DNA from: Candidatus Saccharibacteria bacterium RIFCSPHIGHO2_12_FULL_47_16b | GTDB lineage: Bacteria; Patescibacteriota; Saccharimonadia; Saccharimonadales; UBA10212 | DNA length: 64,000 bases | Assembly: GCA_001790525.1 (NCBI GenBank) | Contig: MGCU01000023.1 | Location: 5,659-69,658, forward strand | Direction: 5' to 3' | In this document: positions 1 to 64,000 of the stretch, one piece after another | Position numbering within the stretch: position 1 is the first letter of the stretch | Layout: each line of letters starts with the position of its first letter | The notes under the pieces: model-generated | The model's input: the letters and a program-made list of their open reading frames with translations, nothing else | The model's database searches: none | What the model was told of the DNA's origin: nothing | Position numbers and translations under genes: made by a program

Positions 1-121
1 TGGTCGCCTCCTTAATTGGCTCCTTACTGCGGTTATGGGCAATGACTTGATGGTTGTCCTCGGCCAGCTTTTGGGTAATTTGGGTGCCCATTCGACCAAG
101 ACCAGCTATAGCTATCTTCAC
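1..121 (-). CDS. gnd: 6-phosphogluconate dehydrogenase-like NAD-binding protein, N-terminal fragment (continues past window edge)
   Basis: rc of 1-121 translates VKIAIAGLGRMGTQITQKLAEDNHQVIAHNRSKEP (Rossmann GxGxxG, 6PGDH-type N-terminus). GTG start at 119-121 with GGAGG 5 nt upstream. Adjacent to pgl. Confidence 0.5.
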   Translation of the reverse strand, partial: MKIAIAGLGRMGTQITQKLAEDNHQVIAHNRSKEPIKEAT

Positions 122-284
122 GACACGCCTCCTAGCGTCGGCTTAAATTCTAAGTTCGAATTTCTAATTTCTAAACAATTATCAAATTCTAAGCACCAAA
201 TTCTAAATATTTGGGAATTAGAACTTAGATATTCGGATTTGTTTAGGATTTCGATATTAGATATTAGAAATTGGAGTAATGTAA

Positions 285-956
285 TCACGACGGCTCCCCT
301 CTGTAATCATTATATATGGTTAGTTTTTTGGCTGTCTTTAAGACTTGGGCTGGTTGTTTGTTTGGAGGGATGTCTTCATCGACAATTTGATCAATCAGCG
401 ACCATTTCTCTCGGCCAACCATATAGACGACTGCTTCATCCAAGTTAGTAAGCGAGCCAAGGGTCATAGTTATGCGTTGGAAATCCGCGGCCTGATAGCC
501 AACTACCAACTCTTGTGAATCAATGCCGATACTGCCGGGCATAACACCCAGCGTGTGTCCATCGGCGCCAATGCCAATGCAGGCAATTTTAAAATCGCAG
601 CTGGCAAATTCTTGCTTTAAGTACGCCGCAAAATCGGCAGTGGTTGAAGCGAAATCCTTATTTTCTAAGACCGGACGAAACTTGGCGCCGCTTAAGCTGA
701 AACCGGCATTGACTAATTTCTGCCAGTTAGAATCTGGATGTCCAATCGGCCCAAAACGCTCATCGGTTAAGCTGACAGTTAAATTCTGGACGTTTTGGCT
801 TTGGAGTCTTTTGGCTGTCTCAATTTGAATCGGCGTCAAAGAACCACCAGATAGTAGCCATAAAACCTTTGCACCGGCCGTCAATCTTTTAGCAATGGCC
901 TCATTTAAATAATCGACGACTACTTCACTACTGCCAATCTTTTGGAAACTGATCAC
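285..956 (-). CDS. pgl: 6-phosphogluconolactonase (NagB/Pgl family)
   Basis: Motifs LLSGGSLTP and GIGADGHTLG typical of 6PGL/glucosamine-6-P isomerase fold. Next to a gnd-like gene. Confidence 0.6.
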   Translation of the reverse strand: MISFQKIGSSEVVVDYLNEAIAKRLTAGAKVLWLLSGGSLTPIQIETAKRLQSQNVQNLTVSLTDERFGPIGHPDSNWQKLVNAGFSLSGAKFRPVLENKDFASTTADFAAYLKQEFASCDFKIACIGIGADGHTLGVMPGSIGIDSQELVVGYQAADFQRITMTLGSLTNLDEAVVYMVGREKWSLIDQIVDEDIPPNKQPAQVLKTAKKLTIYNDYRGEPS

Positions 957-1299
957 TTGCCTCGATTATACAGAAGTCACGTATTCCATGTGCTTGCATT
1001 TGAGTGCAGCGCAAATCTTTTTAAGACTTATCATATTTGGGTGCGGTACAAGGAAGAAGCGAGCAACGAACTGAGATGTATACAGATATACTTTGAAGGA
1101 GTAGCGTAGCTTCTGACGATGTAATGCGTCAAAGATGTAAGTCGTCTGGAAATGAAAAGGCGCCCTTGTTTAAGGGGCGTCTTTTCTACAGTTTGGCTAC
1201 CGAAGTAGTTACGCTGTAGCCACCTCACGATGGCACATTACAATTTACGCCCAGTCGAAATAGCAGTCAATAACTTCTGCTGTGTATAAATGTTGTAGT

Positions 1300-1899
1300 T
1301 TATGCCTGGTTGTCAGCAAGAAACTTTTTAACCTTATCAAGTACCTTATGTGTAATAGCTTTTTCGGCCAGCAAAACATCAAGGGCTTCTCCCAAGGTAA
1401 AGACGGCATACAAGTTGTAGCCTCTTTCAGCCAGATTTTTTTTGGCTCCCTGCTCACGATCTAATAGAACTACAACGTCATTAACTTTCAATCCTTCTGA
1501 TTCAAACGGCTGAATAACCTCAAACTTGGAAGCGCCAGTCGTAACCATGTCATCTATCAAAACCACTGTTTCCCCAGGCTTATACTCTCCTTCGATTGGT
1601 TTCTTGATGCCGTGATCTTTGATCTCTTTGCGGGTGTAAATCCATGGTCGGTTGCTTACGAGCGATATGGCAGCCGTAATCGGCAGCGCGGTATATGGCA
1701 CAGCTCCCATCCTATCGAATTTCAATTTTGCCAAAATATCGCTATAGACCTTGGCTACTTTGCGCATAGTTGCCGGATAAGAAACTAGAACTCGTAAATC
1801 AATATAAATTGGTGAAACCAACCCGCTCTTAAGCGTGAACTGGCCAAACTTTATGACGCCGATGGAATTAAGCTCAATGATTAAATCTTTATGCTCCAT
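1300..1899 (-). CDS. pyrE: orotate phosphoribosyltransferase
   Basis: PRTase motif [13 protein letters not shown]. Overlaps pyrF by 11 nt. Confidence 0.85.
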
Positions 1900-2629
1900 T
1901 GATTACTCCCTTGATGTCATCAATAATTTTAGCGAAAGCGGTTGCCGGGTCGCTAGCTTGAGTGATCTCTCGGCCGATGACCAGTAAATCAGCACCGGCG
2001 GCAATTGTTTCGGCTGGCGTAGCGACCCTGGCCTGATCAACCGTTTGAACACGGGTCGAACGTGCGCCAGGGATCATGGTCAAGAGGTTCTTGGTCTTTT
2101 CGTTTTGTTTGATCATACTAACTTCCTGTGGTGAAGCGACAATGCCGGCTAAGCCGGCCGTCGCCGCTGACTGCGCCAGTTCCAATACTTTTTCTTTAGC
2201 CGTGGAGCCATAAATACGCTGACACTCTTCATCACTTAGAGATGTTAAAACAGTGACTCCAAATATCTTAACTTGCCCGGCTTTGGCTTGGGCTCCTAGC
2301 ATGGCTTGATGACCGGCTGTGGTGTGAATTGTAATAGCATATGGTGAGTGGGTCAGTTTAACTAAACTGGCCACGCTGGCTGAAGTTGTATTTGGAATAT
2401 CATCCAATTTGGCATCTGCCACCCAGTCTAATTGATGCTTTTTGGCTAGCTTGGCGCACCATTGCCAGCTCTTGGCCGTGGCTAGCTGTAAACCGAACTT
2501 GATATAGATTGCTCCTGCTGATTTGGCCAACTCGGCAAGTTTTTCAGCCTCTGCTGCATTGGCAGTATCAATCGCCAATATAATTCTATTGGCCACCTCG
2601 TGCTTACTTTGAAAAGTCGGCATTGTCAC
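1889..2629 (-). CDS. pyrF: orotidine 5'-phosphate decarboxylase
   Basis: ILAIDT...K..D.PNT family signature. Pyrimidine gene context. Confidence 0.8.
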
Positions 2630-2647
2630 TTAGTATAGTAAGAAGTT

Positions 2648-3745
2648 ATGGGAAAAACCACTACCGCGCTCAAAGCCTTCTACGATCCGACTAAGACCTA
2701 TGACGATAATTTCGATGATGGCCCAACCTTAGTTTCTTCCGACGATAAACCCTTTCAAAATCTTGGTGAACCAAAATTTACTTTCCTTGGCAAGAAGCTA
2801 TATTCACCTTTTGGTATTCCAGCTGGACCAATTCTGAACAGCAAATATGTCAAGTATGCTTTTGAGCGCGGCTTTGATGTGGTTACATACAAAACTCAAC
2901 GAAGTGTAGAATTTAACGTTAACCAATTTCCCAACGTCCTTTATGTTGATATAGATGGCGATCTAACTTTAGATAAAACCTCAAAACCGTTACTTGGCTC
3001 GACCAAAACGAATAAACCATCTAACAAATTTTCTATTACCAATTCATTCGGTAATCCCTCCCGTGGTCCGGCCTTTTGGGTAGCCGACACTAAAAAAGCC
3101 CACAGTTATCAAGGCAAGGGCCAACTGCTAGTGTCAAGCGCCGTCGGCACTATTAATGAAGGCTTCACTAACGAAGATTATTATGAAGATTTTGCGCTGA
3201 CAGCTGGACTAGCTAAATCATCTGGCGTTGAAGCCATCGAAATTAACCTGTCCTGCCCCAACGTTGCCAATGAAGGAATTTTGTGCTACACGCAGAAGGC
3301 TGTGGTTGACATTGTCCGCCGGGTCAAAGACCGAATTGGCAATAAGCCATTAATTGTCAAAGTTGGCTATTACACGCCCGAGCAGCAGTCATTATTAGAG
3401 AATATTATGAAGGAAATAGCTCCTTACATTGCTGCCATCTCGGCAATCAATACTATCCCCGCTCCGGTTGTAGATAAAAATGGTAAACAAGCTCTACCCG
3501 GTCCAAACCGCTTAGTCAGCGGCATTTGCGGGGTGGCTATTAAATGGGCTGGACTGGATATGGTCAAACGTTTGAATGAACTTCGCCGTAAAACAAAAGC
3601 AGAGTTCGAGATTGTCGGCGTTGGTGGTGTAATGACTCCGGACGATTTTTGGCAGTACCGTAGAGCTGGTGCGGATAACGTTCAGTCGGCCACTGGCGCC
3701 ATGTGGAATCCAAAGCTGGCAGCCAAGATAAAAGCTACACTTTAG
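2648..3745 (+). CDS. pyrD: dihydroorotate dehydrogenase
   Basis: EINLSCPN active-site signature. Divergent from pyrF. Confidence 0.8.
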   Translation: MGKTTTALKAFYDPTKTYDDNFDDGPTLVSSDDKPFQNLGEPKFTFLGKKLYSPFGIPAGPILNSKYVKYAFERGFDVVTYKTQRSVEFNVNQFPNVLYVDIDGDLTLDKTSKPLLGSTKTNKPSNKFSITNSFGNPSRGPAFWVADTKKAHSYQGKGQLLVSSAVGTINEGFTNEDYYEDFALTAGLAKSSGVEAIEINLSCPNVANEGILCYTQKAVVDIVRRVKDRIGNKPLIVKVGYYTPEQQSLLENIMKEIAPYIAAISAINTIPAPVVDKNGKQALPGPNRLVSGICGVAIKWAGLDMVKRLNELRRKTKAEFEIVGVGGVMTPDDFWQYRRAGADNVQSATGAMWNPKLAAKIKATL

Positions 3746-3790
3746 AAAAATTGTTGTTTGATAAAAATCAAACTGTTACACTACTGCTAG

Positions 3791-4777
3791 ATGGGAGCAT
3801 CATCAGCCTTAACTATACCTGCTCATAAAAAGGAGCTGCACATAATAAGTGGCTCTAGCCATCGTGAATTGGCCGGAATGGTCGCCAAGAAACTCGGTAC
3901 TGAATTAAGTCAGGTTGAACTTACCCACTTTGCCAACGGCGAAATCATGTGCAAACTAGAAGAGTCGGTCCGCGGGGCCGACGTTTTTGTTTTTCAAAGC
4001 CATTTTAATCCGGTTAATGATGCCATCATTGAGCAAGCGATTATTATCGATGCCTGCAAACGGGCCTCAGCGGCTCGCATTACGGCCGTTTGTCCACTAT
4101 TTGGCTATGCTCGGCAAGACCGTAAATCTTCGGGACGCGAACCGATTGCCGCTAGATTGATGATTGATATATTAGCCACAGCCGGCGCCAACCGCATCGT
4201 TAGTCTTAATTTACATAGCGGCCAAATCCAAGGTTTTTTCAGCGGACCGTTTGATCACTTGACTGCACTACCGGCCCTAGCCGAACATCTAAAATCAAAG
4301 TTTGGTACCGATTTTGTCATCGTCTCGCCTGACACAGGCAGGGTTAAAATGGCCGAACGCTATGCTACCTATCTTGGAACTGATTTAGCAATTGTCCATA
4401 AACGCCGGGTTGGTAAAAACGTGGCAGAGGCACTAGATGTAATTGGCGATGTTAAAGGTAAGAACTGTGTGATTATTGATGACATGATTGATACGGCCGG
4501 GACGATGTGTGCCGCTGCTGAACAGCTTAAAAAACACGGTGCCGCCAAAATTTCGGCTGTTTCGTCTCATGGGCTATTTTCGCCGCCAGCTAAAGAAAGG
4601 CTAGATAATTCGCCGATTAACTTTATTATCGTAACCGACACTGTTCCGCAGACACTTAAATTCAAGAATGCCAAGCTGGAAGTCGTGACTGTATCAGATT
4701 TATTAGCCTCGGCCGTTAAAGCCATCTTTGAGGATAGTTCGGTTTCTGCCATCTTCGGCGGCCTTAACCAGATATAG
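3791..4777 (+). CDS. prs: ribose-phosphate pyrophosphokinase
   Basis: Prs N-domain HFANGEI and PRPP-binding loop IIDDMIDTAGT. Confidence 0.85.
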   Translation: MGASSALTIPAHKKELHIISGSSHRELAGMVAKKLGTELSQVELTHFANGEIMCKLEESVRGADVFVFQSHFNPVNDAIIEQAIIIDACKRASAARITAVCPLFGYARQDRKSSGREPIAARLMIDILATAGANRIVSLNLHSGQIQGFFSGPFDHLTALPALAEHLKSKFGTDFVIVSPDTGRVKMAERYATYLGTDLAIVHKRRVGKNVAEALDVIGDVKGKNCVIIDDMIDTAGTMCAAAEQLKKHGAAKISAVSSHGLFSPPAKERLDNSPINFIIVTDTVPQTLKFKNAKLEVVTVSDLLASAVKAIFEDSSVSAIFGGLNQI

Positions 4778-4890
4778 AAATTGAAGGACAACCTGCGGTT
4801 TTCCTTCAACGCGCCTTTTGGAATGAATTCAAATTCGGCTAATGCCGAACCGGCGCTACTACCTTTCCCTTTTTAAGCTACACTAGGAAT

Positions 4891-5271
4891 ATGAAGTTAC
4901 CGACAAAGATTGGCGGGATGACTGCTCGGTTTGATGGTCGGGGGCGCAGCCTTGGCTATCCAACGGCCAATCTTAGGAAAACAAATGTTTCGGTCGACGA
5001 TGGCGTTTATTTTGGTTTTGCCACGCTTGGCAAATTTAAAAGTGAACCAGCTCTAATTTTTATTGGTGCGCCGGAAACTTTTGGTAAAAACGAACGTCGA
5101 GTCGAAACCTATCTTTTGGATATACCGGATGAGGATCATTATGACCAAAAATTAATGTTAAGTTTGGAAAAGTTCTGGCGGCCGTCTAAAAAATTTACAT
5201 CAATCAACGAATTAAAACACGCTATGCGCGACGATGAACTGGCCGCGCGCAAGTGGTTTGTCAATCACTGA
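4891..5271 (+). CDS. riboflavin kinase domain protein (RibF C-terminal-like)
   Basis: GRGRSLGYPTANL matches the riboflavin-kinase GxGRGxxLGFPTAN motif. Standalone 126-aa ORF. Confidence 0.55.
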   Translation: MKLPTKIGGMTARFDGRGRSLGYPTANLRKTNVSVDDGVYFGFATLGKFKSEPALIFIGAPETFGKNERRVETYLLDIPDEDHYDQKLMLSLEKFWRPSKKFTSINELKHAMRDDELAARKWFVNH

Positions 5272-5430
5272 TGGCTGGGGAGGAGGGATTTTCGACCCAC
5301 AAATATTTTTCCTGACGGAAAAATTTCGCGGGCCCACCTCGCCGCCGTTGCGGCTGCGGTTTCCGGACTGCCACTGGCAGTTCTCACCCCGAATGCCGGG
5401 ACACCAGCACTAAAAATTATTCTATTTATT

Positions 5431-5504
5431 TGGCTTCGGGACTTGGACTCGAACCAAGATTGCTGGGACCAAAACCCAGTGTCCTACCATTAGACGATCC
5501 CGAA
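5431..5504 (-). tRNA. tRNA-Gln (anticodon UUG)
   Basis: Hand-folded cloverleaf: acceptor TTCGGGA/TCCCGAA, anticodon loop TTTTGGT, T-arm CTTGG-TTCGAGT-CCAAG, discriminator G plus encoded CCA. Confidence 0.75.
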
Positions 5505-5546
5505 TTATTTTAATGCTGGGCAAGCAAAACCCTGTGCCTTATTTTA

Positions 5547-5613
5547 CCCCGCTTATTTTCGTGAGTAGAATAGTCTGCAACCAGATTATGGAACTTCTAA
5601 AAAATGTGCGGGG
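5547..5613. repeat. ~70-nt hairpin mini-element, copy 1 (CCCCGC...GAGTAGAATAGTCTGCAACCAGATTATGGAACTTC...GCGGGG)
   Basis: Shares a GAGTAG(T)CTGCAA(T/C)CAGATTATGGA(G/A)CTTC core and GC-rich inverted termini with copies at 43044-43111 and 44140-44208. Confidence 0.5.
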
Positions 5614-5698
5614 CCGCTTGGCTACTCCCCACCGAAGCTTTGTTATTGTAACACCTTTAACGGTTAAGTTTTACAGATGAATCTAAAGTAATTATAAT

Positions 5699-6652
5699 TT
5701 GTTGATAGGAATGACAAAAGCCGAGAAAAAACCGGCTGATTATATTCAGCCGCTATATATCAATGGACTTCATGGCCGCCTGCTTCGCTTGCCACCACCC
5801 AAAGGCAAGAAGCGGGAGATTATGTATATTTACGGTCATCACTCCAGCATTGAGCGTAACTTTGGCTTGGCTTTATATTTGAACCGTTATGGCGGTGTGA
5901 CGGCGCCAGATCTACCCGGTTTTGGCGGTATGGATCCTTTTTATAAGATCGGTGAAAAGCCGACGCTTGATAACCTGGCGGATTATTTAGCCAGTGTGAT
6001 TAAGCTACGCTACCGTGGCCAGCGATTTAGCCTAACGGGCTTGAGTCTCGGCTTTACTATCATTACCAGGATGTTGCAAAAATATCCTCAAATTGCCAAA
6101 CAGATAGATTACTTGGTTAGTTTTGCTGGCTTTGCTCACAAGGACGATTTCAAGTACAAGCCCCGCACTTATTGGTTCTTCCGCGGTCTAACTTGGCTAT
6201 GCTCGCATCGTCTACCGGCAGCGTTTGTAAAATACTTTATCTTGCGCGGGCCGCTGATTCGTTTGGCCTACGCCGTTCTTGAACCACTATTTGTCAAAGA
6301 AACCAACACCAAAGTACGTGGTGTTGATGAGATGGAGCGAAAAAAACGAATCGATTTTGAGGTTTATCTTTGGAAGTGCAATGACCCGCGGACTTATATA
6401 TCTGTTGCGCACACTATGTTGATGTTAGATCTGTCTGGCCAGCATATTGATAAAAAGGTTTACCATGAGGCAATCGACACCGATAGATATTTTGATAATG
6501 TCAGGGTCGAACAGCATATGCGAGCTATCTATAAGGACTTTCACTTGGTTAAAGCCGGGATGCCGGCTCATGCGCCGTCGATAATCGCTACCGCCGAAGA
6601 GGCAGCACCATTCGTTCCATCACATATAAGACGGTTGTTAAGCAAGGATTAA
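5699..6652 (+). CDS. alpha/beta hydrolase fold protein
   Basis: HGxxS-like GHHSS and nucleophile elbow LTGLSLG (GxSxG). Confidence 0.55.
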   Translation: MLIGMTKAEKKPADYIQPLYINGLHGRLLRLPPPKGKKREIMYIYGHHSSIERNFGLALYLNRYGGVTAPDLPGFGGMDPFYKIGEKPTLDNLADYLASVIKLRYRGQRFSLTGLSLGFTIITRMLQKYPQIAKQIDYLVSFAGFAHKDDFKYKPRTYWFFRGLTWLCSHRLPAAFVKYFILRGPLIRLAYAVLEPLFVKETNTKVRGVDEMERKKRIDFEVYLWKCNDPRTYISVAHTMLMLDLSGQHIDKKVYHEAIDTDRYFDNVRVEQHMRAIYKDFHLVKAGMPAHAPSIIATAEEAAPFVPSHIRRLLSKD

Positions 6653-6661
6653 AGTATACTA

Positions 6662-6831
6662 GACATGAACAGGTTCATGCATTTACAATTTACCATTTAC
6701 CATTTATCATTAATTTCCCATTTGTCATTTACCAAACAAACTGCAACTGATATCTGTAAATTGCTAAATGATAAATCATTGAGAATTGAAAAATGTGAAT
6801 TGATAATTGCGCCGACACAAGGAGGCGCGGT
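6662..6831 (+). repeat. Dispersed intergenic module (family 2), forward orientation, upstream of the glycosyltransferase gene
   Basis: TTTACCATTTACCATTTATCATTAATTTCCCATTTGTCATTTACCAAACAAACTGCA...TGTGAATTGATAATTG...GGAGGCG is near-identical to the rc of the rpsH-rplF spacer (43013-43241). Confidence 0.7.
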
Positions 6832-8079
6832 GTGAAGATCGGGTTGGTCTGTCCCTATAATATGTTCGATAGAACTGGCGGTGTCCAACAGGTTGTCCAG
6901 CACCTCCACGATGGTCTGACCAAAAAAGGTCACATCGTCAAAATTATTACCCCAAAGCCACCGGGCTTTAAAAATGAGGCGCCAGATGACTACATTATTT
7001 TAGGCTCAACCACCAATTTTACAGCCGGTTTTGGTGCCGCCGGCAACTGGGGCTTGCCTACCGATAGTAAGGAAATGGCCCAAATTTTAAAAAAAGAAAA
7101 ATTCGACGTTATTAACTTCCATGAACCCTGGGCACCGTTACTGGCCTGGCAAATGATCAGACAAACTAAAGCGGCCTTTGTGGGCACCTTTCATGCCAAC
7201 TTATTCGATAGGCCGTCAACCTCTTCCTGGGTTAATGTGTTTACACCTTACGCTCGGAATTTGGGCAAGCGTTTGCACGTTATAACCGCTGTCTCACCGG
7301 CGCCAGCTGCCCTAATGATTCAAAAAGCTCAAACTAGTTTTGAGAAAAGAATGGTTGCCGATATTAAGTACATTCCTAACGGTGTTGACCTTAATATTTA
7401 TAAACCATTCAAAAAACGCCTGCCGCTTAACGGCCCAGACACTAAAACTGTTCTTTATGTTGGCCGGCTAGACAGGCGAAAAAATGTTGAAGCTTTAATA
7501 AGAGCCTTTGCTTTAGTTGAGGCTAAAATGCCCAAGGCCTACTTAAATATCGCTGGTGAAGGTTCCAGGCGCGGTAGTCTGGATCAACTGGCTAAAACTT
7601 TAGGCATTAAAAACATTCATTTTAGCGGTTATGTTAACGAAGACGAAAAGCGACGTTTAATGGGTAATGCTGACGTTTTTTGTAGCCCCGCGATCGTTGG
7701 TGAAAGTTTTGGCATAGTCTTGATTGAAGCCATGGCAATGGGTTGTCCGGTAGTGGCTGGTAGAAATTCCGGCTACATTCATGTTTTGACCAATACCGGT
7801 AGAGTCGGCCTAGTTGATCCTAAAGCGACCGAGGACTTTGCCGAACGTTTGATGGTTATAATAAGCGACGGCAAACTAAGTAGTACGCTTCGGGCCTGGG
7901 GCTTAGCCGAAGTTAAAAAGTTTGATTACACCAAAATAATTGATCAATATGAAAAGACCTATATGGAGGCTTATATCAAGTGGCGGATAGAGCAGCATCT
8001 TAACGGTGTTAATAGCAAGAATGCAAAGAAATTCTGGAAAACTAAGCGTCGCTTTCCTTTACGACGATTCTTTAGATAG
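6832..8079 (+). CDS. GT4-family glycosyltransferase
   Basis: GT-B/GT4 architecture. EX7E-like region GESFGIVLIEAMAMGCPVV. N-terminal GGVQQVV. Confidence 0.75.
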   Translation: MKIGLVCPYNMFDRTGGVQQVVQHLHDGLTKKGHIVKIITPKPPGFKNEAPDDYIILGSTTNFTAGFGAAGNWGLPTDSKEMAQILKKEKFDVINFHEPWAPLLAWQMIRQTKAAFVGTFHANLFDRPSTSSWVNVFTPYARNLGKRLHVITAVSPAPAALMIQKAQTSFEKRMVADIKYIPNGVDLNIYKPFKKRLPLNGPDTKTVLYVGRLDRRKNVEALIRAFALVEAKMPKAYLNIAGEGSRRGSLDQLAKTLGIKNIHFSGYVNEDEKRRLMGNADVFCSPAIVGESFGIVLIEAMAMGCPVVAGRNSGYIHVLTNTGRVGLVDPKATEDFAERLMVIISDGKLSSTLRAWGLAEVKKFDYTKIIDQYEKTYMEAYIKWRIEQHLNGVNSKNAKKFWKTKRRFPLRRFFR

Positions 8080-9184
8080 GCCCGATGGCGTCTCACAATA
8101 CGTCAGGACGTTGGGGGCTTGGCTAGCTAAAGGCGGCCATAAAGTTACCTATTTAGTCGGTCAATCAAAACTGCCATCATACGCTGGCGGCAAGGTCTAT
8201 TCCTTAAGCAAAAATCTACCCGTTAGTTGGGGCGGTAGTCGCTTATCAATTTCAGTTTTTCCAAAATTGAAGGCCATAAAAAAAATTCTCGATCAAGAAG
8301 ATTTTGATGTAATTCATGTCCAATTTCCTTACTCGCCTTTTATGGCAAAGTTGGTAATTAATGCTGCCAAACCGCAAACGGCAATTGTCGGCACGGTTCA
8401 TATATATCCTGCCAACCGACTGGCAGTGGATGGCTCGCGAGCCTTAAAGATAATTTATGGCAAAAGTCTTAAGCGGATTGATAAAGTAATTAGCGTTAGC
8501 CGGGCTGCAGCCAACTATGCTGATGATGTTTTCAAGCTGCAGACTGATATTTTACCGAACGTGGTTGATCTAGCAAAATATCAATCCACCGCAATGGTCA
8601 GCCAACAACAATCTAAACACATTGTTTTTTTAGGCAGGCTGGTTAAACGTAAAGGCTGCCAACAGCTACTAGAGGCCTTTCGATTACTTTTGAAAAAAGA
8701 TGCCGATGTGCACTTGAGCATTGGCGGCCAGGGTCCGTTGCGAACTAAACTCGAGCGCTACGCTAAAAACTATGGTCTTGAAAACAATGTTAAATTCTTG
8801 GGTTTTGTGCCTGAAGAAGCTAAGCCGTCTCTACTGGCTAGTGCGGCCATTGCCTGCTTCCCTTCTCTTTATGGCGAATGTTTCGGGATTGTCTTAATTG
8901 AGGCCATGGCGGCTGGTAGCGGCGTAGTTATCGGCGGTGATAATGAAGGCTATCGCAGCGTGCTTGGAAGCCGACCGAGCCTGTTAGTCAATCCTAGGGA
9001 ACCTCAAGACTTTGCCGACAGATTGTATCAGCTATTAAACAATAGCGCTTTAGCCAAAAAACTACATCAGTGGCAACAAGCAGAAATTAATCAATACGAC
9101 GTTGCAGTAGTTGGTCCAAAGCTAGTGGAACTTTATAAAGAGACAATTGCCAAGCGCCGCTCAAGCATGCATAATTTAGGTTAA
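8006..9184 (+). CDS. GT4-family glycosyltransferase (second tandem copy; 5' end overlaps the previous gene by 74 nt)
   Basis: GECFGIVLIEAMAAGSGVV and N-terminal DGVSQYV...KGGHKV. Paralogous to the upstream glycosyltransferase. Confidence 0.7.
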   Translation: MLIARMQRNSGKLSVAFLYDDSLDRPDGVSQYVRTLGAWLAKGGHKVTYLVGQSKLPSYAGGKVYSLSKNLPVSWGGSRLSISVFPKLKAIKKILDQEDFDVIHVQFPYSPFMAKLVINAAKPQTAIVGTVHIYPANRLAVDGSRALKIIYGKSLKRIDKVISVSRAAANYADDVFKLQTDILPNVVDLAKYQSTAMVSQQQSKHIVFLGRLVKRKGCQQLLEAFRLLLKKDADVHLSIGGQGPLRTKLERYAKNYGLENNVKFLGFVPEEAKPSLLASAAIACFPSLYGECFGIVLIEAMAAGSGVVIGGDNEGYRSVLGSRPSLLVNPREPQDFADRLYQLLNNSALAKKLHQWQQAEINQYDVAVVGPKLVELYKETIAKRRSSMHNLG

Positions 9185-10260
9185 TGGAGAGACCGAGAAA
9201 GATAACGGTCGCGGTGACTAACCGGACAATGGTCCGAGCCATCTTCTGGCTGGCTGTCGCCGTGCTTGGTTATAAATTTATCGGCATGGTTTCTCATGTA
9301 CTGACTTTAATCGCCGCGGCTGTCTTTGTGGCTCTAGCGCTTAATCCGGTAGTCAGTGCCATTAGCCGACGCCTGAAAGTTCATAGTCGGATTCGGGCCA
9401 CTGCTTCAGCCTATTTACTGGTGGTGGCAGTTCTAACACTGTTCTTCGTATTAGTTATTCCGCCGCTAGTACAACAAACTCGGGATTTTATTAGAGATGT
9501 TCCGCAAAAAGTTCAGAATTTCCAAGATCAGGATAATAGTCTGTCTCGAGCGGTCAAGCGCTACGATTTAGACGAAAAGTTAAACCAAGCCGCTAAAGAC
9601 TTTGCCTCTAATTACGGTGGCTTTGGCTCCAAATTACTCGATACCGGCCGGCGGGTAGTTGAGGCGCTAGTTTCAGTATTAGTGGTTTTGGTTTTGGCCT
9701 TTATGATGCTAGTTGAGGGTCCGGCCTGGCTAGAAACTTACTTTAAGGTTTTGCCAGAAAGAAAGCGTGAGCATCACCGGCGCCTAGCTCATAAAATCTA
9801 CCGAGCGGTTACAGCCTTCGTCAACGGCCAGGTCATATTAGCTGCCGTGGCTGGTCTGTTTGCTTTTATCGCTCTAGAAATTGCTGGTCAGGTGCTGAAT
9901 ATACCGACTAACGCGGCGGCTTTAGCTGGTATTGTGGCGGTCTTTGGGATCATTCCATTATTTGGCAACCCGATTGCTGCCAGCGTTGTGGTACTGGTTA
10001 GCCTGCTAAATTCAGGGGCTCTAGCTGTCGTCATGGCTATTTACTTCATCGTCTACTTCTTTATTGAAAATCATACCTTCCAACCTTACATCCAATCTAA
10101 GTTAAGTGAACTAACCCCGCTAACGGTCTTTATAGCGGCTTTGATTGGTATTGGCTTTGGCGGAATTTTAGGTGCGATCGTGGCAATTCCGGCAGCTAGC
10201 ACCGTTAAGATCATAATCGAAGATTACGTCCGACGTCGCCGTCAAGTTGTTGGCAGTTAA
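9184..10260 (+). CDS. AI-2E family (PerM/UPF0118) membrane transporter
   Basis: ~8 hydrophobic segments. Size and topology match the AI-2E family. Start overlaps the glycosyltransferase stop. Confidence 0.55.
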   Translation: MERPRKITVAVTNRTMVRAIFWLAVAVLGYKFIGMVSHVLTLIAAAVFVALALNPVVSAISRRLKVHSRIRATASAYLLVVAVLTLFFVLVIPPLVQQTRDFIRDVPQKVQNFQDQDNSLSRAVKRYDLDEKLNQAAKDFASNYGGFGSKLLDTGRRVVEALVSVLVVLVLAFMMLVEGPAWLETYFKVLPERKREHHRRLAHKIYRAVTAFVNGQVILAAVAGLFAFIALEIAGQVLNIPTNAAALAGIVAVFGIIPLFGNPIAASVVVLVSLLNSGALAVVMAIYFIVYFFIENHTFQPYIQSKLSELTPLTVFIAALIGIGFGGILGAIVAIPAASTVKIIIEDYVRRRRQVVGS

Positions 10261-11627
10261 GCTCGATACCAAATTGGACCAAGTTCTGTATCGTTAAGTT
10301 CAATTTTTTGACTTTTTAACTGCTGACGCAGCTCATCAGCTTTGGCCCAGTTTTTTGAAACTCTAGCCTCTTCCCGCTTCGTAATAAGTTGTTTTTGCTC
10401 TGGTGTGATATCGTTTGATTTGAGAAGTTCAAGACCGAAAACCAAATCTAAGAATTCAAGAAATTGATTTAGCTGATTTAGGGTTCGAGTTGGATCAACG
10501 CCGCTACTGCCGACTAAGTCAATTATTTTGTCCAGTTTAGCTAGGGCGGTTGGTGTAGCGAGATCGTTAGATAAATCTGCTAAGATCGACTCTTGTTGCT
10601 CGGTAAAATAATCATCGGGGGTTGAGGTAGCACCCGGCTGGGTTTGAAAACGTAAATCGGCAAAAGCTTGTAGACTTTTAAGGTTAGTTTGAGCGGCGCC
10701 AATCGAATCCCAGGTAAAGTTCAACTGGCTGCGGTAGTGGGCTTGCAGAAATAATAGACGCAGAGCTATCGGATCAAAACCTTTAGCGATGACATCCTCG
10801 AGAGTCAGAAAATTATTTAGACTTTTACTCATTTTTCGACCATCGACTAAAAGATGTTCAGCATGGACGAAAAAGCTGGCCAACTCCTTACCAGTGGCCG
10901 CCCGGCTTTGGGCGATTTCATTTTCGTGATGGGGGAACTTCAAATCGACACCGCCAGTATGAATATCAAAAGGCTGGCCGAGATACTTTACTGACATGGC
11001 TGAACATTCAATATGCCAGCCCGGCCTTCCTTCTATATTTTTGCCATCGATCTTGAAGTCCCAGCTAGGTTCGTCTGGCTTTTTAGCTTTCCAGAGGGCA
11101 AAGTCGGCCACGTGCTCTTTATCATATTCATCGTTATTAATTCGGTGGTGCTGGTGGCTACGATCAAGTGTCACAAACCGTCCATAATCTTTATAGTTAC
11201 CTATGTCAAAATAGACGCCATCATCCTCAATATACCTATTGGGAATTTGACGTATTAGTTCCTGCATCTCGGTAATCGCTTGACTGGCCCGAATCAGCTT
11301 AGATTCGTGTAGATCTATCCTTATCTTGGAAATGTCTTTGAGGAATATTTTTTCGTATTTCGCAGTCAAAATCTTGAAGTCTTGATTAGTCTGATTGGCT
11401 CGGGCAAAGATTTTGTCTTCAATATCAGTGATGTTCATAACGTGCTTAACCCCATAACCAGTAGCCTTGAGTGCGCGTCGTAACGTGTCTTCGAAAACAT
11501 AAGTTCGTAAATTCCCAATATGGACATGGTCATAAACCGTTGGGCCGCAGGTATAAAGTAAAACCTGACCCTTTTTAATGGGCGAAAATTCTTCTATTTT
11601 TTGAGTCAGGCTATTAAATAGTTTCAC
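10257..11627 (-). CDS. cysS: cysteinyl-tRNA synthetase
   Basis: Class I HIGH (HIGNLRTY) and KMSKS (KMSKSLNN) motifs plus the CysRS C-terminal domain. Confidence 0.9.
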   Translation of the reverse strand: MKLFNSLTQKIEEFSPIKKGQVLLYTCGPTVYDHVHIGNLRTYVFEDTLRRALKATGYGVKHVMNITDIEDKIFARANQTNQDFKILTAKYEKIFLKDISKIRIDLHESKLIRASQAITEMQELIRQIPNRYIEDDGVYFDIGNYKDYGRFVTLDRSHQHHRINNDEYDKEHVADFALWKAKKPDEPSWDFKIDGKNIEGRPGWHIECSAMSVKYLGQPFDIHTGGVDLKFPHHENEIAQSRAATGKELASFFVHAEHLLVDGRKMSKSLNNFLTLEDVIAKGFDPIALRLLFLQAHYRSQLNFTWDSIGAAQTNLKSLQAFADLRFQTQPGATSTPDDYFTEQQESILADLSNDLATPTALAKLDKIIDLVGSSGVDPTRTLNQLNQFLEFLDLVFGLELLKSNDITPEQKQLITKREEARVSKNWAKADELRQQLKSQKIELNDTELGPIWYRA

Positions 11628-12636
11628 CGGCCTTCTCTTTTTCGCTTTCGTCTAACAACTTGGTGGCAATCTTAATAGTTTCTACCTTAATTTCATCAAA
11701 AGCTCGACCGTTAGTAATTTTAAAACCGGCGGCTAGGGGATGGCCGCCACCGCCAAAATGCTCGGCTAACTTATCGGCAATGCCGTAGCCATAGTTAGAG
11801 CGGATTTTGGCTGTTATTTTACTAGCTTTATATTTTTTAAAACAAATGGCCACTTCAGTATTTTTAGCTAGTCGCATGTCATCAATGACGAGCATTGGTG
11901 GATTGTAAAGCGGACTATAGCGCTCAATTTCTTCCCATGGGATTGTGACAGTAGCAATACGTTCATCGCTATGAAACTCAACGCGCTTTAGCAGCTCGCC
12001 TTTATAGTGGATTAGCTCGGCCTCACGCCGCAACGTCTCGCGTCTAGCGCTTTCCAGCTCGGGCAGCTTAACGCCTTTTTCGACCAATTCGGCAATGATA
12101 TGAATCGAGCGGGCGGTGGTTGAAGCACTCATCAGCCCCAAGCTATCGCTTAATATAGCCACGGCGATTAAATCCATGGCTTCGCGGTCAAGTTGCCAGT
12201 TCAACTTATCCGCCAGTTCATAGATTATTTCGCCGGTGGCCACGGCTGCGGGTCGATAAATAACATCAGCTAACGAAATACTGGCGTCAGAAGCGTGGTG
12301 GTCGAGTACGATGACCGGCCTAGCCGCCAACCATGGCTTAGTGCCGCTTTTACTAAGCTGCTCGAGCAAATCTTCCGAAGCTGTATCAACGATGATTGCC
12401 CCGTCAAAATTTTTAGGTAGTTCTTTAAGTACCCTACCCCAACCTGGCAAATAATGAAGGTAACTTGGTAAATCGACACCACAATAGAGACTTACTTTTT
12501 TGCCCTGATTCTCCAAGATAGACTCTAAGGCCAGAGCGCTGGCCAGAGAATCGGCATCCGGATTGTCGGCTTGAATTATGACAATCTGCTTGGCGTCGTT
12601 AATAATTTGGCGGATTTTAGCCGGTTCGTCAGACAT
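11614..12636 (-). CDS. DHH/DHHA1 phosphoesterase (NrnA-like nanoRNase/pAp phosphatase)
   Basis: DHH motif (VLDHHASD) and DHHA1 GGGGH motif. Confidence 0.7.
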   Translation of the reverse strand: MSDEPAKIRQIINDAKQIVIIQADNPDADSLASALALESILENQGKKVSLYCGVDLPSYLHYLPGWGRVLKELPKNFDGAIIVDTASEDLLEQLSKSGTKPWLAARPVIVLDHHASDASISLADVIYRPAAVATGEIIYELADKLNWQLDREAMDLIAVAILSDSLGLMSASTTARSIHIIAELVEKGVKLPELESARRETLRREAELIHYKGELLKRVEFHSDERIATVTIPWEEIERYSPLYNPPMLVIDDMRLAKNTEVAICFKKYKASKITAKIRSNYGYGIADKLAEHFGGGGHPLAAGFKITNGRAFDEIKVETIKIATKLLDESEKEKAGETI

Positions 12637-12689
12637 ATTTAGAGTATAAACTTCAATACTTGTAACATCTAGTTTCTAAATTCCAGATT
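12637..12689 (-). repeat. AT-rich TTCTAAA/TTTAGAA intergenic repeat (family 1)
   Basis: TAGTTTCTAAATTCCAGATTCTAAATTTTTT between the recR stop and the start of the DHH gene. Confidence 0.5.
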
Positions 12690-13298
12690 CTAAATTTTTT
12701 GTCGGCCTTCTAAAGCCCGTGTCAATGTAATCTGATCGGCGTATTCAAGATCTAAACCAACCGGCAGCCCCCTGGCCAGGCGGGTAATTTTAATTTTACG
12801 TTTGTTTAATTTTTGGGCGATTAATAAAGTTGTGCTTTCGCCTTCGACGCTAGCGTTAGTCGCCAATATTAGTTCAGATACTTTATCTTCATCGACTCGC
12901 TTAATTAGTTCTTTAATTCGCAATTGATCCGGGTCGACGCCCTCAATCGGCGATACTAGACCGCCCAGCACATGGTAGGTTCCATTAAAAGTGCCAGTTT
13001 TTTCAATAGCCATGATATCAAAAGGGTCGGCCACAACCGCCACCAGTTTTTTATCTCGCTTGGGGTCTAGGTAGAGAGAGCTAACGGTCTGTGAAGAGTC
13101 AATCAGGGCAAATGTTTTTGGGCAGTATTTAATTTTGGCGTGGAGCAGAGTTAGGGCGGATGCTAGTTGGGTTGATTTGGCCGGATCGGCTTTTAGTAAA
13201 AAATAAGCATAACGTTCGGCCGTGCGCGGGCCGACACCGGGTAGAGCAGCTATGGCCTCGATCAGCTGGGCCAGCGGCGGCGGAATAACACTTCTCAC
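12690..13298 (-). CDS. recR: recombination protein RecR
   Basis: HhH N-terminus (LPGVGPRTAER) and Toprim domain. Classic dnaX-ybaB-recR neighbourhood. Confidence 0.85.
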   Translation of the reverse strand: MRSVIPPPLAQLIEAIAALPGVGPRTAERYAYFLLKADPAKSTQLASALTLLHAKIKYCPKTFALIDSSQTVSSLYLDPKRDKKLVAVVADPFDIMAIEKTGTFNGTYHVLGGLVSPIEGVDPDQLRIKELIKRVDEDKVSELILATNASVEGESTTLLIAQKLNKRKIKITRLARGLPVGLDLEYADQITLTRALEGRQKI

Positions 13299-13591
13299 AG
13301 CCCCAATCCGCTTAAGGCGCCCATCATCGGTTTCATCTTTTCGGCTGCAAGTTGCTGCGATTTAGTAATAGCTTCTTTAACTGCGTCTTCCAACCACATC
13401 TCAAGTTGTTCAATGTCATCAAGATTGACCCTCTCTGGGTCGATGTCGATTCTTTTAATTTTCTGTTCACCGGAAATTTCGATTCTGACAGCCCCGTCAC
13501 CGGCTTCGACTGTAATAATTTCCCGCTGTAACTCTTTTTGTAGTTTACGAGCCTTCATTAGCAATTTCGCCTGGTCGAATTTAGTCACCAT
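13295..13591 (-). CDS. ybaB: nucleoid-associated protein YbaB/EbfC
   Basis: 98-aa YbaB-like sequence. Overlaps the recR start by 4 nt. Confidence 0.85.
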   Translation of the reverse strand: MVTKFDQAKLLMKARKLQKELQREIITVEAGDGAVRIEISGEQKIKRIDIDPERVNLDDIEQLEMWLEDAVKEAITKSQQLAAEKMKPMMGALSGLGL

Positions 13592-13676
13592 ATACTCCTT
13601 TTAGTCGCTCGATTAACAAAAAACAAAGAACAATAAACAAAAATGATTGTTGCTTATTGCTGATTGCTCATTGTCA

Positions 13677-14855
13677 TCATTTTATCACGTAAATCATTCG
13701 CGTTTCGGGCGTATTCGGCCAAGCTAACAACGAATAATTAAAGCCATAAATTAAATGAATGAGAGATAGTGCCAAGATTAAAACGTAGGCAAAGTTTCTT
13801 GGGATGGGATTTTTCGGAAATACATTTTGCCACTCCAAATACAAAAAACGTAGGCCAGCTGAGGCAATAACGGCTAGTGGCGTAAGTGCAAAGATCAGAA
13901 ATATAGACAGGTTGTTTAATCCAGAAAAGATGACGGCGCCTATTACCATACAAAGCAGCCAGTATAATTTTTTGCGAGACGATGATTGCATGGCATAAAC
14001 ACCGAAAATCATTAAAACAGACACTAGTGTGGTAAGAATCGGTAACCGCCCAATAATAAATTCCATTTGTTCCTTGGCACGAACAAATAAAGTCAATACT
14101 GACCAGCCAATATTTTTTAGAAAATCGGTTACGGTTGGTAAATCGTTCGGGATAAGAGCTAATGATTTTAGCAGATTAGGGCTAACCACCAGACTGTAAA
14201 TAAGCGGTGACAAAATTAGAACAGACAATAAAAAGCCGCCCATAAAAGTCAACTTACTGAGCCGTTTGACATTGAACCAGAGAATCTTACGGCTGACGAT
14301 TAAAGCTGCCAGGAACAGCCAGATTAGGCCGGGTATATAGAGACTGGCGGCAATAATAAAACAAAATACCAACCAAGCTATGTTCACTCTATTTTTGGTT
14401 CTAGCTAGCCAATAATAACTGGCCAAAACTAAAACCGGTGACAGAAACAGGATGAATGGAGTGCCGCTGCGGCCAAAAATAATAGTCCAAGGTAAAGATG
14501 CGAAGATGATCGTTGCAGCTAGAGCGATAATTTTACCGAACCATTTGGCGCTAATCAAGTAAAAACAGACGATAAAAAGCACTGCCAAAATAACAGAGGT
14601 CAATCGCAGACTAAAGGCCGAAAATTCAAATAAATTCTGCAAGCCATACTGAATTAGCTTATGCGGACCATACAATGGATTATCAATAATCGCCTTAATT
14701 GAGGAGCTGTTGCCGGCAGCTGTAGTTTCACTATTACTAAGACCAAGATAATCTAATCGCCAGATAAATAATAAATAAAAAAGGCCGCTGCTCAGAACTA
14801 TGAAAAAGACTAACCGAGGGTTTATTTTTGTCAGCCGCCCTAACCGACTTAGCAT
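13677..14855 (-). CDS. polytopic membrane protein (possibly a GT-C-type glycosyltransferase)
   Basis: ~11 predicted TM helices with aromatic-rich loops. No diagnostic motif identified. Confidence 0.45.
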   Translation of the reverse strand: MLSRLGRLTKINPRLVFFIVLSSGLFYLLFIWRLDYLGLSNSETTAAGNSSSIKAIIDNPLYGPHKLIQYGLQNLFEFSAFSLRLTSVILAVLFIVCFYLISAKWFGKIIALAATIIFASLPWTIIFGRSGTPFILFLSPVLVLASYYWLARTKNRVNIAWLVFCFIIAASLYIPGLIWLFLAALIVSRKILWFNVKRLSKLTFMGGFLLSVLILSPLIYSLVVSPNLLKSLALIPNDLPTVTDFLKNIGWSVLTLFVRAKEQMEFIIGRLPILTTLVSVLMIFGVYAMQSSSRKKLYWLLCMVIGAVIFSGLNNLSIFLIFALTPLAVIASAGLRFLYLEWQNVFPKNPIPRNFAYVLILALSLIHLIYGFNYSLLAWPNTPETRMIYVIK

Positions 14856-14875
14856 GTAGCTAAGTATAACAAAGG

Positions 14876-16246
14876 TTAGGTTTCGAAAGGTTCTTCGTGC
14901 TTAGTGTCTAAATCTCGTATCTGCTGTCTAACACGGTCGAAATAGACTTCCAAGTTAGCCACCGGACCATTGCGGTGCTTCTTGACCATTAGATCCATAA
15001 TGTTTTGCCGTCCGGTATCTGGGTTATAGTACTCTTCGCGGTATAAAAAGACGACTATGTCAGCATCCTGCTCAATTGAACCCGATTCGCGCAAGTCGGC
15101 CAGTTGCGGTATTTGCGGGCTTCGGCTTTCAACGGAGCGAGAAAGCTGAGAAGCTGCCACTACCGGAACATTTAATTCTCGGGCTAGGATTTTCAAACTC
15201 CGGCTGATCTCGGAAATCTCTTGGACGCGGTTGGCCACCGTCGCAAAGCGCGATCCGCCACTCATCAGCTGTAAATAATCAACCATAATGACCGAAAGGG
15301 GGTGCTGATGATGCAACCGCCGGGCTTTAGTTCGAAGGTCCGATACTGTAATGCCAGAAGTATCATCAATGTATACAGGCGCTTCCGCTAGCTCGCCCAT
15401 AGCAGTGCTTAACTTTTCAAAATCACTATCAGTTAAACCGTCGCCGGTCCGCAGTTTCCAAGCATCGACTCCAGCTTGAGCTGCCAGCAAGCGATCAACC
15501 AACTGCTCCTTACTCATTTCCAGGCTAAAATATAGTACTGTGCCATGTTCAGCTTGGGTGGCAATGTTAAGTGCCATATTAAGCATCAAGGCGGTTTTAC
15601 CCATTGATGGTCGGGCGGCAATCACGTCAAGATCAGACCGTTGTAGGCCAGCCAGCAATTTATCGAGATCGCGCATTCCGGTTGCCAGGCCGCGCAATCG
15701 GCCTTTGTGGCGATGCAGATCATCTAACCTATCAAAACTTTCGCCTAGGATTGATTCCAACGGTGTTATGTCTTGTTTGACACTGCGTTGGGAGACTTCG
15801 AATAGACGAGCTTCGGCTTCTTCGATTAACTCCTGCAGGCTTTTGCCCTCTTGTTGACTGATATTAGCGATTGACTCCGAGGCCTCAATTAGCCGCCGTC
15901 GGATTGATTTTTCGGCCACGATTTCAGCATAGTGTTCGACGTGCGATGAGGTTGGCACAAAGTTAGTCAGTTCGGTCAAGTAACCGGCGCCACCGACATC
16001 ATCTAAATCGCCATTACTTTTAAGTTGCTCGGATAAGGTTAAGATGTCAATTGGTCGGTGTTTTTCGAAAAGTTTACGCATCGAAGCGAAAATTCGTCGG
16101 TGCTGCTCATTAAAAAAATCTTCGGCTTTTATCGAATCAGCAATTTTAATAAAAGCTTCGCTATCGATTATTAAACTACCAAGTAAGCTGGCTTCAGCGT
16201 CAGCACTTTGCGGAACGGATGTTTTTTTAGCGTCCATCAGACGCAC
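14876..16246 (-). CDS. dnaB: replicative DNA helicase DnaB
   Basis: DnaB N-domain plus RecA-like domain with Walker A (ARPSMGKTA) and GLATGMRDLD. Confidence 0.9.
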   Translation of the reverse strand: MRLMDAKKTSVPQSADAEASLLGSLIIDSEAFIKIADSIKAEDFFNEQHRRIFASMRKLFEKHRPIDILTLSEQLKSNGDLDDVGGAGYLTELTNFVPTSSHVEHYAEIVAEKSIRRRLIEASESIANISQQEGKSLQELIEEAEARLFEVSQRSVKQDITPLESILGESFDRLDDLHRHKGRLRGLATGMRDLDKLLAGLQRSDLDVIAARPSMGKTALMLNMALNIATQAEHGTVLYFSLEMSKEQLVDRLLAAQAGVDAWKLRTGDGLTDSDFEKLSTAMGELAEAPVYIDDTSGITVSDLRTKARRLHHQHPLSVIMVDYLQLMSGGSRFATVANRVQEISEISRSLKILARELNVPVVAASQLSRSVESRSPQIPQLADLRESGSIEQDADIVVFLYREEYYNPDTGRQNIMDLMVKKHRNGPVANLEVYFDRVRQQIRDLDTKHEEPFET

Positions 16247-16352
16247 CTTTCGGGCTTAATTCTCAGTTTACAATTTACAGTTTTCATTATTTTTTCATTG
16301 ATAATTGAACATTGATCATAGATCATTGTGAATTGGAGAAATTTCATTGCGA
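16247..16352 (-). repeat. Family-2 intergenic module (TTTACAATTTACAG / CATTGATAATTG / GAGAAATTTCATTGCGAC palindrome at the dnaX stop)
   Basis: Direct repeats TTACAATTTACA and CATTGA tandems. Palindrome GCAATgaaATTTC-type adjacent to the upstream stop codon. Confidence 0.55.
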
Positions 16353-17777
16353 CTATGATTCTAGCATCTCAGCCGGACCGAAAATATTGCTTATGGTTTG
16401 ATAATTGTCGGTCGAATCCTGAGTGAGTGTCTGTCGATGTTCAATCGGCGCGGTGGCATCTTTTTCGACTACACAGTCGATAGTCACAGAATTACCGGAT
16501 ATTTCTTTTATAATCTTGGCTAAACGTTGGATGTTATCGGCCTGCTTGACTTTATTAAGATGAAACGGAAAGGCAAAAGCTAGTCGTAAAACTCCGTTTT
16601 TGTAAGAAGGCGCCGCTAGTCGTAAAGCCGAATGGAGCGACCCGGCTTGATCTTTAACTGCTTGCAGAATTTTTGGCCAAATTTCCAGCGAGAAGATATT
16701 TGGATTGTCTTTTATTCTTGGCGGCTTTTTGACATTCGGCGAAGTTAGCTGAGCGGCAACTTCAACTTTGGCTAGCACTGGCTTAATCGGCCTGCTCGGT
16801 TGACTTAATTGGAAGTTCGGTGAGTTGACAGCCGCTTCGAATAGAACAATTTCTAGCTTATCAGCTGGATGTTTAGCAGCCGATACTTCACCGAGTTGTT
16901 TTAAAAGATCGGTTAGCCAAATGGCGTTATCAGCTTTAGCATTAATTAAATCGTCTCTGATTGATCGAGCCATTTGATTAGCAACGTAGACTGAATTGAT
17001 GGAGCTGCCTTTAATTTCTTCTATTAACCCGGCAATCTTGGCTAAGTCGGCGCGGTAAGTACTTTGCTTGAGCTGCTCGATTATATATGATGACGGTAGT
17101 CCGAGGAGCTTAAGTATTTTGGCGACGGTTATTTTACCCTTACTAGCACTAAGTTGATCAAGCAGACTAATGCTATCTCTAAAACTGCCTTCACCAAACT
17201 CGGCCAGTAGCTGCAATGCCTCGCGTTCGATAGCCAGTTTTTCTTTAGTAGCGATATTGCTAATATGTTTGGTCGCCTCAACTACCCCAACCGGTTTAAA
17301 GTTAAATCTTTGAGTTCGACTAACAATTGTTTCGGGTAGTTTATGCGGTTCGGTGGTAGCTAGGATAAAAATACAATGAGCCGGCGGTTCCTCCAGGGTC
17401 TTAAGCAGGGCATTGAAAGCTTCTTTGGTTAGCATGTGCACTTCGTCGATGATATAGACTTTGTATTTAGCCACAGTTGGCACGGTACTGACCTTGTCTC
17501 GTAAATCACGGATTTCATCAATCCGACGGTTACTGGCCGCATCAATTTCGATGATATCAAGATGAACCGTCTCACCACTGTAGGGTAGTTGGTTGACTTC
17601 GTGAGCTAGGATTCTAGCGACGCTGGTTTTGCCGACTCCGCGAGGGCCAGAAAATAAGTAGGCATGGCTAATTCGGCCGTCTTTGACAGCTTTAGCCAAG
17701 GTCTCGATAACAGCTGATTGACCAACCACTTCAGCAAATTTACGTGGTCTGTATTTGCGATATAAAGCCTGCCCCAT
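16353..17777 (-). CDS. dnaX: DNA polymerase III subunit gamma/tau
   Basis: AAA+ clamp-loader motifs (GPRGVGKT, SRTQRF-like SRC) plus C-terminal domains. Confidence 0.85.
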   Translation of the reverse strand: MGQALYRKYRPRKFAEVVGQSAVIETLAKAVKDGRISHAYLFSGPRGVGKTSVARILAHEVNQLPYSGETVHLDIIEIDAASNRRIDEIRDLRDKVSTVPTVAKYKVYIIDEVHMLTKEAFNALLKTLEEPPAHCIFILATTEPHKLPETIVSRTQRFNFKPVGVVEATKHISNIATKEKLAIEREALQLLAEFGEGSFRDSISLLDQLSASKGKITVAKILKLLGLPSSYIIEQLKQSTYRADLAKIAGLIEEIKGSSINSVYVANQMARSIRDDLINAKADNAIWLTDLLKQLGEVSAAKHPADKLEIVLFEAAVNSPNFQLSQPSRPIKPVLAKVEVAAQLTSPNVKKPPRIKDNPNIFSLEIWPKILQAVKDQAGSLHSALRLAAPSYKNGVLRLAFAFPFHLNKVKQADNIQRLAKIIKEISGNSVTIDCVVEKDATAPIEHRQTLTQDSTDNYQTISNIFGPAEMLES

Positions 17778-17852
17778 ATGCTTATATTATAACTTCTAGG
17801 CTTAGGCTTGATTGTTGTGATTCTTGCTAAGCTAAAGCCTATGTTAAGCCGC

Positions 17853-18365
17853 CTAAAGAGCGGCTTCTAGAGCAGCCCATTCGGTATTAACGCTGTCGTC
17901 AGCCGGAATATTGACACTAACTTGATCACCGGGCTTTGCTTTAAAATAGGTCACCGACGCTAATAATACGCGGTACTGTTTTTTACCAACGTCTACGTAA
18001 TAATGACCATCCTTCTGACTTAGGAGACCAACTACTTGTTTACGTGGAATTGGCCCGATTTGCTTATACATAAAAGCCCCGTCATCACCGATAGTAAGTT
18101 TTAAAATGTCGCCTTGGACCAGCTTAGATTTTGAAGCATAATTGGCCGGTACAGGATATGTCTTGCCGTCGGAACCAACCATATTTTGACCGTCAAATAC
18201 GCCTTCAATAACCTTGCCGAGAGAGTCTTCCTTAACTTTTTTGGTTAGCACTTTATCGTCACCGACTAAACTAACCAATAGTTCCTTAGCTGCGGCCAAG
18301 GAAGTTTCAGCTTCAGTAATCAAAGCTTTCAGACGTTTGACCTGTTTTTCTGGTATATCTGTCAT
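17853..18365 (-). CDS. hypothetical protein
   Basis: 170-aa ORF with coherent codon usage between rplL and dnaX. No recognisable motif. Confidence 0.45.
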   Translation of the reverse strand: MTDIPEKQVKRLKALITEAETSLAAAKELLVSLVGDDKVLTKKVKEDSLGKVIEGVFDGQNMVGSDGKTYPVPANYASKSKLVQGDILKLTIGDDGAFMYKQIGPIPRKQVVGLLSQKDGHYYVDVGKKQYRVLLASVTYFKAKPGDQVSVNIPADDSVNTEWAALEAAL

Positions 18366-18576
18366 TTTGTTTACGTTTTACCTCTTAAGTCTCACATTCA
18401 CGTATTTGTTTGAATTTAAGACTCTTAATCGCAATCGTACCATAGGTGTTTATGATCGTCAAAGTGTCAAGCGAATTCTTGTGGATAATTTTTTTATTCG
18501 TAGGCGGTGTCTAACTTGGCGTCAAGCCAGGTTGCATATAAAAAATATCCAAAGACTATGTAATCGTTCGTATTTA

Positions 18577-19179
18577 CTAGCTTAGTTCGACTGTCGCGCC
18601 AGCTTCTTCCAGGGCCTTTTTCGCCTCTTCGGCTTCGTCTTTTTTGACTTTTTCTTTGACTGGCTTGGGGGCGGCGTCAACAATGGCTTTAGCTTCACCA
18701 AGACCTAGTCCTGTAACGTCTTTGACCGCTTTAATTACGGCGACTTTTTGCGAACCGGGGTCTTTAAGGATGACGTCAAACTCACTTTTTTCTTCAGCGG
18801 CGGGACTGCCGGCTTCACCGCCGGCTGCTGGTGCTGCCACGGCACTAACTGGCGCAACGGCACTAACTCCCCAGTGTTCCTCCAAAACTTTGATAAACTT
18901 GCTTACTTCTAGGGCGCTCAGTTTATCGAGTTCTTTGACCAGGCCTTCAAACTCTTTCGGAATTTCAAGCTTGGCTTTAGCTGGTTTTTCTTCTGGTTTT
19001 GGCTTGGAGTCTGCCTTAACCTCTGTCTTTGGTGCTTCAGCCGGGGCTTCTTCCTTAGTATGAGCCTCGGCCGGTGCGTCGGCGACTTTTTCGGTTGCCT
19101 CTACAGCCGTTTCAGCTTTCATTTCTTCCTTAACTTTTTCTTCTGACTTAGTTGCCTTTTCGGCTTCTTCGTTTGCCAT
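18577..19179 (-). CDS. rplL: 50S ribosomal protein L7/L12 with ~75-aa acidic/lysine-rich N-terminal extension
   Basis: L12 N-terminal dimerisation segment [16 protein letters not shown] and C-terminal domain [17 protein letters not shown]. Preceded by an E/K/A/P-rich low-complexity extension. Confidence 0.85.
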
Positions 19180-19204
19180 CTTAGTTCTCCTTCATTTAGT
19201 TAAT

Positions 19205-19735
19205 TTAGGTTGTTTGACTTGCTCGGGCTTTGAGTAAGTACAATATCCGACGATTACTAGCTGATAGGACTCCGACTAAATTATTGAACGGTGCTGACAG
19301 CGTAGCGATTAATTGGCCTCGGAGTTGTTCCTTTGTCGGCAAGCTGGCTAGCATTACTAAATCGCTAGATTCGATTATTTGACCGTCGGAGTTGAGGGCG
19401 GCTACTAATTCAATCTGCGGATTGGTTTTGGCAAAATTAGCCAAGGCTTGAGCTGGGGCCACTTCATCGTCAGGATTAAAAGCAAAGACTAGCTGTCCGC
19501 TTAACGGCATAGATTCGGCTGCAACCTTAAAGCCGCTATCGATTAAAGCTCTTTTAAACAACCGATTTTTAACTACCATTATGGTAGTTCCGCTGTCTTT
19601 GGCCTGGTGTCGTAGCTGCAGCATTTGTGTCACCTTGGTGCCACTATAGTGAGCGGCCACTGTCAATTTTGACGAACTAAGTAGAGATTTAACTTCATCA
19701 ACCACCTGGTTCTTGGATTCTTTAGTCCGAGCCAA
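19205..19735 (-). CDS. rplJ: 50S ribosomal protein L10
   Basis: L10 family. Immediately upstream of rplL. Confidence 0.85.
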   Translation of the reverse strand: MARTKESKNQVVDEVKSLLSSSKLTVAAHYSGTKVTQMLQLRHQAKDSGTTIMVVKNRLFKRALIDSGFKVAAESMPLSGQLVFAFNPDDEVAPAQALANFAKTNPQIELVAALNSDGQIIESSDLVMLASLPTKEQLRGQLIATLSAPFNNLVGVLSASNRRILYLLKARASQTT

Positions 19736-19922
19736 TTTTGTCCTTTCTTAACAGCCATGACAATTAAAAAATCTTTGGCTATTTAAACCAAAGACTGTCT
19801 TAGGCGAAGCTTAATTTACCTCGGTAGCGGATTAAGTTCGGGGTTATCCGGACAGCTACTGTCTTTGGTCTTGCCCGCTATCTTAACATACTCTAGTCTA
19901 GCTAAGCAACTCTTTATTTTTT
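19736..19922 (-). promoter_or_regulatory. rplJ leader with a long-range helix (candidate L10 autoregulatory leader)
   Basis: 187-nt 5' UTR. ACCAAAGACAG...CAGTCTTTGG complementary segments about 90 nt apart, as in L10(L12)4-binding leaders. Confidence 0.35.
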
Positions 19923-20678
19923 CTAGTTTTTACTTGGTTCTTTGGAGTTTTTGTTAGTTGATTTATCGTCTGTTAATTTGACGGTCAGAGGCTTGGGCTC
20001 GTTCGGTGGATTAGGCGGCAGCAAGGGTTTTATCTCTTTCCAAATGGAGTTGCTAATTTGTCTAACAGCGAGTTGATGGCCCTTTTTGGCGCAGTTTATC
20101 TTAGTAAAATCTTTTGGGAAAAGACTGCAAAGTAATTCATAGGTGGCAATTGTGTTAATTAGATGCTCTTCGTCAGCTTCGTGCTCATCAGCTAAACCGG
20201 CACGGGTCTTAATACGTTGATTGGCAATACCGATTGGCAAATGCAGGTAAATGTTGAGATCTGGCCGCGGAATACCAAGCAGTTCATACTCTAAACTTTC
20301 GGCCCAAATAAAAAAGCCGCGTTTTTCGCCGCCGCTAGCAAATTTGGAGCCTTGATGGGCCATATTAGAACCAACATAGCGATCGGCTAGAACTAACTTA
20401 CCTTCTTTGAGGGCGTTGCTGATTTTAGTAGCTGCCTCGTACCTGTCGACAGCGTAGAATAATGAGGCTGTGTAGGGGCTGATTTCCGAAGCAGGGCCAT
20501 ACGCGCCAGCCAAATATTGTCTGATGAAATAACTAGATTTCGCCCGGTAGCGGGGAAAACTAACCGTTGCCACCTCATAACCCAAGGCCATCAGGCGACC
20601 CTCTGTCAGTTTTAGTTGAGTTGATTTACCTGCTCCATCCGAACCTTCTAGGACAATAAACAAACCTGGGTGGTTCAC
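19923..20678 (-). CDS. tmk: thymidylate kinase with Pro/Lys-rich C-terminal tail
   Basis: P-loop LEGSDGAGKST and DRY motif. Tail PPNPPNEPKP... Confidence 0.85.
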   Translation of the reverse strand: MNHPGLFIVLEGSDGAGKSTQLKLTEGRLMALGYEVATVSFPRYRAKSSYFIRQYLAGAYGPASEISPYTASLFYAVDRYEAATKISNALKEGKLVLADRYVGSNMAHQGSKFASGGEKRGFFIWAESLEYELLGIPRPDLNIYLHLPIGIANQRIKTRAGLADEHEADEEHLINTIATYELLCSLFPKDFTKINCAKKGHQLAVRQISNSIWKEIKPLLPPNPPNEPKPLTVKLTDDKSTNKNSKEPSKN

Positions 20679-20879
20679 CGCATACTCCGCACCGCCGCCC
20701 TGCCAGCCAGCCGAGCCGGCTGCACCGGCGGCTCTTGGCGCATTACGGCGTCAGAGCCTGCGGTACTCCTTCGCGCCGTATGTTCATATACAGCGAAGTA
20801 AAGGTCCTCGACTCTTCCTTGTACTGCATCCAAGTGCGAAGATGCGGTAATCGGTTCACACAGTCTGAAGATGAACATT

Positions 20880-21605
20880 TTAGAGCGCTTTCAGGCCTTT
20901 GATTTTGGGCGGTTTGGTGCGCGAATCTTTATAGGCTTTAGGTAGCATTTGTTCCGGTGTCCATTCTCTTATAAGTTTGTCAAGGTTGGTCCCCGATTGA
21001 TACTTACCGGAAAAGCCGCTGTGGCGACCTCTGCCATAATTTCCCTCAACTGGTCCGGTTTCGTGAAAGACAGCCTGAGCGATTCGTTCGCCAACCGGTA
21101 GCAAAACGATATCTTTTTGATTTAAATTGTAAATCTCCATTGTGAGGCGGTTGATATAGCCCGGATCAACCCAGCCAGCATCAAAGACTGCCGCTATACC
21201 ATTGCGCCCCCAGCTAGAGCGCGACTTAACCTCATAGGCCCCCGGGGGCAATATACCGAAAAATTCATGGGTATGGGCCAGTATCCTCTCGCCGGGCTTC
21301 AGCGGGATTACCGGGTGATTTGGCGGAATGCCGGCCAGCAGACTGACGCCATTTTGTTTGCACCACTCGGCGTGTTTGACAGCCGTGAACGGTCCTTCGA
21401 AATACCGCGCGACGTCGGCTTTATCAAAAGGGTTGTAAACACGCTTATCGCCGACTTTTTCGGTCCGGTAATAGTAGTGTCCAAGAGTTACGTCCAGGCT
21501 GGCATGCGAGACGTGCTTTTGGTTGAATGGCTGGCAAATTATATGGCCCTCGGCAATTGCCTGTCTAATCTGTAGGTTACTGAAAACTCCCATAGGTTCC
21601 TTCAA
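20880..21605 (-). CDS. dcd: dCTP deaminase / dUTPase-superfamily protein
   Basis: SRSSWGRNGI..VDPGY...LEI.N motifs characteristic of dCTP deaminase. Confidence 0.65.
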   Translation of the reverse strand: MKEPMGVFSNLQIRQAIAEGHIICQPFNQKHVSHASLDVTLGHYYYRTEKVGDKRVYNPFDKADVARYFEGPFTAVKHAEWCKQNGVSLLAGIPPNHPVIPLKPGERILAHTHEFFGILPPGAYEVKSRSSWGRNGIAAVFDAGWVDPGYINRLTMEIYNLNQKDIVLLPVGERIAQAVFHETGPVEGNYGRGRHSGFSGKYQSGTNLDKLIREWTPEQMLPKAYKDSRTKPPKIKGLKAL

Positions 21606-21659
21606 ATATTAGTTTATAACTTAGAGCTGTTGCCAAGCAAGAAAACGGCTGTTGTAGTA

Positions 21660-22187
21660 TTAGCGTTTGACTGCTTTTACTCTGATGGGGCGCTTTTGAC
21701 CTTTATATTTTTCGACCCGATTATTTATAAGCTCAAATTTAACACCAGCTGTCTTAAAGATGGCTTTAGTTCGCTGGCCGGCATGGTAGTCGTTAAGTGC
21801 TACCACTCGCTCAATGCCGGCGTTGATTATCATCTTAGCGCAGGCGTAACAAGGCGTCATTTTGCAATAAAGTGTGCCACCCTCCAAGGCAATCCCTAGG
21901 CGGGCGGCATGAGCAATGGCGTTTTGCTCGGCGTGAGCGGTCCGTACGCAATGCTTTGAAATAGTGCCATCGGCATTTAGAGCTTCCATAAGCTCATGGC
22001 CGTCTTTGTCGCAGTGTGGAGTGCCGGCTGGAGAACCGACATAGCCGGTAGCCAGTATCCGCTTATCACGAGCAATAACACAGCCTGACTGTCCTCTTTC
22101 GCAGGTGGCTCGTTTAGCCACGGCTGCCATAATTTCTAAAAAATATTCGTCCCAGCTTGGTCGGGCCACAGCTATCTCTTTCGTCAT
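21660..22187 (-). CDS. dCMP deaminase (ComEB-like cytidine/deoxycytidylate deaminase)
   Basis: Zinc-binding HAEQNAI and PCYACAKMIINAGI motifs. Confidence 0.8.
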   Translation of the reverse strand: MTKEIAVARPSWDEYFLEIMAAVAKRATCERGQSGCVIARDKRILATGYVGSPAGTPHCDKDGHELMEALNADGTISKHCVRTAHAEQNAIAHAARLGIALEGGTLYCKMTPCYACAKMIINAGIERVVALNDYHAGQRTKAIFKTAGVKFELINNRVEKYKGQKRPIRVKAVKR

Positions 22188-22208
22188 TAGTATATCTAAG
22201 CCTTGCTA

Positions 22209-23183
22209 TTAGCTCAAAGCCAGTCTGATTGACGGGCCCATGCTGGTTGTTAGGTAAACTGAGCTTATGTACGCACCTTTTACGGAGGCCGGCTTGGCGG
22301 CCTTGAGGCTTTTTATAACCGCCTCGGCGTTAGCCACTAGTTTGTCTTTACCAAAACTAACTTTGCCGATCGCCAAGTGGACAATTCCGGCTTGATCGAC
22401 TCGATATTCAACCTTGCCGGCTTTGGCGGCTTTGACCCCAGCCGTAATATCGGTGGTAATGGTGCCGCTTTTCGGATTTGGCATTAGGCCTTTCGGGCCG
22501 AGTAACTTAGCGTACTTGCCAAGCTGCGGCATCATAGCTGGTGTTGTTAACAGGATGTCAAAAGCAATTTCCGACTTATCTAGTTTGGCTAGCAGATCGT
22601 CACTACCAGCCATGTCGGCGCCAGCGGCCTTGGCTTTTTTTATGTCAGTCTCATCGGCAAAGACTGCCACTCGGACTGTTTTGCCAGAACCAGCTGGTAA
22701 ATTAACAACATCACGAACGTTCTGATCGGCCAGTTTAGGATCAACATTAAGATTAAAATGCATCTCGACCGAGGCGTCGAACTTAACCGGGCTAGTCTTA
22801 ATCGCCAATTCTACCGCTTCAGCCAATTCGTAAACTCTACCTTTTTCAACCAACTTAGCAACATCACGGAACTTTTTACCGGCTCGTTCTAATTTTGAAC
22901 GCGGTGGTTTTTGCTTGGGTTTTGGTTTGGCTTCGGCCTCGCCAGCAACTACCTTAGCTTTACGGGCTTGTTTGGCTTCTAAATCTTCAGCTTCCTTTGC
23001 GGCCTTAGCGCTTCGCTTCCCCGCCTTAGCAACGGATGTTTTAGCATCCGTAGTCTCTAGTCTCGAGTCATTAGTCTCCTGTTCTGCTTTCTTTGCATCA
23101 TCTTTTTTATTTTTACTAGAGACTGATGACTGTCGACTGGTGACTTTTCTTTTGGGTTTAACACCAGTTTTCTTATCTACCAT
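22209..23183 (-). CDS. rplA: 50S ribosomal protein L1 with ~95-aa Lys/Ala/Glu-rich N-terminal extension
   Basis: The L1 core begins around LERAGKKFRDVAKLV. The N-terminus is a histone-H1-like low-complexity tail (KPKPKQKPP...). Confidence 0.85.
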   Translation of the reverse strand: MVDKKTGVKPKRKVTSRQSSVSSKNKKDDAKKAEQETNDSRLETTDAKTSVAKAGKRSAKAAKEAEDLEAKQARKAKVVAGEAEAKPKPKQKPPRSKLERAGKKFRDVAKLVEKGRVYELAEAVELAIKTSPVKFDASVEMHFNLNVDPKLADQNVRDVVNLPAGSGKTVRVAVFADETDIKKAKAAGADMAGSDDLLAKLDKSEIAFDILLTTPAMMPQLGKYAKLLGPKGLMPNPKSGTITTDITAGVKAAKAGKVEYRVDQAGIVHLAIGKVSFGKDKLVANAEAVIKSLKAAKPASVKGAYISSVYLTTSMGPSIRLALS

Positions 23184-23185
23184 TT

Positions 23186-23611
23186 TTACTCAATCTCCAC
23201 GCCCATACTTCGGGCGGTGCCGGCCACCATTTTTTTAACGGCTTCAATATCATCTGTATTCATATCATCAGCCTTAGCTTGGGCAATTTCGGTCAGCTGC
23301 GATTGGCTTAATTTTTTCTCGAGTTTGGTTTTATTTGGCTCACCAGAGCCCTTGTCTTCTTTAAGGGCTTTAAGTATCAGTTCGTCTGTTGGTGTGCCAA
23401 CCACTTGCCAAGTCATAGTTCGGTCATCATAAATCGTAATGTGGACTGTCAGATTTTGCCCCATCCGGTCCTTGGTTTGTTCGTTAAACGGATTGACAAA
23501 GTCCATCATGTTAACGCCGTATTGGCCCAAGGTTGAACCGACCGGCGGTCCAGCGTTTGCTTGTCCGCCCGGAATTTTCATTTTTAGATTAGACGCTACT
23601 TTCTTAGCCAT
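23186..23611 (-). CDS. rplK: 50S ribosomal protein L11
   Basis: L11 N-domain PPVGSTLGQYGVN. Directly upstream of rplA. Confidence 0.9.
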   Translation of the reverse strand: MAKKVASNLKMKIPGGQANAGPPVGSTLGQYGVNMMDFVNPFNEQTKDRMGQNLTVHITIYDDRTMTWQVVGTPTDELILKALKEDKGSGEPNKTKLEKKLSQSQLTEIAQAKADDMNTDDIEAVKKMVAGTARSMGVEIE

Positions 23612-23731
23612 CAGTGTCGCTCCTTTCAGTCGCTTCCAAGCTCGAAGTTCTAAACACTAGGGTTTGAAATTTAGAATTTAGAATTTGAAATTTGTTTATG
23701 ATTTCGGGTTTAGTATTCAGGGTTTTCATCT
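23612..23731 (-). repeat. Family-1 AT-rich repeat spacer upstream of rplK (TTCTAAA / TTTGAAATTTAGAATTTAGAATTTGAAATTTG)
   Basis: Tandem and inverted ATTTAGAA/TTCTAAAT motifs. Conserved AGCGACTGAAAGGAGCG leader next to the start codon. Confidence 0.55.
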
Positions 23732-24274
23732 TCACACTCGCTTTACCTGCAGGCCATCGAGCTCAACCGGCGTTTCCCGGCCGAACATATTAACTAGTAC
23801 CTTAAGTTTACCTTTCTGGGCGTCAATTTCATTGATAGCACCGTCAAAGCCTTTAAAAGGCCCGTCAATGATGTTAACCACTTCGCCAACTTGGAAATCA
23901 AACTTATGCTTAGGTTCTTCCCGGCCCATCCGCTTCATGATTTTTTCAATTTCATCTTCACCTAGAGGCGTCGGTTCAGTGCCGGTTCCAACAAAACCGG
24001 TAACGTTTGGTGTGTTGCGAACAATGTACCAAGCATCTTCGGATAGCTTCATCTCAACCAGGACATAACCTTGAAAGATGCGCTTTTCGACAACCTTTCG
24101 CTTACCGTTTTTAATCTCAATCATTTTCTCTTTTGGTACTAACACTTGGAAAATCTTATCGCCCATATCAAGCGATTCGGCCCGCTGGCGAATGCTCTCC
24201 GCCACCTTTTCTTCGTATCCAGAATAAGTGTGGATAGCATACCATTGCTTACTTGAATCGTATCGTTTATTCAC
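23732..24274 (-). CDS. nusG: transcription antiterminator NusG
   Basis: NGN domain (WYAIHTYSGYE) plus KOW domain (GPFKGFDGAI). Confidence 0.9.
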   Translation of the reverse strand: MNKRYDSSKQWYAIHTYSGYEEKVAESIRQRAESLDMGDKIFQVLVPKEKMIEIKNGKRKVVEKRIFQGYVLVEMKLSEDAWYIVRNTPNVTGFVGTGTEPTPLGEDEIEKIMKRMGREEPKHKFDFQVGEVVNIIDGPFKGFDGAINEIDAQKGKLKVLVNMFGRETPVELDGLQVKRV

Positions 24275-24368
24275 AAGACTCTCCTTTTAGCCGCAGAAAC
24301 TAGAAAATAGGAACTAGGAAGTAGTATTACTAATTCCTGATTGCTGATTTCTAATTGCTTGATCTGAA
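24275..24368 (-). repeat. Family-3 imperfect long hairpin spacer (AACTAGAAAATAGGAACTAGGAAGTAG / TACTAATTCCTGATTGCTGATTTCTAATT)
   Basis: The left half is ~70% complementary to the right half. Homologous copies at 43632-43728 and 59567-59665. Confidence 0.55.
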
Positions 24369-24716
24369 TCATTTTAGGATTACTCGTTTAAAAAATTCAT
24401 CGATGCCTTTGTCGACACCTGCCGCCAAGCCGCCAAAAATGATCGCAAAAATAAAAACCGCCAGTGTCAGTCGCCAAGTTTCTCGTCGCGATGGCCACGT
24501 CACTTGCCGGACTTCGCGCCAGGCATTGATAAAATAGCGCGGTAAAATCCAGCTTAAAACTTTTTTGAAAGGCATAAAGATAAAACCGAACAATCTAAAA
24601 AGCGGCTTTAAAAAACTTAGTCTTGACGGCTTGACAGCCTGAACCGGTTGAGCTTGCGACTCAACAATTTCCCGCGTTGGCGGTGCTTTACGAATTCTCG
24701 GCTTTCGATCAGCCAC
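24369..24716 (-). CDS. secE: preprotein translocase subunit SecE (N-terminally extended)
   Basis: C-terminal NAWREVRQVTWPSRRETWRLTLAVFIFAIIFG is the conserved SecE TM segment. Confidence 0.75.
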   Translation of the reverse strand: MADRKPRIRKAPPTREIVESQAQPVQAVKPSRLSFLKPLFRLFGFIFMPFKKVLSWILPRYFINAWREVRQVTWPSRRETWRLTLAVFIFAIIFGGLAAGVDKGIDEFFKRVILK

Positions 24717-24827
24717 TCGTCTCTCCTTTACCGCAAAAAATCCTTAGATATTTTATATGAGCAATAAAATAACCTACCTTAAATGGTAGGCCTTCACTGT
24801 CAATAGTACCAAAAATTGTTGCTTTGT

Positions 24828-25538
24828 TCAATAGTTGCTAATGGGTCTCAAGGCTGGCCCGATGCGTCGAAGTTGCTTACGAAAAGCTTGTGTATTTGGT
24901 TCCAAACTCTCCATTAACTGCCAAAAATTGGGGTTGTGACTCATATGTTTAGTGTGGGCCAGTTCATGCAGGATTACATAATCCATTAGTTCGTCTGGCA
25001 GTTGCACCAAGAAAAGACTAAGTGAAATGTTGCCACTGGCTGAACAACTACCCCACCGGGATGTCATTTTACGGATTCTTAATTTATTGAATTTTAAGTT
25101 GGTAATTTTAGATAATCTATCAACACGATTTGGCAGGATGTCGTGAGCCTGCATTTTGAGACTGGCTTCTGCTGCCAGCTGCAGTTTTTTTTGCAGTTCC
25201 CTTGAATTCCAAGCCAAGACTGAAGTGACTATTATTTGATTAGCTTCAACCTTTATAACCGTCCGACCGGCTTCTCGTTGCTCAAATTTGACTTTAGCTA
25301 ACCGACCGATCCTGTCGCCCGGTTTGATGACAACAGTTTTGACCTTACTTTTTTGTCGCATAATCCAATCCGAGTGTTTAACAGCAAACCGCTCGGCAGT
25401 TCTAAACGACGTCCAGCGAGGTAGGTTTACTCTTATAGTACCGTTGGCTAAAACGGAAATCCGAATGTTACGCATACCAGTGCGTTTTGCTAGCAGGACT
25501 GGCCCAATCTCAGCTATTTCTATTTCTTTTTTAGGCAT
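24828..25538 (-). CDS. YgjP/DUF45-family predicted zinc metallohydrolase
   Basis: WGSCS...ISLS and HELAH(x5)H motifs typical of the DUF45/M48-like family. Confidence 0.65.
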   Translation of the reverse strand: MPKKEIEIAEIGPVLLAKRTGMRNIRISVLANGTIRVNLPRWTSFRTAERFAVKHSDWIMRQKSKVKTVVIKPGDRIGRLAKVKFEQREAGRTVIKVEANQIIVTSVLAWNSRELQKKLQLAAEASLKMQAHDILPNRVDRLSKITNLKFNKLRIRKMTSRWGSCSASGNISLSLFLVQLPDELMDYVILHELAHTKHMSHNPNFWQLMESLEPNTQAFRKQLRRIGPALRPISNY

Positions 25539-25542
25539 TAAG

Positions 25543-26202
25543 CTAAGTGATTGATATGTTGCGTCGGCTTAGGTCAACCCGCCCGGCAGCTGGATTCGGT
25601 ACTAGATTAACTAGTCCCGGCTTGGCGATATTTTGCTGGACAACAGTAGAAGCCACCAATCCCGTTTGATAGAGTCGATTTATCAGAGTACTTTTTTGAG
25701 TAACAAAAGCGTGTTTGCCGGAAATAACTAAGTATTCTTCGTCTTTAGGGTTTTGCATATTGGCAACTGCTTGTTCAAACGACTGCTTGGAATGCGGTTG
25801 GGCATATTTATCATCATAGGTTCGCTTGTCGCGACGTTGAGTCCGCTCGTAAGCACTGTCAGTATCAATTTGAAGCCAGACCAGCAAATAGGCAGCTCTA
25901 TGCTTAAGGGCTAATTGACGCAAGCGAGATCTTTGACCGGCTCGTTGGACATTGATGTCATAGATAACACTCACCCCAGCAGTCAAGAGGGACTCAGCTA
26001 AGTAGTTCATTAGGTGTAAAATTACGGCGTTTTCCTGACTATCAAAACGAGGGTTTCTAAATAACTCACCACGGATCCGGTCGGCATCTAAATGTGCTAA
26101 CTGAATGTGCTCACATAAGTTGCGAGCCAGAAAAGTTTTTCCAGAGCCAGAAAAACCGTATAAACAAATCAGAATAGGTTTGTTCAGCAAAATCTTTGTC
26201 AT
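25543..26202 (-). CDS. P-loop NTPase / predicted kinase (AAA_33-like)
   Basis: Walker A GFSGSGKT and Walker B VIYDIN. ~220-aa size typical of small nucleotide/metabolite kinases. Confidence 0.5.
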   Translation of the reverse strand: MTKILLNKPILICLYGFSGSGKTFLARNLCEHIQLAHLDADRIRGELFRNPRFDSQENAVILHLMNYLAESLLTAGVSVIYDINVQRAGQRSRLRQLALKHRAAYLLVWLQIDTDSAYERTQRRDKRTYDDKYAQPHSKQSFEQAVANMQNPKDEEYLVISGKHAFVTQKSTLINRLYQTGLVASTVVQQNIAKPGLVNLVPNPAAGRVDLSRRNISIT

Positions 26203-26316
26203 CTCTTTGATACTAACATCGGTAACGGAGAAGATAAAGCTCTAATGGTCCTTCAACTAGGCTTAGCATCATTCATATCACAGAAGGTTTATCATGAGCG
26301 AGCGGAGCGAGTCGAA

Positions 26317-26393
26317 TGGCAGGGGTGGAGGGACTTGAACCCCCTACCTTCGGTTTTGGAGACCGACGCTCTAGCCAGATGAGCTACACCCCT
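26317..26393 (-). tRNA. tRNA-Trp (anticodon CCA)
   Basis: Cloverleaf: acceptor AGGGGTG/CACCCCT, anticodon loop CTCCAAA, T-loop TTCAAGT, CCA encoded. Confidence 0.8.
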
Positions 26394-26536
26394 TCGCAAT
26401 GGCTACATTATATCTGAATTTGTGTTTTGGGGCCCCCATTGTGCGGATTGTGTGCAATGGGGTTAAGCGTAAGGACGTGTGGATGCTGAAAGTAATTGAA
26501 GAAATACAATTACGAAAGCTGAAGTCGCAGCTTAAG

Positions 26537-26740
26537 CTAGCGGCGGACTGGAACGACATTGCGGCCAAGGTTCTTTTTGGTTTCGGTTTGTTTAGTTCGA
26601 ACTCGTTTAACCGGACAATATTTTATTAGCGCGATTTTGTCGGGTACGTTCATAGTGTTTTTGGTCGTATAGTAATGTCGACCGCCGCAGGCCTTACAAA
26701 CCAAACCAACAATTTTCCGCTTTTCACTCTTCTTGGCCAT
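26537..26740 (-). CDS. rpmG: 50S ribosomal protein L33
   Basis: MAKKSEKRKIVGLVCKACGGRHYYTTKNTMNVPDKIALIKYCP matches the L33 zinc-ribbon pattern. Confidence 0.8.
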   Translation of the reverse strand: MAKKSEKRKIVGLVCKACGGRHYYTTKNTMNVPDKIALIKYCPVKRVRTKQTETKKNLGRNVVPVRR

Positions 26741-26782
26741 ATCCCAAAGATATTACCAAATAACAGATGTAAAAACAACCTC

Positions 26783-26856
26783 TGGAGCCGTGAACGAGAA
26801 TCGAACTCGTGTTTACGCCTTACCATGGCGTCGCTCTGCCACTGAGCTATCACGGC
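26783..26856 (-). tRNA. tRNA-Thr (anticodon GGU)
   Basis: Cloverleaf: acceptor GCCGTGA/TCACGGC, anticodon loop ATGGTAA, T-loop TTCGATT, CCA encoded. Confidence 0.8.
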
Positions 26857-26868
26857 ATGCAAGCAGGA

Positions 26869-27930
26869 TTATTTTATCAAACCTAGCAAACTGATGGTTT
26901 TTTCAATAGTTGCTATGGCGTCTAAAATGCTCTCGGCTCGGATGTTTTTGGCACCTGCGGCCTGTTTATGCCCTCCTCCACCTAATTTAGCGGCAATCTG
27001 TGAAACATCAACTCCGCCACTAACTGACCTAAAAGAAGCCGAATATGAAATTGGCTCGCTTAAAAGCTCTGGATAAACTACAAATCCCCAAAAATTGTTA
27101 TCTAGATTTCGAAGATATTGGTTAGTAAAAATATCACAGCCGGCTTTGAGGTCCATATCCGGTTTGACATCCGATTGCCAGTCTTTGGCAAATTGATCGT
27201 CAATAAAGCTGTAGGTATAGCCTTTACCGTTATCGGTTGCATTTTCAAGTAGGTGGGCTAAGACAACCAGCTCATCTTTAGTAAATCGGTTTAATCGAAA
27301 TTCGAGTTGTTCAATGCTGGCTCCGGCCTCAATTAACTGGCTAACGATTCGGAAGGTGTTTTTATAATCCGGATTATCGTATTTAAAGCGGCTGGTGTCT
27401 CTTAAAATCCCAAGCAGGGCCGTCTTGGCATAACCTTCAGGCTTTTGGAAGTCTAACTGCTCGAAGCAAAGTTCATAAATTTGTTGAGCCGTAGACGATT
27501 TGCCTTCGTTGATATAAATGTCGCCCTGGAAAGAACCGTCATCAGGATGATGATCGATAACAGCTACTTTTGACTTCAAATGCTCGTGAATTAACTTAGA
27601 AAGTTCGTCGGTTTTATTTCTAGAGACTCGGGCTAGTGAATTTCCATCGACGATAACAACTAAATCTGGCTTAAAATCGGAAGCGGCTTCAAAGACCGGT
27701 GCAAATTTAATTTCGCTATAACCACCCAAAAAACTTAGATCTTGAGAGGTATTTTCTTCAAGCACCATTTGGATTTGCTTATCCGGAAAATTTGCCTGCA
27801 ACGTCCTACCCATCAACAAGACCGAACAAACCGCATCCGGATCCGGCGATATATGTGAAGTTACCAAAATTCGGTTAGCTGCCTTAACTAAACTTTGAAA
27901 TTGTTGAGTCAAAATGGCCCCTGCCACCAA
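26869..27930 (-). CDS. DHH/DHHA1 phosphoesterase (second NrnA-like paralog)
   Basis: DHH (VIDHHPDD) and GGGGH motifs. Confidence 0.7.
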   Translation of the reverse strand: MVAGAILTQQFQSLVKAANRILVTSHISPDPDAVCSVLLMGRTLQANFPDKQIQMVLEENTSQDLSFLGGYSEIKFAPVFEAASDFKPDLVVIVDGNSLARVSRNKTDELSKLIHEHLKSKVAVIDHHPDDGSFQGDIYINEGKSSTAQQIYELCFEQLDFQKPEGYAKTALLGILRDTSRFKYDNPDYKNTFRIVSQLIEAGASIEQLEFRLNRFTKDELVVLAHLLENATDNGKGYTYSFIDDQFAKDWQSDVKPDMDLKAGCDIFTNQYLRNLDNNFWGFVVYPELLSEPISYSASFRSVSGGVDVSQIAAKLGGGGHKQAAGAKNIRAESILDAIATIEKTISLLGLIK

Positions 27931-28130
27931 TCACTAAACACGTAATCAGTAACCTTAATACTCTTGTACTTCACTATTAGGATGCTAAAAGTTACGAATA
28001 AAGAACCAGGTATTATCATAATAACTCCAATTAGTTTTCCGCTCGCAAATCCCATGTAAATAACTCCGAAACCAATAAGAGCAAGGATTATCGCAAAACA
28101 ATACAGTCCATAAAGTTTTAACTTTTTCAT
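27909..28130 (-). CDS. small membrane protein (2 TM), cassette gene 1
   Basis: 73 aa with two hydrophobic helices. Preceded by conserved element A. Confidence 0.4.
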   Translation of the reverse strand: MKKLKLYGLYCFAIILALIGFGVIYMGFASGKLIGVIMIIPGSLFVTFSILIVKYKSIKVTDYVFSDWWQGPF

Positions 28131-28169
28131 ACAGATTCTATGGTGCAGCGTAGTTGCCGAAGCTAGGAC
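28115..28169 (-). repeat. Cassette-associated element A (GTTTTAAC...TGGTGCAGCGTAGTTGCCGAAGCTAGGAC)
   Basis: Shares the core TGGTGCAGCGTA plus GTT(C/T)TAAC / GCTAG(G/A)AC termini with elements B and C. Confidence 0.55.
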
Positions 28170-28228
28170 GCTGTTCCTTGTTTAACTTTGGTAATTCCTC
28201 TGTCCCCGCTATTAAGGTGACGTACTTG

Positions 28229-28501
28229 TTATGAACCTGTTCCTTCTGCGGAATAACGCAGTTTGTTTTCTATGTTCCACTTGTTTACCCACGCACCCGA
28301 TTCGAGCATTGCGCTTGTTGCCAAAAGACCCAACACTACGGCTGTGTGATATCGCCCATCAACTGTAATTTCGGCAACACCGACACCCACAAAGGCTGCA
28401 ACCGCCAAACCATGAAATGTATCTTTGGCAAAGCGACACGCCTCGACATAGCTTGAATCACTATTCGTAAGTAAATCTAAACCTCTTCTAATATAGCCCA
28501 T
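28229..28501 (-). CDS. small membrane protein, cassette gene 2
   Basis: 90 aa. Hydrophobic core GLAVAAFVGVGVAEI...VVLGLLATSAML. Preceded by element B. Confidence 0.4.
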   Translation of the reverse strand: MGYIRRGLDLLTNSDSSYVEACRFAKDTFHGLAVAAFVGVGVAEITVDGRYHTAVVLGLLATSAMLESGAWVNKWNIENKLRYSAEGTGS

Positions 28502-28546
28502 AGCTCAATTATAGCAGTCGTAGATTTTCCAAAAAAGTATGGAGTA

Positions 28547-28605
28547 GGTTCTAACGTTCACAATGCTCTAATCTGTGGTGCAGCGTAATAAACGATGCTA
28601 GAACC
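28547..28605 (-). repeat. Cassette-associated element B, 59 nt with 9-bp terminal inverted repeats (GGTTCTAAC ... GCTAGAACC)
   Basis: GGTTCTAACgttcacaatGCTCTAATCTGTGGTGCAGCGTAataaacgatGCTAGAACC. The termini are 8/9 reverse-complementary. Confidence 0.6.
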
Positions 28606-28627
28606 ATTTTAACCCAGCATCAGTCGT

Positions 28628-29260
28628 TTAGTCCGTGTAATAATCTTCGCCATAGACAATATCCGGCCTAATTTTACCTAACGCTACTGTATCGGGCAGA
28701 AGTTTCTCTAATTCATTCAGTGGTTCTTCTGATGGAAGTTCACCAACTAACGGATGAACATATCCTAGCGTAATATCTGGAGTATAGACACCATGAGGAA
28801 CTTCCACGCCAAGTTCTCTGGCAAGATTCTCTAAATACACTGCCCGTTCTGCATCAAGGATACTTTCTTCATCGTCTAGTATAACTCGAATTTTGTACTG
28901 ATTCTGATACCTCTGCCCATGAGGAACCTTAGTGTATTGAACAGCTTCAAGTGGAAATTCTAACCTCTCTTTTGCATTAACGGCCGGTGGGTTCATAACG
29001 CGAGATAGGGCGACTGATGGGGGGAGAAAAAGAAAATCTACATCGTCTAGCTCTGCCAAAATATCTCTCGTTTCATAGTGACTCACAAGCCCAAGAGTAG
29101 GGGCTATCGCTCTCTTACCGATTAATTTGTATTCAGGGTAGTTACTGTTAAATTTTAGGCGTTCGGTCTCTCCTAATACTCCTGCGATCTGCCTTCTCTG
29201 AACACGTAAACTATATATCAATTCACTTTGGTCCGGACTTGAGTGTTGCTCGCTCGTCAT
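28628..29260 (-). CDS. hypothetical protein, cassette gene 3
   Basis: 210-aa ORF. No recognisable motif. Preceded by element C. Confidence 0.45.
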   Translation of the reverse strand: MTSEQHSSPDQSELIYSLRVQRRQIAGVLGETERLKFNSNYPEYKLIGKRAIAPTLGLVSHYETRDILAELDDVDFLFLPPSVALSRVMNPPAVNAKERLEFPLEAVQYTKVPHGQRYQNQYKIRVILDDEESILDAERAVYLENLARELGVEVPHGVYTPDITLGYVHPLVGELPSEEPLNELEKLLPDTVALGKIRPDIVYGEDYYTD

Positions 29261-29273
29261 AGTTATTCTAATA

Positions 29274-29360
29274 GTTCTAACATACCGATTGCTCTAATCT
29301 GTGGTGCAGCGTAGTTGCCGACCTGTCCTCCGAGACCTTGGTGAAGGGGGAAGCTAGGAC
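29274..29360 (-). repeat. Cassette-associated element C (GTTCTAAC...GCTCTAATCTGTGGTGCAGCGTAGTTGCCGAC...GAAGCTAGGAC) with a 29-nt internal insertion
   Basis: Same core and termini as A and B. Contains the TAG stop of the 58-aa ORF. Confidence 0.55.
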
Positions 29361-29530
29361 AATCTTAAATCTGGGTCAGTTGGGCTAATTAACTCGTTAT
29401 GTTCATGGACTCTGATTTCGTAAGCCTTTCTGCCCTCAAGTGCAGTAGAGTACCAACTTGCAGCTTCGGGTTCTCCTGCCTCTATCCAATAGTCACGATT
29501 CGCAGCGGCATTACGCTTCGCGGTTTCCAT
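29354..29530 (-). CDS. possible small ORF (58 aa), cassette gene 4
   Basis: ATG at 29528-30 (METAKRNAAANRDYWIEAGEPEAASWY...) to TAG at 29354-56. The frame is open a further ~50 codons upstream with no ATG. Confidence 0.25.
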   Translation of the reverse strand: METAKRNAAANRDYWIEAGEPEAASWYSTALEGRKAYEIRVHEHNELISPTDPDLRLS

Positions 29531-29713
29531 GACATCTTGAGGAAACGTACCTGAAGCAACGATATTTACGATGTTTGCACTCCCTTGCCGAGCGATGGCA
29601 ATTGGGCTAAGAGGGTCTTCAGCTGGTGGTCTTACTGATTTAAATGCTTCTCTCGTATTTACTCCTAATGAATTACTATTTTATACTTTTACAGTAGAAA
29701 TGCAAATAAAAAA

Positions 29714-29750
29714 GTTCTAACGTCCCGAATGCTCTTATCTTATGATGGTC
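29714..29750 (-). repeat. Partial cassette element D (GTTCTAACGTCCCGAATGCTCTTATCTTATGATGG)
   Basis: Left arm and GCTCT(A/T)ATCT core conserved. The right arm is replaced by the CCCTCGACAAGCTCGGGGTT motif. Confidence 0.4.
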
Positions 29751-29829
29751 CCTCGACAAGCTCGGGGTTATTCGACTCGGCGTAAATGGTTTACTGCGAG
29801 CGAGGCAGGAGTATTTCTGCCGAGTTGAG

Positions 29830-29878
29830 TGGTGCTGGTCTTCGACGTGGCTCAGGCTAAAGGGGAGGGATTCTGACC
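29830..29878 (-). pseudogene. tRNA-Tyr 3'-end fragment (T-arm/acceptor copy interrupted by a 23-nt insert); att-like direct repeat
   Basis: TGGTGCTGG-[23 nt]-GGGGAGGGATTCTGACC compared with the tRNA-Tyr 3' end TGGTGCTGGGGGAGGGATTCGAACC at 30036-30060. 20 of 26 positions are identical. Confidence 0.5.
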
Positions 29879-29984
29879 TTGCCAGCAAATCAAATTTAGA
29901 TTTGCTAAGGCAACCCCGATTTGTCACAGCCCCAAGTCGGGGCTCTGGGCGGGGTATGCCACCGGCATACCCGTTCTCATCCCT

Positions 29985-30035
29985 CCACAAAAACAAGCGA
30001 CTTATTAATGAGCACAAGGCTCATTGCCAAGTCGC
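29985..30035 (-). terminator. Rho-independent terminator immediately after tRNA-Tyr
   Basis: The minus strand reads GCGACUUGGCAAUGAGCcuuguGCUCAUUAAUAAGUCGC followed by UUGUUUUUGU. Confidence 0.55.
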
Positions 30036-30122
30036 TGGTGCTGGGGGAGGGATTCGAACCCCCGAAGGCGTAAAGCCGTTTGATTTACAGTCAAATGCGT
30101 TTGGCCACTTCGCTACCCCAGC
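30036..30122 (-). tRNA. tRNA-Tyr (anticodon GUA), type II long variable arm
   Basis: Acceptor GCTGGGG/CCCCAGC, anticodon loop CTGTAAA, long variable arm, T-loop TTCGAAT, discriminator A, CCA encoded. Confidence 0.75.
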
Positions 30123-30124
30123 GC

Positions 30125-30201
30125 TGGAGCCGACGAGCGGATTCGAACCGCTGACATGCTGTTTACAAAACAGCTGCTCTGGCCAGCTGAGCTACGTCGG
30201 C
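30125..30201 (-). tRNA. tRNA-Thr (anticodon UGU)
   Basis: Acceptor GCCGACG/CGTCGGC, anticodon stem GCTGT/ACAGC with loop TTTGTAA, T-loop TTCGAAT, CCA encoded. 2 nt from tRNA-Tyr. Confidence 0.75.
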
Positions 30202-30232
30202 ATTAACCACAAAGAGTTTAACAAAACAGGGG

Positions 30233-30883
30233 TCAGATTACAACTCGGCGGGGGCGGACTAGTCTTTTGGGTTGGCTGGCCGCCGCTAGGCGGTTTAGTT
30301 TTTTACGTACCCTGGCGGTTTCGTCCTTCATCCCTCGCTCTTCATAGGCGTTTAACAGCAGGTTGTAACTTTCGGCGGTCGGTTCTATTCTAGCCGCAAC
30401 TTCTAGTTCATGCATCATATGTTTATCATTACCTAGCTTTTCCTGAACTTTGGCATAAGCAATATGCCGAGCCGCCAAATTATCTTCGAGTCTTAAGGCT
30501 TGCTCAAAAGCGGTAGCGGCCTTAGGGTAATTTTCCGTCTCGTAGTAAATCAGTCCTAGATTGTGCAAACTTGAGGCGCTTGGCTCGATAGAGCTAGCTA
30601 TCTCAAAACAATCAATGGCGTCGCGGTATTCGCGTTGCTTGGCGTAAAGGATGCCGAGCCGGTTGTAGGCGGCAGCATTTTTTTCATCTATTTTTAAGAT
30701 TGTCAGCAAGGCTTTTTCAGCCCGCAATAGGCGATTTTCACGCATACCATAATGGGCAATTTCCCATAATTTGCTTAATCGATTACCGATGAAGCGTGGC
30801 ACTTCCGTTAAGGTGGTTATCGATTTGGCGCCGTGATAATAAACAAGATAGGCAAAAATCAAAAATAAAAGGACTGAATACAT
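30233..30883 (-). CDS. TPR-repeat protein with N-terminal membrane anchor
   Basis: N-terminal hydrophobic helix followed by several 34-aa TPR-like repeats (AAYNRLGILYAKQREYRDAIDCFEIA...). Confidence 0.6.
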   Translation of the reverse strand: MYSVLLFLIFAYLVYYHGAKSITTLTEVPRFIGNRLSKLWEIAHYGMRENRLLRAEKALLTILKIDEKNAAAYNRLGILYAKQREYRDAIDCFEIASSIEPSASSLHNLGLIYYETENYPKAATAFEQALRLEDNLAARHIAYAKVQEKLGNDKHMMHELEVAARIEPTAESYNLLLNAYEERGMKDETARVRKKLNRLAAASQPKRLVRPRRVVI

Positions 30884-31034
30884 CAGGCGCTCGCTACTCT
30901 CGCTTCAATTTACAATTTACAATTTTCAATGAAACATCAATGGAGTAATGATTCATAGAATTGGCACATTGATTACTTGAGCATTCATTGAGTCTTGACC
31001 ATAGGGCATTGAGCATTGATAAGATTATAACAGT
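30884..31034 (-). repeat. Family-2 intergenic module (CAATTTACAATTTACAATTTTCAATG / CATTGAGCATTGATAAG)
   Basis: Tandem TTTACAAT and CATTGA(G) repeats between the holB stop and the TPR gene start. Confidence 0.5.
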
Positions 31035-31937
31035 TCAGACCTTTAGATTAAGGCAGAGCGACAGATAGATAGCCCTGGTGTTGCTGTTATTTTCTAATGA
31101 TAGCTTTAAATTCTGAATTAGTTTTAGCGAACTAATGAACTTTTTATGCAGATCAGCGCTCGGCTTAGATGAAGGCTGACTGATCGTTAGACTTTGCAAG
31201 GCGTGCAAAACCAGACCGAGAGCATCTAAAAATAATGATAGGCTTTCCCTATCCGTTGATACTGATGAGCTATCCAGAAGACGTTCGTACTTTGACTGGC
31301 TGATAAATTGTTTAGCCAATCTTACGGCTTGCCTTAACTCGTGATCTTCCTCGTTTAACAGCAGAGTCTGCATTAAACCCGGGCGGCCACCGCTAATCTG
31401 CCAAGCATTGGTAATCTCTATTTTTGGAAATTGCTTTGCAAAAAACTTTTGGCTATCGGCTAAACTAACAGGCAGCAACTCTATTAATCTGGCTCGAGAC
31501 ACGACCGTCCCTGTTAAATTTGATGAACTGTCAACAGTCAGGATAAAAACTGTATCAACTGGCGGTTCTTCGAGGGTTTTAAGAAAGGCATTTTGGGCCT
31601 CCTCGCTCATATGTTGGGCGTTTTCGACCACCACCAGTCTTCTAATTTCGCCTTTGCCGGTGGTGTGTAGTTTGAGTTTAGAAATTACGTCCCGGATTGC
31701 ATCAATCGAAATATCTTTCTTATCTTTTTGTCGCTTAATGTGAATAAAGTACGGATAACTAAATAAAGCTTTATAGTCTAATAAGCCAAGCAGTTGGCAG
31801 CCTATAAACTGACTAACTTGAAATTTACCGATTCCGCTTGGACCGGCCAATAATAAAAAGTGTCTGGGTTTTCTGATAAATAGTTCGATTTGCGACGCAG
31901 CTGCTGGATTAAGCAAGAGTTTTAGATTCGACTTCAC
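31035..31937 (-). CDS. holB: DNA polymerase III delta' subunit-like AAA+ protein
   Basis: Degenerate Walker A (LLLAGPSGIGKF), Walker B VVVENA, and clamp-loader size. Confidence 0.65.
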   Translation of the reverse strand: MKSNLKLLLNPAAASQIELFIRKPRHFLLLAGPSGIGKFQVSQFIGCQLLGLLDYKALFSYPYFIHIKRQKDKKDISIDAIRDVISKLKLHTTGKGEIRRLVVVENAQHMSEEAQNAFLKTLEEPPVDTVFILTVDSSSNLTGTVVSRARLIELLPVSLADSQKFFAKQFPKIEITNAWQISGGRPGLMQTLLLNEEDHELRQAVRLAKQFISQSKYERLLDSSSVSTDRESLSLFLDALGLVLHALQSLTISQPSSKPSADLHKKFISSLKLIQNLKLSLENNSNTRAIYLSLCLNLKV

Positions 31938-32806
31938 TAAACAAACTCCTTAAATTTTGCCGACAGCGGCGCTTCAAATTTTTTAAGTACGCCATTCGGT
32001 AGTTTAATCTCAAGATTTTTAGCGTGTAACCGCATTTGACCCCCGGCTTTACCATAGACTGAATCTCCCACTATCGAGTGGCCGATGAATGAGCAATGGA
32101 CTCGTAGTTGGTGCGTGCGGCCAGTTTCTGGACTTAGCTCCACCAAAGAATAAATCTTATCATTTATATTCATCGATTTAATTAAGCGGTATTTGGTTTG
32201 AGCAGTTTTACCCAGTGAACTGACTTTAAAAGTCTGCGGCTTTTTAGGATTACGGGCAATTGGCGCATCGATTATAGCTGTCGGTTCCTTTGGCTTACCT
32301 TCTAAAACCGCCAGGTAGGTTTTTTTAACTTTACGGTTAGCAAATTGTTTTTGCAGCCACTGCCGAACTGATTCATTCTTGGCAGCAATAATTACGCCGC
32401 TGGTTTCTCGATCAAGCCGGTGAACGATGCCGGCGCGATTACTAGATGGTTTATCAGTTAGTTTCGGCCTAATGAAACTAGCCACAGTCGCTTCAGTGTT
32501 AATGGCGCCCTTGGAATGCGTCAAGATACCACTCGGTTTATCTATTACTATTACGTCTTTATCTTCATAAATAATCGGCAGCTCTATTTTTGGCGGCCGT
32601 TTGGTTAATGCTGATTTATCGATAGATATTGTCTGGCCGGGTCTTAATTTGTGACCCGGTTTAGCCGGTTTGCCATTGATGTTTACTAGGCCTTGCATGA
32701 ATAGTAGCTTAAGCGATGAACGGCTAAATTTAGGGTTGTGACTAGCTACAAACACATCAGCCCTGACACCGGAATATTTATCTGTTACAGTCAATTTTTG
32801 CATCAA
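31937..32806 (-). CDS. rluD: RluA-family 23S rRNA pseudouridine synthase (RluD-like, S4 domain)
   Basis: Catalytic HRLDRETSGVIIAAK motif and N-terminal S4-like segment. Confidence 0.8.
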   Translation of the reverse strand: MMQKLTVTDKYSGVRADVFVASHNPKFSRSSLKLLFMQGLVNINGKPAKPGHKLRPGQTISIDKSALTKRPPKIELPIIYEDKDVIVIDKPSGILTHSKGAINTEATVASFIRPKLTDKPSSNRAGIVHRLDRETSGVIIAAKNESVRQWLQKQFANRKVKKTYLAVLEGKPKEPTAIIDAPIARNPKKPQTFKVSSLGKTAQTKYRLIKSMNINDKIYSLVELSPETGRTHQLRVHCSFIGHSIVGDSVYGKAGGQMRLHAKNLEIKLPNGVLKKFEAPLSAKFKEFV

Positions 32807-32817
32807 CTTTGATGGGT

Positions 32818-33897
32818 TCAGAGCGGCCGAAGACCAACTGCTTTCTGAACCTTTAGGAGTGTGGCCTCGGCAACTTGGCGCATAGCCAATTCGTCAGCCT
32901 CTAGTTTTTGCATTAACTCTCGATCATCAACAGCTTTGAGTTTAGCATGAAGGTTTGACAGAAAAGCACTGACGTTTTTAGCGACTAGTTGCTTGAAATC
33001 TTCGTAGTTCATCTCGCTGACGTTGGCTTCGGAGCCAGGGCTCAGTAGTTTCAAGATTTGTAGCAGATTAGCGATACCCGGCCGCGACTCAAAATCGGGG
33101 CTACCAACCTTAGCTTGGTTGTCAGTCGTGGCTGTCATTATTTTCTTAGCCGCTTCTTCGGGCTTATCGCTGAGCATGATAGTACCAGCTGGGTCATCAA
33201 TGCTTTTGCTCATTTTCCTGTCCGGATTACGCAGACTGCGGATACGTACAGGCTCCTGTGTACCAACAAATTTAGCCTGTTCTTTAATGGTTGCCGGTAA
33301 CACAAACATCTCGCCAAAGCGCTTGTTAAAGCGCTCGGCTAGATCACGAGTAAACTCCAGATGCTGACGCTGATCTTCGCCGACAGGGACGTATTTGGCA
33401 CCATAAAGAAGAATATCGGCTGCCATCAACACCGGGTAATTGAAAAGGCCGACATTGGCCGTACCGCCAGCCAGCATCATTTCTTTAACCCGCTCGATGT
33501 CGCTAGTAATCTGTTCGGCGTCATTGCCGGCTTTAGCGGCTTTATCTTTAAACTGTGTCATCCGGTTAAGCTCACCCAGATAGGTGAAGCAGTCCAATAT
33601 CCAAGTCAGCTCGGAATGAGCCGGTATATAGCTTTGGCGGTAAATAAACGTATCAGGCTGGTCGATATCTAGTCCGGCAGCAACGAAAACTTTCAGATTT
33701 TGGTGGGTTTGGTCGTAGAGCGTACCATGATCGATTGGTGTGGTAAAGCTATGTAAATCCGGAATAAACATATTCAGCTGATACTCGCCCGCATGTTTCT
33801 GTTGGAGTTTTACCATAGGCAAGATAGCACCGAGGTAATTGCCTAGGTGAAACTCATCATTGGACCTAAGCCCAGTTAAAATAACCTCTTTGTTCAT
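32818..33897 (-). CDS. trpS: tryptophanyl-tRNA synthetase
   Basis: Class Ic: HLGNYLGAI (HIGH-like) and KMSKS (RKMSKSIDD). Confidence 0.85.
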   Translation of the reverse strand: MNKEVILTGLRSNDEFHLGNYLGAILPMVKLQQKHAGEYQLNMFIPDLHSFTTPIDHGTLYDQTHQNLKVFVAAGLDIDQPDTFIYRQSYIPAHSELTWILDCFTYLGELNRMTQFKDKAAKAGNDAEQITSDIERVKEMMLAGGTANVGLFNYPVLMAADILLYGAKYVPVGEDQRQHLEFTRDLAERFNKRFGEMFVLPATIKEQAKFVGTQEPVRIRSLRNPDRKMSKSIDDPAGTIMLSDKPEEAAKKIMTATTDNQAKVGSPDFESRPGIANLLQILKLLSPGSEANVSEMNYEDFKQLVAKNVSAFLSNLHAKLKAVDDRELMQKLEADELAMRQVAEATLLKVQKAVGLRPL

Positions 33898-33906
33898 TGT
33901 GTCTAA

Positions 33907-34176
33907 TTATATCGTATCCTGTTGTCTAGCATCTAAATCCTTCAGGAAGGCCAGAATTTCTTCAGGCGAACGAGCATCATCAGTGATTTCAACACCCATA
34001 TGCTTCAACTCTGATAAAGCCTGATCGCGAGCCTCTATCCTTGCAAGCATGGACTGAGTGATCATTGCTTCATCCTCAGTCGCAATACCTACCGCTAGCC
34101 TCACCGCATAGTAACCAGGCATACCGGATAGCACAGTCCTTTCGACGGGCTGATCTTCGCTATTACTTGAATTCAT
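33907..34176 (-). CDS. hypothetical protein
   Basis: 89-aa ORF 9 nt upstream of trpS. No motif. Confidence 0.4.
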   Translation of the reverse strand: MNSSNSEDQPVERTVLSGMPGYYAVRLAVGIATEDEAMITQSMLARIEARDQALSELKHMGVEITDDARSPEEILAFLKDLDARQQDTI

Positions 34177-34198
34177 ATTCCTACCTTTCTTTAAAATT

Positions 34199-34226
34199 AA
34201 AAAAACCGCCTGGTGGCGGTTTTCTG
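34199..34226. terminator. Hairpin terminator (AAAAAACCGCC-TGGT-GGCGGTTTTCT), strongest on the minus strand
   Basis: GC stem CCGCC/GGCGG flanked by an A-run and a T-run. Lies downstream of the minus-strand ORF 34301-34537. Confidence 0.5.
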
Positions 34227-34300
34227 TGTACTTTGGTTAATATTTTGAGTAACTTTAGCAATACCGCCACGTCATGGTGTGAGTCCAGTAATAAAATCTG

Positions 34301-34537
34301 TTAAACTTGTGACTCATTTTTCACTTTCACTGCTTCGAAATCGACATATGCTCCGTTGAGCTTAACTGCACCTTCGCCTGCAGCTAAGACTCCTGGCGGT
34401 AGATCACCTATATCTCTGTATCTAACCAGAACTTCTATCATGCGGTCGCCTAAAGGATCCGGCCAAGGCCAGGCTAATCTCCGGTCGCTGTACCCCTTTG
34501 TTATGGGAGCGTTTTCAAATACATTTTGTCCTCTCAT
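34301..34537 (-). CDS. hypothetical small protein (78 aa) bracketed by two terminators
   Basis: AAGGA SD 7 nt upstream of the ATG. No homology recognised. Confidence 0.35.
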   Translation of the reverse strand: MRGQNVFENAPITKGYSDRRLAWPWPDPLGDRMIEVLVRYRDIGDLPPGVLAAGEGAVKLNGAYVDFEAVKVKNESQV

Positions 34538-34552
34538 TTGTTATCCTTTTCT

Positions 34553-34580
34553 AAATTAAAAAACCCGCCTTTTGGGCGGT
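34553..34580 (-). terminator. Rho-independent terminator ending the rplM-rpsI transcription unit
   Basis: The minus strand reads CCGCCCAAAAGGCGGG followed by UUUUUUAAUUU. Confidence 0.55.
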
Positions 34581-34721
34581 TAGTTCTTGATTAATTTTAT
34601 GTTAATTATGCACGCATAGAAGAAACCGCCACTTGGTGGGTAATAAACCAGTAGAGATTCATAATTCGCATAACCATGCGCCTAAATTAGCAACATTTTA
34701 CAGCAAATGCAAGCATAAACA

Positions 34722-35123
34722 TTACCGTTTGGAGTATTGTTGCTTTTTGCGAGCTCCTCTTAGGCCGTATTTTTTGCGTTCTTTCTCGCGCGGATCACGA
34801 CCTAGTAAAGCTGATTTTTTCAAACTGCCGTGGAAATCGGGATTCATCTCGACCAGTGCTTTAGCGATGCCTAATCGAATGGCACCGGTTTGACTGGGAT
34901 GACCGCCACCATTGACCCTGACATTAACATCGTACTTTTCTGGGTCTAATTCCAAAGTGTGGAAGGGTTTTAAGGCTTGGTGCTGTAAGTATTTACTATC
35001 GGCGAAGTATTCCTTCCAGCCCTTATTATTGACGGTAAATAAGCCTTTGCCGTTAGATAATCTGACGCGGGCGGTCGAACTTTTGCGTCTACCAAGGCCG
35101 TAAAAGTAACTGGCTACCATCAC
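34722..35123 (-). CDS. rpsI: 30S ribosomal protein S9
   Basis: C-terminal GGGHPSQTGAIRLGIAKAL and ...KKYGLRGARKKQQYSKR. Confidence 0.9.
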   Translation of the reverse strand: MMVASYFYGLGRRKSSTARVRLSNGKGLFTVNNKGWKEYFADSKYLQHQALKPFHTLELDPEKYDVNVRVNGGGHPSQTGAIRLGIAKALVEMNPDFHGSLKKSALLGRDPREKERKKYGLRGARKKQQYSKR

Positions 35124-35560
35124 TTAACCTCTTTATTAAAGTAATCGATGGGTTTTTGACCGCTGTGATTATGCTCGCTACCGGCATAAACCTTTAATCG
35201 CTTCAGACGAGCCGGGCGCAGCTTATTAACAGGTAACATGCCACGGACCGATCTCATGATTACTTTTGTCGGATTACGCTTTGTTTGATCGGCTAAGCTA
35301 CGTTTATAAAGTCCGCCAGGGTAACCGCTATGACGATAAAAAATTTTATCGCGCATTTTATTACCAGTAATCTTAAGCTTTGAGGCGTTGATGACAATTA
35401 CATAGTCACCGCTATCTACGTGCGGTGTTTGAGTGGTTTTATCTTTACCGATTAATAATCGGGCAGCCACCGTGGATAATCGTCCAAGCGGCAGCTTGGT
35501 GGCATCCAGGAGATACCACTTACGTGTAACATCCTTTGCTTTAGCAGCATACGTTTTCAT
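35120..35560 (-). CDS. rplM: 50S ribosomal protein L13
   Basis: L13 family. Overlaps rpsI by 4 nt. Confidence 0.9.
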   Translation of the reverse strand: MKTYAAKAKDVTRKWYLLDATKLPLGRLSTVAARLLIGKDKTTQTPHVDSGDYVIVINASKLKITGNKMRDKIFYRHSGYPGGLYKRSLADQTKRNPTKVIMRSVRGMLPVNKLRPARLKRLKVYAGSEHNHSGQKPIDYFNKEVK

Positions 35561-36027
35561 GAACGGACCTTAGCCTTGGCTTTAGTTGGCGTCTTGGCTT
35601 TTTTAGCAGTTATGTCAGCGGCTTTCTCAGCTTTTGACTTGCCGGGTGAAGCTGTCTGTTCTTGTTTGGCCGGCTTGATTTTTCTTAAGTCATCGACAAA
35701 TTTGACCTCTGCAAGTTGGGTAGCGTCGCCTCGACGTAAAGCGCTTTTACTAATACGGAAATAACCACTATTTCGAGCGGTCAACTTTGGCGTTAACTCC
35801 TCAACCAGTTTATGGGCGGCTTCTTTGCTAGCCAGAGCTTGGATAACCTGACGCCGGCTAGCTAAGTTGGTCGTTTTAGCTTTGGTGATTAGTTTTTCGG
35901 TATAGCTAACCACGGCTTTGGCTTTTGGCAAACTGGTCTTTAACGATTCGTTTAATATTAAGGAGTCAGCTAAAGACTTTATCAGGGCTCGTCGTTGGTC
36001 ACGTTGACGGTGAAACTTCACATACAC
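35557..36027 (-). CDS. rplQ: 50S ribosomal protein L17 with Lys/Ala-rich C-terminal tail
   Basis: L17 core plus tail KPAKQEQTASPGKSKAEKAADITAKKAKTPTKAKAKVRS. Confidence 0.85.
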   Translation of the reverse strand: MYVKFHRQRDQRRALIKSLADSLILNESLKTSLPKAKAVVSYTEKLITKAKTTNLASRRQVIQALASKEAAHKLVEELTPKLTARNSGYFRISKSALRRGDATQLAEVKFVDDLRKIKPAKQEQTASPGKSKAEKAADITAKKAKTPTKAKAKVRS

Positions 36028-36184
36028 CTCCGGTGCTCGGTTTTCAGTTTACCGTTTACAGTCTTCAGTAAGTTGACAGTTTTCAATTTACAGTTATTCA
36101 GTGTTGCTACATTGATCATTGATAACTGATTGTTCATTGTGAATTGTGAATTGTAAATTGTAAATTGGAATGACGCAGTCATGA
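36028..36184 (-). repeat. Family-2 intergenic module between rpoA and rplQ
   Basis: GAATGACGCAGTCATGACTAG palindrome spanning the rpoA stop. (GAATTGT)/(AAATTGT) and CATTGA tandems. CACCTCCGGTGCTC SD hairpin next to the rplQ start. Confidence 0.6.
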
Positions 36185-37126
36185 CTAGAGCTCCAGGCTA
36201 GCTAGTTTCTCCTTAACCTCTTCCAGGGCCTTATTGCCAAAACCTTTTAGGTCACGCAGTTCGGCTTCGCTCAAAGATATTAAGTCCTTAATGGTATGAA
36301 TGTCATTGTTGATTAAGGCATTGGTGGTTCTGGCACTAAGGTTAAGATCTTCGATGGTAGTCATTAGTTCGGCCGGCTCTTCGCCCTCGGCGCTGACCTC
36401 GCTTATCTCTTCCGGCAAAATTGAACCAGCTTCGACGCGAGTTTGACCCGCTAAAGCCGTGTACTGGTTAACTAAAATGGCAGCGGCTTCTTCAAATGCT
36501 TCACGAGGCGTAATTGTGCCGTCTGTATTGATGGTGATAAGTAATTTATCGAGATCAGTCATTTGGCCGACACGGGTATTTTCCACCTTATAGCGAACCC
36601 TTAAGACCGGCGAGAATAGGGCGTCCATCAATATTAGATCGGTTGCCTTTTTGGTTGAGCCTTGTTCATCAAGCACGCGATAGCCGCGGCCGGCCTCAAC
36701 CATAATCTCGGCATTGAAAGTAGCTTTAGCATCGTCGATAGTGCAAATTAAATGGTCTGGGTTAACTACTTCTACGTCAGCGTTAAGTCGAATATCTTTG
36801 GCAGTTACTTTAGACTTGCCCTTTTTGGAAATTTTTAGGGTTTGCGGTTCATTGCTAAATACTTTAAATCTAATGCCTTTTAGGTTCATCATAATCGCTA
36901 CAACGTCTTCTTTAATGCCAGCTATGGTCGAGAATTCGTGGCTAACACCGTCAATTCTAAAGCCAGTCACGGCTGCACCGGAAATGCTCGATAGCAATAC
37001 TCGACGCAGGCTATTGCCAAGCGTCATACCATAGCCGGGGTGCAAAGGCTCGATGGCAAAGGTTGAACTATACGGTCCATGGTCATCGATTTTGGCTAGT
37101 GATGGGTTGTGAATATATTTAGTCAT
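36185..37126 (-). CDS. rpoA: DNA-directed RNA polymerase subunit alpha
   Basis: Alpha NTD plus CTD (HhH, KGFGNKALEEVKEKL). Confidence 0.9.
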   Translation of the reverse strand: MTKYIHNPSLAKIDDHGPYSSTFAIEPLHPGYGMTLGNSLRRVLLSSISGAAVTGFRIDGVSHEFSTIAGIKEDVVAIMMNLKGIRFKVFSNEPQTLKISKKGKSKVTAKDIRLNADVEVVNPDHLICTIDDAKATFNAEIMVEAGRGYRVLDEQGSTKKATDLILMDALFSPVLRVRYKVENTRVGQMTDLDKLLITINTDGTITPREAFEEAAAILVNQYTALAGQTRVEAGSILPEEISEVSAEGEEPAELMTTIEDLNLSARTTNALINNDIHTIKDLISLSEAELRDLKGFGNKALEEVKEKLASLEL

Positions 37127-37141
37127 ATATAAATCTCCTTG

Positions 37142-37771
37142 TTAACGTGAGTAAAACTCAATAATTAGTTGCTCTTTAATATCTGGCTCAGCGTCATCGC
37201 GGCTTGGTTGACCGCTAAGCTTTATCTTGAAGTTCTTTCTATCAACTTTCAGCCAAGCTGGAGTGGCTGAGGGTGCTGGCGAAAGCTCATCTATATTTTT
37301 GAAGTAACTGGTTGTTTTAGCAGAATCACGGAGTACTAACTCGTCACTAATGTCTAATCTGATTGATGGTATGTCTGTCCGGCGGCCATTTAACATAAAG
37401 TGGCCGTGGCTGACTAGTTGACGGGCTGCCGGCCTGGAAACAGCCAAACCAGCTCGATAGATAACATTGTCCAGCCGTCTTTCTAAAAATTCCAGTAGTT
37501 TTATGCCGGATTCACCTTTACTACGCAATGCCTCGTTTACCAACTTCACAAACTGTTTTTCTAATAACCCATAAAGCCGTTTAACTTTTTGCTTTTCCCG
37601 CAGTTGAAGGGCATATTGGCTGGGTTTTCTGGGCCGGCCACCACCACCTGGCGTCGTACCGGGAGCGGTCGTTCTTTTGACCAAGACCTTATGGGCTTTT
37701 GGATGAAGTGCATAGCCCTCGCGGCGAGACCGTTTTACGATGGAACCTAGGTCCCTAGCCATCAGGCGCAC
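37142..37771 (-). CDS. rpsD: 30S ribosomal protein S4
   Basis: S4 family with S4 RNA-binding domain. Confidence 0.9.
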   Translation of the reverse strand: MRLMARDLGSIVKRSRREGYALHPKAHKVLVKRTTAPGTTPGGGGRPRKPSQYALQLREKQKVKRLYGLLEKQFVKLVNEALRSKGESGIKLLEFLERRLDNVIYRAGLAVSRPAARQLVSHGHFMLNGRRTDIPSIRLDISDELVLRDSAKTTSYFKNIDELSPAPSATPAWLKVDRKNFKIKLSGQPSRDDAEPDIKEQLIIEFYSR

Positions 37772-37865
37772 ATCCGGTGCTCAAAATTCAAAAACCAAAT
37801 ACCAAACATCAGAGGGTTTGAACTTTGAAATTTGAAAATTGAAGTTTGGAATGACGCAGTCATGA
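37772..37865 (-). repeat. Intergenic module between rpsK and rpsD (GAATGACGCAGTCATGACTAG palindrome plus TTTGAAATTTGAAAATTGAAGTTTGG repeats plus GAGCACCGGATGTGC SD hairpin)
   Basis: Same terminal modules as at 36028-36184, with a family-1-like AT-rich core. Confidence 0.55.
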
Positions 37866-38321
37866 CTAGTTCCTTTTAGCCTTTCTTGGTCGAGTGCCGC
37901 CGTGCGGAATGCCAGTCTTATCTCTTATGGTTTCGACGGTTAGTCTCTGATTAATCAATGTCCGGATGGCCGAATCACGGCCCAAGCCAATGCCAGTGAC
38001 GATAACATCTACTTTGGCAATACCGAATGTTTTGGCGTCAGTCAGCGCTTTTTCAGTAGCCACTTGGGCGGCATAAGCTGTTCCTTTTTTCGAACCCCTA
38101 AAGCCGCTGCTGCCGGCACTAGCTGAAGCCAAAACGTTGCCTTGCTCATCGGTTACAGACACAACTGTGTTATTAAAACTTGCCAAAATATGAACTTGAC
38201 CGCGACTAACTTGACGCTTTAGCTTTTTGCGCTTGGTTACGGTCTTTGGTTTTTCGTCAGTAATTTCTGCCGTTTCAACCGGTTTTACTTGTTCACTGCT
38301 TTGACCTTCTTTAACTACCAT
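37866..38321 (-). CDS. rpsK: 30S ribosomal protein S11 (N-terminally extended)
   Basis: S11 core HILASFNNT...; ~25-aa N-terminal extension. Confidence 0.9.
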   Translation of the reverse strand: MVVKEGQSSEQVKPVETAEITDEKPKTVTKRKKLKRQVSRGQVHILASFNNTVVSVTDEQGNVLASASAGSSGFRGSKKGTAYAAQVATEKALTDAKTFGIAKVDVIVTGIGLGRDSAIRTLINQRLTVETIRDKTGIPHGGTRPRKAKRN

Positions 38322-38441
38322 ACGCTCCTTTCAGTCGCTTTAGGGTCTAGGGTGTAGGCTATAGGGGATAGTTTGCCAAAAAGTATTTCTAGACCCTTGC
38401 CCCTTGCCCCTAGTCCCTGATGATGAATGCAATGAATCATC
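38322..38441 (-). repeat. Intergenic inverted repeat spacer (CTAGGGTCTAGGGTGTAGG ... CCCTTGCCCCTTGCCCCTAGTCCC)
   Basis: TAGGG direct repeats on the left mirrored by CCCTAG/CCCCTTGCC on the right: a long imperfect hairpin between rpsM and rpsK. Confidence 0.5.
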
Positions 38442-38828
38442 TTATGTTTTACTCGGTGCTTTCCTAGCGGTTCCACCTACTGTTATACGCTTACCGCGAC
38501 GAGTCCGGGCGTTAGTTCTGGTGCGCTGGCCACGGGTTGGTAAATTAGCAGCGTGGCGTAAGCCACGATAAGCATTGATGTCCTTCAAGCGCTTAATATT
38601 AGCGGTTACTGTTTTATGGAGCTCACCTTCAATGGTGTAATCGCTAGTGATAACATCTTGCAGTTTTGAGATTTCGCTATCTGTCAACTTTTTTACCCTA
38701 ATAGTTGGTTCAATGTTGGCTTTATCAAGGATTTGATGGCTAATCTTTGGACCAATGCCGTAGATGTAAGTTAAAGCTACTTGAACTTGTTTTTCGTCTG
38801 GAATTACCACACCGGCTAGTCGAGCCAT
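38442..38828 (-). CDS. rpsM: 30S ribosomal protein S13
   Basis: S13 family (MARLAGVVIPDEKQVQVALTYIYGIG). Confidence 0.9.
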   Translation of the reverse strand: MARLAGVVIPDEKQVQVALTYIYGIGPKISHQILDKANIEPTIRVKKLTDSEISKLQDVITSDYTIEGELHKTVTANIKRLKDINAYRGLRHAANLPTRGQRTRTNARTRRGKRITVGGTARKAPSKT

Positions 38829-38965
38829 CAGACGTTCTCTCCGGTCGCTTCAAACCCTAAGTTCGAAGTTCTAAACTCTAAAGTTTGGTAATTGGAATTT
38901 AGGATTTGGAAATTGTTTAGAAATTCGGGTTTAGAAATTAGGTATTGGAATGTCGAAGGCATGAC
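38829..38965 (-). repeat. Family-1 AT-rich repeat spacer between rpmJ and rpsM
   Basis: TTCTAAACTCTAAAGTTTGG ... ATTTGGAAATTGTTTAGAAATTCGGGTTTAGAAATTAGG, an inverted TCTAAA/TTTAGA arrangement. Confidence 0.55.
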
Positions 38966-39082
38966 TTAACCTTGCCTCTGTTTATTACGAGGTTTCTTTT
39001 TATTAATCACATAAACTCGGCCTTTGCGACGAACAATGATGTCGCTTGGGCTGATTTTTTTTACGCTAGCACGCACCTTCAT
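38966..39082 (-). CDS. rpmJ: 50S ribosomal protein L36
   Basis: Hand-translated [38 protein letters not shown] (38 aa). Below the ORF-track size cutoff. Confidence 0.8.
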
Positions 39083-39233
39083 TCAGAACTGGTTCTCCCT
39101 TGTTATTCCAGATTTTTCAAAATCGATGCAGTTTGGAGTGAAGACCGAGGATCGTAAGCAAGCTGTATTGCGTAATACTGCGAGTGCGACCCGGAGGTTT
39201 TCGCCCAAAATGCGCGATTTGTGAAAGATCTGG

Positions 39234-39455
39234 TTAATTTTCGCGGTAGGTTATCCGACCCTTCGTCAGATCGTAAGGTGTCAATTCTACCTTAACGCGG
39301 TCGCCAGGCACTAGGCGGATATAGTGTTTCCGCATGCGTCCAGCGATGTGAGCTATAATTTTATGGCCGTTTTCCAATTCGACTTTGAACTGGGTACCTG
39401 GCAGGGCTTCAACAACAGTCCCGGCCAGCTCAATTACCTCTTTTTCACGAACCAT
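39234..39455 (-). CDS. infA: translation initiation factor IF-1
   Basis: S1-like OB fold [31 protein letters not shown]. Confidence 0.9.
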
Positions 39456-39514
39456 AAATATAACCTGAAGATTATATCAAGTCGGAAGGTTTTTTGCAAA
39501 GTGTTTTTAAAGAG

Positions 39515-41038
39515 TTACTTTCGGCGGAAACGAGGCAAACGGGGTCTTGGGATAAAGCGCAGGCGCTTGGCGGCTGTTCCAGGTGGGTAGCTTTCTTCAT
39601 AAAAGTAATCGGGCTGTTCGTATTGATCATAGGTTATCATCAGGGCTCTTGATTCAATTTGACGTAAGGTCTCAAGTGAAACTGATACCAAAATCAGAAT
39701 GCTGGTACCGCCAATAGCTATACTTTGGGTTAAATAGATTTGAGCGATAATTGGCATAACTGCCAAAATGCCTAGAGCGATGGCACCAAACAAAGTCAGG
39801 CGGTTTACAATTTTGCTTAAGTATTTTTCGGTTTGTTTACCAGATCGGACGTTGGCAATAAAACCGCCTTGCTTTTGCAGATTTTCGGCGATCTCTTTAG
39901 AGTTGAAGGTCACGCTAGTATAAAAATAAGTGAAAACAAAAACTAGCAAGAAATAGGTCGCCGGATAAACCCAAGGCTTCCAGCCGCCGGCGGCAAAAGT
40001 AGCCGCGGTGGGGTTTTGAAATAGTTCTGATAAACGAACGCCTAGCTGTTCCCAGCCAGTTTGAGCGGCGTAGGCTACGCCTTGGCCGCGAGTTAAAAGT
40101 TGGCCGGCAAAGCTTGGTACACTCAAAAAAGCTACAGCAAAAATTATCGGGATAACGCCGGCCGTAATTAATTTTACGGGCAAGGTGGTAGTTACTCCGC
40201 CATATGCCCGACTGCCTTGGACTCTTTTGGCGTAATTGACTGTTAGTCGCCGCGAGGCTTCATTTAGTTTCACCACCGCCCAAGTTACAAAAACAGTTGC
40301 TAGCGCTGTTAAACTGATGATTATCAGCCCCCGGCGGCTGAAATTGTGGTTAAAAAGGGTTACTTTGTCGGCCGTCAGATTGTTAGTCCAAGTCGTGACG
40401 CCAGCTAGTTCGGAAATAAAAGTCGGCAGCCGACTGACAATGCCAACAGTTATTAAAAGCGAAATGCCATTACCAATCGAGCGTTCGGTAATAAGTTCGC
40501 CTAACCACATCAGGACCATTGAGCCGCCGGTTAGAGCGGCAATCATCAAAAACCATTCGCCGCCCGAAGCATTAGCGGTTATATCACCGAGTCCGCCGAT
40601 AGCTGAAGCTTGTTGCCTAATAAGGTAGATTAGGCCGATTGACTGAACTATGGCTAAGGGAAAGGTAAGCATCCTGGTATATTGATTGATTTTTTTGCGG
40701 CCAAATTCGCCTTCTTTGTTCATGGCTTCAAACTTTGGAATAGCCCGTGTCAGTAGCTGCATGATAATTGAGGCATTAATGTAGGGGGCCAGCCCGACCA
40801 GCATAATTGAAAAATTAGCTAGCGCCCCGCCGGACAAAACGTTCAAAAAGCCAAGCAGTTGATTAGAGTTAGTTTGGGTATAGAGGTTCTCTAGAACTTG
40901 CTTGAGGGTTTCGGGATCAGATAAAGGTACCGGGATATGGGCTAAAATTCTAAAAACCAAAAGCATGCCCAGTACGGCCAAAATTCGCTTGCGCATTTCC
41001 GTGTGACCGAGCGATTTAAATATCAGCTTCCAATTCAA
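39515..41038 (-). CDS. secY: preprotein translocase subunit SecY with ~60-aa C-terminal extension
   Basis: 10-TM SecY core. The C-terminal extension is YDQYEQPDYFYEESYPPGTAAKRLRFIPRPRLPRFRRK. adk and map are absent between secY and infA. Confidence 0.9.
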   Translation of the reverse strand: MNWKLIFKSLGHTEMRKRILAVLGMLLVFRILAHIPVPLSDPETLKQVLENLYTQTNSNQLLGFLNVLSGGALANFSIMLVGLAPYINASIIMQLLTRAIPKFEAMNKEGEFGRKKINQYTRMLTFPLAIVQSIGLIYLIRQQASAIGGLGDITANASGGEWFLMIAALTGGSMVLMWLGELITERSIGNGISLLITVGIVSRLPTFISELAGVTTWTNNLTADKVTLFNHNFSRRGLIIISLTALATVFVTWAVVKLNEASRRLTVNYAKRVQGSRAYGGVTTTLPVKLITAGVIPIIFAVAFLSVPSFAGQLLTRGQGVAYAAQTGWEQLGVRLSELFQNPTAATFAAGGWKPWVYPATYFLLVFVFTYFYTSVTFNSKEIAENLQKQGGFIANVRSGKQTEKYLSKIVNRLTLFGAIALGILAVMPIIAQIYLTQSIAIGGTSILILVSVSLETLRQIESRALMITYDQYEQPDYFYEESYPPGTAAKRLRFIPRPRLPRFRRK

Positions 41039-41088
41039 AACAGACTTACCCTCTCAATTTTTAATAGTATAGCAGGCGCCTTTACTTT

Positions 41089-41553
41089 TTAAGCCTTGGT
41101 TTTAGGGCGGGCCTGACGTTCAATCTTTGTAAAGCTGCCGCCGGCTTTTTTAACAGCCGCTATCGCTGCCTGACTAGCCGATTGTAGCTTTACTTCTTTT
41201 TTCGAACTAAAATCTCCTTTAACAACCAGCTTAACCTTGGTGTACGGGCTCTCAACCAATCCGACGTCAAATAAGGCTTGATTATCAATTGTCGGCTTTT
41301 TAACGAGCGGAAGTTGAGAGGTATAGACGGTTTCGGTCTTTGGCCGGTGGCTGGTAAAACCACGCAGATGGGGCAAGCGCATATAAATTGGCATTTGACC
41401 ACCTTCAAAGCCGGGTCGAACTCCGCCGCTTTTTCGGGCGCCCTGGCCCTTGGTGCCGCGTCCGGCAGTTTTGCCTCCACCGGCACTTATACCCCGGCCG
41501 ACCCGCTTAGCAGATTTTAGTCGCTTGGTTTTTAACTCGTGGTACTTGGTCAT
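41089..41553 (-). CDS. rplO: 50S ribosomal protein L15
   Basis: Gly/Arg-rich L15 N-terminus [19 protein letters not shown]. Confidence 0.85.
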
Positions 41554-42095
41554 CTAACTGTCCTCTTCTTGGATTTGCTTGACGGCGTCTTAGCGGGTTG
41601 ATTTTTACGTGTCACCCAACTGCTTGGAGCAGTCATAGAAGTTAAAGCAGCAATTGTGGCATAAGCCATATTAACTTTGTTGTTTCTACCTAAAGATTTA
41701 CTTAGGGCATTTTCATAGCCGGCCACCTCCAGCAGGGTTCTGATCACACCGCCGGCAATCAAACCAGTCCCAGGCGATGCCGGCTTGATTAGGATATGCG
41801 AACCACTAACCTTAGCTTCTACTTCATGGGTCAGAGTACCGTTTCTAATTGGTAATTTAACCATGTCTTTTTTAGCGACATTAGTGGCTTTGGTAATAGC
41901 GGCAGTAACATCTGCGCCTTTACTCACACCCATACCAACTTGCCCCCCGTGATCACCAACAACAACTAAGGCTTGAAAACGAAAGCGGCGCCCGCCTTTG
42001 ACTACTCGAGCTACCCGATTAACAAACAAAACTCTCTCATCAAAAGTTTTGTCATCTGACGGTAAAGTTGTAGGACCGATTCTTTTATTAATCAT
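41550..42095 (-). CDS. rpsE: 30S ribosomal protein S5
   Basis: S5 dsRBD-like N-domain and C-domain. No rpmD (L30) follows. Confidence 0.9.
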
Positions 42096-42452
42096 CTAAA
42101 ATTCCATCCCGCCTTTGCGAGCGGCTTCGGCTAAGGCGGCTATCCGACCATGATATTTTTTAGGCCCGCGGTCAAAGACGACTTGTTTTACTTTAGCTTT
42201 CTTAGCTGCCTGGGCTAATTGCTCACCAACCCAGCTGGCTTTAGCAGTTAGATTAACAGACGGGCCGGACTTAGTCACTGATGTTACATAGACTATTGTT
42301 TGACCGCTATTATCATCAATTATTTGAGCCAACACCTGGCGATTACTAATATGAACGCTTAACCTAGGCAATTTGCCAGTTGTTTTTAGCTGGCTGCGGA
42401 CGCGATACGTCCGACGATTAGCAGTTCTGATTTTATGGACTAATCTGGTCAT
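42096..42452 (-). CDS. rplR: 50S ribosomal protein L18
   Basis: L18 family. Confidence 0.85.
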   Translation of the reverse strand: MTRLVHKIRTANRRTYRVRSQLKTTGKLPRLSVHISNRQVLAQIIDDNSGQTIVYVTSVTKSGPSVNLTAKASWVGEQLAQAAKKAKVKQVVFDRGPKKYHGRIAALAEAARKGGMEF

Positions 42453-42454
42453 GG

Positions 42455-43012
42455 TTACGCCGCTGTTGCCTCCTTGCCGCTCTTACCACTTTTACGGATA
42501 ATCTGTTCACCCTCGTAGCTTATTCCCTTGCCTTTGTATGGTTCAGGCTTTTTAAAGGCTCGAATCTCGGCCGCCACCTGACCCACTTTTTGCTTGTCGG
42601 CGCCGCTGACGGTAATAATATTTTGATCAACAGATAGACTTACACCCTCCGGAATTTTATAAATAACATCATGTGATAAGCCTAGGTTCATTTTAAGGTC
42701 AGTGCCTGATAATTGGCTACGGTAACCAACTCCACTTAATTCAAGTTTTATGTCATAACCTTGGCTGACGCCGGCAATCATATTTTTAAGTAGCGAACGC
42801 ATGAGACCGTGCTTGGCTCTGGTAATCGCTGTCTCATTTTGGCGATTAACTTGCAATTGATTATCCTTAACCGTTACTGTTATGTCGGCCAGCTTGGCTT
42901 GCTTAAGTTTACCTTTTAGTCCTTCAATATAAATAAAGTCTTTATCTACGATTACAGACACGCCAGGCGGTACAGCAATTGGTTGTTTACCGATACGACT
43001 CACAGAAGGCAC
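42455..43012 (-). CDS. rplF: 50S ribosomal protein L6
   Basis: Two L6 alpha/beta repeat domains. Confidence 0.9.
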   Translation of the reverse strand: MPSVSRIGKQPIAVPPGVSVIVDKDFIYIEGLKGKLKQAKLADITVTVKDNQLQVNRQNETAITRAKHGLMRSLLKNMIAGVSQGYDIKLELSGVGYRSQLSGTDLKMNLGLSHDVIYKIPEGVSLSVDQNIITVSGADKQKVGQVAAEIRAFKKPEPYKGKGISYEGEQIIRKSGKSGKEATAA

Positions 43013-43241
43013 CTCCGGTGCTCAATTATCAATTCACAATTATCCCCACACCAAAAACTTGAAGCTCCATAATCTGATTGCAGACTACTCCGCTCAGGTT
43101 TTGGTGCAGGGTAAGCAATGCTCAATGAATTATCAATTAGCAATTTGCAACTACTGGCTGCAGTTTGTTTGATAAATGACAAATGAGAAATTAATGGTAA
43201 ATGGTAAATGGTAAATGGTAAATGGAATGATGGAGTCATGA
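43013..43241 (-). repeat. Family-2 intergenic module between rpsH and rplF, carrying a nested ~70-nt hairpin mini-element
   Basis: The rc matches the 6662-6831 element module by module (AAATGGTAAATGG tandems, CATTTGTCATTTATCAAACAAACTGCA, CAATTATCAATTCACAATTATC, GCACCGGAGGTGC) with an extra insert at 43044-43111. Confidence 0.7.
43044..43111. repeat. ~70-nt hairpin mini-element, copy 2 (inverted relative to copies 1 and 3)
   Basis: CCCCACACCAAAAAC...CATAATCTGATTGCAGACTACTCCGCTCAGG...GTTTTGGTGCAGGG. The core is the rc of GAGCGGAGTAGTCTGCAATCAGATTATG. Confidence 0.55.
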
Positions 43242-43631
43242 CTAGTAGACCTCGCAAATTAATTCGCCGCCAATACCCTTTTTTCTAGCAGCCAAGCCGC
43301 TCATGATGCCTTGGGAAGTTGATAAAACTACTATACCGCGGCCAGCTTTGATGCTTGGAATCTCCGAGGCTTTAACATAATGGCGCCGGCCTGGGCGACT
43401 GACTCGTTTAAGTTCTGTTATAAGCGGCGACTGATCTAGTCCGTAAAGGAGAATTTGCAACTCTTTTCGATCATCCACTTGATTTGCCTTAACACTCGCC
43501 AAAAAGCCACTTTGTACTAAAACTTGAGCTACATCGTGCTTGATTTTTGAATGTGGCAAATTAACTTCATTTTTGCCGGTTGCCAAGGCGTTGCGAATTC
43601 GTGCTAACATATCGGCGATTGGATCAGTCAT
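43242..43631 (-). CDS. rpsH: 30S ribosomal protein S8
   Basis: S8 family. The stop lies in the GAATGATGGAGTCATGACTAG palindrome. Confidence 0.9.
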   Translation of the reverse strand: MTDPIADMLARIRNALATGKNEVNLPHSKIKHDVAQVLVQSGFLASVKANQVDDRKELQILLYGLDQSPLITELKRVSRPGRRHYVKASEIPSIKAGRGIVVLSTSQGIMSGLAARKKGIGGELICEVY

Positions 43632-43728
43632 ACGCCACTCCTTTCAGTCGCTCTAGAAACTAGGAAATAGGAAATAGGAAATAGTGATTTTACTAATTTC
43701 TGATTACTAATTTCTAATTTCATAATCC
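43632..43728 (-). repeat. Family-3 imperfect long hairpin spacer (AACTAGGAAATAGGAAATAGGAAATAG / ACTAATTTCTGATTACTAATTTCTAATTTC)
   Basis: Homologous to 24275-24368 and 59567-59665. Confidence 0.55.
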
Positions 43729-43998
43729 TTACCAGCTGCTTTTAGTTACACCCGGTATTTCGCCTTTGGCAGCATGTTCTCTAAAAGCAATCCGGCTTAA
43801 ACCAAACTGACGCATATAACCACGGGGCCGGCCAGTTTCAGCGCAGCGGTTTTTACGACGAGTCGGCGACGAATTACGGGGTAGTTTGGCTAAGCCAGCA
43901 TAATCACCAATAGCCTTGAGCTGGGCTCTTTTAGCAGAGTATTTTTCAATCAGTTGCAAACGCTTAGCATCGCGGGCCAGATTTGATTTTTGGGCCAT
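43729..43998 (-). CDS. rpsN: 30S ribosomal protein S14 (long, non-zinc form)
   Basis: S14 family. 89 aa, no C4 cluster. Confidence 0.85.
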
Positions 43999-44236
43999 CA
44001 GGCAACTCCTTCCGTCGTTGCAATTATCAATTCACAATTATCAATTTTCAACGATTTATCAAATATCAATTTACAGATTAAAGCAGAGGTTGCAGCTAGT
44101 TTGGTAAATGGTAAATGAGAAATTAATGGTAAATGCCTGCCCCGCATCAAATCCTGAGCGGAGTAGTCTGCAATCAGATTATGCAGCATCAAGATTTGGT
44201 GCCGGGGGTAAATGGTAAATGGTAAATGGAGCAATT
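43999..44236 (-). repeat. Family-2 intergenic module between rplE and rpsN, carrying nested hairpin mini-element copy 3
   Basis: CAATTATCAATTCACAATTATCAATTTTCAACG..., (AAATGGTAAATG) tandems, and the GCAATTTCATTGC palindrome at the rplE stop. Confidence 0.6.
44140..44208. repeat. ~70-nt hairpin mini-element, copy 3
   Basis: CCCCGCATCAAATCCTGAGCGGAGTAGTCTGCAATCAGATTATGCAGCATCAAGATTTGGTGCCGGGGG. The termini are an imperfect inverted repeat. Confidence 0.55.
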
Positions 44237-44833
44237 TCATTGCGACCTCTCCTTTTCAAACGGCATGCCTAATTTCTCCAGTAAGGCCTTGGATTGCTCA
44301 ACCGATGAGCTTGATATATTGAAGGTTATTTCCAGGCCGTGTGGTATAGCTGTATCCTCGTACGTTAATTCCGGAAAAACAGTTTGATCGGCTAGTCCGA
44401 TAGTATAATTGCCCTGGCTATCAAACGATTTGTTGCTTAAACCGTGGAAGTCACGCAAGCGAGGTAGGACTAAGTTTACCAAACGATCAGCAAATTCGTA
44501 CATTCTTTGACCGCGCAGGCTTACTTTTAGACCAATTACCACACCCTGTCGAAGTTTAAATGCCGCAATCGCTTTTTTAGATAAGGTCTTAACTGGCTTT
44601 TGCCCGCTGATTTTCATGAGCGTATTTTCCGCTACATCTATCAGCTTTTTATCGTCTTTAGCTTTACCTAGGCCGACGCTAACAATAACTTTTTCTAGCC
44701 TTGGTACCTGATGAAGACTTTTAAGTCCCAGTTGGCCCTTAAGTTCAGGCGCGTACTGCTCTTTAAACAACGAGCCTAGCCTAGCTTTATAGGCCGGAGG
44801 TGCTTTTTTAGTAGTCTGTGCTTGAGCAACCAT
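44237..44833 (-). CDS. rplE: 50S ribosomal protein L5
   Basis: L5 family. Confidence 0.9.
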   Translation of the reverse strand: MVAQAQTTKKAPPAYKARLGSLFKEQYAPELKGQLGLKSLHQVPRLEKVIVSVGLGKAKDDKKLIDVAENTLMKISGQKPVKTLSKKAIAAFKLRQGVVIGLKVSLRGQRMYEFADRLVNLVLPRLRDFHGLSNKSFDSQGNYTIGLADQTVFPELTYEDTAIPHGLEITFNISSSSVEQSKALLEKLGMPFEKERSQ

Positions 44834-45150
44834 TATTTAATTTCCTTGCCGGAAGTCTTTAAGAGTCTAATCTTGCTGCCATCTTCATCGACTTTATAAG
44901 CAACCCGTGAAGCTTTTTTGGCCGATGAGTCATATAGACCGACTTTACTTACGAAAATAGGTTTGGTTAATTCAATCACTCCGCCTTGAGGTTTGGTTCG
45001 GCTTGGCTTAAAGTGTCGTTTGACTATATTAACGCCCTCAACCGTGATTTTATTCAGCTTTGGATGAACAGCCAAAACTTTACCGATATGTCCTTTATAT
45101 TTACCAGACCGAATTATCACTGCATCACCCTTCTTCAAACGAATCTTCAT
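44833..45150 (-). CDS. rplX: 50S ribosomal protein L24
   Basis: KOW motif (GDAVIIRSGKYKGHIGKV). Confidence 0.9.
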   Translation of the reverse strand: MKIRLKKGDAVIIRSGKYKGHIGKVLAVHPKLNKITVEGVNIVKRHFKPSRTKPQGGVIELTKPIFVSKVGLYDSSAKKASRVAYKVDEDGSKIRLLKTSGKEIK

Positions 45151-45521
45151 TACAGTACCTCCGGCGCCAGTGAAGCAATTTTAGAAAAACCCTTTCGGCG
45201 AAGCTCGCGTGGGACTGGGCCAAAAATACGAGTGCCTCTTGGCGACCGGCTATCTTCGGCTAGCAAGACAGCGGCATTATCATCAAAGCGGATTATCGAG
45301 CCGTCTTTGCGCTTAATCGGGCTGCGGGTTCTGACAATAACGGCTTTGACTACACTTTTGCGCTTGACGCCACCAGTTGGGTTGGCCGTCTTAACGCTAG
45401 CTACTATCAGGTCGCCGACGCCACCATAGCGACGACCACTGCCGCCAAGAACTCGTATACAAAGAAGCTCGCGAGCACCGCTGTTATCAGCAGCGATTAA
45501 GCGGCTCTGTTGCTGTATCAT
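45150..45521 (-). CDS. rplN: 50S ribosomal protein L14
   Basis: Start refined to the internal ATG ([18 protein letters not shown]..., 123 aa). The ORF-track frame is open 39 codons further upstream with no plausible start. Confidence 0.9.
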
Positions 45522-45573
45522 AAAGCTCCTTTCTGCCGCAGTAGTGAGTAGACAGTAGTGAGTAGTAAGTAAT

Positions 45574-46053
45574 TCACTTTTTAGACTCCTTCGGTGAACT
45601 TTTTTCGGAAAGTTGGTCCTTGCTTGCTGGCTTAGCATTTTGTTTGTCTTTTACTGTCGCCTGCCTGCTGTCCACTGGTTTCTGTCCAGTCTCTTCTGGA
45701 CTCTGGACTCGGGACTCTGGACTCTTTGCCTTAAGCTTCGGTTGGGGCTGTTGCTTTTTTGTAAGTTCTTCAATTGGCACATCGGCAGTAACGTCAGTTT
45801 CTTTATAGCCAATGCGAGCTTTATCGACAATTTTTTCCAGAACAAAATGCTTACGAGCACTTAATGGTCGGCTTTCACGAATAATAACTTTATCGCCAGT
45901 TTTAGCTTCGTTCTTCTCGTCATGGGCCATAAGCTTTTTACTAACGGAATACCGCTTCTTGTAAACAGGATGCGTCTTAGCAGAAGTCACCATAACGACG
46001 ATGCTTTTATCATTCTTATCACTCACTACCATACCTAAAATTAAGCGGGCCAT
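45574..46053 (-). CDS. rpsQ: 30S ribosomal protein S17 with ~75-aa Lys/Pro/Ser-rich C-terminal extension
   Basis: S17 OB-fold core in the first ~85 aa. The tail is ...[61 protein letters not shown]. Confidence 0.85.
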
Positions 46054-46253
46054 TACATTTTCTCCTTGGCCAATTGTTCACTCATAACCGTCATCATCCT
46101 GGCCAGATCTCTACGCTTAGTCCGGATAACCCGGACATTAGCTAACTCACCGCTATATAGGCGAAGCTTTAGTTCAGTAATTTCATCTCGAAGTTTAGCT
46201 GACTCCTTGACCAGATCGCCAGTGTCTAATTTACGAATATCAGCTATTTTCAT
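46053..46253 (-). CDS. rpmC: 50S ribosomal protein L29
   Basis: 66-aa helical L29 family. Overlaps the rpsQ start. Confidence 0.8.
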
Positions 46254-46675
46254 TAGGCCACCTCTTTAGCCAGAAATTCAGTTTGGACCGGTAATTTATG
46301 GCCAGCTAGGCGCATTGCCTCACGGGCGATCTCTTCGCTAACGCCATCCATTTCAAACAAAACCGTACCGGGTTTAACCTTGGCCACGAAAAACTCTGGG
46401 TTACCCTTACCGCTGCCCATCTTGACGTCTTGTGGTTTACGAGTAACTGGCGTATGCGGAAAGATACGAATCCAAATTGAGCCGCCGCGCTTGACATAGC
46501 GAGTCATGGCTTGTCTGGCAGACTCGATTTGACTGGCGCTTATCCTATCGGAGTCCAAACTGATAAGGCCGTATCGGCCATAAGCTAGCTCATTTATCGA
46601 AGTGGCTCGGCCGCCATGAATACGCCCTTTCCTTACTTTTCGGTACTTGGAACGTGATGGCATTAGCATACGCAC
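46253..46675 (-). CDS. rplP: 50S ribosomal protein L16
   Basis: L16 family (RGGRATSINELAYGRYGL). Confidence 0.9.
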   Translation of the reverse strand: MRMLMPSRSKYRKVRKGRIHGGRATSINELAYGRYGLISLDSDRISASQIESARQAMTRYVKRGGSIWIRIFPHTPVTRKPQDVKMGSGKGNPEFFVAKVKPGTVLFEMDGVSEEIAREAMRLAGHKLPVQTEFLAKEVA

Positions 46676-46832
46676 CTCCGGTGCTCAATTACCAATTCAC
46701 AATTTACATTTTTCAATAAGTTTTCATTTATCAATTTATAAATAGAAAATAAGTCTGCAGCCAGTTTGTTAAATGACAAATGCAAAATAAATGGTAAATG
46801 GTTAATGGAAAATGGAAAATGGAATGACGCAG
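46676..46832 (-). repeat. Family-2 intergenic module between rpsC and rplP
   Basis: GCACCTCCGGTGCTCAATTACCAATTCACAATTTAC..., (AAATGG)n tandems, and the GAATGACGCAGTCACGA palindrome variant at the rpsC TGA stop. Confidence 0.6.
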
Positions 46833-47465
46833 TCACGATAACTCCCCCCGATATATCCAAACCTTCACGCCAATTAGTCCAGCGCCTGGGTAAAGGGCGC
46901 TGGCTTTAGCAAAATCAACATCAGCTCTAATAGTATGAAGCGGCACGCTACCTTGAACTTCCTTCTCGCGTCGGCTCATCTCGGTACCGCCCAGTCGGCC
47001 GGAGACTTCAATCCGAACTCCTTTAGCTCCGGCGCGCATGGATGATGCCGCTGCAGCTTTGACAGCTCGCCGAAACATAATTCTTTTTTCAAGCTGATGA
47101 GCAATATTCTCAGCCACCAATTTGGCCTGCAATTCCGGTCGTTTAATCTCTTCGATGTTGACCCTAACCGGAACTTTAAAGATCTTTTCAATCGCCTGCT
47201 TTAGTTCAGTTGCGCCGGTACCGCCTCGACCTATTACTACACCAGCTTTTGCGGTCTGTAGGGTGACAGTTACAAGATTGGGCGAGCGCTCAATGTCAAT
47301 TTTACTAACAGCCGCCCGCGAGCCAAGTTTAACTTCAATCAGCTTGCGAGCAGCTAGGTCTTGCCGCAAAAACTGGGCATAATCCTTTTTAGAGGCAAAC
47401 CATTTACTGCGCCAGTCTTTAGTGAGCGGTAAACGCATGTTGATTGGGTTAACCTTCTGCCCCAT
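46833..47465 (-). CDS. rpsC: 30S ribosomal protein S3
   Basis: KH domain plus S3 C-terminal domain. Confidence 0.9.
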   Translation of the reverse strand: MGQKVNPINMRLPLTKDWRSKWFASKKDYAQFLRQDLAARKLIEVKLGSRAAVSKIDIERSPNLVTVTLQTAKAGVVIGRGGTGATELKQAIEKIFKVPVRVNIEEIKRPELQAKLVAENIAHQLEKRIMFRRAVKAAAASSMRAGAKGVRIEVSGRLGGTEMSRREKEVQGSVPLHTIRADVDFAKASALYPGAGLIGVKVWIYRGELS

Positions 47466-47586
47466 CAGACGCTCCTCCCAGTCGCTTCAAGCTCTAAACT
47501 CGAAGCTCGAAACCCTAAAATTCGGAATTTAGAACTTAGTGTTTGGGATTTGTTTAGAAATTCGGGTTTAGAAATTAGAGTTTCCA
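47466..47586 (-). repeat. Family-1 AT-rich repeat spacer between rplV and rpsC
   Basis: CTCTAAACTCGAAGCTCGAAACCCTAAAATTCGG ... ATTTGTTTAGAAATTCGGGTTTAGAAATTAG. Conserved leader AGCGACTGGGAGGAGCG next to the ATG. Confidence 0.55.
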
Positions 47587-47967
47587 TTATTTAACTTTCT
47601 TTGTATGTTCGGACGATGGCTTTTTAACAACTCTCTTTTCTCCGTCAACTAACACTTTGATGTGGCTAGTTTTATGCTGGTATGGCAAAGCTCGGCCTCG
47701 GGCCGCTGGTCGGTATCGTTTAAGACGTAAACCAGCGCCAACTGTTATTTGGCTAATGTATAGGCTATCCGGCTTGTAGTTGTGATCGTGCACGGCATTG
47801 GCTCTAGCGCTAACAATAACTTTTTTTATGGTAACGGCCGCTCGCCGAGGCGTATGCTCTAGGATGGTAATAGCGTCATTGACAGATCGGCCACGTACCA
47901 AAGAGGCCACTAGTGCGGCCTTGCGCGGACTAACTCGAGCGCTACGATATTCGGCTTTAACTGGCAT
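47587..47967 (-). CDS. rplV: 50S ribosomal protein L22
   Basis: L22 family. Confidence 0.85.
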
Positions 47968-48376
47968 CGGTTTGGCCTTCCTCTGGTTGAGCTGTTACAC
48001 CTTCGGCTGATTCTTCCTTAGCCGCCTCCGGTTTGGCAGCTTCAGCTTTACCGGTTTTACCAGCCTCGGTAGCTGGTGCAGCTGTCTTCATCGCTTCGGC
48101 TTCTTCTAGGCTCTTGGCTAGTTTGCCGCCGTGAACCTTAAACTTTCGAGTTGGGGCAAATTCACCTAGCTTGTGACCGACCATATTTTCTGTAATAAAG
48201 ACCGGTATATGGACTTTGCCATTATGTACGGCAATAGTTCGCCCAACGAATTCCGGCGGAATCGATGAAGCTCGAGCCCAGGTTTTGACAGCTGTTCGGT
48301 CGTCGGCCGACATAGCGGCTATCTTTTTGGCCAGCTTAAAATCAATAAACGGCCCTTTTTTGAGCGATCTACCCAT
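47957..48376 (-). CDS. rpsS: 30S ribosomal protein S19 with ~45-aa Ala/Glu/Lys-rich C-terminal extension
   Basis: S19 core ([33 protein letters not shown]). Tail [34 protein letters not shown]... Confidence 0.85.
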
Positions 48377-49234
48377 TTATTTTCTCCTGCCTTCGTGCCG
48401 CGCCCGGATGATGTACTTGTCCGTCGTTTTACGGCGCCGAGTTTTATAACCTAGTGTCTTTTGACCCCACGGCGTTGTCGGTGGTCTAGCCATTTTATGA
48501 CGACCGCCATCTCCACCACCATGCGGATGATCGGCTGCCGCCATAACTACACCTCTGACTGTTGGTCGAATGCCCCTGCGTCTGGTTCGACCGGCCTTGC
48601 CAACTTGAACATTTTGTTGCTGCTCATTGCCGACTGGTCCAATCGAAGCCATTGCTTCAGCTTGGAAAAGGCGTATTTCGCCGCTTGGTAAGCGGACCTG
48701 GGCAGATTTACCATCTTTGGCTAGTAGTTGAGCGGCAGTGCCGGCACCACGAGCTACTTGCGCACCGTGGCCAGGTGTAAGTTCTATGGCGTGGATAGTC
48801 GTGCCAGTCGGGATATTCTTAAGCGGTAATCGGTTGCCTCGGCTAATTGGCACTTCTTCATCAACTTTTACCTGTCGGCCAACCCGCATGCCTTTGCTGG
48901 CGATAATATAGTGGTAGTTGCCAGCTTGATCTTTTAGGCGGGCGATTTGGGCGCTCCGGTTAGGGTCGTATTCTATCTGTTCAACTGTGGCAACACTGCC
49001 GCGTGGTAGCTTAAAATTCACTTGTCGCCAAAACCGTTTGGCGCCACCACCACGGTGACGTGTGGTGATACGACCGCGGTTATTGCGAGCAACCGACGCT
49101 CGTTTTACTCTGACTAGACTCTTGAGCGGTTTTTTAGTCGTAATTTCCGAAAAATCGGGCGAGCTCATCCCACGTTGGGAGGGAGTAGTTGGCTTATATT
49201 CTCTAATAGCCATCTTATAGAACCTTTCTGTCAC
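48377..49234 (-). CDS. rplB: 50S ribosomal protein L2
   Basis: L2 family (HPHGGGDGG motif). Confidence 0.9.
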   Translation of the reverse strand: MTERFYKMAIREYKPTTPSQRGMSSPDFSEITTKKPLKSLVRVKRASVARNNRGRITTRHRGGGAKRFWRQVNFKLPRGSVATVEQIEYDPNRSAQIARLKDQAGNYHYIIASKGMRVGRQVKVDEEVPISRGNRLPLKNIPTGTTIHAIELTPGHGAQVARGAGTAAQLLAKDGKSAQVRLPSGEIRLFQAEAMASIGPVGNEQQQNVQVGKAGRTRRRGIRPTVRGVVMAAADHPHGGGDGGRHKMARPPTTPWGQKTLGYKTRRRKTTDKYIIRARHEGRRK

Positions 49235-49559
49235 TCTTTTTAACTTCTATATCTGATTTTTCAGTCTCCGTAAAAAACGGTAAACTCTGGCCGCTTTGCA
49301 AAGTTACATAAGCCTTCTTGTATGGTTTGTGATGAACCCTAATAAAGCGACCACGTTTCCGATAAAATCTTAACGGCTTAGCTGACGAAGCAGCTAGTCG
49401 GACAGTGCTAATCTCAACCTTATATTGTTTTGCAACCATATCAGCAACTTGTTGTCGGCTGGCATTTTTTGGGACAACAAAGATATAGGTATTTAGCTCC
49501 TGACTCTGCCGATAAGCCTTTTCGCTCATCTGTGGTTTGATAATTATCGCCGCCTTCAT
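49215..49559 (-). CDS. rplW: 50S ribosomal protein L23
   Basis: L23 family. Confidence 0.85.
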   Translation of the reverse strand: MKAAIIIKPQMSEKAYRQSQELNTYIFVVPKNASRQQVADMVAKQYKVEISTVRLAASSAKPLRFYRKRGRFIRVHHKPYKKAYVTLQSGQSLPFFTETEKSDIEVKKSDRKVL

Positions 49560-50215
49560 TTACTAGCCTCCCTAACGGTGGTTTTTTGACCAAGCCAAGC
49601 ATGGATAATTTCCACGGCTTTTTTGGATAAAACAATACTGTCTGCATTTAGCACATCAAAGACTGTCAAATAATTGGCGGCTACCGCTTGGACGTTGTCC
49701 AAATTCCTGGTAGCTCTATCAACTAACTCGTCCTTTTGTGAAACTACCAATAAGACCGAGCCTTTGGTGCCGATTTTCTGTAGCAGACTAATGGTTGGCT
49801 TAACTTGGCCGCTGGAACAATCGAAAGTTTCGATAACGCTAATTTTGTCGGAATTTGCGGCTAGGCTTAGAGCTTGACGCAACGCTTGGCGTTTAGTCTT
49901 GAGACCGATTTTACGCTGATAATTTTCGTAGCCAGTTGGACCAAAGGCCACACCGCCACCCCGCCAAATCGGGTTACGTCTGGAACCAAAACGCGCCTGT
50001 CCAGTACCCTTTTGGCGCCACGGTTTACGGCCGCCGCCGCGGACTTCGCCCCGTCTTTTAGTTTTAGCCAAGTTTGTTCTACCGCTCGATTGATAAGCCA
50101 GATAAGCATCCTGTAAAAGCTGATGGTTAATGTCGGTCTGACCAAATATAGACTTATCAAGCTTGGCTTCCGTCTCGGCTTTAGTGCCAGTTTTAGTATA
50201 GGTCGGTACCGCCAT
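49556..50215 (-). CDS. rplD: 50S ribosomal protein L4
   Basis: L4 family. Confidence 0.9.
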
Positions 50216-50336
50216 CAGGCGCTCCTTCCAGTTGCTTCAAGCTCTAAGTTCGAAGTTCTAAGCTCTAAATTTTGGTATTTAAAACTTCGAGTTTGGTATT
50301 TGTTTAGAGTTTCGAGTTTAGGAATTAAAGCTTTCT
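50216..50336 (-). repeat. Family-1 AT-rich repeat spacer between rplC and rplD
   Basis: AAGCTCTAAGTTCGAAGTTCTAAGCTCTAAATTTTGG ... TTTGTTTAGAGTTTCGAGTTTAGGAATTAAAG. Confidence 0.55.
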
Positions 50337-50951
50337 TCATTTGGCCTCCTTCAATAAAACCAGGCCCTTTCTTGGACCTGGAATTGCACCGGCTACGCCA
50401 ATGAGGTTGTGCTTTGGATCAACAATGGCGATTTTGAGGTTTTTGACTGTCACTTGCTGGCCGCCCATTCGGCCAGCCATTTTTTTACCGGGGAAAATCC
50501 GCTGTGGAAACATCGAACCGATTGAGCCTGGGCGTCGGTAACTGCGGCCACCATGAGTTTTACGGCCACGGGCAAAGCCATGTCTTTTAATAACACCGGC
50601 AAAGCCTTTACCTTTGTTAACAGCCGTTGCATCTACTAAATCGCCAACCGAAAAAATATCGGCGGCCAGTTGGTCGCCGATATTAAGTTCTAGTTCAGCT
50701 TCGTCCTTAATCCGAAACTCGCGCATAATCCTGGCATTAGCCTTGGACTTTATAAGATGGCCCTCTTGGGCTCTGCCGATTTTTTTAGATTGTTCAGCGC
50801 CTAGCTGTATTGCCTGATAGCCATCTGTATCACTAGATTTGATTTGAGTAACTATATTCGGAGCGGCGGTCAGTAAGGTCACTGCGGTAGCTGCGCCCTT
50901 GTCGGAGAGCGTTGTCGTCATACCCAACTTTCTGGTAATTAGTGCTTTCAT
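50337..50951 (-). CDS. rplC: 50S ribosomal protein L3
   Basis: L3 family. Confidence 0.9.
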   Translation of the reverse strand: MKALITRKLGMTTTLSDKGAATAVTLLTAAPNIVTQIKSSDTDGYQAIQLGAEQSKKIGRAQEGHLIKSKANARIMREFRIKDEAELELNIGDQLAADIFSVGDLVDATAVNKGKGFAGVIKRHGFARGRKTHGGRSYRRPGSIGSMFPQRIFPGKKMAGRMGGQQVTVKNLKIAIVDPKHNLIGVAGAIPGPRKGLVLLKEAK

Positions 50952-51139
50952 TAACCGCGTCCTTTGCGCGTTTGTTTGAACATATAGCCGTAAAAATTAT
51001 TGTTGGCATATTAAAAAACTCTCGGTTTTAGCAGTTTCCTTTGATGTACTTTGCGATATTGGACTTACATAAAACCAAGATTGCAGAACTGCAATAGTTA
51101 ACAGATTAACACAATTAATCGACACTGGTCAAGTTGTAG

Positions 51140-51171
51140 TAAAAATTACAGTCGGCCTCAGGTGAGGCCGG
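51140..51171 (-). terminator. Candidate terminator downstream of the yjbQ-like gene
   Basis: Perfect 8-bp hairpin CGGCCTCA-GG-TGAGGCCG followed on the minus strand by AUUUUUA. Confidence 0.4.
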
Positions 51172-51265
51172 AGGTCTGTCCTTGAACAAGGTAAGTGAAT
51201 AGTCGTTTTTACCAAAAAACACATTGCCTTTTTCAAGAACAGACCTCATCGCAAGGTCGGACCTC

Positions 51266-51655
51266 TTAAATTGTCGTTACTATTAATTGTCTGTCGCGAG
51301 GGCCGTCCAGCTCAACCAGCACAGCTCTTTGCCAAGTACCCAGAACTAGTTTTCCGTTTCGAACAGGTATACTTACGGAAGGTCCAATTATCGAACTGGC
51401 CAAATGGGCCGGCACATGAGCTGGATTATGTGGATGACGGTATTTGAGTTTTGGTATCATCTGCCAAACAGCGTCAAGTAAGTCGAGATCAGTTCCGGGA
51501 TCTAAATCGGCGGTCGTCACCGCACAAGTTGTATGCGCCGCGGAAACAATACATAATTTATCGCTAGCCTCAATTAGATTATTAACTTGCTCGGTAATGT
51601 CGATTACTTCTCGGTTTTGGCTGGTTTTTACTGTAAGCTCGATGGTTTTAGCCAT
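51266..51655 (-). CDS. YjbQ/UPF0047 family protein (secondary thiamine-phosphate synthase-like)
   Basis: 129 aa with the family pattern ...CIVSAAHTTCAVT...DLD...H...P.H... Inserted between rplC and rpsJ. Confidence 0.6.
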   Translation of the reverse strand: MAKTIELTVKTSQNREVIDITEQVNNLIEASDKLCIVSAAHTTCAVTTADLDPGTDLDLLDAVWQMIPKLKYRHPHNPAHVPAHLASSIIGPSVSIPVRNGKLVLGTWQRAVLVELDGPRDRQLIVTTI

Positions 51656-51679
51656 ACATCTATAATAACTAACTTTTGA

Positions 51680-52135
51680 TTGGCGGAGATAGTTGAGGCA
51701 TTATATAAGCATATGCAGATTTATAGAGATGGTGATTCATATGTCGTTGTTCTAAAACTAGGCGAAGAGCTGTTTGAATCCCTGACTAATTTTGTTAAAC
51801 AAAATGAACTAAAGTCTGCTTGGTTTGATGGCCTTGGCGCCGCCAAAGAAGTTGAGCTTGGTTATTACCGGCTAGACGATAAGCAGTACTCCTGGAAAAC
51901 TTTTGTCGGACCATTAGAGATTACCGGTTTGCACGGTAACATGGTTTTAAAAGATGGCCAGCCAGTCTTTCACGCCCATGGTTCCTTCGCCGACGGATCT
52001 TATAAGGTCATTGGCGGTCATATAAAAAGACTTATGGTCGCCGGCACCTGTGAAATTTTGGTTTCAAAACTCAATTTAGCTCTGACTCGTAAGTTTGACG
52101 ATGAAGTCGGTCTCGAGCTACTTGAAACGAATTAA
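51680..52135 (+). CDS. PPC/DUF296 domain protein (AT-hook-associated PCC fold), opposite strand inside the S10 cluster
   Basis: DUF296-like segments YVVVLKLGEELFESL...GLGAAKEVELGYY...GHIKRLMVAGTCEIL. TTG start on the track; alternative ATG at 51713. Confidence 0.5.
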   Translation: MAEIVEALYKHMQIYRDGDSYVVVLKLGEELFESLTNFVKQNELKSAWFDGLGAAKEVELGYYRLDDKQYSWKTFVGPLEITGLHGNMVLKDGQPVFHAHGSFADGSYKVIGGHIKRLMVAGTCEILVSKLNLALTRKFDDEVGLELLETN

Positions 52136-52267
52136 CCTAATTAACCTAATTTCTAATTAACCTAAATAATGACCTAATGTGCCAATGACTTAATGAGTAA
52201 AGTTTGGGATTAGGGTTTTGAATTTGTTTAGAGCAATTAGAACAATTAGTGCAATTAGAAATTTAAT
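52136..52267. repeat. Convergent-terminus spacer with TAATTAACCTAA (x3), TGACCTAATG/TGACTTAATG and CAATTAG(A/T) (x3) direct repeats
   Basis: Short direct repeats visible by eye. Between the PPC-gene stop and the rpsJ stop. Confidence 0.45.
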
Positions 52268-52603
52268 TTACATCTTGATCTCAGCATCGCACCCGGCTGG
52301 AAGGGTGAGATTCATAAGGGAATCGACAGTTTTCGGCGTTGGGTCGGTAATATCGATTAATCTTTTATGAACGCGCATTTCGTACTGTTCGCGGCCTTTT
52401 TTGTAAACATGGGGGCTTTTGACAACTGTAAAGGTACTTTTGCGGGTTGGCAGAGGTATTGGTCCGGCAATGTTAGCGCCGGTTCTTAAAGCTGTCTCGA
52501 TTATTTGTTTAGCTGATTGGTCTATAACCTTATGGTCATAGGCCTTCAGACGGATCCTTATCCGTTGCTTAATTTCTGACTCGTTTTTTTTGCTATCCGC
52601 CAT
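52268..52603 (-). CDS. rpsJ: 30S ribosomal protein S10
   Basis: [16 protein letters not shown] is the S10 signature. Start placed at the internal ATG (MADSKK..., 111 aa), 4 nt after the upstream ORF stop. The track ORF extends to 52660. Confidence 0.8.
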
Positions 52604-52607
52604 AGTT

Positions 52608-52856
52608 TTATCGTGGTAAGGTGACCCCGGCCTGTTTAGCGGCTTCCAGTAGTTCGGCATTAAGCCTTAGAAGTTTAGCCTCCACACTAACTTTGGCGAA
52701 GTTTTTGTCAGTTATCACGCTACTTTTCATCTGTTTCAACATCGCATATATCTCTTTAACATCATTCTCTATAGCTTCGAGCTTGCCTTCGAGCGGCTTC
52801 AGCTCTTCGCGCATAATTGAACGAATTTCGCTTAAATCAGTTGCGGTCAAACTCAT
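52608..52856 (-). CDS. hypothetical coiled-coil protein (82 aa)
   Basis: Heptad-like [25 protein letters not shown]. Positioned for translational coupling with rpsJ. Confidence 0.4.
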
Positions 52857-52924
52857 AGTGTTGAGTATTCTAACATTAATTTGATCCGCTGCTTTATTTC
52901 CGGCTCAGCTTTTTTATCTGCCAT

Positions 52925-53230
52925 TTAGTGTCCAATCCTTATTACTTGACCGGGTTTTAGGTCGACTTTACGTTGAGTAGCCAGCATAAAGTTCTTCACG
53001 ATTACCTCAGCTGAGTCATCGTAAGCGATATCCTCATAGCCAACACGTTCACTCTCACTCTCCGGTGGAAAAACAACTTGTGGAGAGTTTTTTGTGTGCC
53101 AATAAACCGTAACTGAGCCATCAGCCTCCGCCATCATTGCGCCTGAGACGCCAGCATATGAGAAAATGCGTCGGAATGGGTCCTCGTCCGTTATGCGATA
53201 TGGAGCTCCGTGGAATTCGACTTTGCTCAT
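52925..53230 (-). CDS. hypothetical protein (101 aa) immediately downstream of tuf
   Basis: Starts 9 nt after the tuf stop. No recognisable motif. Confidence 0.4.
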   Translation of the reverse strand: MSKVEFHGAPYRITDEDPFRRIFSYAGVSGAMMAEADGSVTVYWHTKNSPQVVFPPESESERVGYEDIAYDDSAEVIVKNFMLATQRKVDLKPGQVIRIGH

Positions 53231-53239
53231 TAAATTAGT

Positions 53240-54421
53240 CTATTTTACGATTTTGGTAACGACGCCGGCGCCGACAGTTCGGCCGCCCTCGCGAATGGCA
53301 AACCGCAGACCTTGCTCCATGGCGATTGGTGCTTGCAATTTTACTTTGAAGGTAACAGTGTCGCCGGGCATGACCATCTCTTTATCGGCTGGTAGTTCAA
53401 CTTCGCCGGTTACGTCTGTCGTGCGGAAGTAAAACTGCGGTTTGTAGCCTTTGAAAAACGGCGTGTGACGACCGCCTTCTTCTTTGGTCAGAATGTAAAC
53501 TTCGCTGTCAAATTCAGTGTGCGGCGTAATTGAACCGGGCTTAGCTAGAACCTGGCCGCGCTCGATGTCATCGCGTTCGATTCCGCGCAGCAGTACACCA
53601 ACGTTGTCGCCAGCTTGACCTTGGTCAAGATTCTTCTTGAACATTTCAACACCGGTTACAACCACTTTCTTGGTTGGGCGAATACCGACGATCTCAACTT
53701 CCTCGTTGACTTTGACTACGCCGGTTTCCACACGACCGGTGGCAACTGTACCACGGCCTTTGATAGAGAACACATCTTCGACGGCTAACATAAAGGGTTT
53801 ATCAAGATCGCGCTTGGGCTCGGGAATGTAGTCATCCATCGCCTTAAGCAACTCCATTACAGCCTCTTCATTGGCGGCGTCACCCTCTAGGGCTTTAGTG
53901 GCCGAACCCTTAATGATTGGGCAATCCCTGTCAAATTCGTATTTTTTAAGCAGATCGCGCACGTCTTCTTCGACTAAATCAACTAGTTCAGGGTCGGCCA
54001 AGTCCATTTTGTTTAAGAAAACCAGAATACTTGGCACACCAACCTGTTTGGCCAGCAGCACATGCTCACGAGTTTGGGGCATCGGACCATCAGCCGCGCT
54101 AACAACTAAGATAGCGCCATCAATTTGGGCGGCACCGGTAATCATGTTTTTGATGTAGTCGGCGTGGCCGGGCATGTCAACGTGAGCATAGTGACGTTTT
54201 TCGGTCTCATACTCTTGATGAGATGTGGCAATGGTAATACCTCGGGCTTTTTCTTCTGGAGCGTTATCAATCTGTTCATAAGAAACCGGCTTATTGATAT
54301 CACTTGGTAGCTTTTTAGATAAGACGCTAGTAATAGCGGCTGTTAATGTAGTTTTGCCATGATCAACGTGGCCAATAGTGCCAACGTTAAGATGGGTCTT
54401 AGTCCGATCAAAATCTGCCAT
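53240..54421 (-). CDS. tuf: elongation factor Tu
   Basis: G1 [10 protein letters not shown]3 DMPGHADY, G4 NKMD. 393 aa. Confidence 0.95.
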
Positions 54422-54639
54422 TTTCTCTCCCTTTGCCCACCTAAACTTTTTTAAAGTTTGCGCGGGTTTTCATTATTAGATTAATTATTAAATGCATGAG
54501 TTGTTATCTTACCATGTGGCCGCCGTCCCGCCAGGGCGGGATTGCACCTGAACATGAGAATACTAATCACCCCCATGCGGATATGCGAGAATTATAGATA
54601 AACCTAAACGCTTTGTAAAGTGTAATTAGACAGGAATTC

Positions 54640-55638
54640 TTACGAAATTTCGTCCGGCTTTCTACCAGGCGTGCTATAATCACCGACCGGATGGATTATT
54701 GCGTATGGACCTAAGTCGAAATCTCCAAGCGAATTACTCATTGAGTCTCCAGGACCAAGGTCATAATGATCGACTACTCCTCTGTTGCGCGCGTAATTTA
54801 CACACCCAGTTAGATTAGTTGGTTTGGTCGTTTGCAGGACTAAGTTATTGATTATCGTCTTAGCGCGTCGCATGGGCCTAGCCGTCCTTGTCGCAATAAT
54901 TTCTAAAGTGCTATCTTTGACGCCACCTTCCCTTAGGATTTCGTCCATCATGTAAGCCAATTTTTCTTCAGTAGCTTTTACAAATTTACCGTGAGGCGGA
55001 AACGGCAAGTTATCCAACGCAATCACCCTTCTGACACCAGGAATATCCTCAAGCGCTGCCTTTAATGCAACTTTTTCCTCATTGACATATGTCACCATAG
55101 TTTTAAAAGGTGTGTGTTCACCTCCTAGATGCGAATTCTCAAATTCTTTTACAGTTTTTTTAATAGTGTGTTTCAATCTTTTTGGAGGTGCACTCCGATC
55201 GTGTATGACAACAAAACCCCCGCCCTTTCCGCCAGCTTCTTCTACCTGTGAGCGACCTCTTTCATACGCAGTTATAGCCGCATCACGAAGTGAAATCGCT
55301 CCACCGATAGCAGCCGCCGTGAACTCCCCGGAACTAACGCCTATAAGGTAATCAGTAAAAATCCCACATTCATTGAGTGCTTTGGCGCGGGCGTATCCAA
55401 CTCCGACATTGACCGCTTGGATCACCGCAGGGTCGGTAACGGCTATTTCGCTTCGGCAAACATCAATCACATCTACGCCCGTAGCTATTCCAATTTCTTC
55501 ATAGATTCTGTGTGTTTCCGAGCCCTCTGATAAAAGATCTTGGCCGTCTTTAAAGCTTTTTATGCCTTGGCCTGGAGCATAAAAGGCTATTCTGCGCTTA
55601 ACGGGCGGAGAAGTGAACTCCGCCACTCTACTTGACAT
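54640..55638 (-). CDS. FabD-like acyltransferase-domain protein (malonyl-CoA:ACP transacylase superfamily, GHSxG with His replaced by Val)
   Basis: N-terminal oxyanion-hole motif FYAPGQG and nucleophile elbow GVSSGE (GxSxG), then ...AAAIGG, as in FabD. Confidence 0.55.
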   Translation of the reverse strand: MSSRVAEFTSPPVKRRIAFYAPGQGIKSFKDGQDLLSEGSETHRIYEEIGIATGVDVIDVCRSEIAVTDPAVIQAVNVGVGYARAKALNECGIFTDYLIGVSSGEFTAAAIGGAISLRDAAITAYERGRSQVEEAGGKGGGFVVIHDRSAPPKRLKHTIKKTVKEFENSHLGGEHTPFKTMVTYVNEEKVALKAALEDIPGVRRVIALDNLPFPPHGKFVKATEEKLAYMMDEILREGGVKDSTLEIIATRTARPMRRAKTIINNLVLQTTKPTNLTGCVNYARNRGVVDHYDLGPGDSMSNSLGDFDLGPYAIIHPVGDYSTPGRKPDEIS

Positions 55639-55653
55639 ACTTTTATTATAGCA

Positions 55654-56424
55654 TTATTTGCCAGATTTGGCAAAATCGGCTGCCACATTTCTGACTGGAT
55701 CAGTTAGTGAGGGCAAAATCAAGCTACACTTACGAAAGCTTGCGATTTTCTGAGCCCGCTGGTGGTGAGGGGTTAAGGGGTCTACAACTATTAGATTGGT
55801 TTCTTCTGGCTGAGTTTGATTTAAATTAACGTAGCCTACCGCTAATACAACGTGCTCTGGTAAGTCCATGCTTAATACGCTGCCTCTTGATAACTCTGTC
55901 AGAGCAACTCTAGCCAAATCTTCCCCGGCGAATTGAACATCGTAATAAGAAAAGTCAGCATCAGGAACGATTTCTTCAAAGTGTTCGCTAATCGCCAAAT
56001 TGCCAATTTTTACAACTTGATTTGATAGGATCAGTAGTTCAGCGTCGTTAAAGTATGACCTCAGCTCATCAGTCAAACTAGCATTAACGCGCTCGGCCGT
56101 TACCTGACTTATCTGCCCTTGCCAAAGCATGGCATTAAGTTGATTTGTGTTAACGCAGCTATGTATATCATTATTCTTGCTGTGTTGAGCTAATGGTGTT
56201 ATTTCGGCTGCCGGCTCTATATAATGCGTGACCGATAGATCAGTCATGCCTAATTCGTGTGAGCGGTATAGGAATAAAAGATAAGCCGCCCTTGATCTTT
56301 CCTCTTCCCAAATTTGACCGAGGGTCCTTGTAACAAGTGTCTCAGGACCAATCGTAATAGCTGGCTTGGGACCTACAATAATTGGCGCCTTTCGTCCAGC
56401 GGGCCTAAAACGAGGGTCTTCCAT
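55654..56424 (-). CDS. hypothetical protein with Cys...His...Asp pattern (possible NAT/BtrH/transglutaminase-like acyltransferase fold); C-terminal 13 aa copied from EF-G
   Basis: HSCVNTNQLNAML, HVVLAVGYVN and NLIVVDP spacing resembles arylamine N-acetyltransferase triads. C-terminus ...VRNVAADFAKSGK versus EF-G ...[15 protein letters not shown]. Confidence 0.45.
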   Translation of the reverse strand: MEDPRFRPAGRKAPIIVGPKPAITIGPETLVTRTLGQIWEEERSRAAYLLFLYRSHELGMTDLSVTHYIEPAAEITPLAQHSKNNDIHSCVNTNQLNAMLWQGQISQVTAERVNASLTDELRSYFNDAELLILSNQVVKIGNLAISEHFEEIVPDADFSYYDVQFAGEDLARVALTELSRGSVLSMDLPEHVVLAVGYVNLNQTQPEETNLIVVDPLTPHHQRAQKIASFRKCSLILPSLTDPVRNVAADFAKSGK

Positions 56425-56439
56425 AAGAGATACTATAAA

Positions 56440-58527
56440 CTATTTGCCGGATTTGGCAATTAGGCCGGCTGCCACATTGGCCGGCACATCGGCATAGTGG
56501 TCCAGTTCCATCGATGACGAAGCCCTGCCCTGAGTCATGCTCCTAAGATTGGTGACATAGCCGAACATCTCGCCCAGCGGCGCAAAAGCCGTGATCTCTT
56601 TGATTCCAGGTGATAGATCTACCATCGATTCAATACGACCACGTTTAGAGTTAAGATCGCCAATCACATCACCCATAAACCCCTCAGGCGTGACAACCAC
56701 GATTTTCATAATTGGTTCCAGCAAAACCGGTGAGGCTTTTTTGACAGCATCCTGGAGGGCGGCCGAGCCGGCGATTTTAAAGGCTACTTCGCTCGAATCA
56801 ACGTCGTGATAGGAGCCATCATATAGCTCAACTTTAACGTCAACTACCGGATAACCGGCGATCACGCCATTAGCCATAGCTTCCTCGATACCAGATTTTA
56901 TGGCCGGAATAAACTCGCTCGGGATGGAGCCGCCTTTAATGCTGTTAATGAACTCAAAGCCCTTGCCAGCTTCATTTTGGAAAAGCCGTAGCCAACAGTG
57001 GCCGTACTGACCACGACCACCGGTTTGACGAATGTATTTACCTTCGGCCTCAACGCCGTCTTTACGAATGGTTTCGCGGTAAGCAACCTGCGGCTCACCG
57101 ACATTAGCATCAACTGTAAACTCGCGTTTCATTCGATCGGCGATTATTTCAAGGTGCAGCTCGCCCATTCCAGAAATGATTGTCTGACCGGTTTCATGGT
57201 CGATTTTCATCCTAAAAGTTGGATCTTCTTCAGCCAGCCGTTGCAAGGCTTGGCTCATTTTTTCCTGATCGGCCTTAGTTTTAGGTTCAATGGCAATACT
57301 GACTGGTGGATCGGGAAAAGTGATACTTTCTAAAACAATCGGGTGCGTTGGATCACAAAGCGTATTGCCGGTTGTAGTACCCTTAAGACCAACTATAGCG
57401 GCAATGTCGCCGGCTTCAATTTCGCTAACATCTTCGCGCTTGTTAGCGTGTAACCTAACAATTCGGCCAATTCTCTCTTTTTCTCCTGTGGAACTGTTGA
57501 GGATGTAGCTACCGGCTTCTACCTTTCCGGAATAGGCTCTAAAGAAGGCCAGTTTGCCAACAAAGGGGTCGGTGGCAATCTTGAAGGCTAAAGCTGCAAA
57601 TGGTTCGGAGGCGTCCGGCTTACGCTCAATTTTATCGCCGTTTTTAGGGTTTACTCCCCAAGTCGAGCCACGGTCCAACGGGCTAGGTAGAAAATCAGTT
57701 ACAGCGTCGAGTAATTTCTCAACGATGACGCCCCGGCCATCCCCGCCAGAAACGGCAAAAAACTTACCGGTCAACACCGCCGTGCGGATAGCCTTACGAA
57801 TTTCATCTTCCGAGAGTCCCTCTTCGCCAACCTCCAAATACTTTTCAAGCATTTGCTCATCTTCAGCCACAGCATTCTCAACCAAAAGCGAACGGTATTT
57901 TTTGACTTGATCGGTCATATCGGCTGGTATCTCGCCTTCTATCAAGTTCTTGTCATGGTACTCCTTATAGATGTAAGCCTTCATGGTAATCAGATCGACC
58001 ACGCCATTGACATTTTGTTCAAAGCCAATTGGTAGATGAATCGGAAAGGCTCGTTTGGAAAGTCGGTGATGGATACTGTCCAAGCTTTTATAAAAATCGC
58101 CGCCGGTCTGGTTGATTTTGTTAATAAAACAAAGCCGCGGCACGTTATATCTATCGGCCTGGCGCCAAACGGTCTCGGACTGTGATTCGACGCCCATCTT
58201 GCCATCAAAGACAACCACCGCGCCGTCTAATACTCGTAAGCTGCGCTCGACCTCAACCGTAAAGTCAATGTGGCCGGGCGTATCAATGATGTTAATTTTT
58301 TTATCTTTCCAAAAACAAGTCACGGCGGCAGCTGTAATGGTAATACCGCGCTCTTTTTCTTGGGCCATCCAGTCAGTTGTGGTATCCCCGGTATGGACTT
58401 CACCGATTTTATGCTTTAAGCCGGTTCGATAAAGGATAGCCTCGGTGGTGGTCGTCTTGCCCGCATCAATGTGAGCAATAATGCCGATGTTCCGTAGATT
58501 CTCTAATGGGTATTTTTTATCTACCAT
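56440..58527 (-). CDS. fusA: elongation factor G
   Basis: G1 [21 protein letters not shown]. 695 aa, five-domain EF-G. Confidence 0.95.
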
Positions 58528-58532
58528 ACTAG

Positions 58533-58985
58533 TTATATCTCTATAGTTCTATCGATTATTTTACGGCTCATCCTTGAAGCTGCTTTTTGCACTGCTTCGT
58601 CATGTCGCGTCTTACGCTCCTCAATCTCAGCAACAGGTTGTTTTGATAAATTTTTTCTCTCTAATAACATTTGTACGGCAAGGCATTTTTTTGGTCTTTC
58701 GCCGATAGCCGGCATAAGGCAACCTTGCATGGCTTCAGCAACTTCTTCTGGAGTTGCATCTTTAGAAGATAATCCTAGATCTATTCGAGATATAAGTCTT
58801 CGCGAGCTCAGAGCGACTATCGCCAATCGTTCTGTGTTTGATGAGAAACCTTGAGCTATACTCTGCCACGAACCGGATTGCTTCATATACTTATCGATTT
58901 CATAGCCTAGCGGAGAATTTCCCAGTCTCCTTCTGAAGACACATCGGGCACAAGGCTCCACCATAATTCTTTCGGCGCCTATCAT
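58533..58985 (-). CDS. hypothetical protein (150 aa) between rpsG and fusA
   Basis: Fills an unusually long (559 nt) rpsG-fusA spacer. N-terminal CxRCV and later C residues. No assignable family. Confidence 0.35.
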
Positions 58986-59086
58986 AATTTAAGACCTCGC
59001 AAAGTGGGCCCCTCGACTACGCTCGGGGTTCATTTTACTTTTATTATTTCGTAACTCTTGACTCATTACTCTTTACTCCAGGGCGT

Positions 59087-59566
59087 TTATGATCTTGCAA
59101 AATGAGCAAATGCCCTATTGGCTTCGGCCATTTTATGAACATCTTCTTTTTTCTTAACGGCTGCGCCGGTGCCGTTGTAAGCATCGACCAGTTCGGCAGT
59201 AATTCGTTTTTCCATGGGCATGCCTTTACGATCGCGGGCGGCGGCCACAAACCACATTATTGTTAGGTGTTGCTGACGCTGGCCTTTAACTTCAACCGGA
59301 ATTTGGTAATTAGCGCCGCCGATCCGCCGAGCCCTAGTCTCAAGATGAGGTTGGATATTGGCAAAACCTTTTTCCAGTACCTCCAGCGGGTTATCAACTT
59401 TTAATTTATCTGCAGCCTGTTGCATGCCGCCGTAGACTAGTCGTTCGGCCAGTTGCTTTTTGCCGTTTAACATCACTCGATTAATTAGTTTACTTACCAG
59501 TTTGCTGTTATATAGACGATCTGGCTCAACATCGCGCACCAAAGATTTTGTAGTCTTACGCGGCAC
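59087..59566 (-). CDS. rpsG: 30S ribosomal protein S7
   Basis: S7 family (MPRKTTKSLVRDVEPD...). Confidence 0.9.
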   Translation of the reverse strand: MPRKTTKSLVRDVEPDRLYNSKLVSKLINRVMLNGKKQLAERLVYGGMQQAADKLKVDNPLEVLEKGFANIQPHLETRARRIGGANYQIPVEVKGQRQQHLTIMWFVAAARDRKGMPMEKRITAELVDAYNGTGAAVKKKEDVHKMAEANRAFAHFARS

Positions 59567-59665
59567 GGTGACCTCCGGTCAGAGTAACTAGAAAATAGGA
59601 ACTAGGAAATAGTAAAGCTAATTCCTGATTGCTAATTACTAATTTCTTAAAAATGCGTAGCATTT
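59567..59665 (-). repeat. Family-3 imperfect long hairpin spacer between rpsL and rpsG
   Basis: AACTAGAAAATAGGAACTAGGAAATAG / CTAATTCCTGATTGCTAATTACTAATTTC. Third copy of this family. Confidence 0.55.
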
Positions 59666-60076
59666 TTATTTACCCTTCTTGACGCCGTACTTACTGCGGC
59701 CTTTTTTACGATCCTGAACACCTTGCAGATCCAGATGGCCGCGGACAATGTGATAACGCACGCCGGGCAAGTCCTTAACTCGACCACCTCGAACTAATAC
59801 CACGGCGTGCTCCTGTAAATTATGCCCTTCACCGCCAATATAAGCCCAAACTTCATGGCCGTTAGTTAAACGCACACGGGCGACCTTACGCAGCGCCGAG
59901 TTTGGTTTTTTAGGAGTCTTGGTGGTAACCCGAATACAAACGCCGCGTTTAAACGGCGACGGTTTTTCATAACTTTTGGTTTTAAGGTTGTTAACCACGC
60001 GCTGCAGCGCCGGCGATTTGGTTTTGGCTTTGGCCGATTTACGAGGCTTCTTAACAAGTTGATTAATGGTTGGCAT
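59666..60076 (-). CDS. rpsL: 30S ribosomal protein S12
   Basis: Start refined to the ATG at 60074-76 ([10 protein letters not shown]...). The track ORF begins at an upstream [11 protein letters not shown] motif present. Confidence 0.9.
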
Positions 60077-60187
60077 CAGACGCTCCCTTCGGTCGCTCAA
60101 ACAACAAAAAGCAAAAATCAAAAATCAAACTTTGGAATTTGAAATTTGAATTTTTTTTGAAGTTTGAAGTTTGGAGTTTGGAGTTTA
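60077..60187 (-). repeat. AT-rich repeat spacer between rpoC and rpsL (AAATCAAAAATCAAA / TTTGGAATTTGAAATTTGAA / GAAGTTTGAAGTTTGGAGTTTGGAGTTT)
   Basis: Tandem 8-9-nt repeats. The conserved leader GAGCGACCGAAGGGAGCGTCTG abuts the rpsL ATG. Confidence 0.55.
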
Positions 60188-63100
60188 TCACTGTTTCTCC
60201 TCTGTTTCAACTGGCTCCTCATCTGTTCTAGCACCTGTGCCGACTGGTATCAGCCGGCCTAAAATAACGTTTTCTTTCAAACCATAAAGCTTATCAACTT
60301 TACCGCTAGTAGCCGCGGCAATTAACACCCTGGTTGTATCCTGGAACGAGGCCGCACTTAAGAAGGAATCAGTGCTAAGCGAGGCTTTGGTTATACCGAG
60401 TAACAGCTGATTGTATTGAGCCGGTTTTTTCTTTTCTTTAACCAGCCTCTCATTAGCCTCAACCACTGCTAGTTTACTGACAATATCACCGGTAATAAAT
60501 TCGGAATCACCGGAATCTTCAATCTGCACCCGGCTGAACATTTGCCGAATGATAACTTCCAGGTGTTTATCGGCAATCGTCTGACCTTGGCTGGCAAAGA
60601 TGTAAAGCACTTCGTTCATGATGTAACGTTGGGTTTCCTCAATACCAGATAGGCGCATCAGGTCATGCAGGTTAATAGAACCATTGGTTAAGCGTTGTCC
60701 AGCTTCAACAATATCGCCGTCTTTGACAACTATCTGCCTAAAGCTTGGGATTTCGTATCGGACTACGCTTTTGGCGGTTGGCGTAATGGCAATAATCTTT
60801 TTACCTAGTTTAACTTTGCCGACTGTCGTCGCCAGTAGCGGCTCACTGCCGTCTTCGACGGCGGCGATAACATCTCCGATATTGACTTCATCGCCATCGG
60901 CAACTTTAGCAATTCTTTCACCAAGCGTTACTTCTACCGGCTTGCGCTTTTTAGCGGTAATTTGGACTATGTACTGCTCGTCTTCTTCCCAGGTGTTAAC
61001 CGTGCCGGTGATATCAGCCAAATAGGCTTGACCTTTTGGTGTGCGAACTTCCAGAATTTCCTCAACGCGGGTTAGGCCTTGGGTAACGTCATCGCCAGCC
61101 GTAACGGCGCCGGCCCGGTGCTTGGAATCGAGTGACAGCTGGGTGCCTGGCTCGCCAATACTTTGAGCAGCGATTACGCCAATTGGATAATCGCTAGCAA
61201 CCAGCCGGCCGGTAGCCAAATCAAGCCCATAGGATTTGCGGCTGACGCCGCGGACTGACTCGCAAGATAAAACGCTCATAATTCGGACTGTTTCAATCGA
61301 ACTATCTTCACCGATAGCCCGGGCCGCTTCCGGCGTAATCATCTCACCGGCTTTAACATAGCGTTTAACATTTTCGGCTGCGTAGCGGCCAGCCAAGCGG
61401 TTGCCAAAATTGACATTAATATTTTCGGAATCACTGCGGTAAATTGGAAAGCCACCATCTTCGGCTTCGGGTTCGACAGTGAAGACATCTTGGGCTACAT
61501 CAACCAAACGTCTGGTTAGGTAGCCGGAGTCGGCTGTTCTTAGAGCAATGTCAATCAAAGACTTACGTGTGCCTCGGGTAGCCGTAAAGTACTCTAGCGG
61601 CGTCAAGCCATACTTATAGTTGGAACGTACCGGCAGCTCAATCGCCCGACCAGTCGCATCAGCAAACATACCGAGCATTCCGACTGATTTTTTCATCTGC
61701 GAAATGTTGCCACGCGCGCCGCTAGCTACGGCAATCGACATAGTGTTATCCTCGGTTGCAAATTGCTCGGCCAGAGCTTGCTCGACTTTTGTATCAACGT
61801 CAGTCCAGGTATCAACCGTTAAGCGATAGCGCTCGTCATCAGTGATAAAGCCTTCAGCATACTGGCGGGAAATTTCGGTAGCCTTGGCTTCGCCCTGACT
61901 GACAATTGATTGCAAGTCTTTAAGGTCGCTAAAGTCATCCATGCCAATAGACAGTCCCGAATAAGTCGCAAAGTAAAAGCCTAGGTCTTTCAAGTCGTCA
62001 GCTATCAAGGCTGTCTGATCTTGACCATATTTCTCGTAAACTGCCGACATGACTTTTTCCAGTTTTTTATTGGTCATAGCTTCGTTTTGAAAAGCAAAGT
62101 CTTCTGGAAAGATTTCGTTAAAGATTAAACGCCCGACTGTGGTATCTCTTAGTTGGCCTCGATATGGCACCTCAACCCGACTTTGCAGATTAAGCTTACG
62201 CTCGTCAAGAGCTTTTAAGACTTCCTCGTAGCTGCTGTAGACAATCGCCTTCTGGGCCTGTCCGCCATGTCGCTCGTAGGTTAGGTAGTAACAACCAAGC
62301 ACGATGTCTTGCTCAACATGCAAGATAGGCGAGCCATCGGCCGGCTTAAGCAAGTTGCGATTAGAAGCCATGATCTCGTGAGCTTCTTTTTGCGAAGCTT
62401 CGCCAAGTGGCAAGTGAACCGCCATTTGATCGCCATCAAAATCGGCGTTAAAGCCTTTGCAAACCAAGGGGTGTAGTTGAATGGCCTTACCTTCAATTAA
62501 AACCGGCTGAAAGGCTTGGATACTCAAGCGGTGTAAGCTTGGCGCCCGGTTAAGTAGAACGTACTTATCTTTAATGACTTCATCCAGCGCATCCCAGACG
62601 GCTGACTCGCTAGTTTCAATCATCCGAGTAGCACTGCGAATATTATGGGCCAGCTCTTTATCAATTAGATGGCCAATCACAAACGGTTTAAACAGCTCCA
62701 AGGCCATGGTCTTAGGCAGACCACACTGATACATCTTAAGTTCTGGTCCAGAGACGATCACACTTCGACCAGAATAATCTACGCGCTTGCCAAGCAGGTT
62801 TTGGCGAAAACGACCCTGTTTGCCGCGCAACATATCGCTTAAAGATTTTAGGCGGCGGCGCTGGCCAGTGGCCGCCACGGCTCGACCGCTTCGGGCATTA
62901 CTGTTGTCGATCAAAGCATCGACCGCTTCTTGCAGCATACGCATTTCATTACGTCGGATAACCTCCGGCGCTTTGAGTTCGATCAATTTTTTTAACCGGT
63001 TATTACGGTTAATCACCCGCCGATACAGATCGTTAAGGTCGGAAGTGGCAAACCGGCCACCGGTCAATTGCACCATCGGCCGCAGATCCGGCGGGATAAC

Positions 63101-63997
63101 CGGCAACACCGACAGACACATGCTGGACGGTTTAATACCAGCCCGCTGCATACTCTCGAGTAGGCGCAAGCGCTTCATAATTTTTTTCTTGCGCTGGCCG
63201 CGGGCGTCTTCGGCTTCTTTAGATAAATCGTCGATTAATTTAGCAATGTCAATTTCATCAAGCAGCTGTTTTAAAGCCTCGCCGCCCATGCCGACTTTAA
63301 TCAGCGACTGCAGCTCGTTTGGCAGGGCCCGATAGTCAGTTTCGGTCAGCAGGTTCAGTTTTTCCAACATATTAATTTGAGTCCGCCAGGCCTCGGCTTG
63401 GCTGGTTAGTTCTTCTAGCTCCTTATTGTAAGTGGCAGCTAGCTCCTTAATATCGGCGTCTTTTTTGGCAGCTGCTTTGTCATGTCGAGACTTGATAGCC
63501 GCTTCGGCAGCTTTGAATTCGGCTTCTTTATCGTCAACCAGCTTTTGCTTCTTGTCGGCCTCGATATCAGTGATGATGTAACTGGCAAAATAAGCGATTT
63601 TTTCCAAACTCTTGACGGTCAGGCCAAGCAGCAAGCCAATGGCGCTCGGCGTGCCGCGCAAAAACCAAATGTGGGCTACCGGCGAGGCCAGGCTGATATG
63701 GCCCATCCGCTCCCGGCGGACGATGCTGCGAGTAACAATTTCGCCTCTCTTATCAACTGCCATATCCCGACTGCGGATGCCTTTATATTTAGCATCGTGC
63801 GGATTGATGTCTTTAACCGGTCCAAAGATTCGCTCATCAAACAAGCCGTCGCGTTCCGGCTTTTGCGTTCGGTAGTTAATGGTCTCCGGCTTGGTTATTT
63901 CGCCGTAGCTCCATTCCAATATGTCATCAGCGCTAGCGATGGCTAAGCGAACAGCATCAAAATCGGCAATGTTAGTTCCAGGAGCGTAATAACGCAC
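60188..63997 (-). CDS. rpoC: DNA-directed RNA polymerase subunit beta'
   Basis: 1269 aa with the NADFDGDQM catalytic motif plus trigger-loop and bridge-helix regions. rpoB is expected just beyond the window end. Confidence 0.95.
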   Translation of the reverse strand: MRYYAPGTNIADFDAVRLAIASADDILEWSYGEITKPETINYRTQKPERDGLFDERIFGPVKDINPHDAKYKGIRSRDMAVDKRGEIVTRSIVRRERMGHISLASPVAHIWFLRGTPSAIGLLLGLTVKSLEKIAYFASYIITDIEADKKQKLVDDKEAEFKAAEAAIKSRHDKAAAKKDADIKELAATYNKELEELTSQAEAWRTQINMLEKLNLLTETDYRALPNELQSLIKVGMGGEALKQLLDEIDIAKLIDDLSKEAEDARGQRKKKIMKRLRLLESMQRAGIKPSSMCLSVLPVIPPDLRPMVQLTGGRFATSDLNDLYRRVINRNNRLKKLIELKAPEVIRRNEMRMLQEAVDALIDNSNARSGRAVAATGQRRRLKSLSDMLRGKQGRFRQNLLGKRVDYSGRSVIVSGPELKMYQCGLPKTMALELFKPFVIGHLIDKELAHNIRSATRMIETSESAVWDALDEVIKDKYVLLNRAPSLHRLSIQAFQPVLIEGKAIQLHPLVCKGFNADFDGDQMAVHLPLGEASQKEAHEIMASNRNLLKPADGSPILHVEQDIVLGCYYLTYERHGGQAQKAIVYSSYEEVLKALDERKLNLQSRVEVPYRGQLRDTTVGRLIFNEIFPEDFAFQNEAMTNKKLEKVMSAVYEKYGQDQTALIADDLKDLGFYFATYSGLSIGMDDFSDLKDLQSIVSQGEAKATEISRQYAEGFITDDERYRLTVDTWTDVDTKVEQALAEQFATEDNTMSIAVASGARGNISQMKKSVGMLGMFADATGRAIELPVRSNYKYGLTPLEYFTATRGTRKSLIDIALRTADSGYLTRRLVDVAQDVFTVEPEAEDGGFPIYRSDSENINVNFGNRLAGRYAAENVKRYVKAGEMITPEAARAIGEDSSIETVRIMSVLSCESVRGVSRKSYGLDLATGRLVASDYPIGVIAAQSIGEPGTQLSLDSKHRAGAVTAGDDVTQGLTRVEEILEVRTPKGQAYLADITGTVNTWEEDEQYIVQITAKKRKPVEVTLGERIAKVADGDEVNIGDVIAAVEDGSEPLLATTVGKVKLGKKIIAITPTAKSVVRYEIPSFRQIVVKDGDIVEAGQRLTNGSINLHDLMRLSGIEETQRYIMNEVLYIFASQGQTIADKHLEVIIRQMFSRVQIEDSGDSEFITGDIVSKLAVVEANERLVKEKKKPAQYNQLLLGITKASLSTDSFLSAASFQDTTRVLIAAATSGKVDKLYGLKENVILGRLIPVGTGARTDEEPVETEEKQ

Positions 63998-64000
63998 TAG

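What the first reader, a model, noticed from the sequence alone, without database searches (positions are those of the whole stretch)
6662..6831. The same ~170-nt composite element sits upstream of a glycosyltransferase gene and between rpsH and rplF
6662-6831 (plus strand, upstream of the glycosyltransferase gene at 6832) matches the reverse complement of 43013-43241 (upstream of minus-strand rplF) module by module. The shared modules are TTTACCATTTACCATTTA(T/C)CATTAATTTC(C/T)CATTTGTCATTTA(C/T)CAAACAAACTGCA, then TGCAAATTGCTAA(A/T)TGATAA(A/T)TCATTGAG(A/C)ATTG, then TGTGAATTGATAATTG, then a GGAGG-containing tail. The same oriented unit therefore sits in front of unrelated genes on both strands, like a mobile promoter/leader cassette or MITE rather than locally evolved low complexity.
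Basis: seen in the sequence. Interest (0 to 1): 0.6.

Follow-up and report, generated by a model that had tools for sequence, protein, structure and literature searches.

The report
Translated repeat cassettes bridging operon genes
The repeated ~170-base element is real, but it is not a promoter: it is one of about 18 repeat cassettes in this Saccharibacteria genome, each sitting between two genes of an operon and carrying a small throw-away reading frame that appears to hand ribosomes from one gene to the next.

Summary
6680-6788(+) matches 43116-43224(-) at 87% over 109 nt, and a 16-mer is identical. The extra length of the rplF copy is a nested 72-nt hairpin element.

The pair belongs to a four-copy family in the window, which also holds about 18 intercistronic cassettes built from 7-nt repeats in imperfect inverted arrays.

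Each cassette carries one open sense frame (16 of 18; 4.2 expected; P about 4e-12). Its start overlaps or abuts the upstream stop (ATGA, TAATG, TAGTCATG). Its stop overlaps the downstream start (GTGA, TGATG, TAATG).

The same family sits between ftsE/ftsX, parA/parB, split transketolase genes, rpoA/rplQ and others in other Saccharibacteria, always overlapping both neighbours.

Substitutions are equal at all three codon positions, so the peptide is not selected. The arms are 74-98% identical between genomes whose flanking genes are saturated at third positions (34-45%).

Best reading: a mobile-like, translated relay cassette that preserves translational coupling, analogous to mycobacterial MIRUs. 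The promoter reading is not supported. The mobilising enzyme, the 7-nt periodicity and actual translation remain untested.

The parts
6665..6835 (+). Mini-ORF (56 aa) of the cassette in the finding, between a hydrolase-like gene (5699-6652) and the glycosyltransferase (GTG 6832). Its stop TGA 6833-6835 overlaps the GT start (GTGA).
   Evidence: the same sequence from its second ATG is in the public protein collection as P0001
6664..6679 (+). Small 5' hairpin CATGAA-CAGG-TTCATG that contains the mini-ORF start codon.
6680..6734 (+). Arm 1: CATTTAC-type heptamer array. It has no stop codon in any sense frame.
   Evidence: TRF period 7
6756..6809 (+). Arm 2: AATTGNN-type heptamers, the imperfect inverted complement of arm 1. 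Stop triplets occur only in the two unused frames.
6810..6831 (+). Local tail with a small hairpin (CGCGCC...GGCGCG) that presents GGAGG in front of the GT start. It is not shared with the other copies.
43000..43239 (-). Mini-ORF (79 aa) of the rpsH>rplF copy. Its ATG lies 2 nt after the rpsH stop (TAGTCATG). Its stop TGA overlaps the likely rplF start GTG 43003 (GTGA).
   Evidence: identical to P0002
43044..43115 (-). Nested 72-nt insertion (68-nt hairpin element plus flank) inside arm 2 of the rpsH>rplF copy. It keeps the frame open.
43998..44240 (-). Mini-ORF (80 aa) of the rplE>rpsN copy. It has an ATGA overlap with the rplE stop and a TGATG overlap with the rpsN start.
   Evidence: identical to P0003, named a hypothetical protein of a Ca. 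Saccharibacteria MAG
44136..44206 (+). The same nested hairpin element in the opposite orientation, inside arm 1 of the rplE>rpsN copy. It again adds 72 nt net and stays in frame.
46663..46836 (-). Mini-ORF (57 aa) of the rpsC>rplP copy. It has a GTGA overlap with the rpsC stop. Its stop TAA lies 5-7 nt inside rplP (true start ATG 46669, MLMPSR).
   Evidence: the same junction is filled in L027, L015 and L092
36018..36182 (-). Diverged relative (CAATTTA/TAAACTG heptamers) between rpoA and rplQ. It shares the 5' module TCATGACTGCGTCATTCC and the 3' module GAGCACCGGAGGTG.
   Evidence: (D4-D6)
37762..37863 (-). rpsK>rpsD cassette (TTCAAA/TTTGAA heptamers). It has the same 5' module; its 3' tail is the variant GAGCACCGGATGTG. 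Mini-ORF of 33 aa.
38315..38440 (-). rpsM>rpsK cassette (GGGGCAA/CCCTA heptamers), mini-ORF of 41 aa.
38828..38962 (-). rpmJ>rpsM cassette (TTCTAAA flavour), mini-ORF of 44 aa.
43628..43723 (-). rpsN>rpsH cassette (AATTAG/CTATTTC flavour), mini-ORF of 31 aa, with an ATGA overlap on the rpsH start.
47465..47587 (-). rplV>rpsC cassette (TTCTAAA/TTTAGAG flavour). TAATG at the 5' end and TGATG at the 3' end.
   Evidence: (D1, D2)
50215..50340 (-). rplC>rplD cassette, the same flavour as 47465-47587.
59556..59663 (-). rpsL>rpsG cassette (AATTAG/CTAGTTC flavour).
   Evidence: (D7)
60063..60191 (-). rpoC>rpsL cassette (AAACTCC/TTTGATT heptamers), with a GTGA overlap on the upstream stop.
24271..24372 (-). 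secE>nusG cassette (the same flavour as 59556-59663).
   Evidence: (D7)
23604..23729 (-). nusG>rplK cassette (TTCTAAA flavour).
16237..16347 (-). dnaX>dnaB cassette.
118..288 (-). Cassette downstream of the 6-phosphogluconolactonase-like gene (TTCTAAT flavour), mini-ORF of 56 aa.
5547..5613 (+). Free-standing copy of the nested hairpin element, in non-coding DNA beside tRNA-Gln.
   Evidence: (I14)

Best explanation
The element is a translated intercistronic 'relay' cassette.

Anatomy on the sense strand:
1. A start codon overlaps or abuts the upstream gene's stop, often inside a 4-9 bp hairpin.
2. Arm 1 follows, made of heptanucleotide repeats free of stops in all frames.
3. A variable loop comes next.
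4. Arm 2 is the imperfect inverted complement of arm 1, threaded so that one frame stays open.
5. A short local tail presents a Shine-Dalgarno sequence in a small hairpin.
6. A stop codon overlaps the downstream gene's start.

Inferred mechanism: a ribosome finishing the upstream gene re-initiates on the cassette, reads through it, and terminates on top of the next start codon. A 100-240 nt palindromic insertion can therefore sit in junctions that are normally 1-4 nt overlaps without breaking translational coupling. The peptide itself is irrelevant.

The cassettes behave as a mobile or copy-paste family. They are dispersed within the genome, occupy different junctions in different genomes, and keep a conserved nucleotide consensus.

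Shown here: the anatomy, the open frame, the overlaps, the lack of peptide selection, the nucleotide conservation, and the patchy distribution. Inferred: actual translation, re-initiation, and the means of spread.
For: Open frame:
- 16 of 18 heptamer spacers in the window have one stop-free sense frame, while the other two frames carry 1-10 stops.
- The dinucleotide-shuffle expectation is 4.2, and the Poisson-binomial P(>=16) is 3.8e-12. On the antisense strand only 5 of 18 are open.

Overlaps: starts lie at -4, -1, +2 or +5 from the end of the upstream stop. Stops overlap the downstream start as GTGA, ATGA, TGATG or TAATG.

Other genomes:
- In 80 other Saccharibacteria loci, 47 of 53 heptamer-periodic spacers are sense-open against 7 of 53 antisense-open.
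- 39 of 53 of those spacers have a length of 1 mod 3, as two overlapping junctions predict.
- Unfilled junctions are mostly -1, +1, +2 or -4 nt.
- Family copies elsewhere sit between holin/secG, rpoA/rplQ, ftsE/ftsX, rpsK/rpsD, parA/parB, tktN/tktC and rpsC/rplP. The called mini-ORF overlaps or lies within 2 nt of both neighbours, with overlaps of 1-29 nt.
- L081 has ATGA overlaps at both ends.

Frame preservation:
- Both nested insertions add exactly 72 nt and stay open.
- L081 has 1 CATTTAC unit against 4 in the window copy, a difference of 21 nt.

No peptide selection: substitutions are 18.4%, 18.0% and 18.7% at codon positions 1, 2 and 3.

Nucleotide conservation: the arms are 74-98% identical between genomes whose flanking genes are 34-45% identical at third positions. 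Copies at the same junction are no closer than copies at different junctions.

Distribution: cassette-rich genomes are scattered on a ribosomal-protein tree.

Against: - There is no expression or ribosome-profiling data, so translation is inferred only from sequence.
- The downstream genes have their own Shine-Dalgarno sequence, so coupling may not be required.
- In the finding's own copy the first ATG is 12 nt after the upstream stop.
- Two of 18 spacers lack a complete bridging frame: 13592-13676, and 30884-31034, which stops 13 nt short.
- No target-site duplication, sharp termini or transposase were found.
- The strong cross-genome conservation of CATTTAC arrays suggests a sequence-specific partner that the relay idea alone does not explain.
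- The 7-nt periodicity is unexplained.
- The predicted hairpin is weak: RNAalifold -7.4 kcal/mol with 2 compensatory pairs, and z-scores mostly -0.5 to -3.
Confidence: 0.6

Rival explanations
1. Mobile promoter or 5' leader cassette: the element supplies transcription start signals or a regulatory leader to whatever gene lies downstream.
For: A sigma-70-like pair, TTGAGA-17-GATAAT, lies in arm 2 of the GT copy and of the rplE>rpsN copy. The tail carries the Shine-Dalgarno sequence of the downstream gene.
Against: Most copies are internal to operons whose junctions are 1-4 nt overlaps in relatives. The hexamer pair is split by 72 nt in the rplF copy. Promoter-like counts are not above shuffles at 42800-44400: 3 found against 3.5 expected. 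No Rfam leader matches. This reading does not explain the open frame or the start/stop overlaps.
Confidence: 0.08
2. Structured RNA (or single-stranded DNA) hairpin acting in mRNA processing, stability or RNase III cleavage, like REP or Correia elements. On this reading the open frame is a side effect.
For: The two arms are arranged as inverted copies and the loop varies or is deleted between copies. Fold z-scores are mostly negative. The arms are conserved at the nucleotide level.
Against: The arms pair at only about 5 of 7 positions. The consensus energy is -7.4 kcal/mol with 2 compensatory and several broken pairs. Several cassettes fold better as antisense than as sense. The open-frame statistics and the overlaps are not expected for a pure RNA structure.
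Confidence: 0.12
3. Host-beneficial regulatory spacers: heptamer arrays bind a conserved protein, on RNA or DNA, to tune relative translation or stoichiometry of neighbouring genes. The cassettes spread by recombination rather than transposition.
For: Arm 1 is 76-98% identical across genomes in which neutral sites are saturated. The number of arm-1 units is 4 in nearly all copies. The cassettes sit between gene pairs that need matched output: ftsE/ftsX, parA/parB, tktN/tktC and ribosomal proteins. Heptamer arrays upstream of start codons have been proposed as regulator sites in Beggiatoaceae (PMC4679880).
Against: Most Saccharibacteria genomes lack them at the same junctions. Many unrelated heptamer sequences occur in one genome. 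No candidate binding protein was identified.
Confidence: 0.13
4. Genuine small-protein genes that encode functional 30-85 aa peptides.
For: Gene callers predict them, and 38 related 'hypothetical proteins' exist in public collections. Motifs such as HLPFTIYHLPLISH recur.
Against: Substitutions are equal at the three codon positions. The peptide repeats simply mirror the DNA heptamers. Two unrelated 24-codon insertions are tolerated. No Pfam family matches. Other flavours encode unrelated peptides.
Confidence: 0.04

Closest known systems
MIRU (mycobacterial interspersed repetitive units; Supply et al. 1997, as summarised in PMC3184786 and PMC12548453)
   Same: Both are short repeats inside polycistronic operons. 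Both contain an ORF oriented like the neighbours, with ends that overlap the adjacent stop and start codons. Both show filled and empty sites between relatives, have imperfect inverted repeats, and are thought to insert with minimal effect on expression through translational coupling.
   Different: The phylum differs (Saccharibacteria/CPR against Mycobacterium), and these cassettes are AT-rich. The body is built from 7-nt repeats in two inverted arrays. Each cassette is a single unit rather than a tandem array of whole units. Many sequence flavours share interchangeable end modules. The cassettes densely colonise essential ribosomal-protein operons. No tetranucleotide direct repeats were seen.
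MITEs such as Correia/nemis, ERIC and RUP
   Same: They are small, multi-copy, inverted-repeat, non-coding-size elements, co-transcribed with genes. Some carry ORFs or fuse to genes (PMC3184786).
   Different: No clear terminal inverted repeats with sharp ends, no target-site duplication and no partner transposase were found. Orientation is strictly sense. The fold is weak.
Rickettsia palindromic elements (Ogata et al. 2000; from my own knowledge and cited in PMC3184786)
   Same: Both are palindromic selfish repeats that are tolerated because they stay in frame and are translated.
   Different: RPEs insert inside protein-coding genes and become part of the host protein. Here most cassettes are separate mini-ORFs between genes, with fusion seen only at rpsQ/rplN.
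Heptanucleotide repeats: cyanobacterial STRR and TAACTGA repeats of Beggiatoaceae (PMC4679880)
   Same: Both are 7-nt tandem repeats concentrated in intergenic regions, including ribosomal-protein operons and positions just upstream of start codons.
   Different: TAACTGA carries stop codons in two frames, so an array of three or more units closes all frames and cannot be read through. It is a single sequence in direct arrays. Here many different heptamers occur, arranged as inverted arms with an open frame.

Membership tests
MIRU-like translationally coupled intercistronic repeat | Located between co-directional genes of an operon, in the sense orientation | tested here: met
   All window copies and L081, L027 and L086-L093 meet this
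MIRU-like translationally coupled intercistronic repeat | Internal ORF whose start and stop overlap the stop and start of the flanking genes | tested here: met
   47 of 53 in other genomes
MIRU-like translationally coupled intercistronic repeat | Filled versus empty sites between related genomes | tested here: met
   Junction gap matrix: medians of -1 to +2 nt at most r-protein junctions (about 10-25 nt at several, including 18 nt at rpsH-rplF), against 80-300 nt where filled, in a patchy pattern
MIRU (the mycobacterial family itself) | Sequence homology to MIRU classes, occurrence in Mycobacterium, and tandem arrays of whole units (VNTR) | tested here: not met
   The organism is Ca. Saccharibacteria. 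The cassettes are single units with no tandem duplication of whole units. Homology to MIRU sequences was not computed.
MITE | Terminal inverted repeats | tested here: inconclusive
   The whole body is an imperfect palindrome: the family model gives reverse-strand self-hits at E 1e-9 to 1e-5, and see I2. The ends are not sharply defined.
MITE | Target-site duplication | tested here: inconclusive
   No consistent direct repeat flanks the copies. ATG/TGA recur at both ends, but these are also functional codons.
MITE | Related autonomous element or transposase in the genome | not testable with these tools
   None was found in the 64-kb window. The whole genome was not available.
REP / Correia-type RNA hairpin | Stable conserved stem-loop supported by compensatory changes | tested here: not met
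   Family A: -7.4 kcal/mol, with 2 of 29 pairs compensatory and several broken. The feature is met only by the nested 68-nt element: -20 kcal/mol, 5 compensatory pairs.
Known cis-regulatory RNA (ribosomal-protein leaders and others) | Match to an Rfam covariance model | tested here: not met
   No hit at E<=1 in 42950-44300, and no gathering-level hit on any cassette.
Promoter cassette | Conserved -35/-10 hexamers in all copies, in excess over chance | tested here: inconclusive
   TTGAGA-17-GATAAT is present in two copies and split in the rplF copy. Counts were 5 against 1.7 expected in one region and 3 against 3.5 in the other.
Heptanucleotide tandem repeats (STRR / TAACTGA type) | Tandem arrays with period 7 in intergenic DNA | tested here: met
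   47 of 58 TRF rows in the window have period 7 or 14; the arrays listed lie almost entirely in the intergenic spacers.
Protein-coding gene under purifying selection | Excess of third-position (synonymous) change | tested here: not met
   18.4%, 18.0% and 18.7% substitutions at codon positions 1, 2 and 3 over 11 copies.

The most novel reading that the evidence does not exclude
Heptamer cassettes are a distinct, active class of mobile element in CPR bacteria. Their survival depends on being translated. Their 7-nt unit, which shifts the frame by +1 per slip, makes each operon junction a slippage-controlled switch or tuner of downstream translation, recognised by an as yet unknown sequence-specific factor that is conserved across Saccharibacteria.
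Probability: 0.12. Interest if true: 0.85.

Novelty: new variant of a known kind. Interest (0 to 1): 0.66.

Why it matters
- **Operon structure.** Highly streamlined CPR genomes tolerate, and repeatedly acquire, 100-240 nt repeat insertions inside their most essential operons. They appear to do so by keeping the ribosome hand-over intact.
- **Annotation.** A class of 'hypothetical proteins' in Saccharibacteria MAGs would be explained.
- **Translation biology.** The cassettes offer a natural test-bed for termination-reinitiation in organisms with unusual ribosomes.
- **Practical uses.** Candidate strain-typing loci, as MIRU-VNTR became for mycobacteria, and a natural design for inserting sequence into operons without polar effects.
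- **An older puzzle.** The unexplained heptanucleotide repeats of cyanobacteria and Beggiatoaceae gain a third, translated variant.

Tried and rejected
- **Rfam.** A gathering-threshold search of the whole window and an E<=1 search of 42950-44300 found nothing on any cassette.
- **Exact protein look-up.** The L6 look-up for encoding contigs found nothing.
- **Promoter and terminator scan.** It was inconclusive for promoters and found no terminators in the cassettes.
- **Covariation for a long hairpin in family A.** It was too weak to support an RNA-structure function.
- **Viral contigs.** The family core had no match. The nested-element core had one 22-mer match inside a gene with no flank similarity, which I judged to be chance.
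- **Target-site duplications.** I looked by eye at 17 junctions and found none convincing.
- **Transposase or recombinase genes.** None turned up in the window by Pfam.
- **Coiled-coil idea.** A heptanucleotide array encodes a 7-aa repeat, but I rejected a coiled-coil reading because the repeat contains proline and shows no codon-level selection.
- **Phase variation by unit number.** The copies compared show 4 units (or 1, a 21-nt difference), so there is no sign of out-of-frame variants.
- **Literature.** The search found no description of such elements in Saccharibacteria.

Full report
**1. Checking the observation**

- The repeat finder pairs 6680-6788 with 43116-43224 as inverted copies: 109 nt, 87% complementary (I1).
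- The long degenerate module patterns each match only these two sites, with none in 100 shuffles.
- TGTGAATTGATAATTG is exact at 6794-6809(+), 43023-43038(-) and also 44021-44036(-).
- Pfam confirms the neighbours: a GT4 glycosyltransferase at 6832-8079, S8 at 43242-43631 and L6 at 42455-43012.

Two corrections are needed.
- The 'GGAGG tail' is not homologous between the copies. They share only the Shine-Dalgarno core.
- The extra length of the rplF copy is a discrete 72-nt insertion at 43044-43115.

**2. The pair belongs to a much larger set**

Alignment shows four clear copies of this family in the window: hyd>GT 6665-6835, rpsH>rplF 43000-43239, rplE>rpsN 43998-44240 and rpsC>rplP 46663-46836. 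A diverged relative lies between rpoA and rplQ at 36018-36182.

Tandem Repeats Finder lists 58 arrays in the window, and 47 of them have period 7 or 14. The arrays lie almost entirely in the intergenic spacers.

Printing every intergenic spacer on the transcribed strand shows the same layout again and again, with different heptamers: CATTTAC, TTCTAAA, AATTAGN, TTCAAAN, GGGGCAA and AAACTCC. The layout is a short 5' module, an array of heptamers, a central stretch, an array of roughly complementary heptamers, and a tail containing the Shine-Dalgarno sequence.

The end modules are interchangeable between flavours. The 5' module TCATGACTGCGTCATTCC (with variants) occurs in four cassettes. The 3' module GAGCACCGGAGGTG occurs in three, with GAGCACCGGATGTG as a variant in rpsK>rpsD (D4-D6, 39). 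In that sense 'composite' is an apt word.

**3. The organism**

The L5 protein finds only Candidatus Saccharibacteria/Saccharimonadales genomes, at 54-66% identity. One of the window's own cassette ORFs is in NCBI as a hypothetical protein of 'Candidatus Saccharibacteria bacterium RIFCSPHIGHO2_12_FULL_47...'.

**4. The key property: one open sense frame per cassette**

Three-frame translation of the family copies showed that one sense frame is open from end to end in each copy. It is the same homologous frame in all of them.

Counting stops per frame gives the following for the window.
- 16 of 18 heptamer spacers have exactly one stop-free sense frame.
- The other two frames hold 1-10 stops.
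- Dinucleotide shuffles predict 4.2 open spacers.
- The Poisson-binomial probability of 16 or more is 3.8e-12.
- On the antisense strand only 5 of 18 are open.
- Ordinary spacers (leaders, terminator regions) mostly have stops in all frames.

The open frame begins with ATG or GTG at -4, -1, +2 or +5 from the end of the upstream stop codon (ATGA, GTGA, TAATG, TAGTCATG). It ends with a stop that overlaps the downstream start (GTGA, ATGA, TGATG, TAATG) or lies a few bases inside it.

All 18 mini-ORFs (31-80 aa) were verified by translation.

In the finding's own copy the ORF is 6665-6835. Its TGA (6833-6835) overlaps the GT start GTG (6832-6834). Its first ATG is 12 nt after the upstream stop, so its 5' link is looser than in the others.

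**5. The same rule holds in other genomes**

I located 26 ribosomal-operon genes in 80 Saccharibacteria loci by tblastn.
- Junction gaps have medians of -1 to +2 nt at most of the 25 junctions. The commonest values over all short gaps are -1, +1, +2 and -4.
- The median is 18 nt at rpsH-rplF itself.
- A subset of genomes has gaps of 80-300 nt, in a patchwork of junctions. Gaps of at least 45 nt occur at 13 of 25 junctions in the window, 16 of 25 in L004 and 13 of 25 in L052.

Among spacers with strong 7-nt periodicity:
- 47 of 53 have an open sense frame, against 7 of 53 on the antisense strand.
- 39 of 53 have a length of 1 mod 3, which is what two overlapping junctions in series require.

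These genomes use quite different heptamers. For example, L004 has three near-identical copies of a GAGACAA/TCATGAC cassette with ATGA at the 5' end and TAATG at the 3' end.

On a rough ribosomal-protein NJ tree the cassette-rich genomes are scattered, with one cluster of L052, L002 and L004.

**6. Dispersal of the finding's own family**

A metagenome scan with the family core found one contig, L081.
- 191 nt are 95% identical to the rpsH>rplF copy, including the nested insertion.
- The copy lies between an FtsA/PilM-like gene and a Baseplate_J-like gene, next to alaS and ruvX.
- Nothing else in that locus matches the window.
- There too the mini-ORF (2896-3114) has ATGA overlaps at both ends.
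- It has one CATTTAC unit where the window copy has four, a difference of 21 nt, so the frame is kept.

A profile of the conceptual peptides found 38 'hypothetical proteins' of 45-97 aa, none with a Pfam domain.

Their contexts, from eight look-ups beyond the window's own, are holin/secG, rpoA/rplQ, ftsE/ftsX, rpsK/rpsD, parA/parB, the two halves of a split transketolase (in two genomes) and rpsC/rplP. In each case the called ORF overlaps, or lies within 2 nt of, both neighbours, with overlaps of 1 to 29 nt.

An nhmmer model of the family recovers all of these in sense orientation. It finds one more copy, in L089 between rpmJ and rpsM. It also hits the reverse strand of the same sites at E 1e-9 to 1e-5, which shows the imperfect palindromic build.

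**7. What is, and is not, under selection**

In an 11-copy nucleotide alignment, departures from the column majority are 18.4%, 18.0% and 18.7% at codon positions 1, 2 and 3. There is therefore no sign of selection on the peptide.

The nucleotide sequence of the arms, by contrast, is strikingly conserved.
- Arm 1 is 76-98% identical and arm 2 is 70-89% identical across all pairs compared.
- The flanking rpsC, rplP, rpoA, rplQ, rpsK and rpsD genes are only 34-45% identical at third codon positions, which is saturation.
- Copies at the same junction are no more alike than copies at different junctions.

The central loop varies and is deleted in three copies.

This is the pattern of a family held near a consensus. 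Either continued copying keeps it there, or a sequence-specific partner does.

**8. Structure**

The arms pair at only about five of seven positions per unit.
- RNAalifold gives a 29-pair consensus at -7.4 kcal/mol, with two compensatory pairs and several broken ones.
- Single-sequence z-scores are mostly between -0.5 and -3 (range +0.4 to -4.4).
- Several cassettes fold better as antisense than as sense.

The reading-frame constraint explains part of this. Arm 1 units such as CATTTAC contain no stop in any frame. Their perfect complement, GTAAATG, contains TAA, so arm 2 has to deviate to keep one frame open.

Small local hairpins are more consistent.
- In 12 of 15 cassettes the mini-ORF start codon is at least partly paired in a local stem of 4-9 bp (for example tcATGACtgcGTCAT).
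- Most tails form a small hairpin around the Shine-Dalgarno sequence (GCACC-GGA-GGTGC, GCAAC...GTTGC).

These are weak structures, and I treat them as supportive only.

**9. Mechanism**

The best-supported model is a translational relay.
1. The ribosome terminating on the upstream gene re-initiates at the abutting cassette start.
2. It translates the cassette.
3. It terminates on top of the downstream start codon, just after a Shine-Dalgarno sequence, and re-initiates.

This lets a long palindromic insertion sit in junctions that are normally overlapping stop/start pairs without polar effects.

[quoted passage not shown] They also show filled and empty sites, imperfect inverted repeats, and ORFs overlapping adjacent genes (PMC3184786).

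What is shown here is the anatomy, the statistics and the comparative pattern. Translation itself, re-initiation and the way the cassettes spread are inferences.

No target-site duplication or transposase was found.

**10. Rivals**

- **Promoter or leader cassette.** Poorly supported.
- **Pure RNA-structure element.** It does not account for the frame statistics, and the fold is weak.
- **True small-protein genes.** Contradicted by the codon-position test and by tolerance of two unrelated 24-codon insertions.
- **Host-beneficial regulatory spacer bound by a specific factor.** It cannot be excluded. It would explain the conserved arms, but most related genomes lack cassettes at the same junctions.

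**11. Comparison with known systems, and novelty**

Functionally the cassettes work like MIRUs. They are not members of that family.
- The phylum and base composition differ.
- Each cassette is a single unit, not a tandem array of whole units.
- The body is built from heptanucleotide repeats in inverted arrays.

Like Rickettsia palindromic elements, they survive by staying in frame. They share the 7-nt period with cyanobacterial STRR repeats and with the TAACTGA repeats of Beggiatoaceae (PMC4679880). TAACTGA, however, carries stops and cannot be read through.

I found no description of such elements in Saccharibacteria. I rate this a new variant of a known kind.

**12. Open points**

- Why the unit is 7 nt.
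- What recognises or copies the arms.
- Whether the hairpin matters.
- Whether the cassettes change expression ratios.

Noticed in passing
window 5547-5613 (+), 43044-43115 (-), about 44136-44206 (+); L081 about 2955-3025: A second, unrelated small element: a 67-68 nt hairpin (CCCYGC...conserved core GAGTAGTCTGCAAYCAGATTATGG...GYGGGG). The RNAalifold consensus is -20 kcal/mol, and 5 of 23 pairs show compensatory double changes. It occurs in both orientations. It is nested inside two heptamer cassettes, where it adds exactly 72 nt and stays in frame, and it also occurs once in non-coding DNA beside tRNA-Gln. No Rfam match.
   Followed up: partly
L028 (rplD-rplW, rplW-rplB, rpsE-rplO), L013 (rplV-rpsC, rpsC-rplP, rpmC-rpsQ), L009 rplC-rplD, L073 rplW-rplB: Other Saccharibacteria carry a different, non-heptamer cassette family of about 103-116 nt at ribosomal-protein junctions (AGGGAAAAGAGCAGCCAGA...CTGCGCGATGAGAAAAACC...GGTTTGTCTCAT...AAGGAGGC). 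In the clean single-cassette gaps (L028, L009, L073, L013 rpmC-rpsQ) one sense frame is open, usually with TAATG at both ends. Bridging mini-ORF cassettes therefore seem to be a general feature of the phylum, not tied to heptamers.
   Followed up: partly
window 45519-45790 (rpsQ 45574-46053, rplN 45150-45638 as longest ORFs): The S17 reading frame runs on for about 70 extra codons through a GAGTCCA/CTGGACA heptamer palindrome (45695-45725). L14 has an in-frame open stretch upstream of its MIQ start that contains AGTAGTG repeats (45539-45571). Here the cassette appears fused to its neighbours rather than being a separate ORF.
   Followed up: partly
window 28137-29753: There are three to four copies of a 40-60 nt repeat (on the minus strand CTACGCTGCACCACAGATTAGAGCA...GTTAGAAC). 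They lie in the spacers in front of three consecutive ORFs (28229-28501, 28628-29260, 29676-30017) that have no Pfam match.
   Followed up: no
window 51266-52660: rpsJ (52268-52660, with a 34-residue N-terminal extension) is separated from rplC by a UPF0047 gene and an opposite-strand PCC-domain gene. The spacer at 52130-52260 carries period-9 rather than period-7 repeats.
   Followed up: no
window 19756-19886 (-): Rfam L10_leader match (46.5 bits against a gathering score of 44) upstream of rplJ. It is the only known cis-regulatory RNA found in the window.
   Followed up: no
window 36028-36184, 23612-23731, 60122-60187, 16247-16352: Several cassettes fold much better as the antisense strand than as the sense strand (for example -45.4 against -22.8 kcal/mol). 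Sense-strand C·A mismatches become G·U pairs on the other strand. This is probably a by-product of keeping the sense frame free of stops, but an antisense or DNA-level role was not excluded.
   Followed up: partly
window 13592-13676 and 30884-31034: These are the two heptamer-periodic spacers that break the rule. The first has no complete bridging frame. The second has an ORF that stops 13 nt before the downstream start. They may be decaying cassettes.
   Followed up: no
L073 rplB-rpsS and rplV-rpsC, L009 rplE-rpsN, L013 rplE-rpsN: Some genomes have longer (about 200-300 nt), non-repetitive ORFs of ordinary composition wedged into ribosomal-protein junctions. Most start at or within a few nt of the upstream stop (TAATG or TAACATG) and several end in a stop overlapping the next start. 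Their nature is unknown.
   Followed up: no

Follow-up and report, generated by a model that had tools for sequence, protein, structure and literature searches.

The dcd-tmk junction

On the minus strand of the window (the whole stretch of 64,000 nt analysed here) the gene order is rplA, a dCMP deaminase gene, dcd, a gap of 201 nt, tmk, an L10 leader recognised by Rfam, rplJ and rplL. The gap (20679-20879) is flanked by two minus-strand genes, dcd (20880-21605; Pfam DCD) and tmk (19923-20678; Pfam Thymidylate_kin), the latter with a GTG start. It had been described in the initial annotation as a GC-rich island of about 60-65% GC; the island is indeed there, with a slightly lower GC content of 58.2% over the 201 nt. 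The bias is concentrated next to tmk, with 71.6% GC at positions 20679-20780 versus 47% at 20791-20879, and at 73% GC the segment 20679-20778 is the maximum among 100-nt windows across the 64 kb (mean 45.2%, sd 6.2). The remaining gaps between long open reading frames (ORFs) have 27-47% GC, the exception being one gap that holds tRNAs.

The island is also predicted to fold stably. Its minimum free energy (MFE) is -87.6 kcal/mol on the gene strand (z = -3.7) and -75.6 kcal/mol on the opposite strand (z = -3.5), both z values being relative to dinucleotide shuffles. Among 953 windows of 201 nt, comparable gene-strand energies were found elsewhere only in windows on the tRNA cluster. Since an identical (100%) copy of the island is present in two further assemblies of the same species (a Candidatus Saccharibacteria bacterium of the RIFCSPHIGHO2_12_FULL_47 type), in which the flanks are 97.4-99.5% (L081) and 100% (L082) identical, it is not an assembly artefact.

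The 67-codon ORF

An ORF of 67 codons (20675-20878, minus strand) fills the gap exactly, its AUG lying 1 nt past the dcd stop codon (TAAAATG) and its UGA overlapping the GUG of tmk (GTGA). This fit would favor a real small protein, coupled between dcd and tmk. The codon-usage score of the ORF (-0.06) falls short of the scores of all 67-codon segments taken from real genes of the window (mean 0.30, sd 0.12), a fully open frame also occurs in 45% of shuffled versions of the island, no Pfam domain was found in it, and a word-indexed protein search with it returned only itself. A full HMMER scan with the ORF against 1.84 billion representatives identified a 65-amino acid ORF, P0003, that is 52% identical, and P0003 as query led in turn to a 67-amino acid ORF, P0004 (52% and 77% identity for these ORF relatives). 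The top HMMER match, a repeat protein of 3072 amino acids (P0002), was judged spurious from its repetitive composition.

The existence of two related ORFs of similar length would again speak for a protein, but they proved to be the same DNA element placed directly upstream of unrelated genes, namely murJ (L162) and a flavodoxin-like reductase gene (L163/L164). The L162 and L163 copies have ATGA start/stop overlaps comparable to the TAAAATG and GTGA of the window copy. The reading frame differs between the window copy and L162 across a conserved hairpin, and copies are offset in frame by +1 and +2 over a hairpin conserved at the nucleotide level; the substitutions are compensatory in RNA pairs. 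An open frame is limited to a GC-rich subfamily of three copies, and its openness in these is ascertainment-biased because they were found through their ORFs. Among copies detected by covariance model and not by way of a called ORF, most are interrupted by stops in each of the three sense frames. Considering the codon usage, the frame differences and these stops, the ORF is not a conserved protein gene, which agrees with its original description as most likely spurious, and we regard a genuine small protein as very improbable. The ORF is instead a by-product of insertion and may serve as a bridge for translational coupling. The element thereby explains the spurious "hypothetical protein" annotation A3F65_03835, and the case illustrates that RNA elements can surface through ORF-based protein searches.

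A dispersed family of related copies

For identification of further copies we used two covariance models, R1 built from three sequences and R2 from nine. Searches of the sampled loci gave about 12 copies, which occupy 10 loci in some 6 genomes, all of them Saccharibacteria. The element measures about 160-190 nt, and the first three copies are 78-90% identical in nucleotide sequence over about 157 nt. Copies share a common architecture in which stem P1 closes the structure, P2 forms a long arm with conserved internal loops and P3 is a hairpin, absent from some copies. The GC content of copies elsewhere in the family is as low as 42-60%.

Two additional copies were found in the window. The first (1029-1151, plus strand; 73.8 bits with R1 and 95.1 bits with R2) is AT-richer, consists of P1 and P2 without P3, and is antisense to both of its neighbours, a Glucosamine_iso gene and a Pribosyltran gene; a terminator scan placed a terminator-like hairpin (1163-1176) directly after it on the same strand. 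The second is a degenerate copy (39114-39253, plus strand; 45 bits with R2, E about 4e-7) with a shortened P3, located between infA and rpmJ and antisense to both, which also occurs in other assemblies of the same species (L174). Both are degenerate in P1 and P3. A BLAST search for repeats within the 64-kb window had returned no match to the island because these other copies are too diverged.

The copies in other genomes occupy a variety of positions. Locus L162 has one copy antisense to both neighbours (1358-1514, minus strand; 104 bits with R1) and another (7941-8099, plus strand; 92 bits with R1), with an orthologue in L172 (2515-2671), that contains the lepA AUG within the 3' side of its junction. 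Further copies lie just past the murJ stop codon in antisense orientation (L166 11612-11768, minus strand; 113 bits with R1), between convergent genes (L171 2318-2475, plus strand; 110 bits with R1), and upstream of dcd, with a GGAG 5 nt ahead of the ATG (L033 169-370, plus strand; 41 bits with R2). In total the element holds a sense leader position at five loci (tmk, murJ, lepA, the flavodoxin-like gene and dcd), and at five further loci it is placed where a leader role is impossible, which is consistent with copies lying in either orientation relative to genes.

The distribution is patchy. No copies were found with the covariance models in about 1.2 Mb of other Saccharibacteria loci, among them those of MurJ relatives at 93%, 89%, 84% and 78% identity. 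A search with the L36 protein of the window for other species returned the same species only. Among the approximately 12 copies, no near-identical pairs were seen at different loci of one genome.

We considered that the family might consist of stand-alone genes for small RNAs, which would act in trans or sequester proteins, that have spread by duplication to several genomic sites and of which the tmk copy happened to land in an operon. Such genes would account for a structure that is specific to one strand whatever the orientation of the neighbours (see below), and for the terminator-like hairpin that follows copy 1029-1151 on its own strand. Against this, the other non-leader copies lack terminators, the two additional window copies are degenerate in P1 and P3, and no promoter borne by the element was evident, the -10-like boxes of leader copies being owned by the host genes. 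We consider this explanation unlikely.

Conservation of the fold and its strand

The evidence that copies are related through an RNA-like structure comes from their alignment. In the nine-sequence alignment 94.3% of cells are paired, versus 77.2% in column shuffles and 23-46% with slid partners, and compensatory (both-side) changes are present in 32 of 54 pairs and involve every helix; since this alignment was fitted to the model, these figures are somewhat inflated. RNAalifold analysis of three unfitted sequences, which gave 54 pairs with double changes in 9, points in the same direction. One hairpin, for example, reads CGCUGUAU/AUACGGCG, GACGUAU/AUACGUC and GCUGUAU/AUACAGC in three copies. 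The compensating pair changes, together with the difference in frame across a conserved hairpin, indicate that conservation acts on nucleotides and not on protein. The gap had been proposed to be a candidate structured non-coding RNA, with covariation among relatives as the test, and covariation is what the alignment of relatives revealed, for a fold on the gene strand. The particular stems singled out at the time, GAGCCGGC...GGCGGCTC and TACGGCG...CGCCGTA, are locally possible pairings but are not backed by covariation.

The alignment has 46 G·U cells versus 9 A·C cells, and one U·G pair is invariant. From the excess of G·U over A·C it follows that selection acts on the fold of one strand, in the form of RNA or single-stranded DNA. 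Conserved unpaired nucleotides occur alongside the covarying helices. That the fold is kept up on one strand regardless of the orientation of the host gene suggests that it matters to the element itself, or that the copies are snapshots of a constrained source lineage.

These observations also bear on whether the island is simply an inert piece of GC-rich DNA acquired from elsewhere, such as an actinobacterial host, whose structure plays no role. Its anomalous composition would suit such an origin, as might the matches to high-GC organisms obtained when the island was compared by BLAST with plasmids and phages, although these were at chance level only; two pattern scans of viral contigs gave no match. 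Yet homologous copies of 42-60% GC keep the fold via compensatory changes, and no donor sequence was found, so that we give this explanation very little weight.

Searches against known RNA families

No Rfam 15 model matched the island at gathering score on either strand. Relaxing the threshold to E<=10 for the window, L163 and L162 copies gave only unrelated noise (HOTAIRM1, mir-1181 and others), and at E<=0.1 the whole loci L162, L166, L171 and L172 had no match at the elements. The initial annotation had pointed to a partial resemblance to small SRP (4.5S) RNA. This did not hold up: scanning with the SRP, 6S, RNase P and riboswitch models of Rfam 15 gave no match in this copy or its relatives, even with the threshold relaxed to E<=10. 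Apart from the short motifs on which that resemblance was based, an SRP-like RNA, another housekeeping RNA or a fragment of one could draw only on an 8-bit, 15-nt match at noise level between the L162 copy and helix 8 of Metazoa_SRP. An element that is multi-copy and polymorphic, with an architecture unlike that of bacterial SRP RNA, makes such an identity extremely improbable.

Several other structured RNAs, covered by the Rfam scans, were considered and dropped, as their motifs were unconserved across copies or their architecture did not fit: the hammerhead (CUGA..GAA around a hairpin), parts of group I/II introns, 5S rRNA, the T-box, retron non-coding RNA and CsrA sites. We found no description of the element in Rfam 15 or in the searchable literature on Saccharibacteria, Patescibacteria and CPR, and the literature searched reported no regulatory RNAs or repeat families for Patescibacteria.

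Anatomy of the tmk copy

The core of the tmk copy (20685-20841, minus strand; 157 nt, 62% GC) is a three-way junction of P1, P2 and P3 and scores 166.8 bits with R1 and 149.5 bits with R2. The MFE fold of the island agrees with the consensus fold of the family. P1 is formed by the 5' strand CUUCGCAC (20834-20841, minus strand) and its partner, the 3' strand GUGCGGAG (20685-20692, minus strand), and across copies 7 of its 8 pairs show changes on both sides. P2 (20735-20833, minus strand) is a long irregular hairpin and the most conserved part of the family, retained even in copies that lack P3; its helices (helices 2-5) are 95-99% paired with 17 compensatory pairs. It contains the invariant U·G pair and conserved internal loops, namely CAAGG, CGAGGA(A)C facing GGAGUACCG, and tandem G·A. 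By our reading, the loop in which CGAGGA(A)C faces GGAGUACCG (GAA/AGUA) is loop-E/bulged-G-like. P3 (20694-20732, minus strand) is the hairpin GCCGCC...GGCGGC, from which the composition anomaly of the island mostly arises. It covaries strongly, reading for example GCAAUAA/UUAUUGC in L162 1358-1514.

The 3' strand of P1 holds a Shine-Dalgarno (SD)-like GGAG (20685-20688), which, as read from the sequence, sits 6 nt upstream of the tmk GUG. Outside P1, the trailer UAUGCG, the tmk GUG (20676-20678) and A20675 make up positions 20675-20684 (minus strand), of which 20675-20683 (AUGCGGUGA) form the 3' arm of an outward extension of P1; the 5' arm is UUACCGCAU (20842-20850, minus strand) and the extension adds 9 pairs. 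Outward extensions of 5-10 bp with copy-specific sequence are found in 8 of 10 copies; the closing stem with its extension amounts to 13-18 bp, of which the inner 8 bp covary and the outer 5-10 bp are specific to the copy. In a model of a 271-nt dcd-tmk mRNA, the predicted probability of being unpaired is 0.001 for the GGAG and 0.015 for the tmk GUG, and the tmk ribosome-binding site (RBS) is predicted to be locked in a structure of about -88 kcal/mol. Upstream of the extension is GTGAACC (20853-20859, minus strand), an exact 7-mer repeat of the tmk start region at 20672-20678, and still further upstream comes what we presume to be the native dcd-tmk spacer (20860-20879, minus strand), 20 nt that are AT-richer, lie outside the element and are not conserved among copies.

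Empty and filled insertion sites

For the dcd-tmk junction we used 80 genome loci obtained through dcd relatives and 80 metagenome loci obtained through tmk relatives, two of the latter being left out of the comparison (about 78). Neither BLASTN nor nhmmer detected the element at this junction in any of the approximately 160 related loci. Where dcd and tmk are adjacent in relatives, the spacers that were measured or read are short: about 30-40 nt in L001 and L014 and 7 nt in the nearest relative, L083 (Tmk 78% identical), whose junction reads TAA-GCTAACT-ATGAATCAC. The lack of any copy found at related dcd-tmk loci and the short spacer in L083 argue that the insertion at the tmk start is recent and patchy. 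In the window the two GTGAACC copies (20853-20859 and 20672-20678) bound an insert of 174 nt (20679-20852). An exact repeat of this kind is weak taken alone, as 24 of 300 shuffles equal it, and it is in keeping with the duplicated start regions described next; it may be a target-site duplication.

At murJ, three loci lack the insert: L166, L167 and L172, the last encoding a MurJ that shares 97% identity with its L162 counterpart. The empty start sequence reads ...ATGAATAAATGGCTTACC, and the filled start in L162 reads ATGAATAAA-[22-nt leader + core + 9 nt]-ATGAATCGATGGCTTACC, with the murJ start region duplicated as ATGAATAAA / ATGAATCGA. The lepA start is likewise empty in L171 and filled in L162 and L172, where the first ~17 nt of lepA are found, diverged, on both sides of the element. 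In the lepA copies the 3' strand of P1 is the lepA coding sequence itself, with a 5' strand that matches it. The -10-like boxes that precede the murJ and lepA ATGs by 11-12 nt occur at the empty sites as well and are therefore host-gene features, which makes murJ and lepA look leaderless or short-leadered.

Several features of the insertions can be set beside those of transposons. Exact flanking direct repeats are short and were not significant per copy in a shuffle test, and at non-leader copies no flanking duplication beyond CTAG was evident. The terminal pairs vary in sequence, unlike the inverted repeats bound by classical transposases, and together with the variable lengths of the duplicated starts they do not fit a classical transposase signature. 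Next to the copies we found neither a transposase or reverse transcriptase gene nor any other partner gene; a single weak Y1_Tnp gene is present in L167, a locus without copies of the element. The lack of an adjoining partner gene and the shortness of the flanking repeats are points against mobility.

A mobile element or a regulatory leader

The position of the element ahead of tmk had led to its description as a riboswitch-like leader for that gene. The leader position and the pairing with the RBS stand; a dedicated tmk leader or riboswitch does not, given that the neighbouring genes are unrelated, copies lie in both orientations, no copy was found at about 160 related dcd-tmk loci, and the element is polymorphic between near-identical strains. 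A broader version would have the element serve as a riboswitch or protein-binding translational leader of a regulon comprising tmk, dcd, murJ, lepA and the flavodoxin-like reductase gene, in which P1 would be stabilised, and the SD and start codon hidden, when a ligand or protein bound the junction or the loops of P2. It is true that conserved unpaired nucleotides, including the internal loops, accompany covarying helices, that in five of five leader copies the SD or start region is base-paired within P1 or its extension, with predicted sequestration of the SD, and that at lepA the 5' strand of P1 matches a 3' strand made of coding sequence; the conserved loops and the RBS-pairing stem do also fit a host regulatory RNA. 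Nevertheless, three intact copies, with R1 scores of 104-113 bits, run antisense to the genes on either side or lie between convergent genes and so cannot be leaders, strains whose MurJ proteins are 97% identical differ in carrying the element, no dcd-tmk copy was found in any relative, the downstream genes are functionally unrelated, and no Rfam riboswitch matches. A regulon of this kind therefore seems to us improbable, to about the same degree as stand-alone small RNA genes.

Homologous copies at unrelated loci, with presence and absence between close relatives, are what is seen in mobile elements, and the data fit a recently mobile, dispersed structured element better than a tmk riboswitch. 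We think it reasonably probable that the island is one copy of a dispersed, non-autonomous, apparently mobile structured element known so far only from some Saccharibacteria. The conserved fold probably serves the propagation of the element or an RNA-binding partner and not the sensing of a metabolite related to tmk.

The sample comprises about 12 copies, and transcription, folding and coupling of the element are predictions. The following sequence of events is proposed for tmk. Insertion of about 174 nt just after the first 7 nt of the gene would have left GTGAACC on both sides, and the 3' end of the element would have brought a GGAG Shine-Dalgarno 6 nt ahead of the retained tmk GUG. According to the folding model, P1 base-pairing with both the GGAG and the GUG would bury the tmk initiation region. 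Ribosomes ending dcd could reinitiate at the AUG that lies 1 nt further on, translate the 67-codon frame, which happens to be open, and so melt the element, then stop at the UGA that overlaps the tmk GUG and restart on tmk, which would constitute translational coupling. We infer that tmk expression is probably kept in this way, through the ORF. Coupling is the most economical route because the RBS is predicted to be locked, tmk is presumably essential, and the layout is dcd-UAA-A-AUG...UGA/GUG-tmk.

More speculatively, and at best a tentative suggestion, the element may represent a new class of mobile structured RNA of the Patescibacteria, which are ultrasmall parasites. It would propagate via its three-way-junction fold, as RNA or single strand, and insert preferentially at the very beginning of coding sequences, often those of leaderless genes, within the first codons. 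In doing so it would duplicate the start codon, bring in an SD and lock the initiation region in P1. Such an element would amount to a portable cassette of translational control, possibly read by an RNA-binding or RNA-guided protein.

The element is a candidate new RNA family to add to Rfam, one that is supported by covariation, strand-specific and apparently moving between gene starts. Its predicted burial of the RBS of essential genes (tmk, murJ, lepA and dcd) is of interest in itself, and the tmk copy would show how, in nature, an inserted element can leave its host gene expressed by way of its own SD and coupling. Patescibacteria have tiny genomes of about 1 Mb, and the element would mark recent genome dynamics in Saccharibacteria/Patescibacteria.

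Comparison with known systems

Similarity to bacterial small SRP (4.5S) RNA is confined to short motifs (GCUGGCAGGG, GAAGGAG...GCAG); unlike 4.5S RNA, the element fails the covariance model, is multi-copy, forms a three-way junction and has no helix-8 loops with a GNRA tetraloop. There is a closer likeness to translational riboswitches that hide the SD, in that a junction is closed by P1, the SD lies in the 3' strand of P1 near the start codon, and conserved loops occur with covarying helices. The element differs from them in having no coherent gene association, no conservation at orthologous sites and no Rfam match, and in having intact copies without a downstream gene.

MIRU repeats lie between the genes of operons and carry a small ORF that overlaps the flanking stop and start codons, an arrangement that suggests translational coupling and that is similar to the TAAAATG ... 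GTGA of the tmk copy. However, MIRU are tandem repeats of 40-100 bp without a conserved branched fold, whereas our element occurs as a single unit per site, with no tandem arrays, and its open frame is confined to the GC-rich subfamily.

The Correia elements of Neisseria, enterobacterial ERIC, the palindromic elements of Rickettsia (RPE) and REP/REPIN are short, non-coding, multi-copy and polymorphic between strains. They are found in either orientation in or beside genes and are co-transcribed with them, and some alter translation or mRNA stability. The element resembles these repeats in being 100-200 nt long, non-coding and multi-copy, in being present or absent in close strains, and in having a long terminal stem. 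It differs in being a branched three-way junction and no simple palindrome, with conserved internal loops and strand-specific G·U pairs; its terminal pairs are copy-specific and no cognate transposase was seen adjoining copies; its copy number is apparently low, with 1-3 copies per 12-64 kb sampled and none in most relatives; and, unlike known repeats, it inserts into first codons with the start duplicated and carries its own SD. Even with these differences, by analogy the element would appear to work most like the small structured bacterial repeats (Correia, ERIC, RPE and REPIN).

The ribosomal-protein cluster around tmk and dcd

The rplL (L7/L12) ORF at 18577-19179 of the window encodes 200 aa with a long N-terminal extension rich in Lys, Glu and Ala, and the longest rplA (L1) ORF, at 22209-23183, likewise carries a charged N-terminal extension. 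The latter ORF spans 324 aa, whereas rplA was called at 214 aa in GCA_001790615.1, and we regard the true starts of both genes as uncertain. A dCMP deaminase gene (21660-22187) sits between rplA and dcd; L083, the nearest relative at this locus, lacks it there, so that rplA is followed directly by dcd. The nucleotide-metabolism genes within the ribosomal-protein cluster differ among close lineages. Within dcd of L081, which comes from another assembly of the window's species, ~60 nt (2452-2511) could not be aligned to the window, where the corresponding segment is 57 nt, and the genes called in the L081 record do not include dcd. A gap, a misassembly and a variable segment are all possible explanations of this mismatch.

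A second dispersed element

We noted a second dispersed element of ~75 nt, unrelated to the main three-way-junction element. Its three copies in the window, at 43053-43114 (plus strand), 44138-44197 and 5562-5597 (both minus strand), all lie in gaps between genes, and another is found at 10586-10647 of L162, a Saccharibacteria locus with the main element at murJ and lepA. Identity to that copy, from another Saccharibacterium, is 88-94%. The closing stem, CCCCGCACCAAAA...TTTTGGTGCGGGG, differs in sequence from copy to copy and covaries, and the interior that it encloses, CTTGAAGCTCCATAATCTGATTGCAGACTACTCCGCTCAGG, is highly conserved; the element had no Rfam match at the gathering score. Folding energy is unusually low for GC content, on both strands, at 51055-51322 and ~42948-43215 (residual z = -3 to -4.4), and no Rfam family was found for either stretch at the gathering score. 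The first is located in the 314-nt gap 50952-51265 and the second overlaps the ~75-nt repeat.

The murJ and lepA starts

In these Saccharibacteria a TATAAT/TATACT box lies just 11-12 nt 5' of the murJ and lepA ATG (L162 5990-6000 and 7895-7912, with the same sites in the comparison loci L166, L167, L171 and L172), a spacing which suggests that both mRNAs are leaderless or have a very short leader. Upstream of murJ in L165, a different insertion of ~115 nt (~9905-10012) occupies exactly the site that holds the main element in L162. It ends in 14-nt terminal inverted repeats, CCCGTTAGACTCCA / TGGAGTCTGACGGG, is flanked by ATGAAT on either side, and has the stretch CTTGAC-N5-CGCTGTC in common with the L162 leader. 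The start of murJ looks like an insertion hot spot. Upstream of murJ in L173 (~445-500), the leader ...CTGTCCACG runs straight into CGGTGGTGCGGAGGGCGTGGGGTGAAT; the long arm P2 and the hairpin P3 are missing, and the 3' strand of the closing stem P1 is retained with its GGAG. This sequence looks like a footprint, or an internally deleted version, of the L162 insertion. The L167 locus, which has no copy of the main structured element, contains a 23S_rRNA_IVP gene and, near it, a 204-aa gene (14267-14881, minus strand) with a weak Pfam match to Y1_Tnp, the IS200-like tyrosine transposase.

Follow-up and report, generated by a model that had tools for sequence, protein, structure and literature searches.

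The window, the whole 64,000-nt stretch of Saccharibacteria (CPR) DNA analyzed here, carries a tRNA-Tyr-anchored stack of small one-gene cassettes that begins directly after the last base of tRNA-Tyr. We consider it probable (about 0.58) that this array arose as cassettes were inserted site-specifically, one after another, at the 3' end of the tRNA, and that the elements repeated between the genes are the cassette joints. The array region was identical across seven independent contigs and is therefore no assembly artefact. It is bordered by the following genes:

30125..30201, minus strand: tRNA-Thr(UGU), the first of the anchoring tRNA pair (ARAGORN; Rfam tRNA, 69 bits)
30036..30122, minus strand: tRNA-Tyr(GUA), 3' end …CCCCCAGCACCA, CCA encoded (ARAGORN, Rfam)
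26869..27912, minus strand: DHH/DHHA1 phosphoesterase gene, TTG start (Pfam; synteny in >12 loci)

The tRNA-Tyr 3' end is the primary insertion point, an analogue of attB/attI, and on the distal side the hot spot for insertion has the DHH gene as its conserved border. An earlier note on this DNA had placed the array at 27909-29760 beside the tRNA-Tyr/tRNA-Thr pair; the pair does adjoin it, but the true start is the tRNA-Tyr 3' end (30036), outside those limits.

On the gene strand (minus), the repeated element consists of two modules, M1 and M2. M1 reads GTYCTAGC-variable tip-TACGCTGCACCA, and its end resembles that of tRNA-Tyr (…GCACCA). Written as GTCCTAGC-TTCG-GCAACTACGCTGCACCA, it is a conserved 29-nt imperfect hairpin, placed at the cassette end, whose final 6-8 nt reproduce the 3' end of tRNA-Tyr. 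M2 reads CAGATTAGAGCA-N9-GTTAGAAC. The repeats are real and beyond chance: the core TGGTGCAGCGTA occurred exactly three times in 64 kb (0.14 expected), and GTTCTAAC-N9-GCTCTAATCT also three times (0.01 expected). Four copies, A to D, were located where the earlier note had put them:

29714..29745, minus strand: copy D, M2 only (TCATAAGATAAGAGCATTCGGGACGTTAGAAC), the gene-proximal half, preceded by a pseudo tRNA end
29678..29706, minus strand: promoter-like site TTTGCA-17-TAAAAT downstream of copy D (consensus scan, pattern match only)
29274-29360, minus strand: copy C, full element with a 30-nt insertion
29302..29360, minus strand: M1 of copy C, GTCCTAGCTTC-(30-nt insertion at the hairpin tip)-GGCAACTACGCTGCACCA, closing cassette 1
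29274..29301, minus strand: M2 of copy C (CAGATTAGAGCAATCGGTATGTTAGAAC), opening cassette 2, with TAGAAT 4 nt before the ATG
28548-28604, minus strand: copy B, full element, 57-59 nt
28576..28604, minus strand: M1 variant of copy B (GTTCTAGCATCGTTTATTACGCTGCACCA), closing cassette 2
28548..28575, minus strand: M2 of copy B (CAGATTAGAGCATTGTGAACGTTAGAAC), opening cassette 3
28141..28178, minus strand: copy A, consensus M1 (GTCCTAGCTTCGGCAACTACGCTGCACCA, 28141-28169) plus 5' stem flank, the distal half only

Each gene had been thought to be preceded by such an element of about 60 nt. Only copy B has that length, and the unit was misread, since the conserved half, M1, is the end of the upstream cassette. 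Copy A was identical to its counterpart in the related locus L011 at 37/38 positions, while the flanking genes reached only 58-75% identity. The first 11 nt of the copy B M1, together with its flank (AATGGTTCTAG), matched the element that follows the homologous gene in L059, and TATAAT was found 6 nt upstream of the ATG at 28501 (cassette 3, after the copy B M2). Copy D has 22 nt (AGAGCATTCGGGACGTTAGAAC) in common with L043, where M1 precedes them, and AGGAG at 29662-29666 follows the promoter-like site near this copy.

The following non-coding segments and open reading frames (ORFs) lie between the tRNA-Tyr and DHH genes, and the four ORFs were as the earlier note had described them:

29988..30035, minus strand: terminator-like hairpin and U-run directly after tRNA-Tyr, GCGACUUGG…AAGUCGC UUGUUUUUG (sequence and fold)
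29830..29987, minus strand: non-coding cassette body, a multi-hairpin RNA-like domain closed by GGAGGGAU and AUCCCUCC
29746..29829, minus strand: second short non-coding segment, ending in a degenerate pseudo tRNA end …TCGAATAACCCCGAGCTTGTCGAGGGACCA
29354..29530, minus strand: 58-aa ORF, cargo of cassette 1, stop TAG inside GTCCTAGC of copy C
28628..29260, minus strand: 210-aa ORF, hypothetical, cargo of cassette 2
28229..28501, minus strand: 90-aa hydrophobic ORF, cargo of cassette 3
27909..28130, minus strand: 73-aa membrane ORF, flanked by the last M1 and the DHH gene

The intrinsic-terminator-like hairpin forms the start of the non-coding cassette, and similar hairpins follow tRNA-Tyr in L022, L049, and L054. 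The cassette body folded with an MFE of -84 kcal/mol (z -4.1) and showed compensatory changes in its L049 and L052 homologues; it matched no Rfam family. It ends in a copy of the tRNA-Tyr 3' end (GGTCAGAATCCCTCCCC-23 nt-CCAGCACCA, 29878-29830), so that the duplicated fragment reported earlier is real. The pseudo tRNA end of the second segment resembles the pseudo-Tyr end CCCGAGCGATATCGAGGGGCAGCACCA of L022. True pseudo-tRNA ends occur in the arrays alongside the 29-nt M1 elements. The frame of the 58-aa ORF, which had no Pfam or PADLOC match, is open for about 46 codons further upstream without ATG, GTG, or TTG. The closest homologue of the 210-aa ORF (49% identity) was found on another contig, in a tRNA-Asp cassette array. 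TAGAAT lies 4 nt upstream of the ATG of the 73-aa ORF, whose TGA stop codon shares bases with the TTG that starts the DHH gene (TTGA).

Comparison with relatives supported the suggestion of a cassette array. In L047 and L048 the site was empty, reading tRNA-Tyr…CACCA^TATCT^ATG-DHH (carets mark joints), with the DHH start codon of L047 5 nt past the tRNA-Tyr CCA. The non-coding cassette was the sole content in L049 and L058. Elsewhere the site held a purN-purL-purQ-purM operon (L054-56), an OMP-decarboxylase gene (L052), RRM and Ddl genes (L057), or, in further relatives, other single genes. The cargo also included a RelB/YafQ toxin-antitoxin pair, Mu Gam, Fic, and a GH5 cellulase, which is typical of mobile cassettes. 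L042/L032 differed from L025/L028 by one extra 420-bp cassette with an M1 copy at either boundary, and the flanks were 99.6% identical. The locus is an insertion hot spot whose cassette content varies between relatives, by a single cassette between near-identical strains. Breakpoints between relatives fell at CCA^. In eight junction pairs the right flanks were in register from the first post-CCA base, with up to 43/45 positions identical, and the left partner was a real or pseudo tRNA-Tyr end in one member and M1 in the other. The junction lies exactly at CCA^, and tRNA-Tyr and M1 are interchangeable left partners.

We found 26 distinct M1 copies, spread over more than 15 contigs of Saccharibacteria; their 3' half, …GCTGCA-CA, was invariant. 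Placement was counted only for copies with enough flanking sequence; all bona fide copies (0-2 mismatches) lay between tRNA-Thr(UGU)-tRNA-Tyr and tRNA-Thr(GGU)/DHH, and the one placed exception came from a tRNA-Asp array with two divergent M1-like copies. No M1 core (<=1 mismatch) occurred outside the tRNA-Tyr-DHH gap in 228 kb from 11 loci. The orientation of M1 and its 5' flank TAGCAGC were kept even beside reverse-oriented cargo. The array at tRNA-Asp, which holds the homologue of the 210-aa ORF, is a parallel system: its cassette ends mimic the tRNA-Asp 3' end and are identical to M1 at 16/29 positions in register. A dyad ACGC-N7^N7-GCGT was centred on the joint in M1^AGCATAAGCGTT, and the same dyad was present at the joint of the tRNA-Asp version, AACGCCCCGCCA^AGCATAAGCGTT.

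Under serial insertion, small and mostly one-gene cassettes would have entered successively just 3' of the tRNA-Tyr CCA, each unit beginning with the base that follows one …CCA and ending with the next …CCA. The cassette 3' end would be M1, and the 5' end would often be a right-arm motif (M2 in the window, AGCATAAGCGTT elsewhere), which may double as the promoter of the cargo gene in several copies. Serial integration of circular cassettes, either at the tRNA end or at a joint already present, would give the expected joint pattern: an attP-like M1^right arm (P-O-P') in copies B and C, an attL-like tRNA end^M2 (B-O-P') in copy D, and an attR-like M1^native sequence (P-O-B') in copy A. The recombinase, which would carry out both insertion and excision, is presumably encoded elsewhere and acts in trans on M1 and the tRNA-like end. 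No integrase, transposase, or reverse transcriptase was called in the window, in agreement with the earlier note's remark on integrases, or in about 14 related loci. M1 or a tRNA-Tyr-end attP was absent from all IMG/VR viral contigs searched, and no circular or excised cassette form was observed. To the right of the joint, conservation is not universal, and the first post-CCA bases vary. Such variation, and a tRNA-Tyr end identical to M1 over only 6-8 nt, are unusual features for a tyrosine recombinase.

At tRNA-Tyr, tRNA-Asp, and tRNA-Gln, the joint and unit boundaries fall at the 3' terminus of the mature tRNA, which is an RNA landmark and counts against the serial-insertion reading. M1 might instead act as RNA, a tRNA-like minihelix punctuating a tRNA-mRNA co-transcript, where tRNA-processing enzymes would cut or trim or which would stabilise 3' ends; taken to its extreme, this reading would have CCA-ended units copied back into DNA beside a CCA end (retro-mobilisation). 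The geometry would be a 7-bp acceptor-like stem with about 12 stacked layers and a UUCG tip, followed by ACCA. Consistent with this, GCAGCGUCCUAGCUUCGGCAACUACGCUGCACCA folded at -14 kcal/mol (z -3.7), G·U-tolerant pairing favoured the gene strand, a G-C to A-U double change was present in L024b and L056, the 30-nt insertion of copy C fell exactly at the hairpin tip, and CCA is encoded in all five tRNA genes of the window. The locus also opens with tRNA genes, and an acceptor-like hairpin with ACCA between coding units recalls tRNA punctuation and the t-elements of plant mitochondria, whose tRNA-like structures mark where mRNAs end. However, covariation was weak (81% of cells paired vs 80% in shuffles, with one double-change pair), and the outer stem was absent in about 6 of the 26 copies. 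The 3' strand was invariant, as were the loop and mismatch positions, which suggests sequence-specific rather than shape-specific recognition. Unlike t-elements, M1 is sequence-conserved, moves with cassettes, and is found beside reverse-oriented genes too; it also borders the 5.5-kb operon. Cassettes apparently have their own promoters, and no reverse transcriptase was seen in these loci. We regard an RNA-level role as unlikely.

Transformation and homologous recombination alone, using homology arms supplied by the conserved tRNA pair, M1 repeats, and DHH gene, would dispense with dedicated site-specific machinery and leave M1 as a conserved functional element of unspecified kind. Natural competence has been reported for Saccharibacteria, which counts in favor of this account, as does the lack of a recombinase in the window or related loci. 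At 29-38 nt, M1 has sufficient length for RecA to mediate an occasional exchange, and the 420-bp polymorphism could reflect deletion by homologous recombination between the two M1 repeats and not insertion. This account nevertheless fails at the eight tRNA-Tyr/M1 swap joints, where only 6-8 nt are shared and the break is exactly at CCA^. It leaves the mimicry of tRNA-Asp by cassette ends in the tRNA-Asp array unexplained and gives no reason for the conservation of M1, and we hold it to be quite improbable.

It is very unlikely that the elements are mere repeated promoter or operator regions of the downstream genes, as the earlier note had also offered. Only the gene-proximal half, M2, looks promoter-bearing, and we infer that it is a promoter: in L011, L043b, and L022b it sets TTAAGT-like hexamers ahead of TATGAT/TATCAT at a spacing of 16-17 nt, and a promoter-like site adjoins copy D. 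In addition, -10-like boxes stand 4-7 nt ahead of several ATG codons, suggesting leaderless mRNAs. The best-conserved half, M1, however, belongs to the 3' end of the upstream unit and is present after the last gene and beside reverse-oriented genes. The -10 box stands at no fixed distance from the element (3, 30, and 34 nt in the window), the scan gave no excess of promoter-like sites (2 vs 4.1 expected), and locus specificity and tRNA-end mimicry would be unaccounted for.

The attC and MITE readings, likewise raised in the earlier note, are contradicted, the former on several defining features. A classical integron cassette array or CALIN with attC sites recombined by IntI is suggested by the co-directional array of small ORFs, the toxin-antitoxin cassette in one relative, GTTAGAA (6/7 positions of GTTRRRY), and copy B, which at 59 nt has complementary ends and a good fold (z -3.6). 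Such an array is highly improbable, as no intI gene was found in the window or related loci, the consensus ends GTCCTAGC and GTYAGAAC misfit RYYYAAC and GTTRRRY, the full consensus element is unfolded (z +0.5 to +1.0) with no hairpin outside copy B, the joint lies mid-element at …GCACCA^ and not at G^TT, and M1 is conserved in sequence across genera whereas attC is conserved in structure. Repeated intergenic landings of a MITE or small non-autonomous transposon are equally hard to credit: the terminal inverted repeats (GGTTCTAAC and GCTAGAACC, 8/9 complementary) exist in copy B but are peculiar to it and lacking from the family consensus, target-site duplications are absent, orientation is fixed, and bona fide copies are confined to one locus per genome, without dispersal.

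Serial insertion at the tRNA 3' end has partial parallels in known systems. As in Xer-dependent modules (IMEX; Acinetobacter plasmid pdif), small modules without their own recombinase have short dyad-symmetric boundary sites and would be moved in trans by a host-encoded recombinase; unlike those, the site does not resemble dif (compared by eye in an 11-6-11 layout, it was unconvincing), and the modules keep one orientation at a tRNA gene instead of lying between alternating pdif sites. With integrons and CALINs, the array shares a fixed chromosomal platform accumulating small, mostly one-gene cassettes that lack a recombinase, each with a recombination-site-like 3' element of hairpin potential, and strain-to-strain differences and toxin-antitoxin cassettes are common to both. 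It differs in having no IntI integrase and no attI/Pc promoter, in a sequence-conserved site without attC consensus match or fold, in a primary site at a tRNA gene 3' end, in joints at CCA^ with a cassette-borne element mimicking the tRNA end, and in cassettes that seem to carry their own promoters. We found no earlier description of such an integron-like gene-capture layout in the tiny-genome Saccharibacteria. A further parallel is with tRNA-targeting integrative elements and the arrays formed by their accretion, namely CIMEs and the tycheposon islands of Prochlorococcus (bioRxiv 10.1101/2020.12.28.424599). By comparison, the Saccharibacteria units are 0.1-1.2 kb (one 5.5 kb) and all lack integrase and replication modules, the repeated site is not a partial tRNA but a dedicated element of 29 nt with only 6-8 nt of tRNA identity, and the joints lie precisely at CCA. 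In common are the targeting of the 3' portion of tRNA genes, tRNA 3'-end repeats flanking the inserted DNA, older insertions pushed outward by newer ones, the possibility of recombinase-less units between att sites, and the role of a flexible-gene source in a streamlined genome.

The minus strand of window positions 27909-30201 carries tRNA-Thr(UGU) and tRNA-Tyr(GUA), about 290 nt of G+C-rich non-coding DNA, four small ORFs of 58, 210, 90 and 73 aa, and the gene for a DHH-family phosphoesterase. On rechecking the window sequence, the repeated element reported in the earlier note was found at the places claimed. TGGTGCAGCGTA occurred three times in the 64 kb (0.14 expected), and GTTCTAAC-N9-GCTCTAATCT also occurred three times (0.01 expected). 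The array stretch was identical across seven independent metagenome contigs, which indicates that it is not an assembly artefact and also makes those contigs uninformative on strain variation. Read on the gene strand, the element is built from two modules: M1, GTYCTAGC-(variable tip)-TACGCTGCACCA, which ends a cassette and mimics the 3' end of tRNA-Tyr, and M2, the gene-proximal CAGATTAGAGCA-N9-GTTAGAAC, which begins one. Four copies were present in the window:

28141-28169, minus strand: copy A, M1 alone
28548-28604, minus strand: copy B, M1 followed by M2
29274-29360, minus strand: copy C, M1 followed by M2, with a 30-nt insertion at the M1 hairpin tip
29714-29745, minus strand: copy D, M2 alone

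The 58-aa ORF has its stop codon within M1 of copy C. None of the four ORFs matched Pfam or PADLOC, a database of protein models for anti-phage defence systems, and an Rfam search of 27800-30300 with the E-value threshold relaxed to 10 returned the tRNAs as its sole matches. The frame of the 58-aa ORF is open for about 46 codons 5' of its ATG without an ATG, GTG or TTG (29531-29680, minus strand), with a promoter-like site and an AGGAG box where this stretch begins; the stretch could be a decayed gene or reflect an unusual start codon. Each of the 73-, 90- and 210-aa ORFs has a box resembling a -10 element (TAGAAT/TATAAT) 4-6 nt ahead of its ATG, the spacing that would be expected of leaderless mRNAs. 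In some units M2 probably carries a promoter, judging from TTAAGT 16-17 nt upstream of TATGAT/TATCAT. The TTG called as the start of the DHH gene shares bases with the stop codon of the 73-aa ORF (TTGA, window 27909-27912), which suggests that the two genes are translationally coupled. Elsewhere in the window, a ribosomal protein L10 leader was found upstream of rplJ (19756-19886, minus strand; RF00557, 46.5 bits against a gathering score of 44).

M1 was used as a pattern in one scan of a genome collection and one metagenome scan, which together gave 26 distinct copies on more than 15 contigs. Their consensus was GTCCTAGCTTCGGCAACTACGCTGCACCA, with an invariant 3' half. Names attached to homologues of the DHH gene point to Candidatus Saccharibacteria/Saccharimonadales as the host. 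Copy A and the copy at locus L011 were identical at 37 of 38 positions, whereas the flanking genes were merely 58-75% identical at the DNA level. All copies with 0-2 mismatches and enough flank were located between the tRNA-Thr(UGU)-tRNA-Tyr pair and the DHH gene or tRNA-Thr(GGU), or, where the tRNA pair is inverted, between the pair and a TPR gene. The sole exception seen was a pair of divergent M1-like copies, located in an array that follows tRNA-Asp. Inversion of the tRNA pair with its cassettes relative to the flanking TPR and DHH genes was observed at L011, L049/L050 and L052, and probably applies to L037 and L045. At L029, an ORF for a PD-(D/E)XK endonuclease (146-535; PF11645, E 2e-21) lies between tRNA-Thr and tRNA-Tyr, which are elsewhere 1-40 nt apart. 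An M1-like motif with other spacing, GTTCTAGC-N-TACGCTGCACCA, was also seen at other loci of two Saccharibacteria contigs, L017 (2327-2384, between hpf and an ORF with a secA-like N-terminus as judged by eye) and L014 (6267-6299). The chance expectation for the M1-like pattern in Patescibacteria was about 0.2 matches, and this motif could have arisen by chance or be distantly related to M1. Matches in L008-L010, L012, L013, L015, L016, L018-L021, L026, L027, L031, L033, L036, L038, L041 and L046 (Thaumarchaeota and others) were discarded as chance or coding matches, as was L040, which has eukaryote-like ORFs.

At L011, M2 comes immediately after the 3' end of the real tRNA-Tyr. Comparison of joints gave eight pairs whose right flanks were homologous and in register, starting with the base that follows …CACCA (30-43 of 45 positions identical); in each pair, the left partner was a real or pseudo tRNA-Tyr end in one member and M1 in the other. 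These pairs indicate that the unit of exchange extends from the base after one CCA up to the next CCA. The part common to M1 and the tRNA-Tyr end is GCACCA alone, or CTGCACCA where tRNA-Tyr ends in …CCCTGCACCA. Pseudo tRNA-Tyr ends were present at window 29878-29830 and at L022, L049, L054 and L058, and their sequence tracked the tRNA-Tyr of the host itself. As in integrase-type tRNA islands, insertion at the 3' part of a tRNA gene with a far-side repeat of the tRNA 3' end was seen at tRNA-Tyr and likewise at tRNA-Asp in L059. Many units start with AGCATAAGCGTT, of which M2 is a variant with an 8-nt prefix. A dyad, ACGC-N7-joint-N7-GCGT, is centred on the M1-AGCATAAGCGTT joint and on its tRNA-Asp version; the symmetry covers just 4-5 bp, and the right arm was missing or different at many joints. 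Some units contain reverse-oriented genes with the orientation of M1 and its 5' flank TAGCAGC unchanged, so M1 is more than the 3' UTR of a gene oriented the same way.

The site was empty in L047/L048, the nearest relative with a long contig (DHH 67% identical), which reads …CAGCACCA-TATCT-ATG of the DHH gene, with the joint directly after CAGCACCA. Genomes with an empty site include GCA_001790575.1, and arrays are carried by JBBTWK01 and GCA_016176605.1. A single non-coding unit was present at L049 and L058, an OMP-decarboxylase gene with unknown ORFs at L052, and RRM and Ddl genes at L057, while further relatives carried arrays of two to four one-gene units. Array cargo included a RelB-like/YafQ toxin-antitoxin pair, Mu Gam, a GH5 cellulase, an AIR-synthase-related protein, DUF4202, a P-loop kinase and membrane proteins. 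At L054-L056, the hot spot upstream of the DHH gene was occupied by a purN - FGAM synthase (purS/L) - purQ - purM operon; the element in front of it is a pseudo tRNA-Tyr end in L054/55 and M1 in L056. Purine synthesis genes may be acquired via the tRNA-Tyr site. A PurM-like unit was seen at L029, and a reverse-oriented 475-aa ORF, PurF-like by eye, at L044. On another Saccharibacteria contig (L051, 1-1940), defence-type GmrSD, ThsB-TIR and SLATT/DUF4231 genes were seen just upstream of infA. Variation of cassette content between strains, a point raised in the earlier note, was borne out by one 420-bp unit present in L042/L032 and absent from L025/L028, with breakpoints at M1 and flanks 99.6% identical. 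This unit consists of AGCATAAGCG…, a membrane ORF of about 100 aa and M1, and has M1 copies on both sides. L043 and L022 have one unit in common (90% identity, from M1 on) and differ in the unit upstream.

The 210-aa ORF is a near-orphan, with nine remote homologues among 1.8 billion representatives. The closest (49% identical) was encoded in an array behind another tRNA, and structured non-coding units were found at the tRNA-Tyr locus:

L059, 1-3060 (OBEQ011412666), with L060: array behind tRNA-Asp(GUC)
Window 29830-29987, minus strand: multi-hairpin RNA-like domain of about 150 nt, after the terminator 3' of tRNA-Tyr
L049, 9553-9690: homologue of the multi-hairpin domain
L052, about 6786-6930: homologue of the multi-hairpin domain
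L022, 12400-12596: homologue of the multi-hairpin domain

In the tRNA-Asp array, a terminator and a pseudo tRNA-Asp end are followed by units ending in GTTCCGACTTGGACTATAACGCCCCGCCA, which is identical to M1 at 16 of 29 positions in register, mimics the tRNA-Asp end in its last 9 nt and is followed by AGCATAAGCGTT. The cargo includes a Fic protein, an ACT-domain protein and the 210-aa ORF homologue, and the first 11 nt of the element behind this homologue are those of window copy B. The divergent Tyr-type copies lie at L059 2440-2468 and 2955-2983, the first with an Asp-type element directly after it. Because this array has tRNA-mimicking ends of its own, the design appears to be general, with a cassette-specific left part and a tRNA-specific 3' end.

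The multi-hairpin domain is closed by GGAGGGAU/AUCCCUCC and terminates in a duplicate of the 3' end of tRNA-Tyr. Its fold was more stable than that of shuffled sequence (z -4.1 in the window, -5.0 in L022), one hairpin showed compensatory changes between the window and L049, and no Rfam family matched. In L052 the domain stands behind M1 and not behind the tRNA, and so it behaves as a non-coding cassette. A paralogue was observed at window 5262-5430 (minus strand), just after tRNA-Gln (5431-5504), with the layout GGGGUGAGAAC-hairpin … GGGUCGAAAAUCCCUCCUCCCCAGCCA, z -3.45 and no Rfam match. Its last 5 nt, AGCCA, equal the tRNA-Gln end, so tRNA-Gln may be a third insertion point.

Among the ORFs of the 64-kb window that were scanned, neither Phage_integrase nor any other recombinase family turned up. 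The genes called at about 14 related loci likewise included no recombinase, and following the orthologous locus through 10 further genomes brought none to light. None of the viral contigs yielded a relevant match when scanned with the B/C core, the M1 pattern or its 3' half, or the tRNA-Tyr 3' end; the L019 match was a chance one within coding sequence.

We put at roughly one in three (0.35) the probability that Saccharibacteria own an integron-analogous capture system, in which recombinase-less cassettes are inserted at tRNA CCA ends (Tyr, Asp, possibly Gln) by an enzyme acting in trans that reads a cassette-borne mimic of the acceptor end. The mimic would be recognised as DNA, possibly folded single-stranded, or through RNA units ending in CCA. 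If true, this would be a new site class and possibly a new recombination or retro-integration mechanism. On the more general reading that is favoured here, serial insertion of cassettes at the tRNA 3' end, the window array runs from tRNA-Tyr through two non-coding units with pseudo tRNA ends to copy D (attL-like, tRNA end to M2), the 58-aa unit, copy C (attP-like, M1 to right arm), the 210-aa unit, copy B (attP-like), the 90-aa unit, copy A (attR-like, M1 to native sequence) and the 73-aa ORF. Such a layout is what would be expected if circular cassettes had integrated site-specifically, one after another, either at the tRNA end or at a joint already present. The predicted circle of cassette 2, which carries the 210-aa ORF, would join …TACGCTGCACCA (28576) to CAGATTAGAGCAATCGG (29301), with analogous joints for cassettes 1 and 3 (58- and 90-aa ORFs), and a cassette-free site would have tRNA-Tyr-CCA directly on TAGAATCTGTATG. 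If true, this would be a new site class and possibly a new recombination or retro-integration mechanism.

The main alternative is that M1 acts as RNA, as a tRNA-like element of the minihelix or t-element type. M1 folds into a 7-bp stem followed by ACCA, and the joints fall where mature tRNAs end. However, covariation was weak and the constraint appears to be on sequence: the stem and ACCA were retained in most copies (81% of cells paired, one G-C to A-U double change), no better than in a shuffled control, and the 3' strand of the stem was invariant.

An integron requires an intI tyrosine integrase beside the array, while a CALIN requires none but has bona fide attC sites. These sites, with R'' RYYYAAC and R' GTTRRRY, form an imperfect hairpin with R and L boxes and extrahelical bases and are conserved in structure, not sequence. 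The crossover is at G-TT of R', after the G, hence cassettes start with TTRRRY. As in integrons and CALINs, cassette content here varies by strain and breaks at the sites. In contrast, M1 and M2 are conserved in sequence, many cassettes lack the second arm and start with AGCATAAGC-type sequences, and joints fall after …CACCA with variable next bases. The attC-like core sites of the earlier note did not hold beyond copy B (6/7 and 5/7), as the family consensus, GTCCTAGC … GTYAGAAC, does not fit. Copies with the full M1+M2 consensus folded no better than shuffled sequence (z +0.5, +1.0); copy B alone folded well as a full element (z -3.6). The array is thus integron-like in architecture and fails as an integron on intI, attC consensus, fold and crossover position. 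It is nearer to the recombinase-less units of tRNA-anchored accretion arrays (CIMEs, tycheposon islands). Integrase-type tRNA islands have an integrase gene within the element beside the att site; none was found in the arrays examined here.

The MITE reading of the earlier note was not supported either. The terminal inverted repeat on which it drew is present in copy B (8/9) and absent from the other copies, GTCCTAGC and GTYAGAAC match at 5-6 of 8 positions in the consensus, many copies lack M2, and no flanking direct repeats were seen besides the element itself. Across 11 loci, 228 kb in total, every M1 core (≤1 mismatch) lay within the tRNA-Tyr gap, and this confinement to one gap rules out a MITE, a general terminator or a REP-like element. 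The hairpin and the insertion 3' of a short target brought IS200/IS605-type ends into consideration, but these were rejected for lack of a matching left-end hairpin and because the elements are at a single locus. Also rejected were a dif/Xer-like 11-6-11 site (the likeness is GGTGC alone, and copy C has the 30-nt insertion), a decayed tRNA 3' half or glyT relic (T-arm pairing could not be drawn), and DNA uptake sequences and REP elements (copy number and distribution).

Full-text searches of the literature found no description of this cassette system. It belongs to a known kind, site-anchored cassette arrays, and there is a substantial chance that its enzyme and recognition mode are new. The tag GTCCTAGCTTCGGCAACTACGCTGCACCA, which bounds the cassettes, provides a defined substrate for finding the enzyme. 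If the enzyme reads a tRNA acceptor-end mimic, it would represent a new kind of site recognition and a potential genome-engineering tool for organisms that became genetically tractable only recently. Genomes of CPR/Patescibacteria measure about 1 Mb; few mobile elements have been recognised in them, and many of their genes are lineage-specific and of unknown origin. The tag is directly searchable, which makes this flexible gene pool easy to pull from metagenomes. The locus offers a concrete and repeatable gene-gain route for CPR, a fixed tRNA 3'-end hot spot that stacks small cassettes bearing membrane proteins, toxin-antitoxin pairs, Fic, Mu Gam, a glycoside hydrolase and even a purine-synthesis operon.
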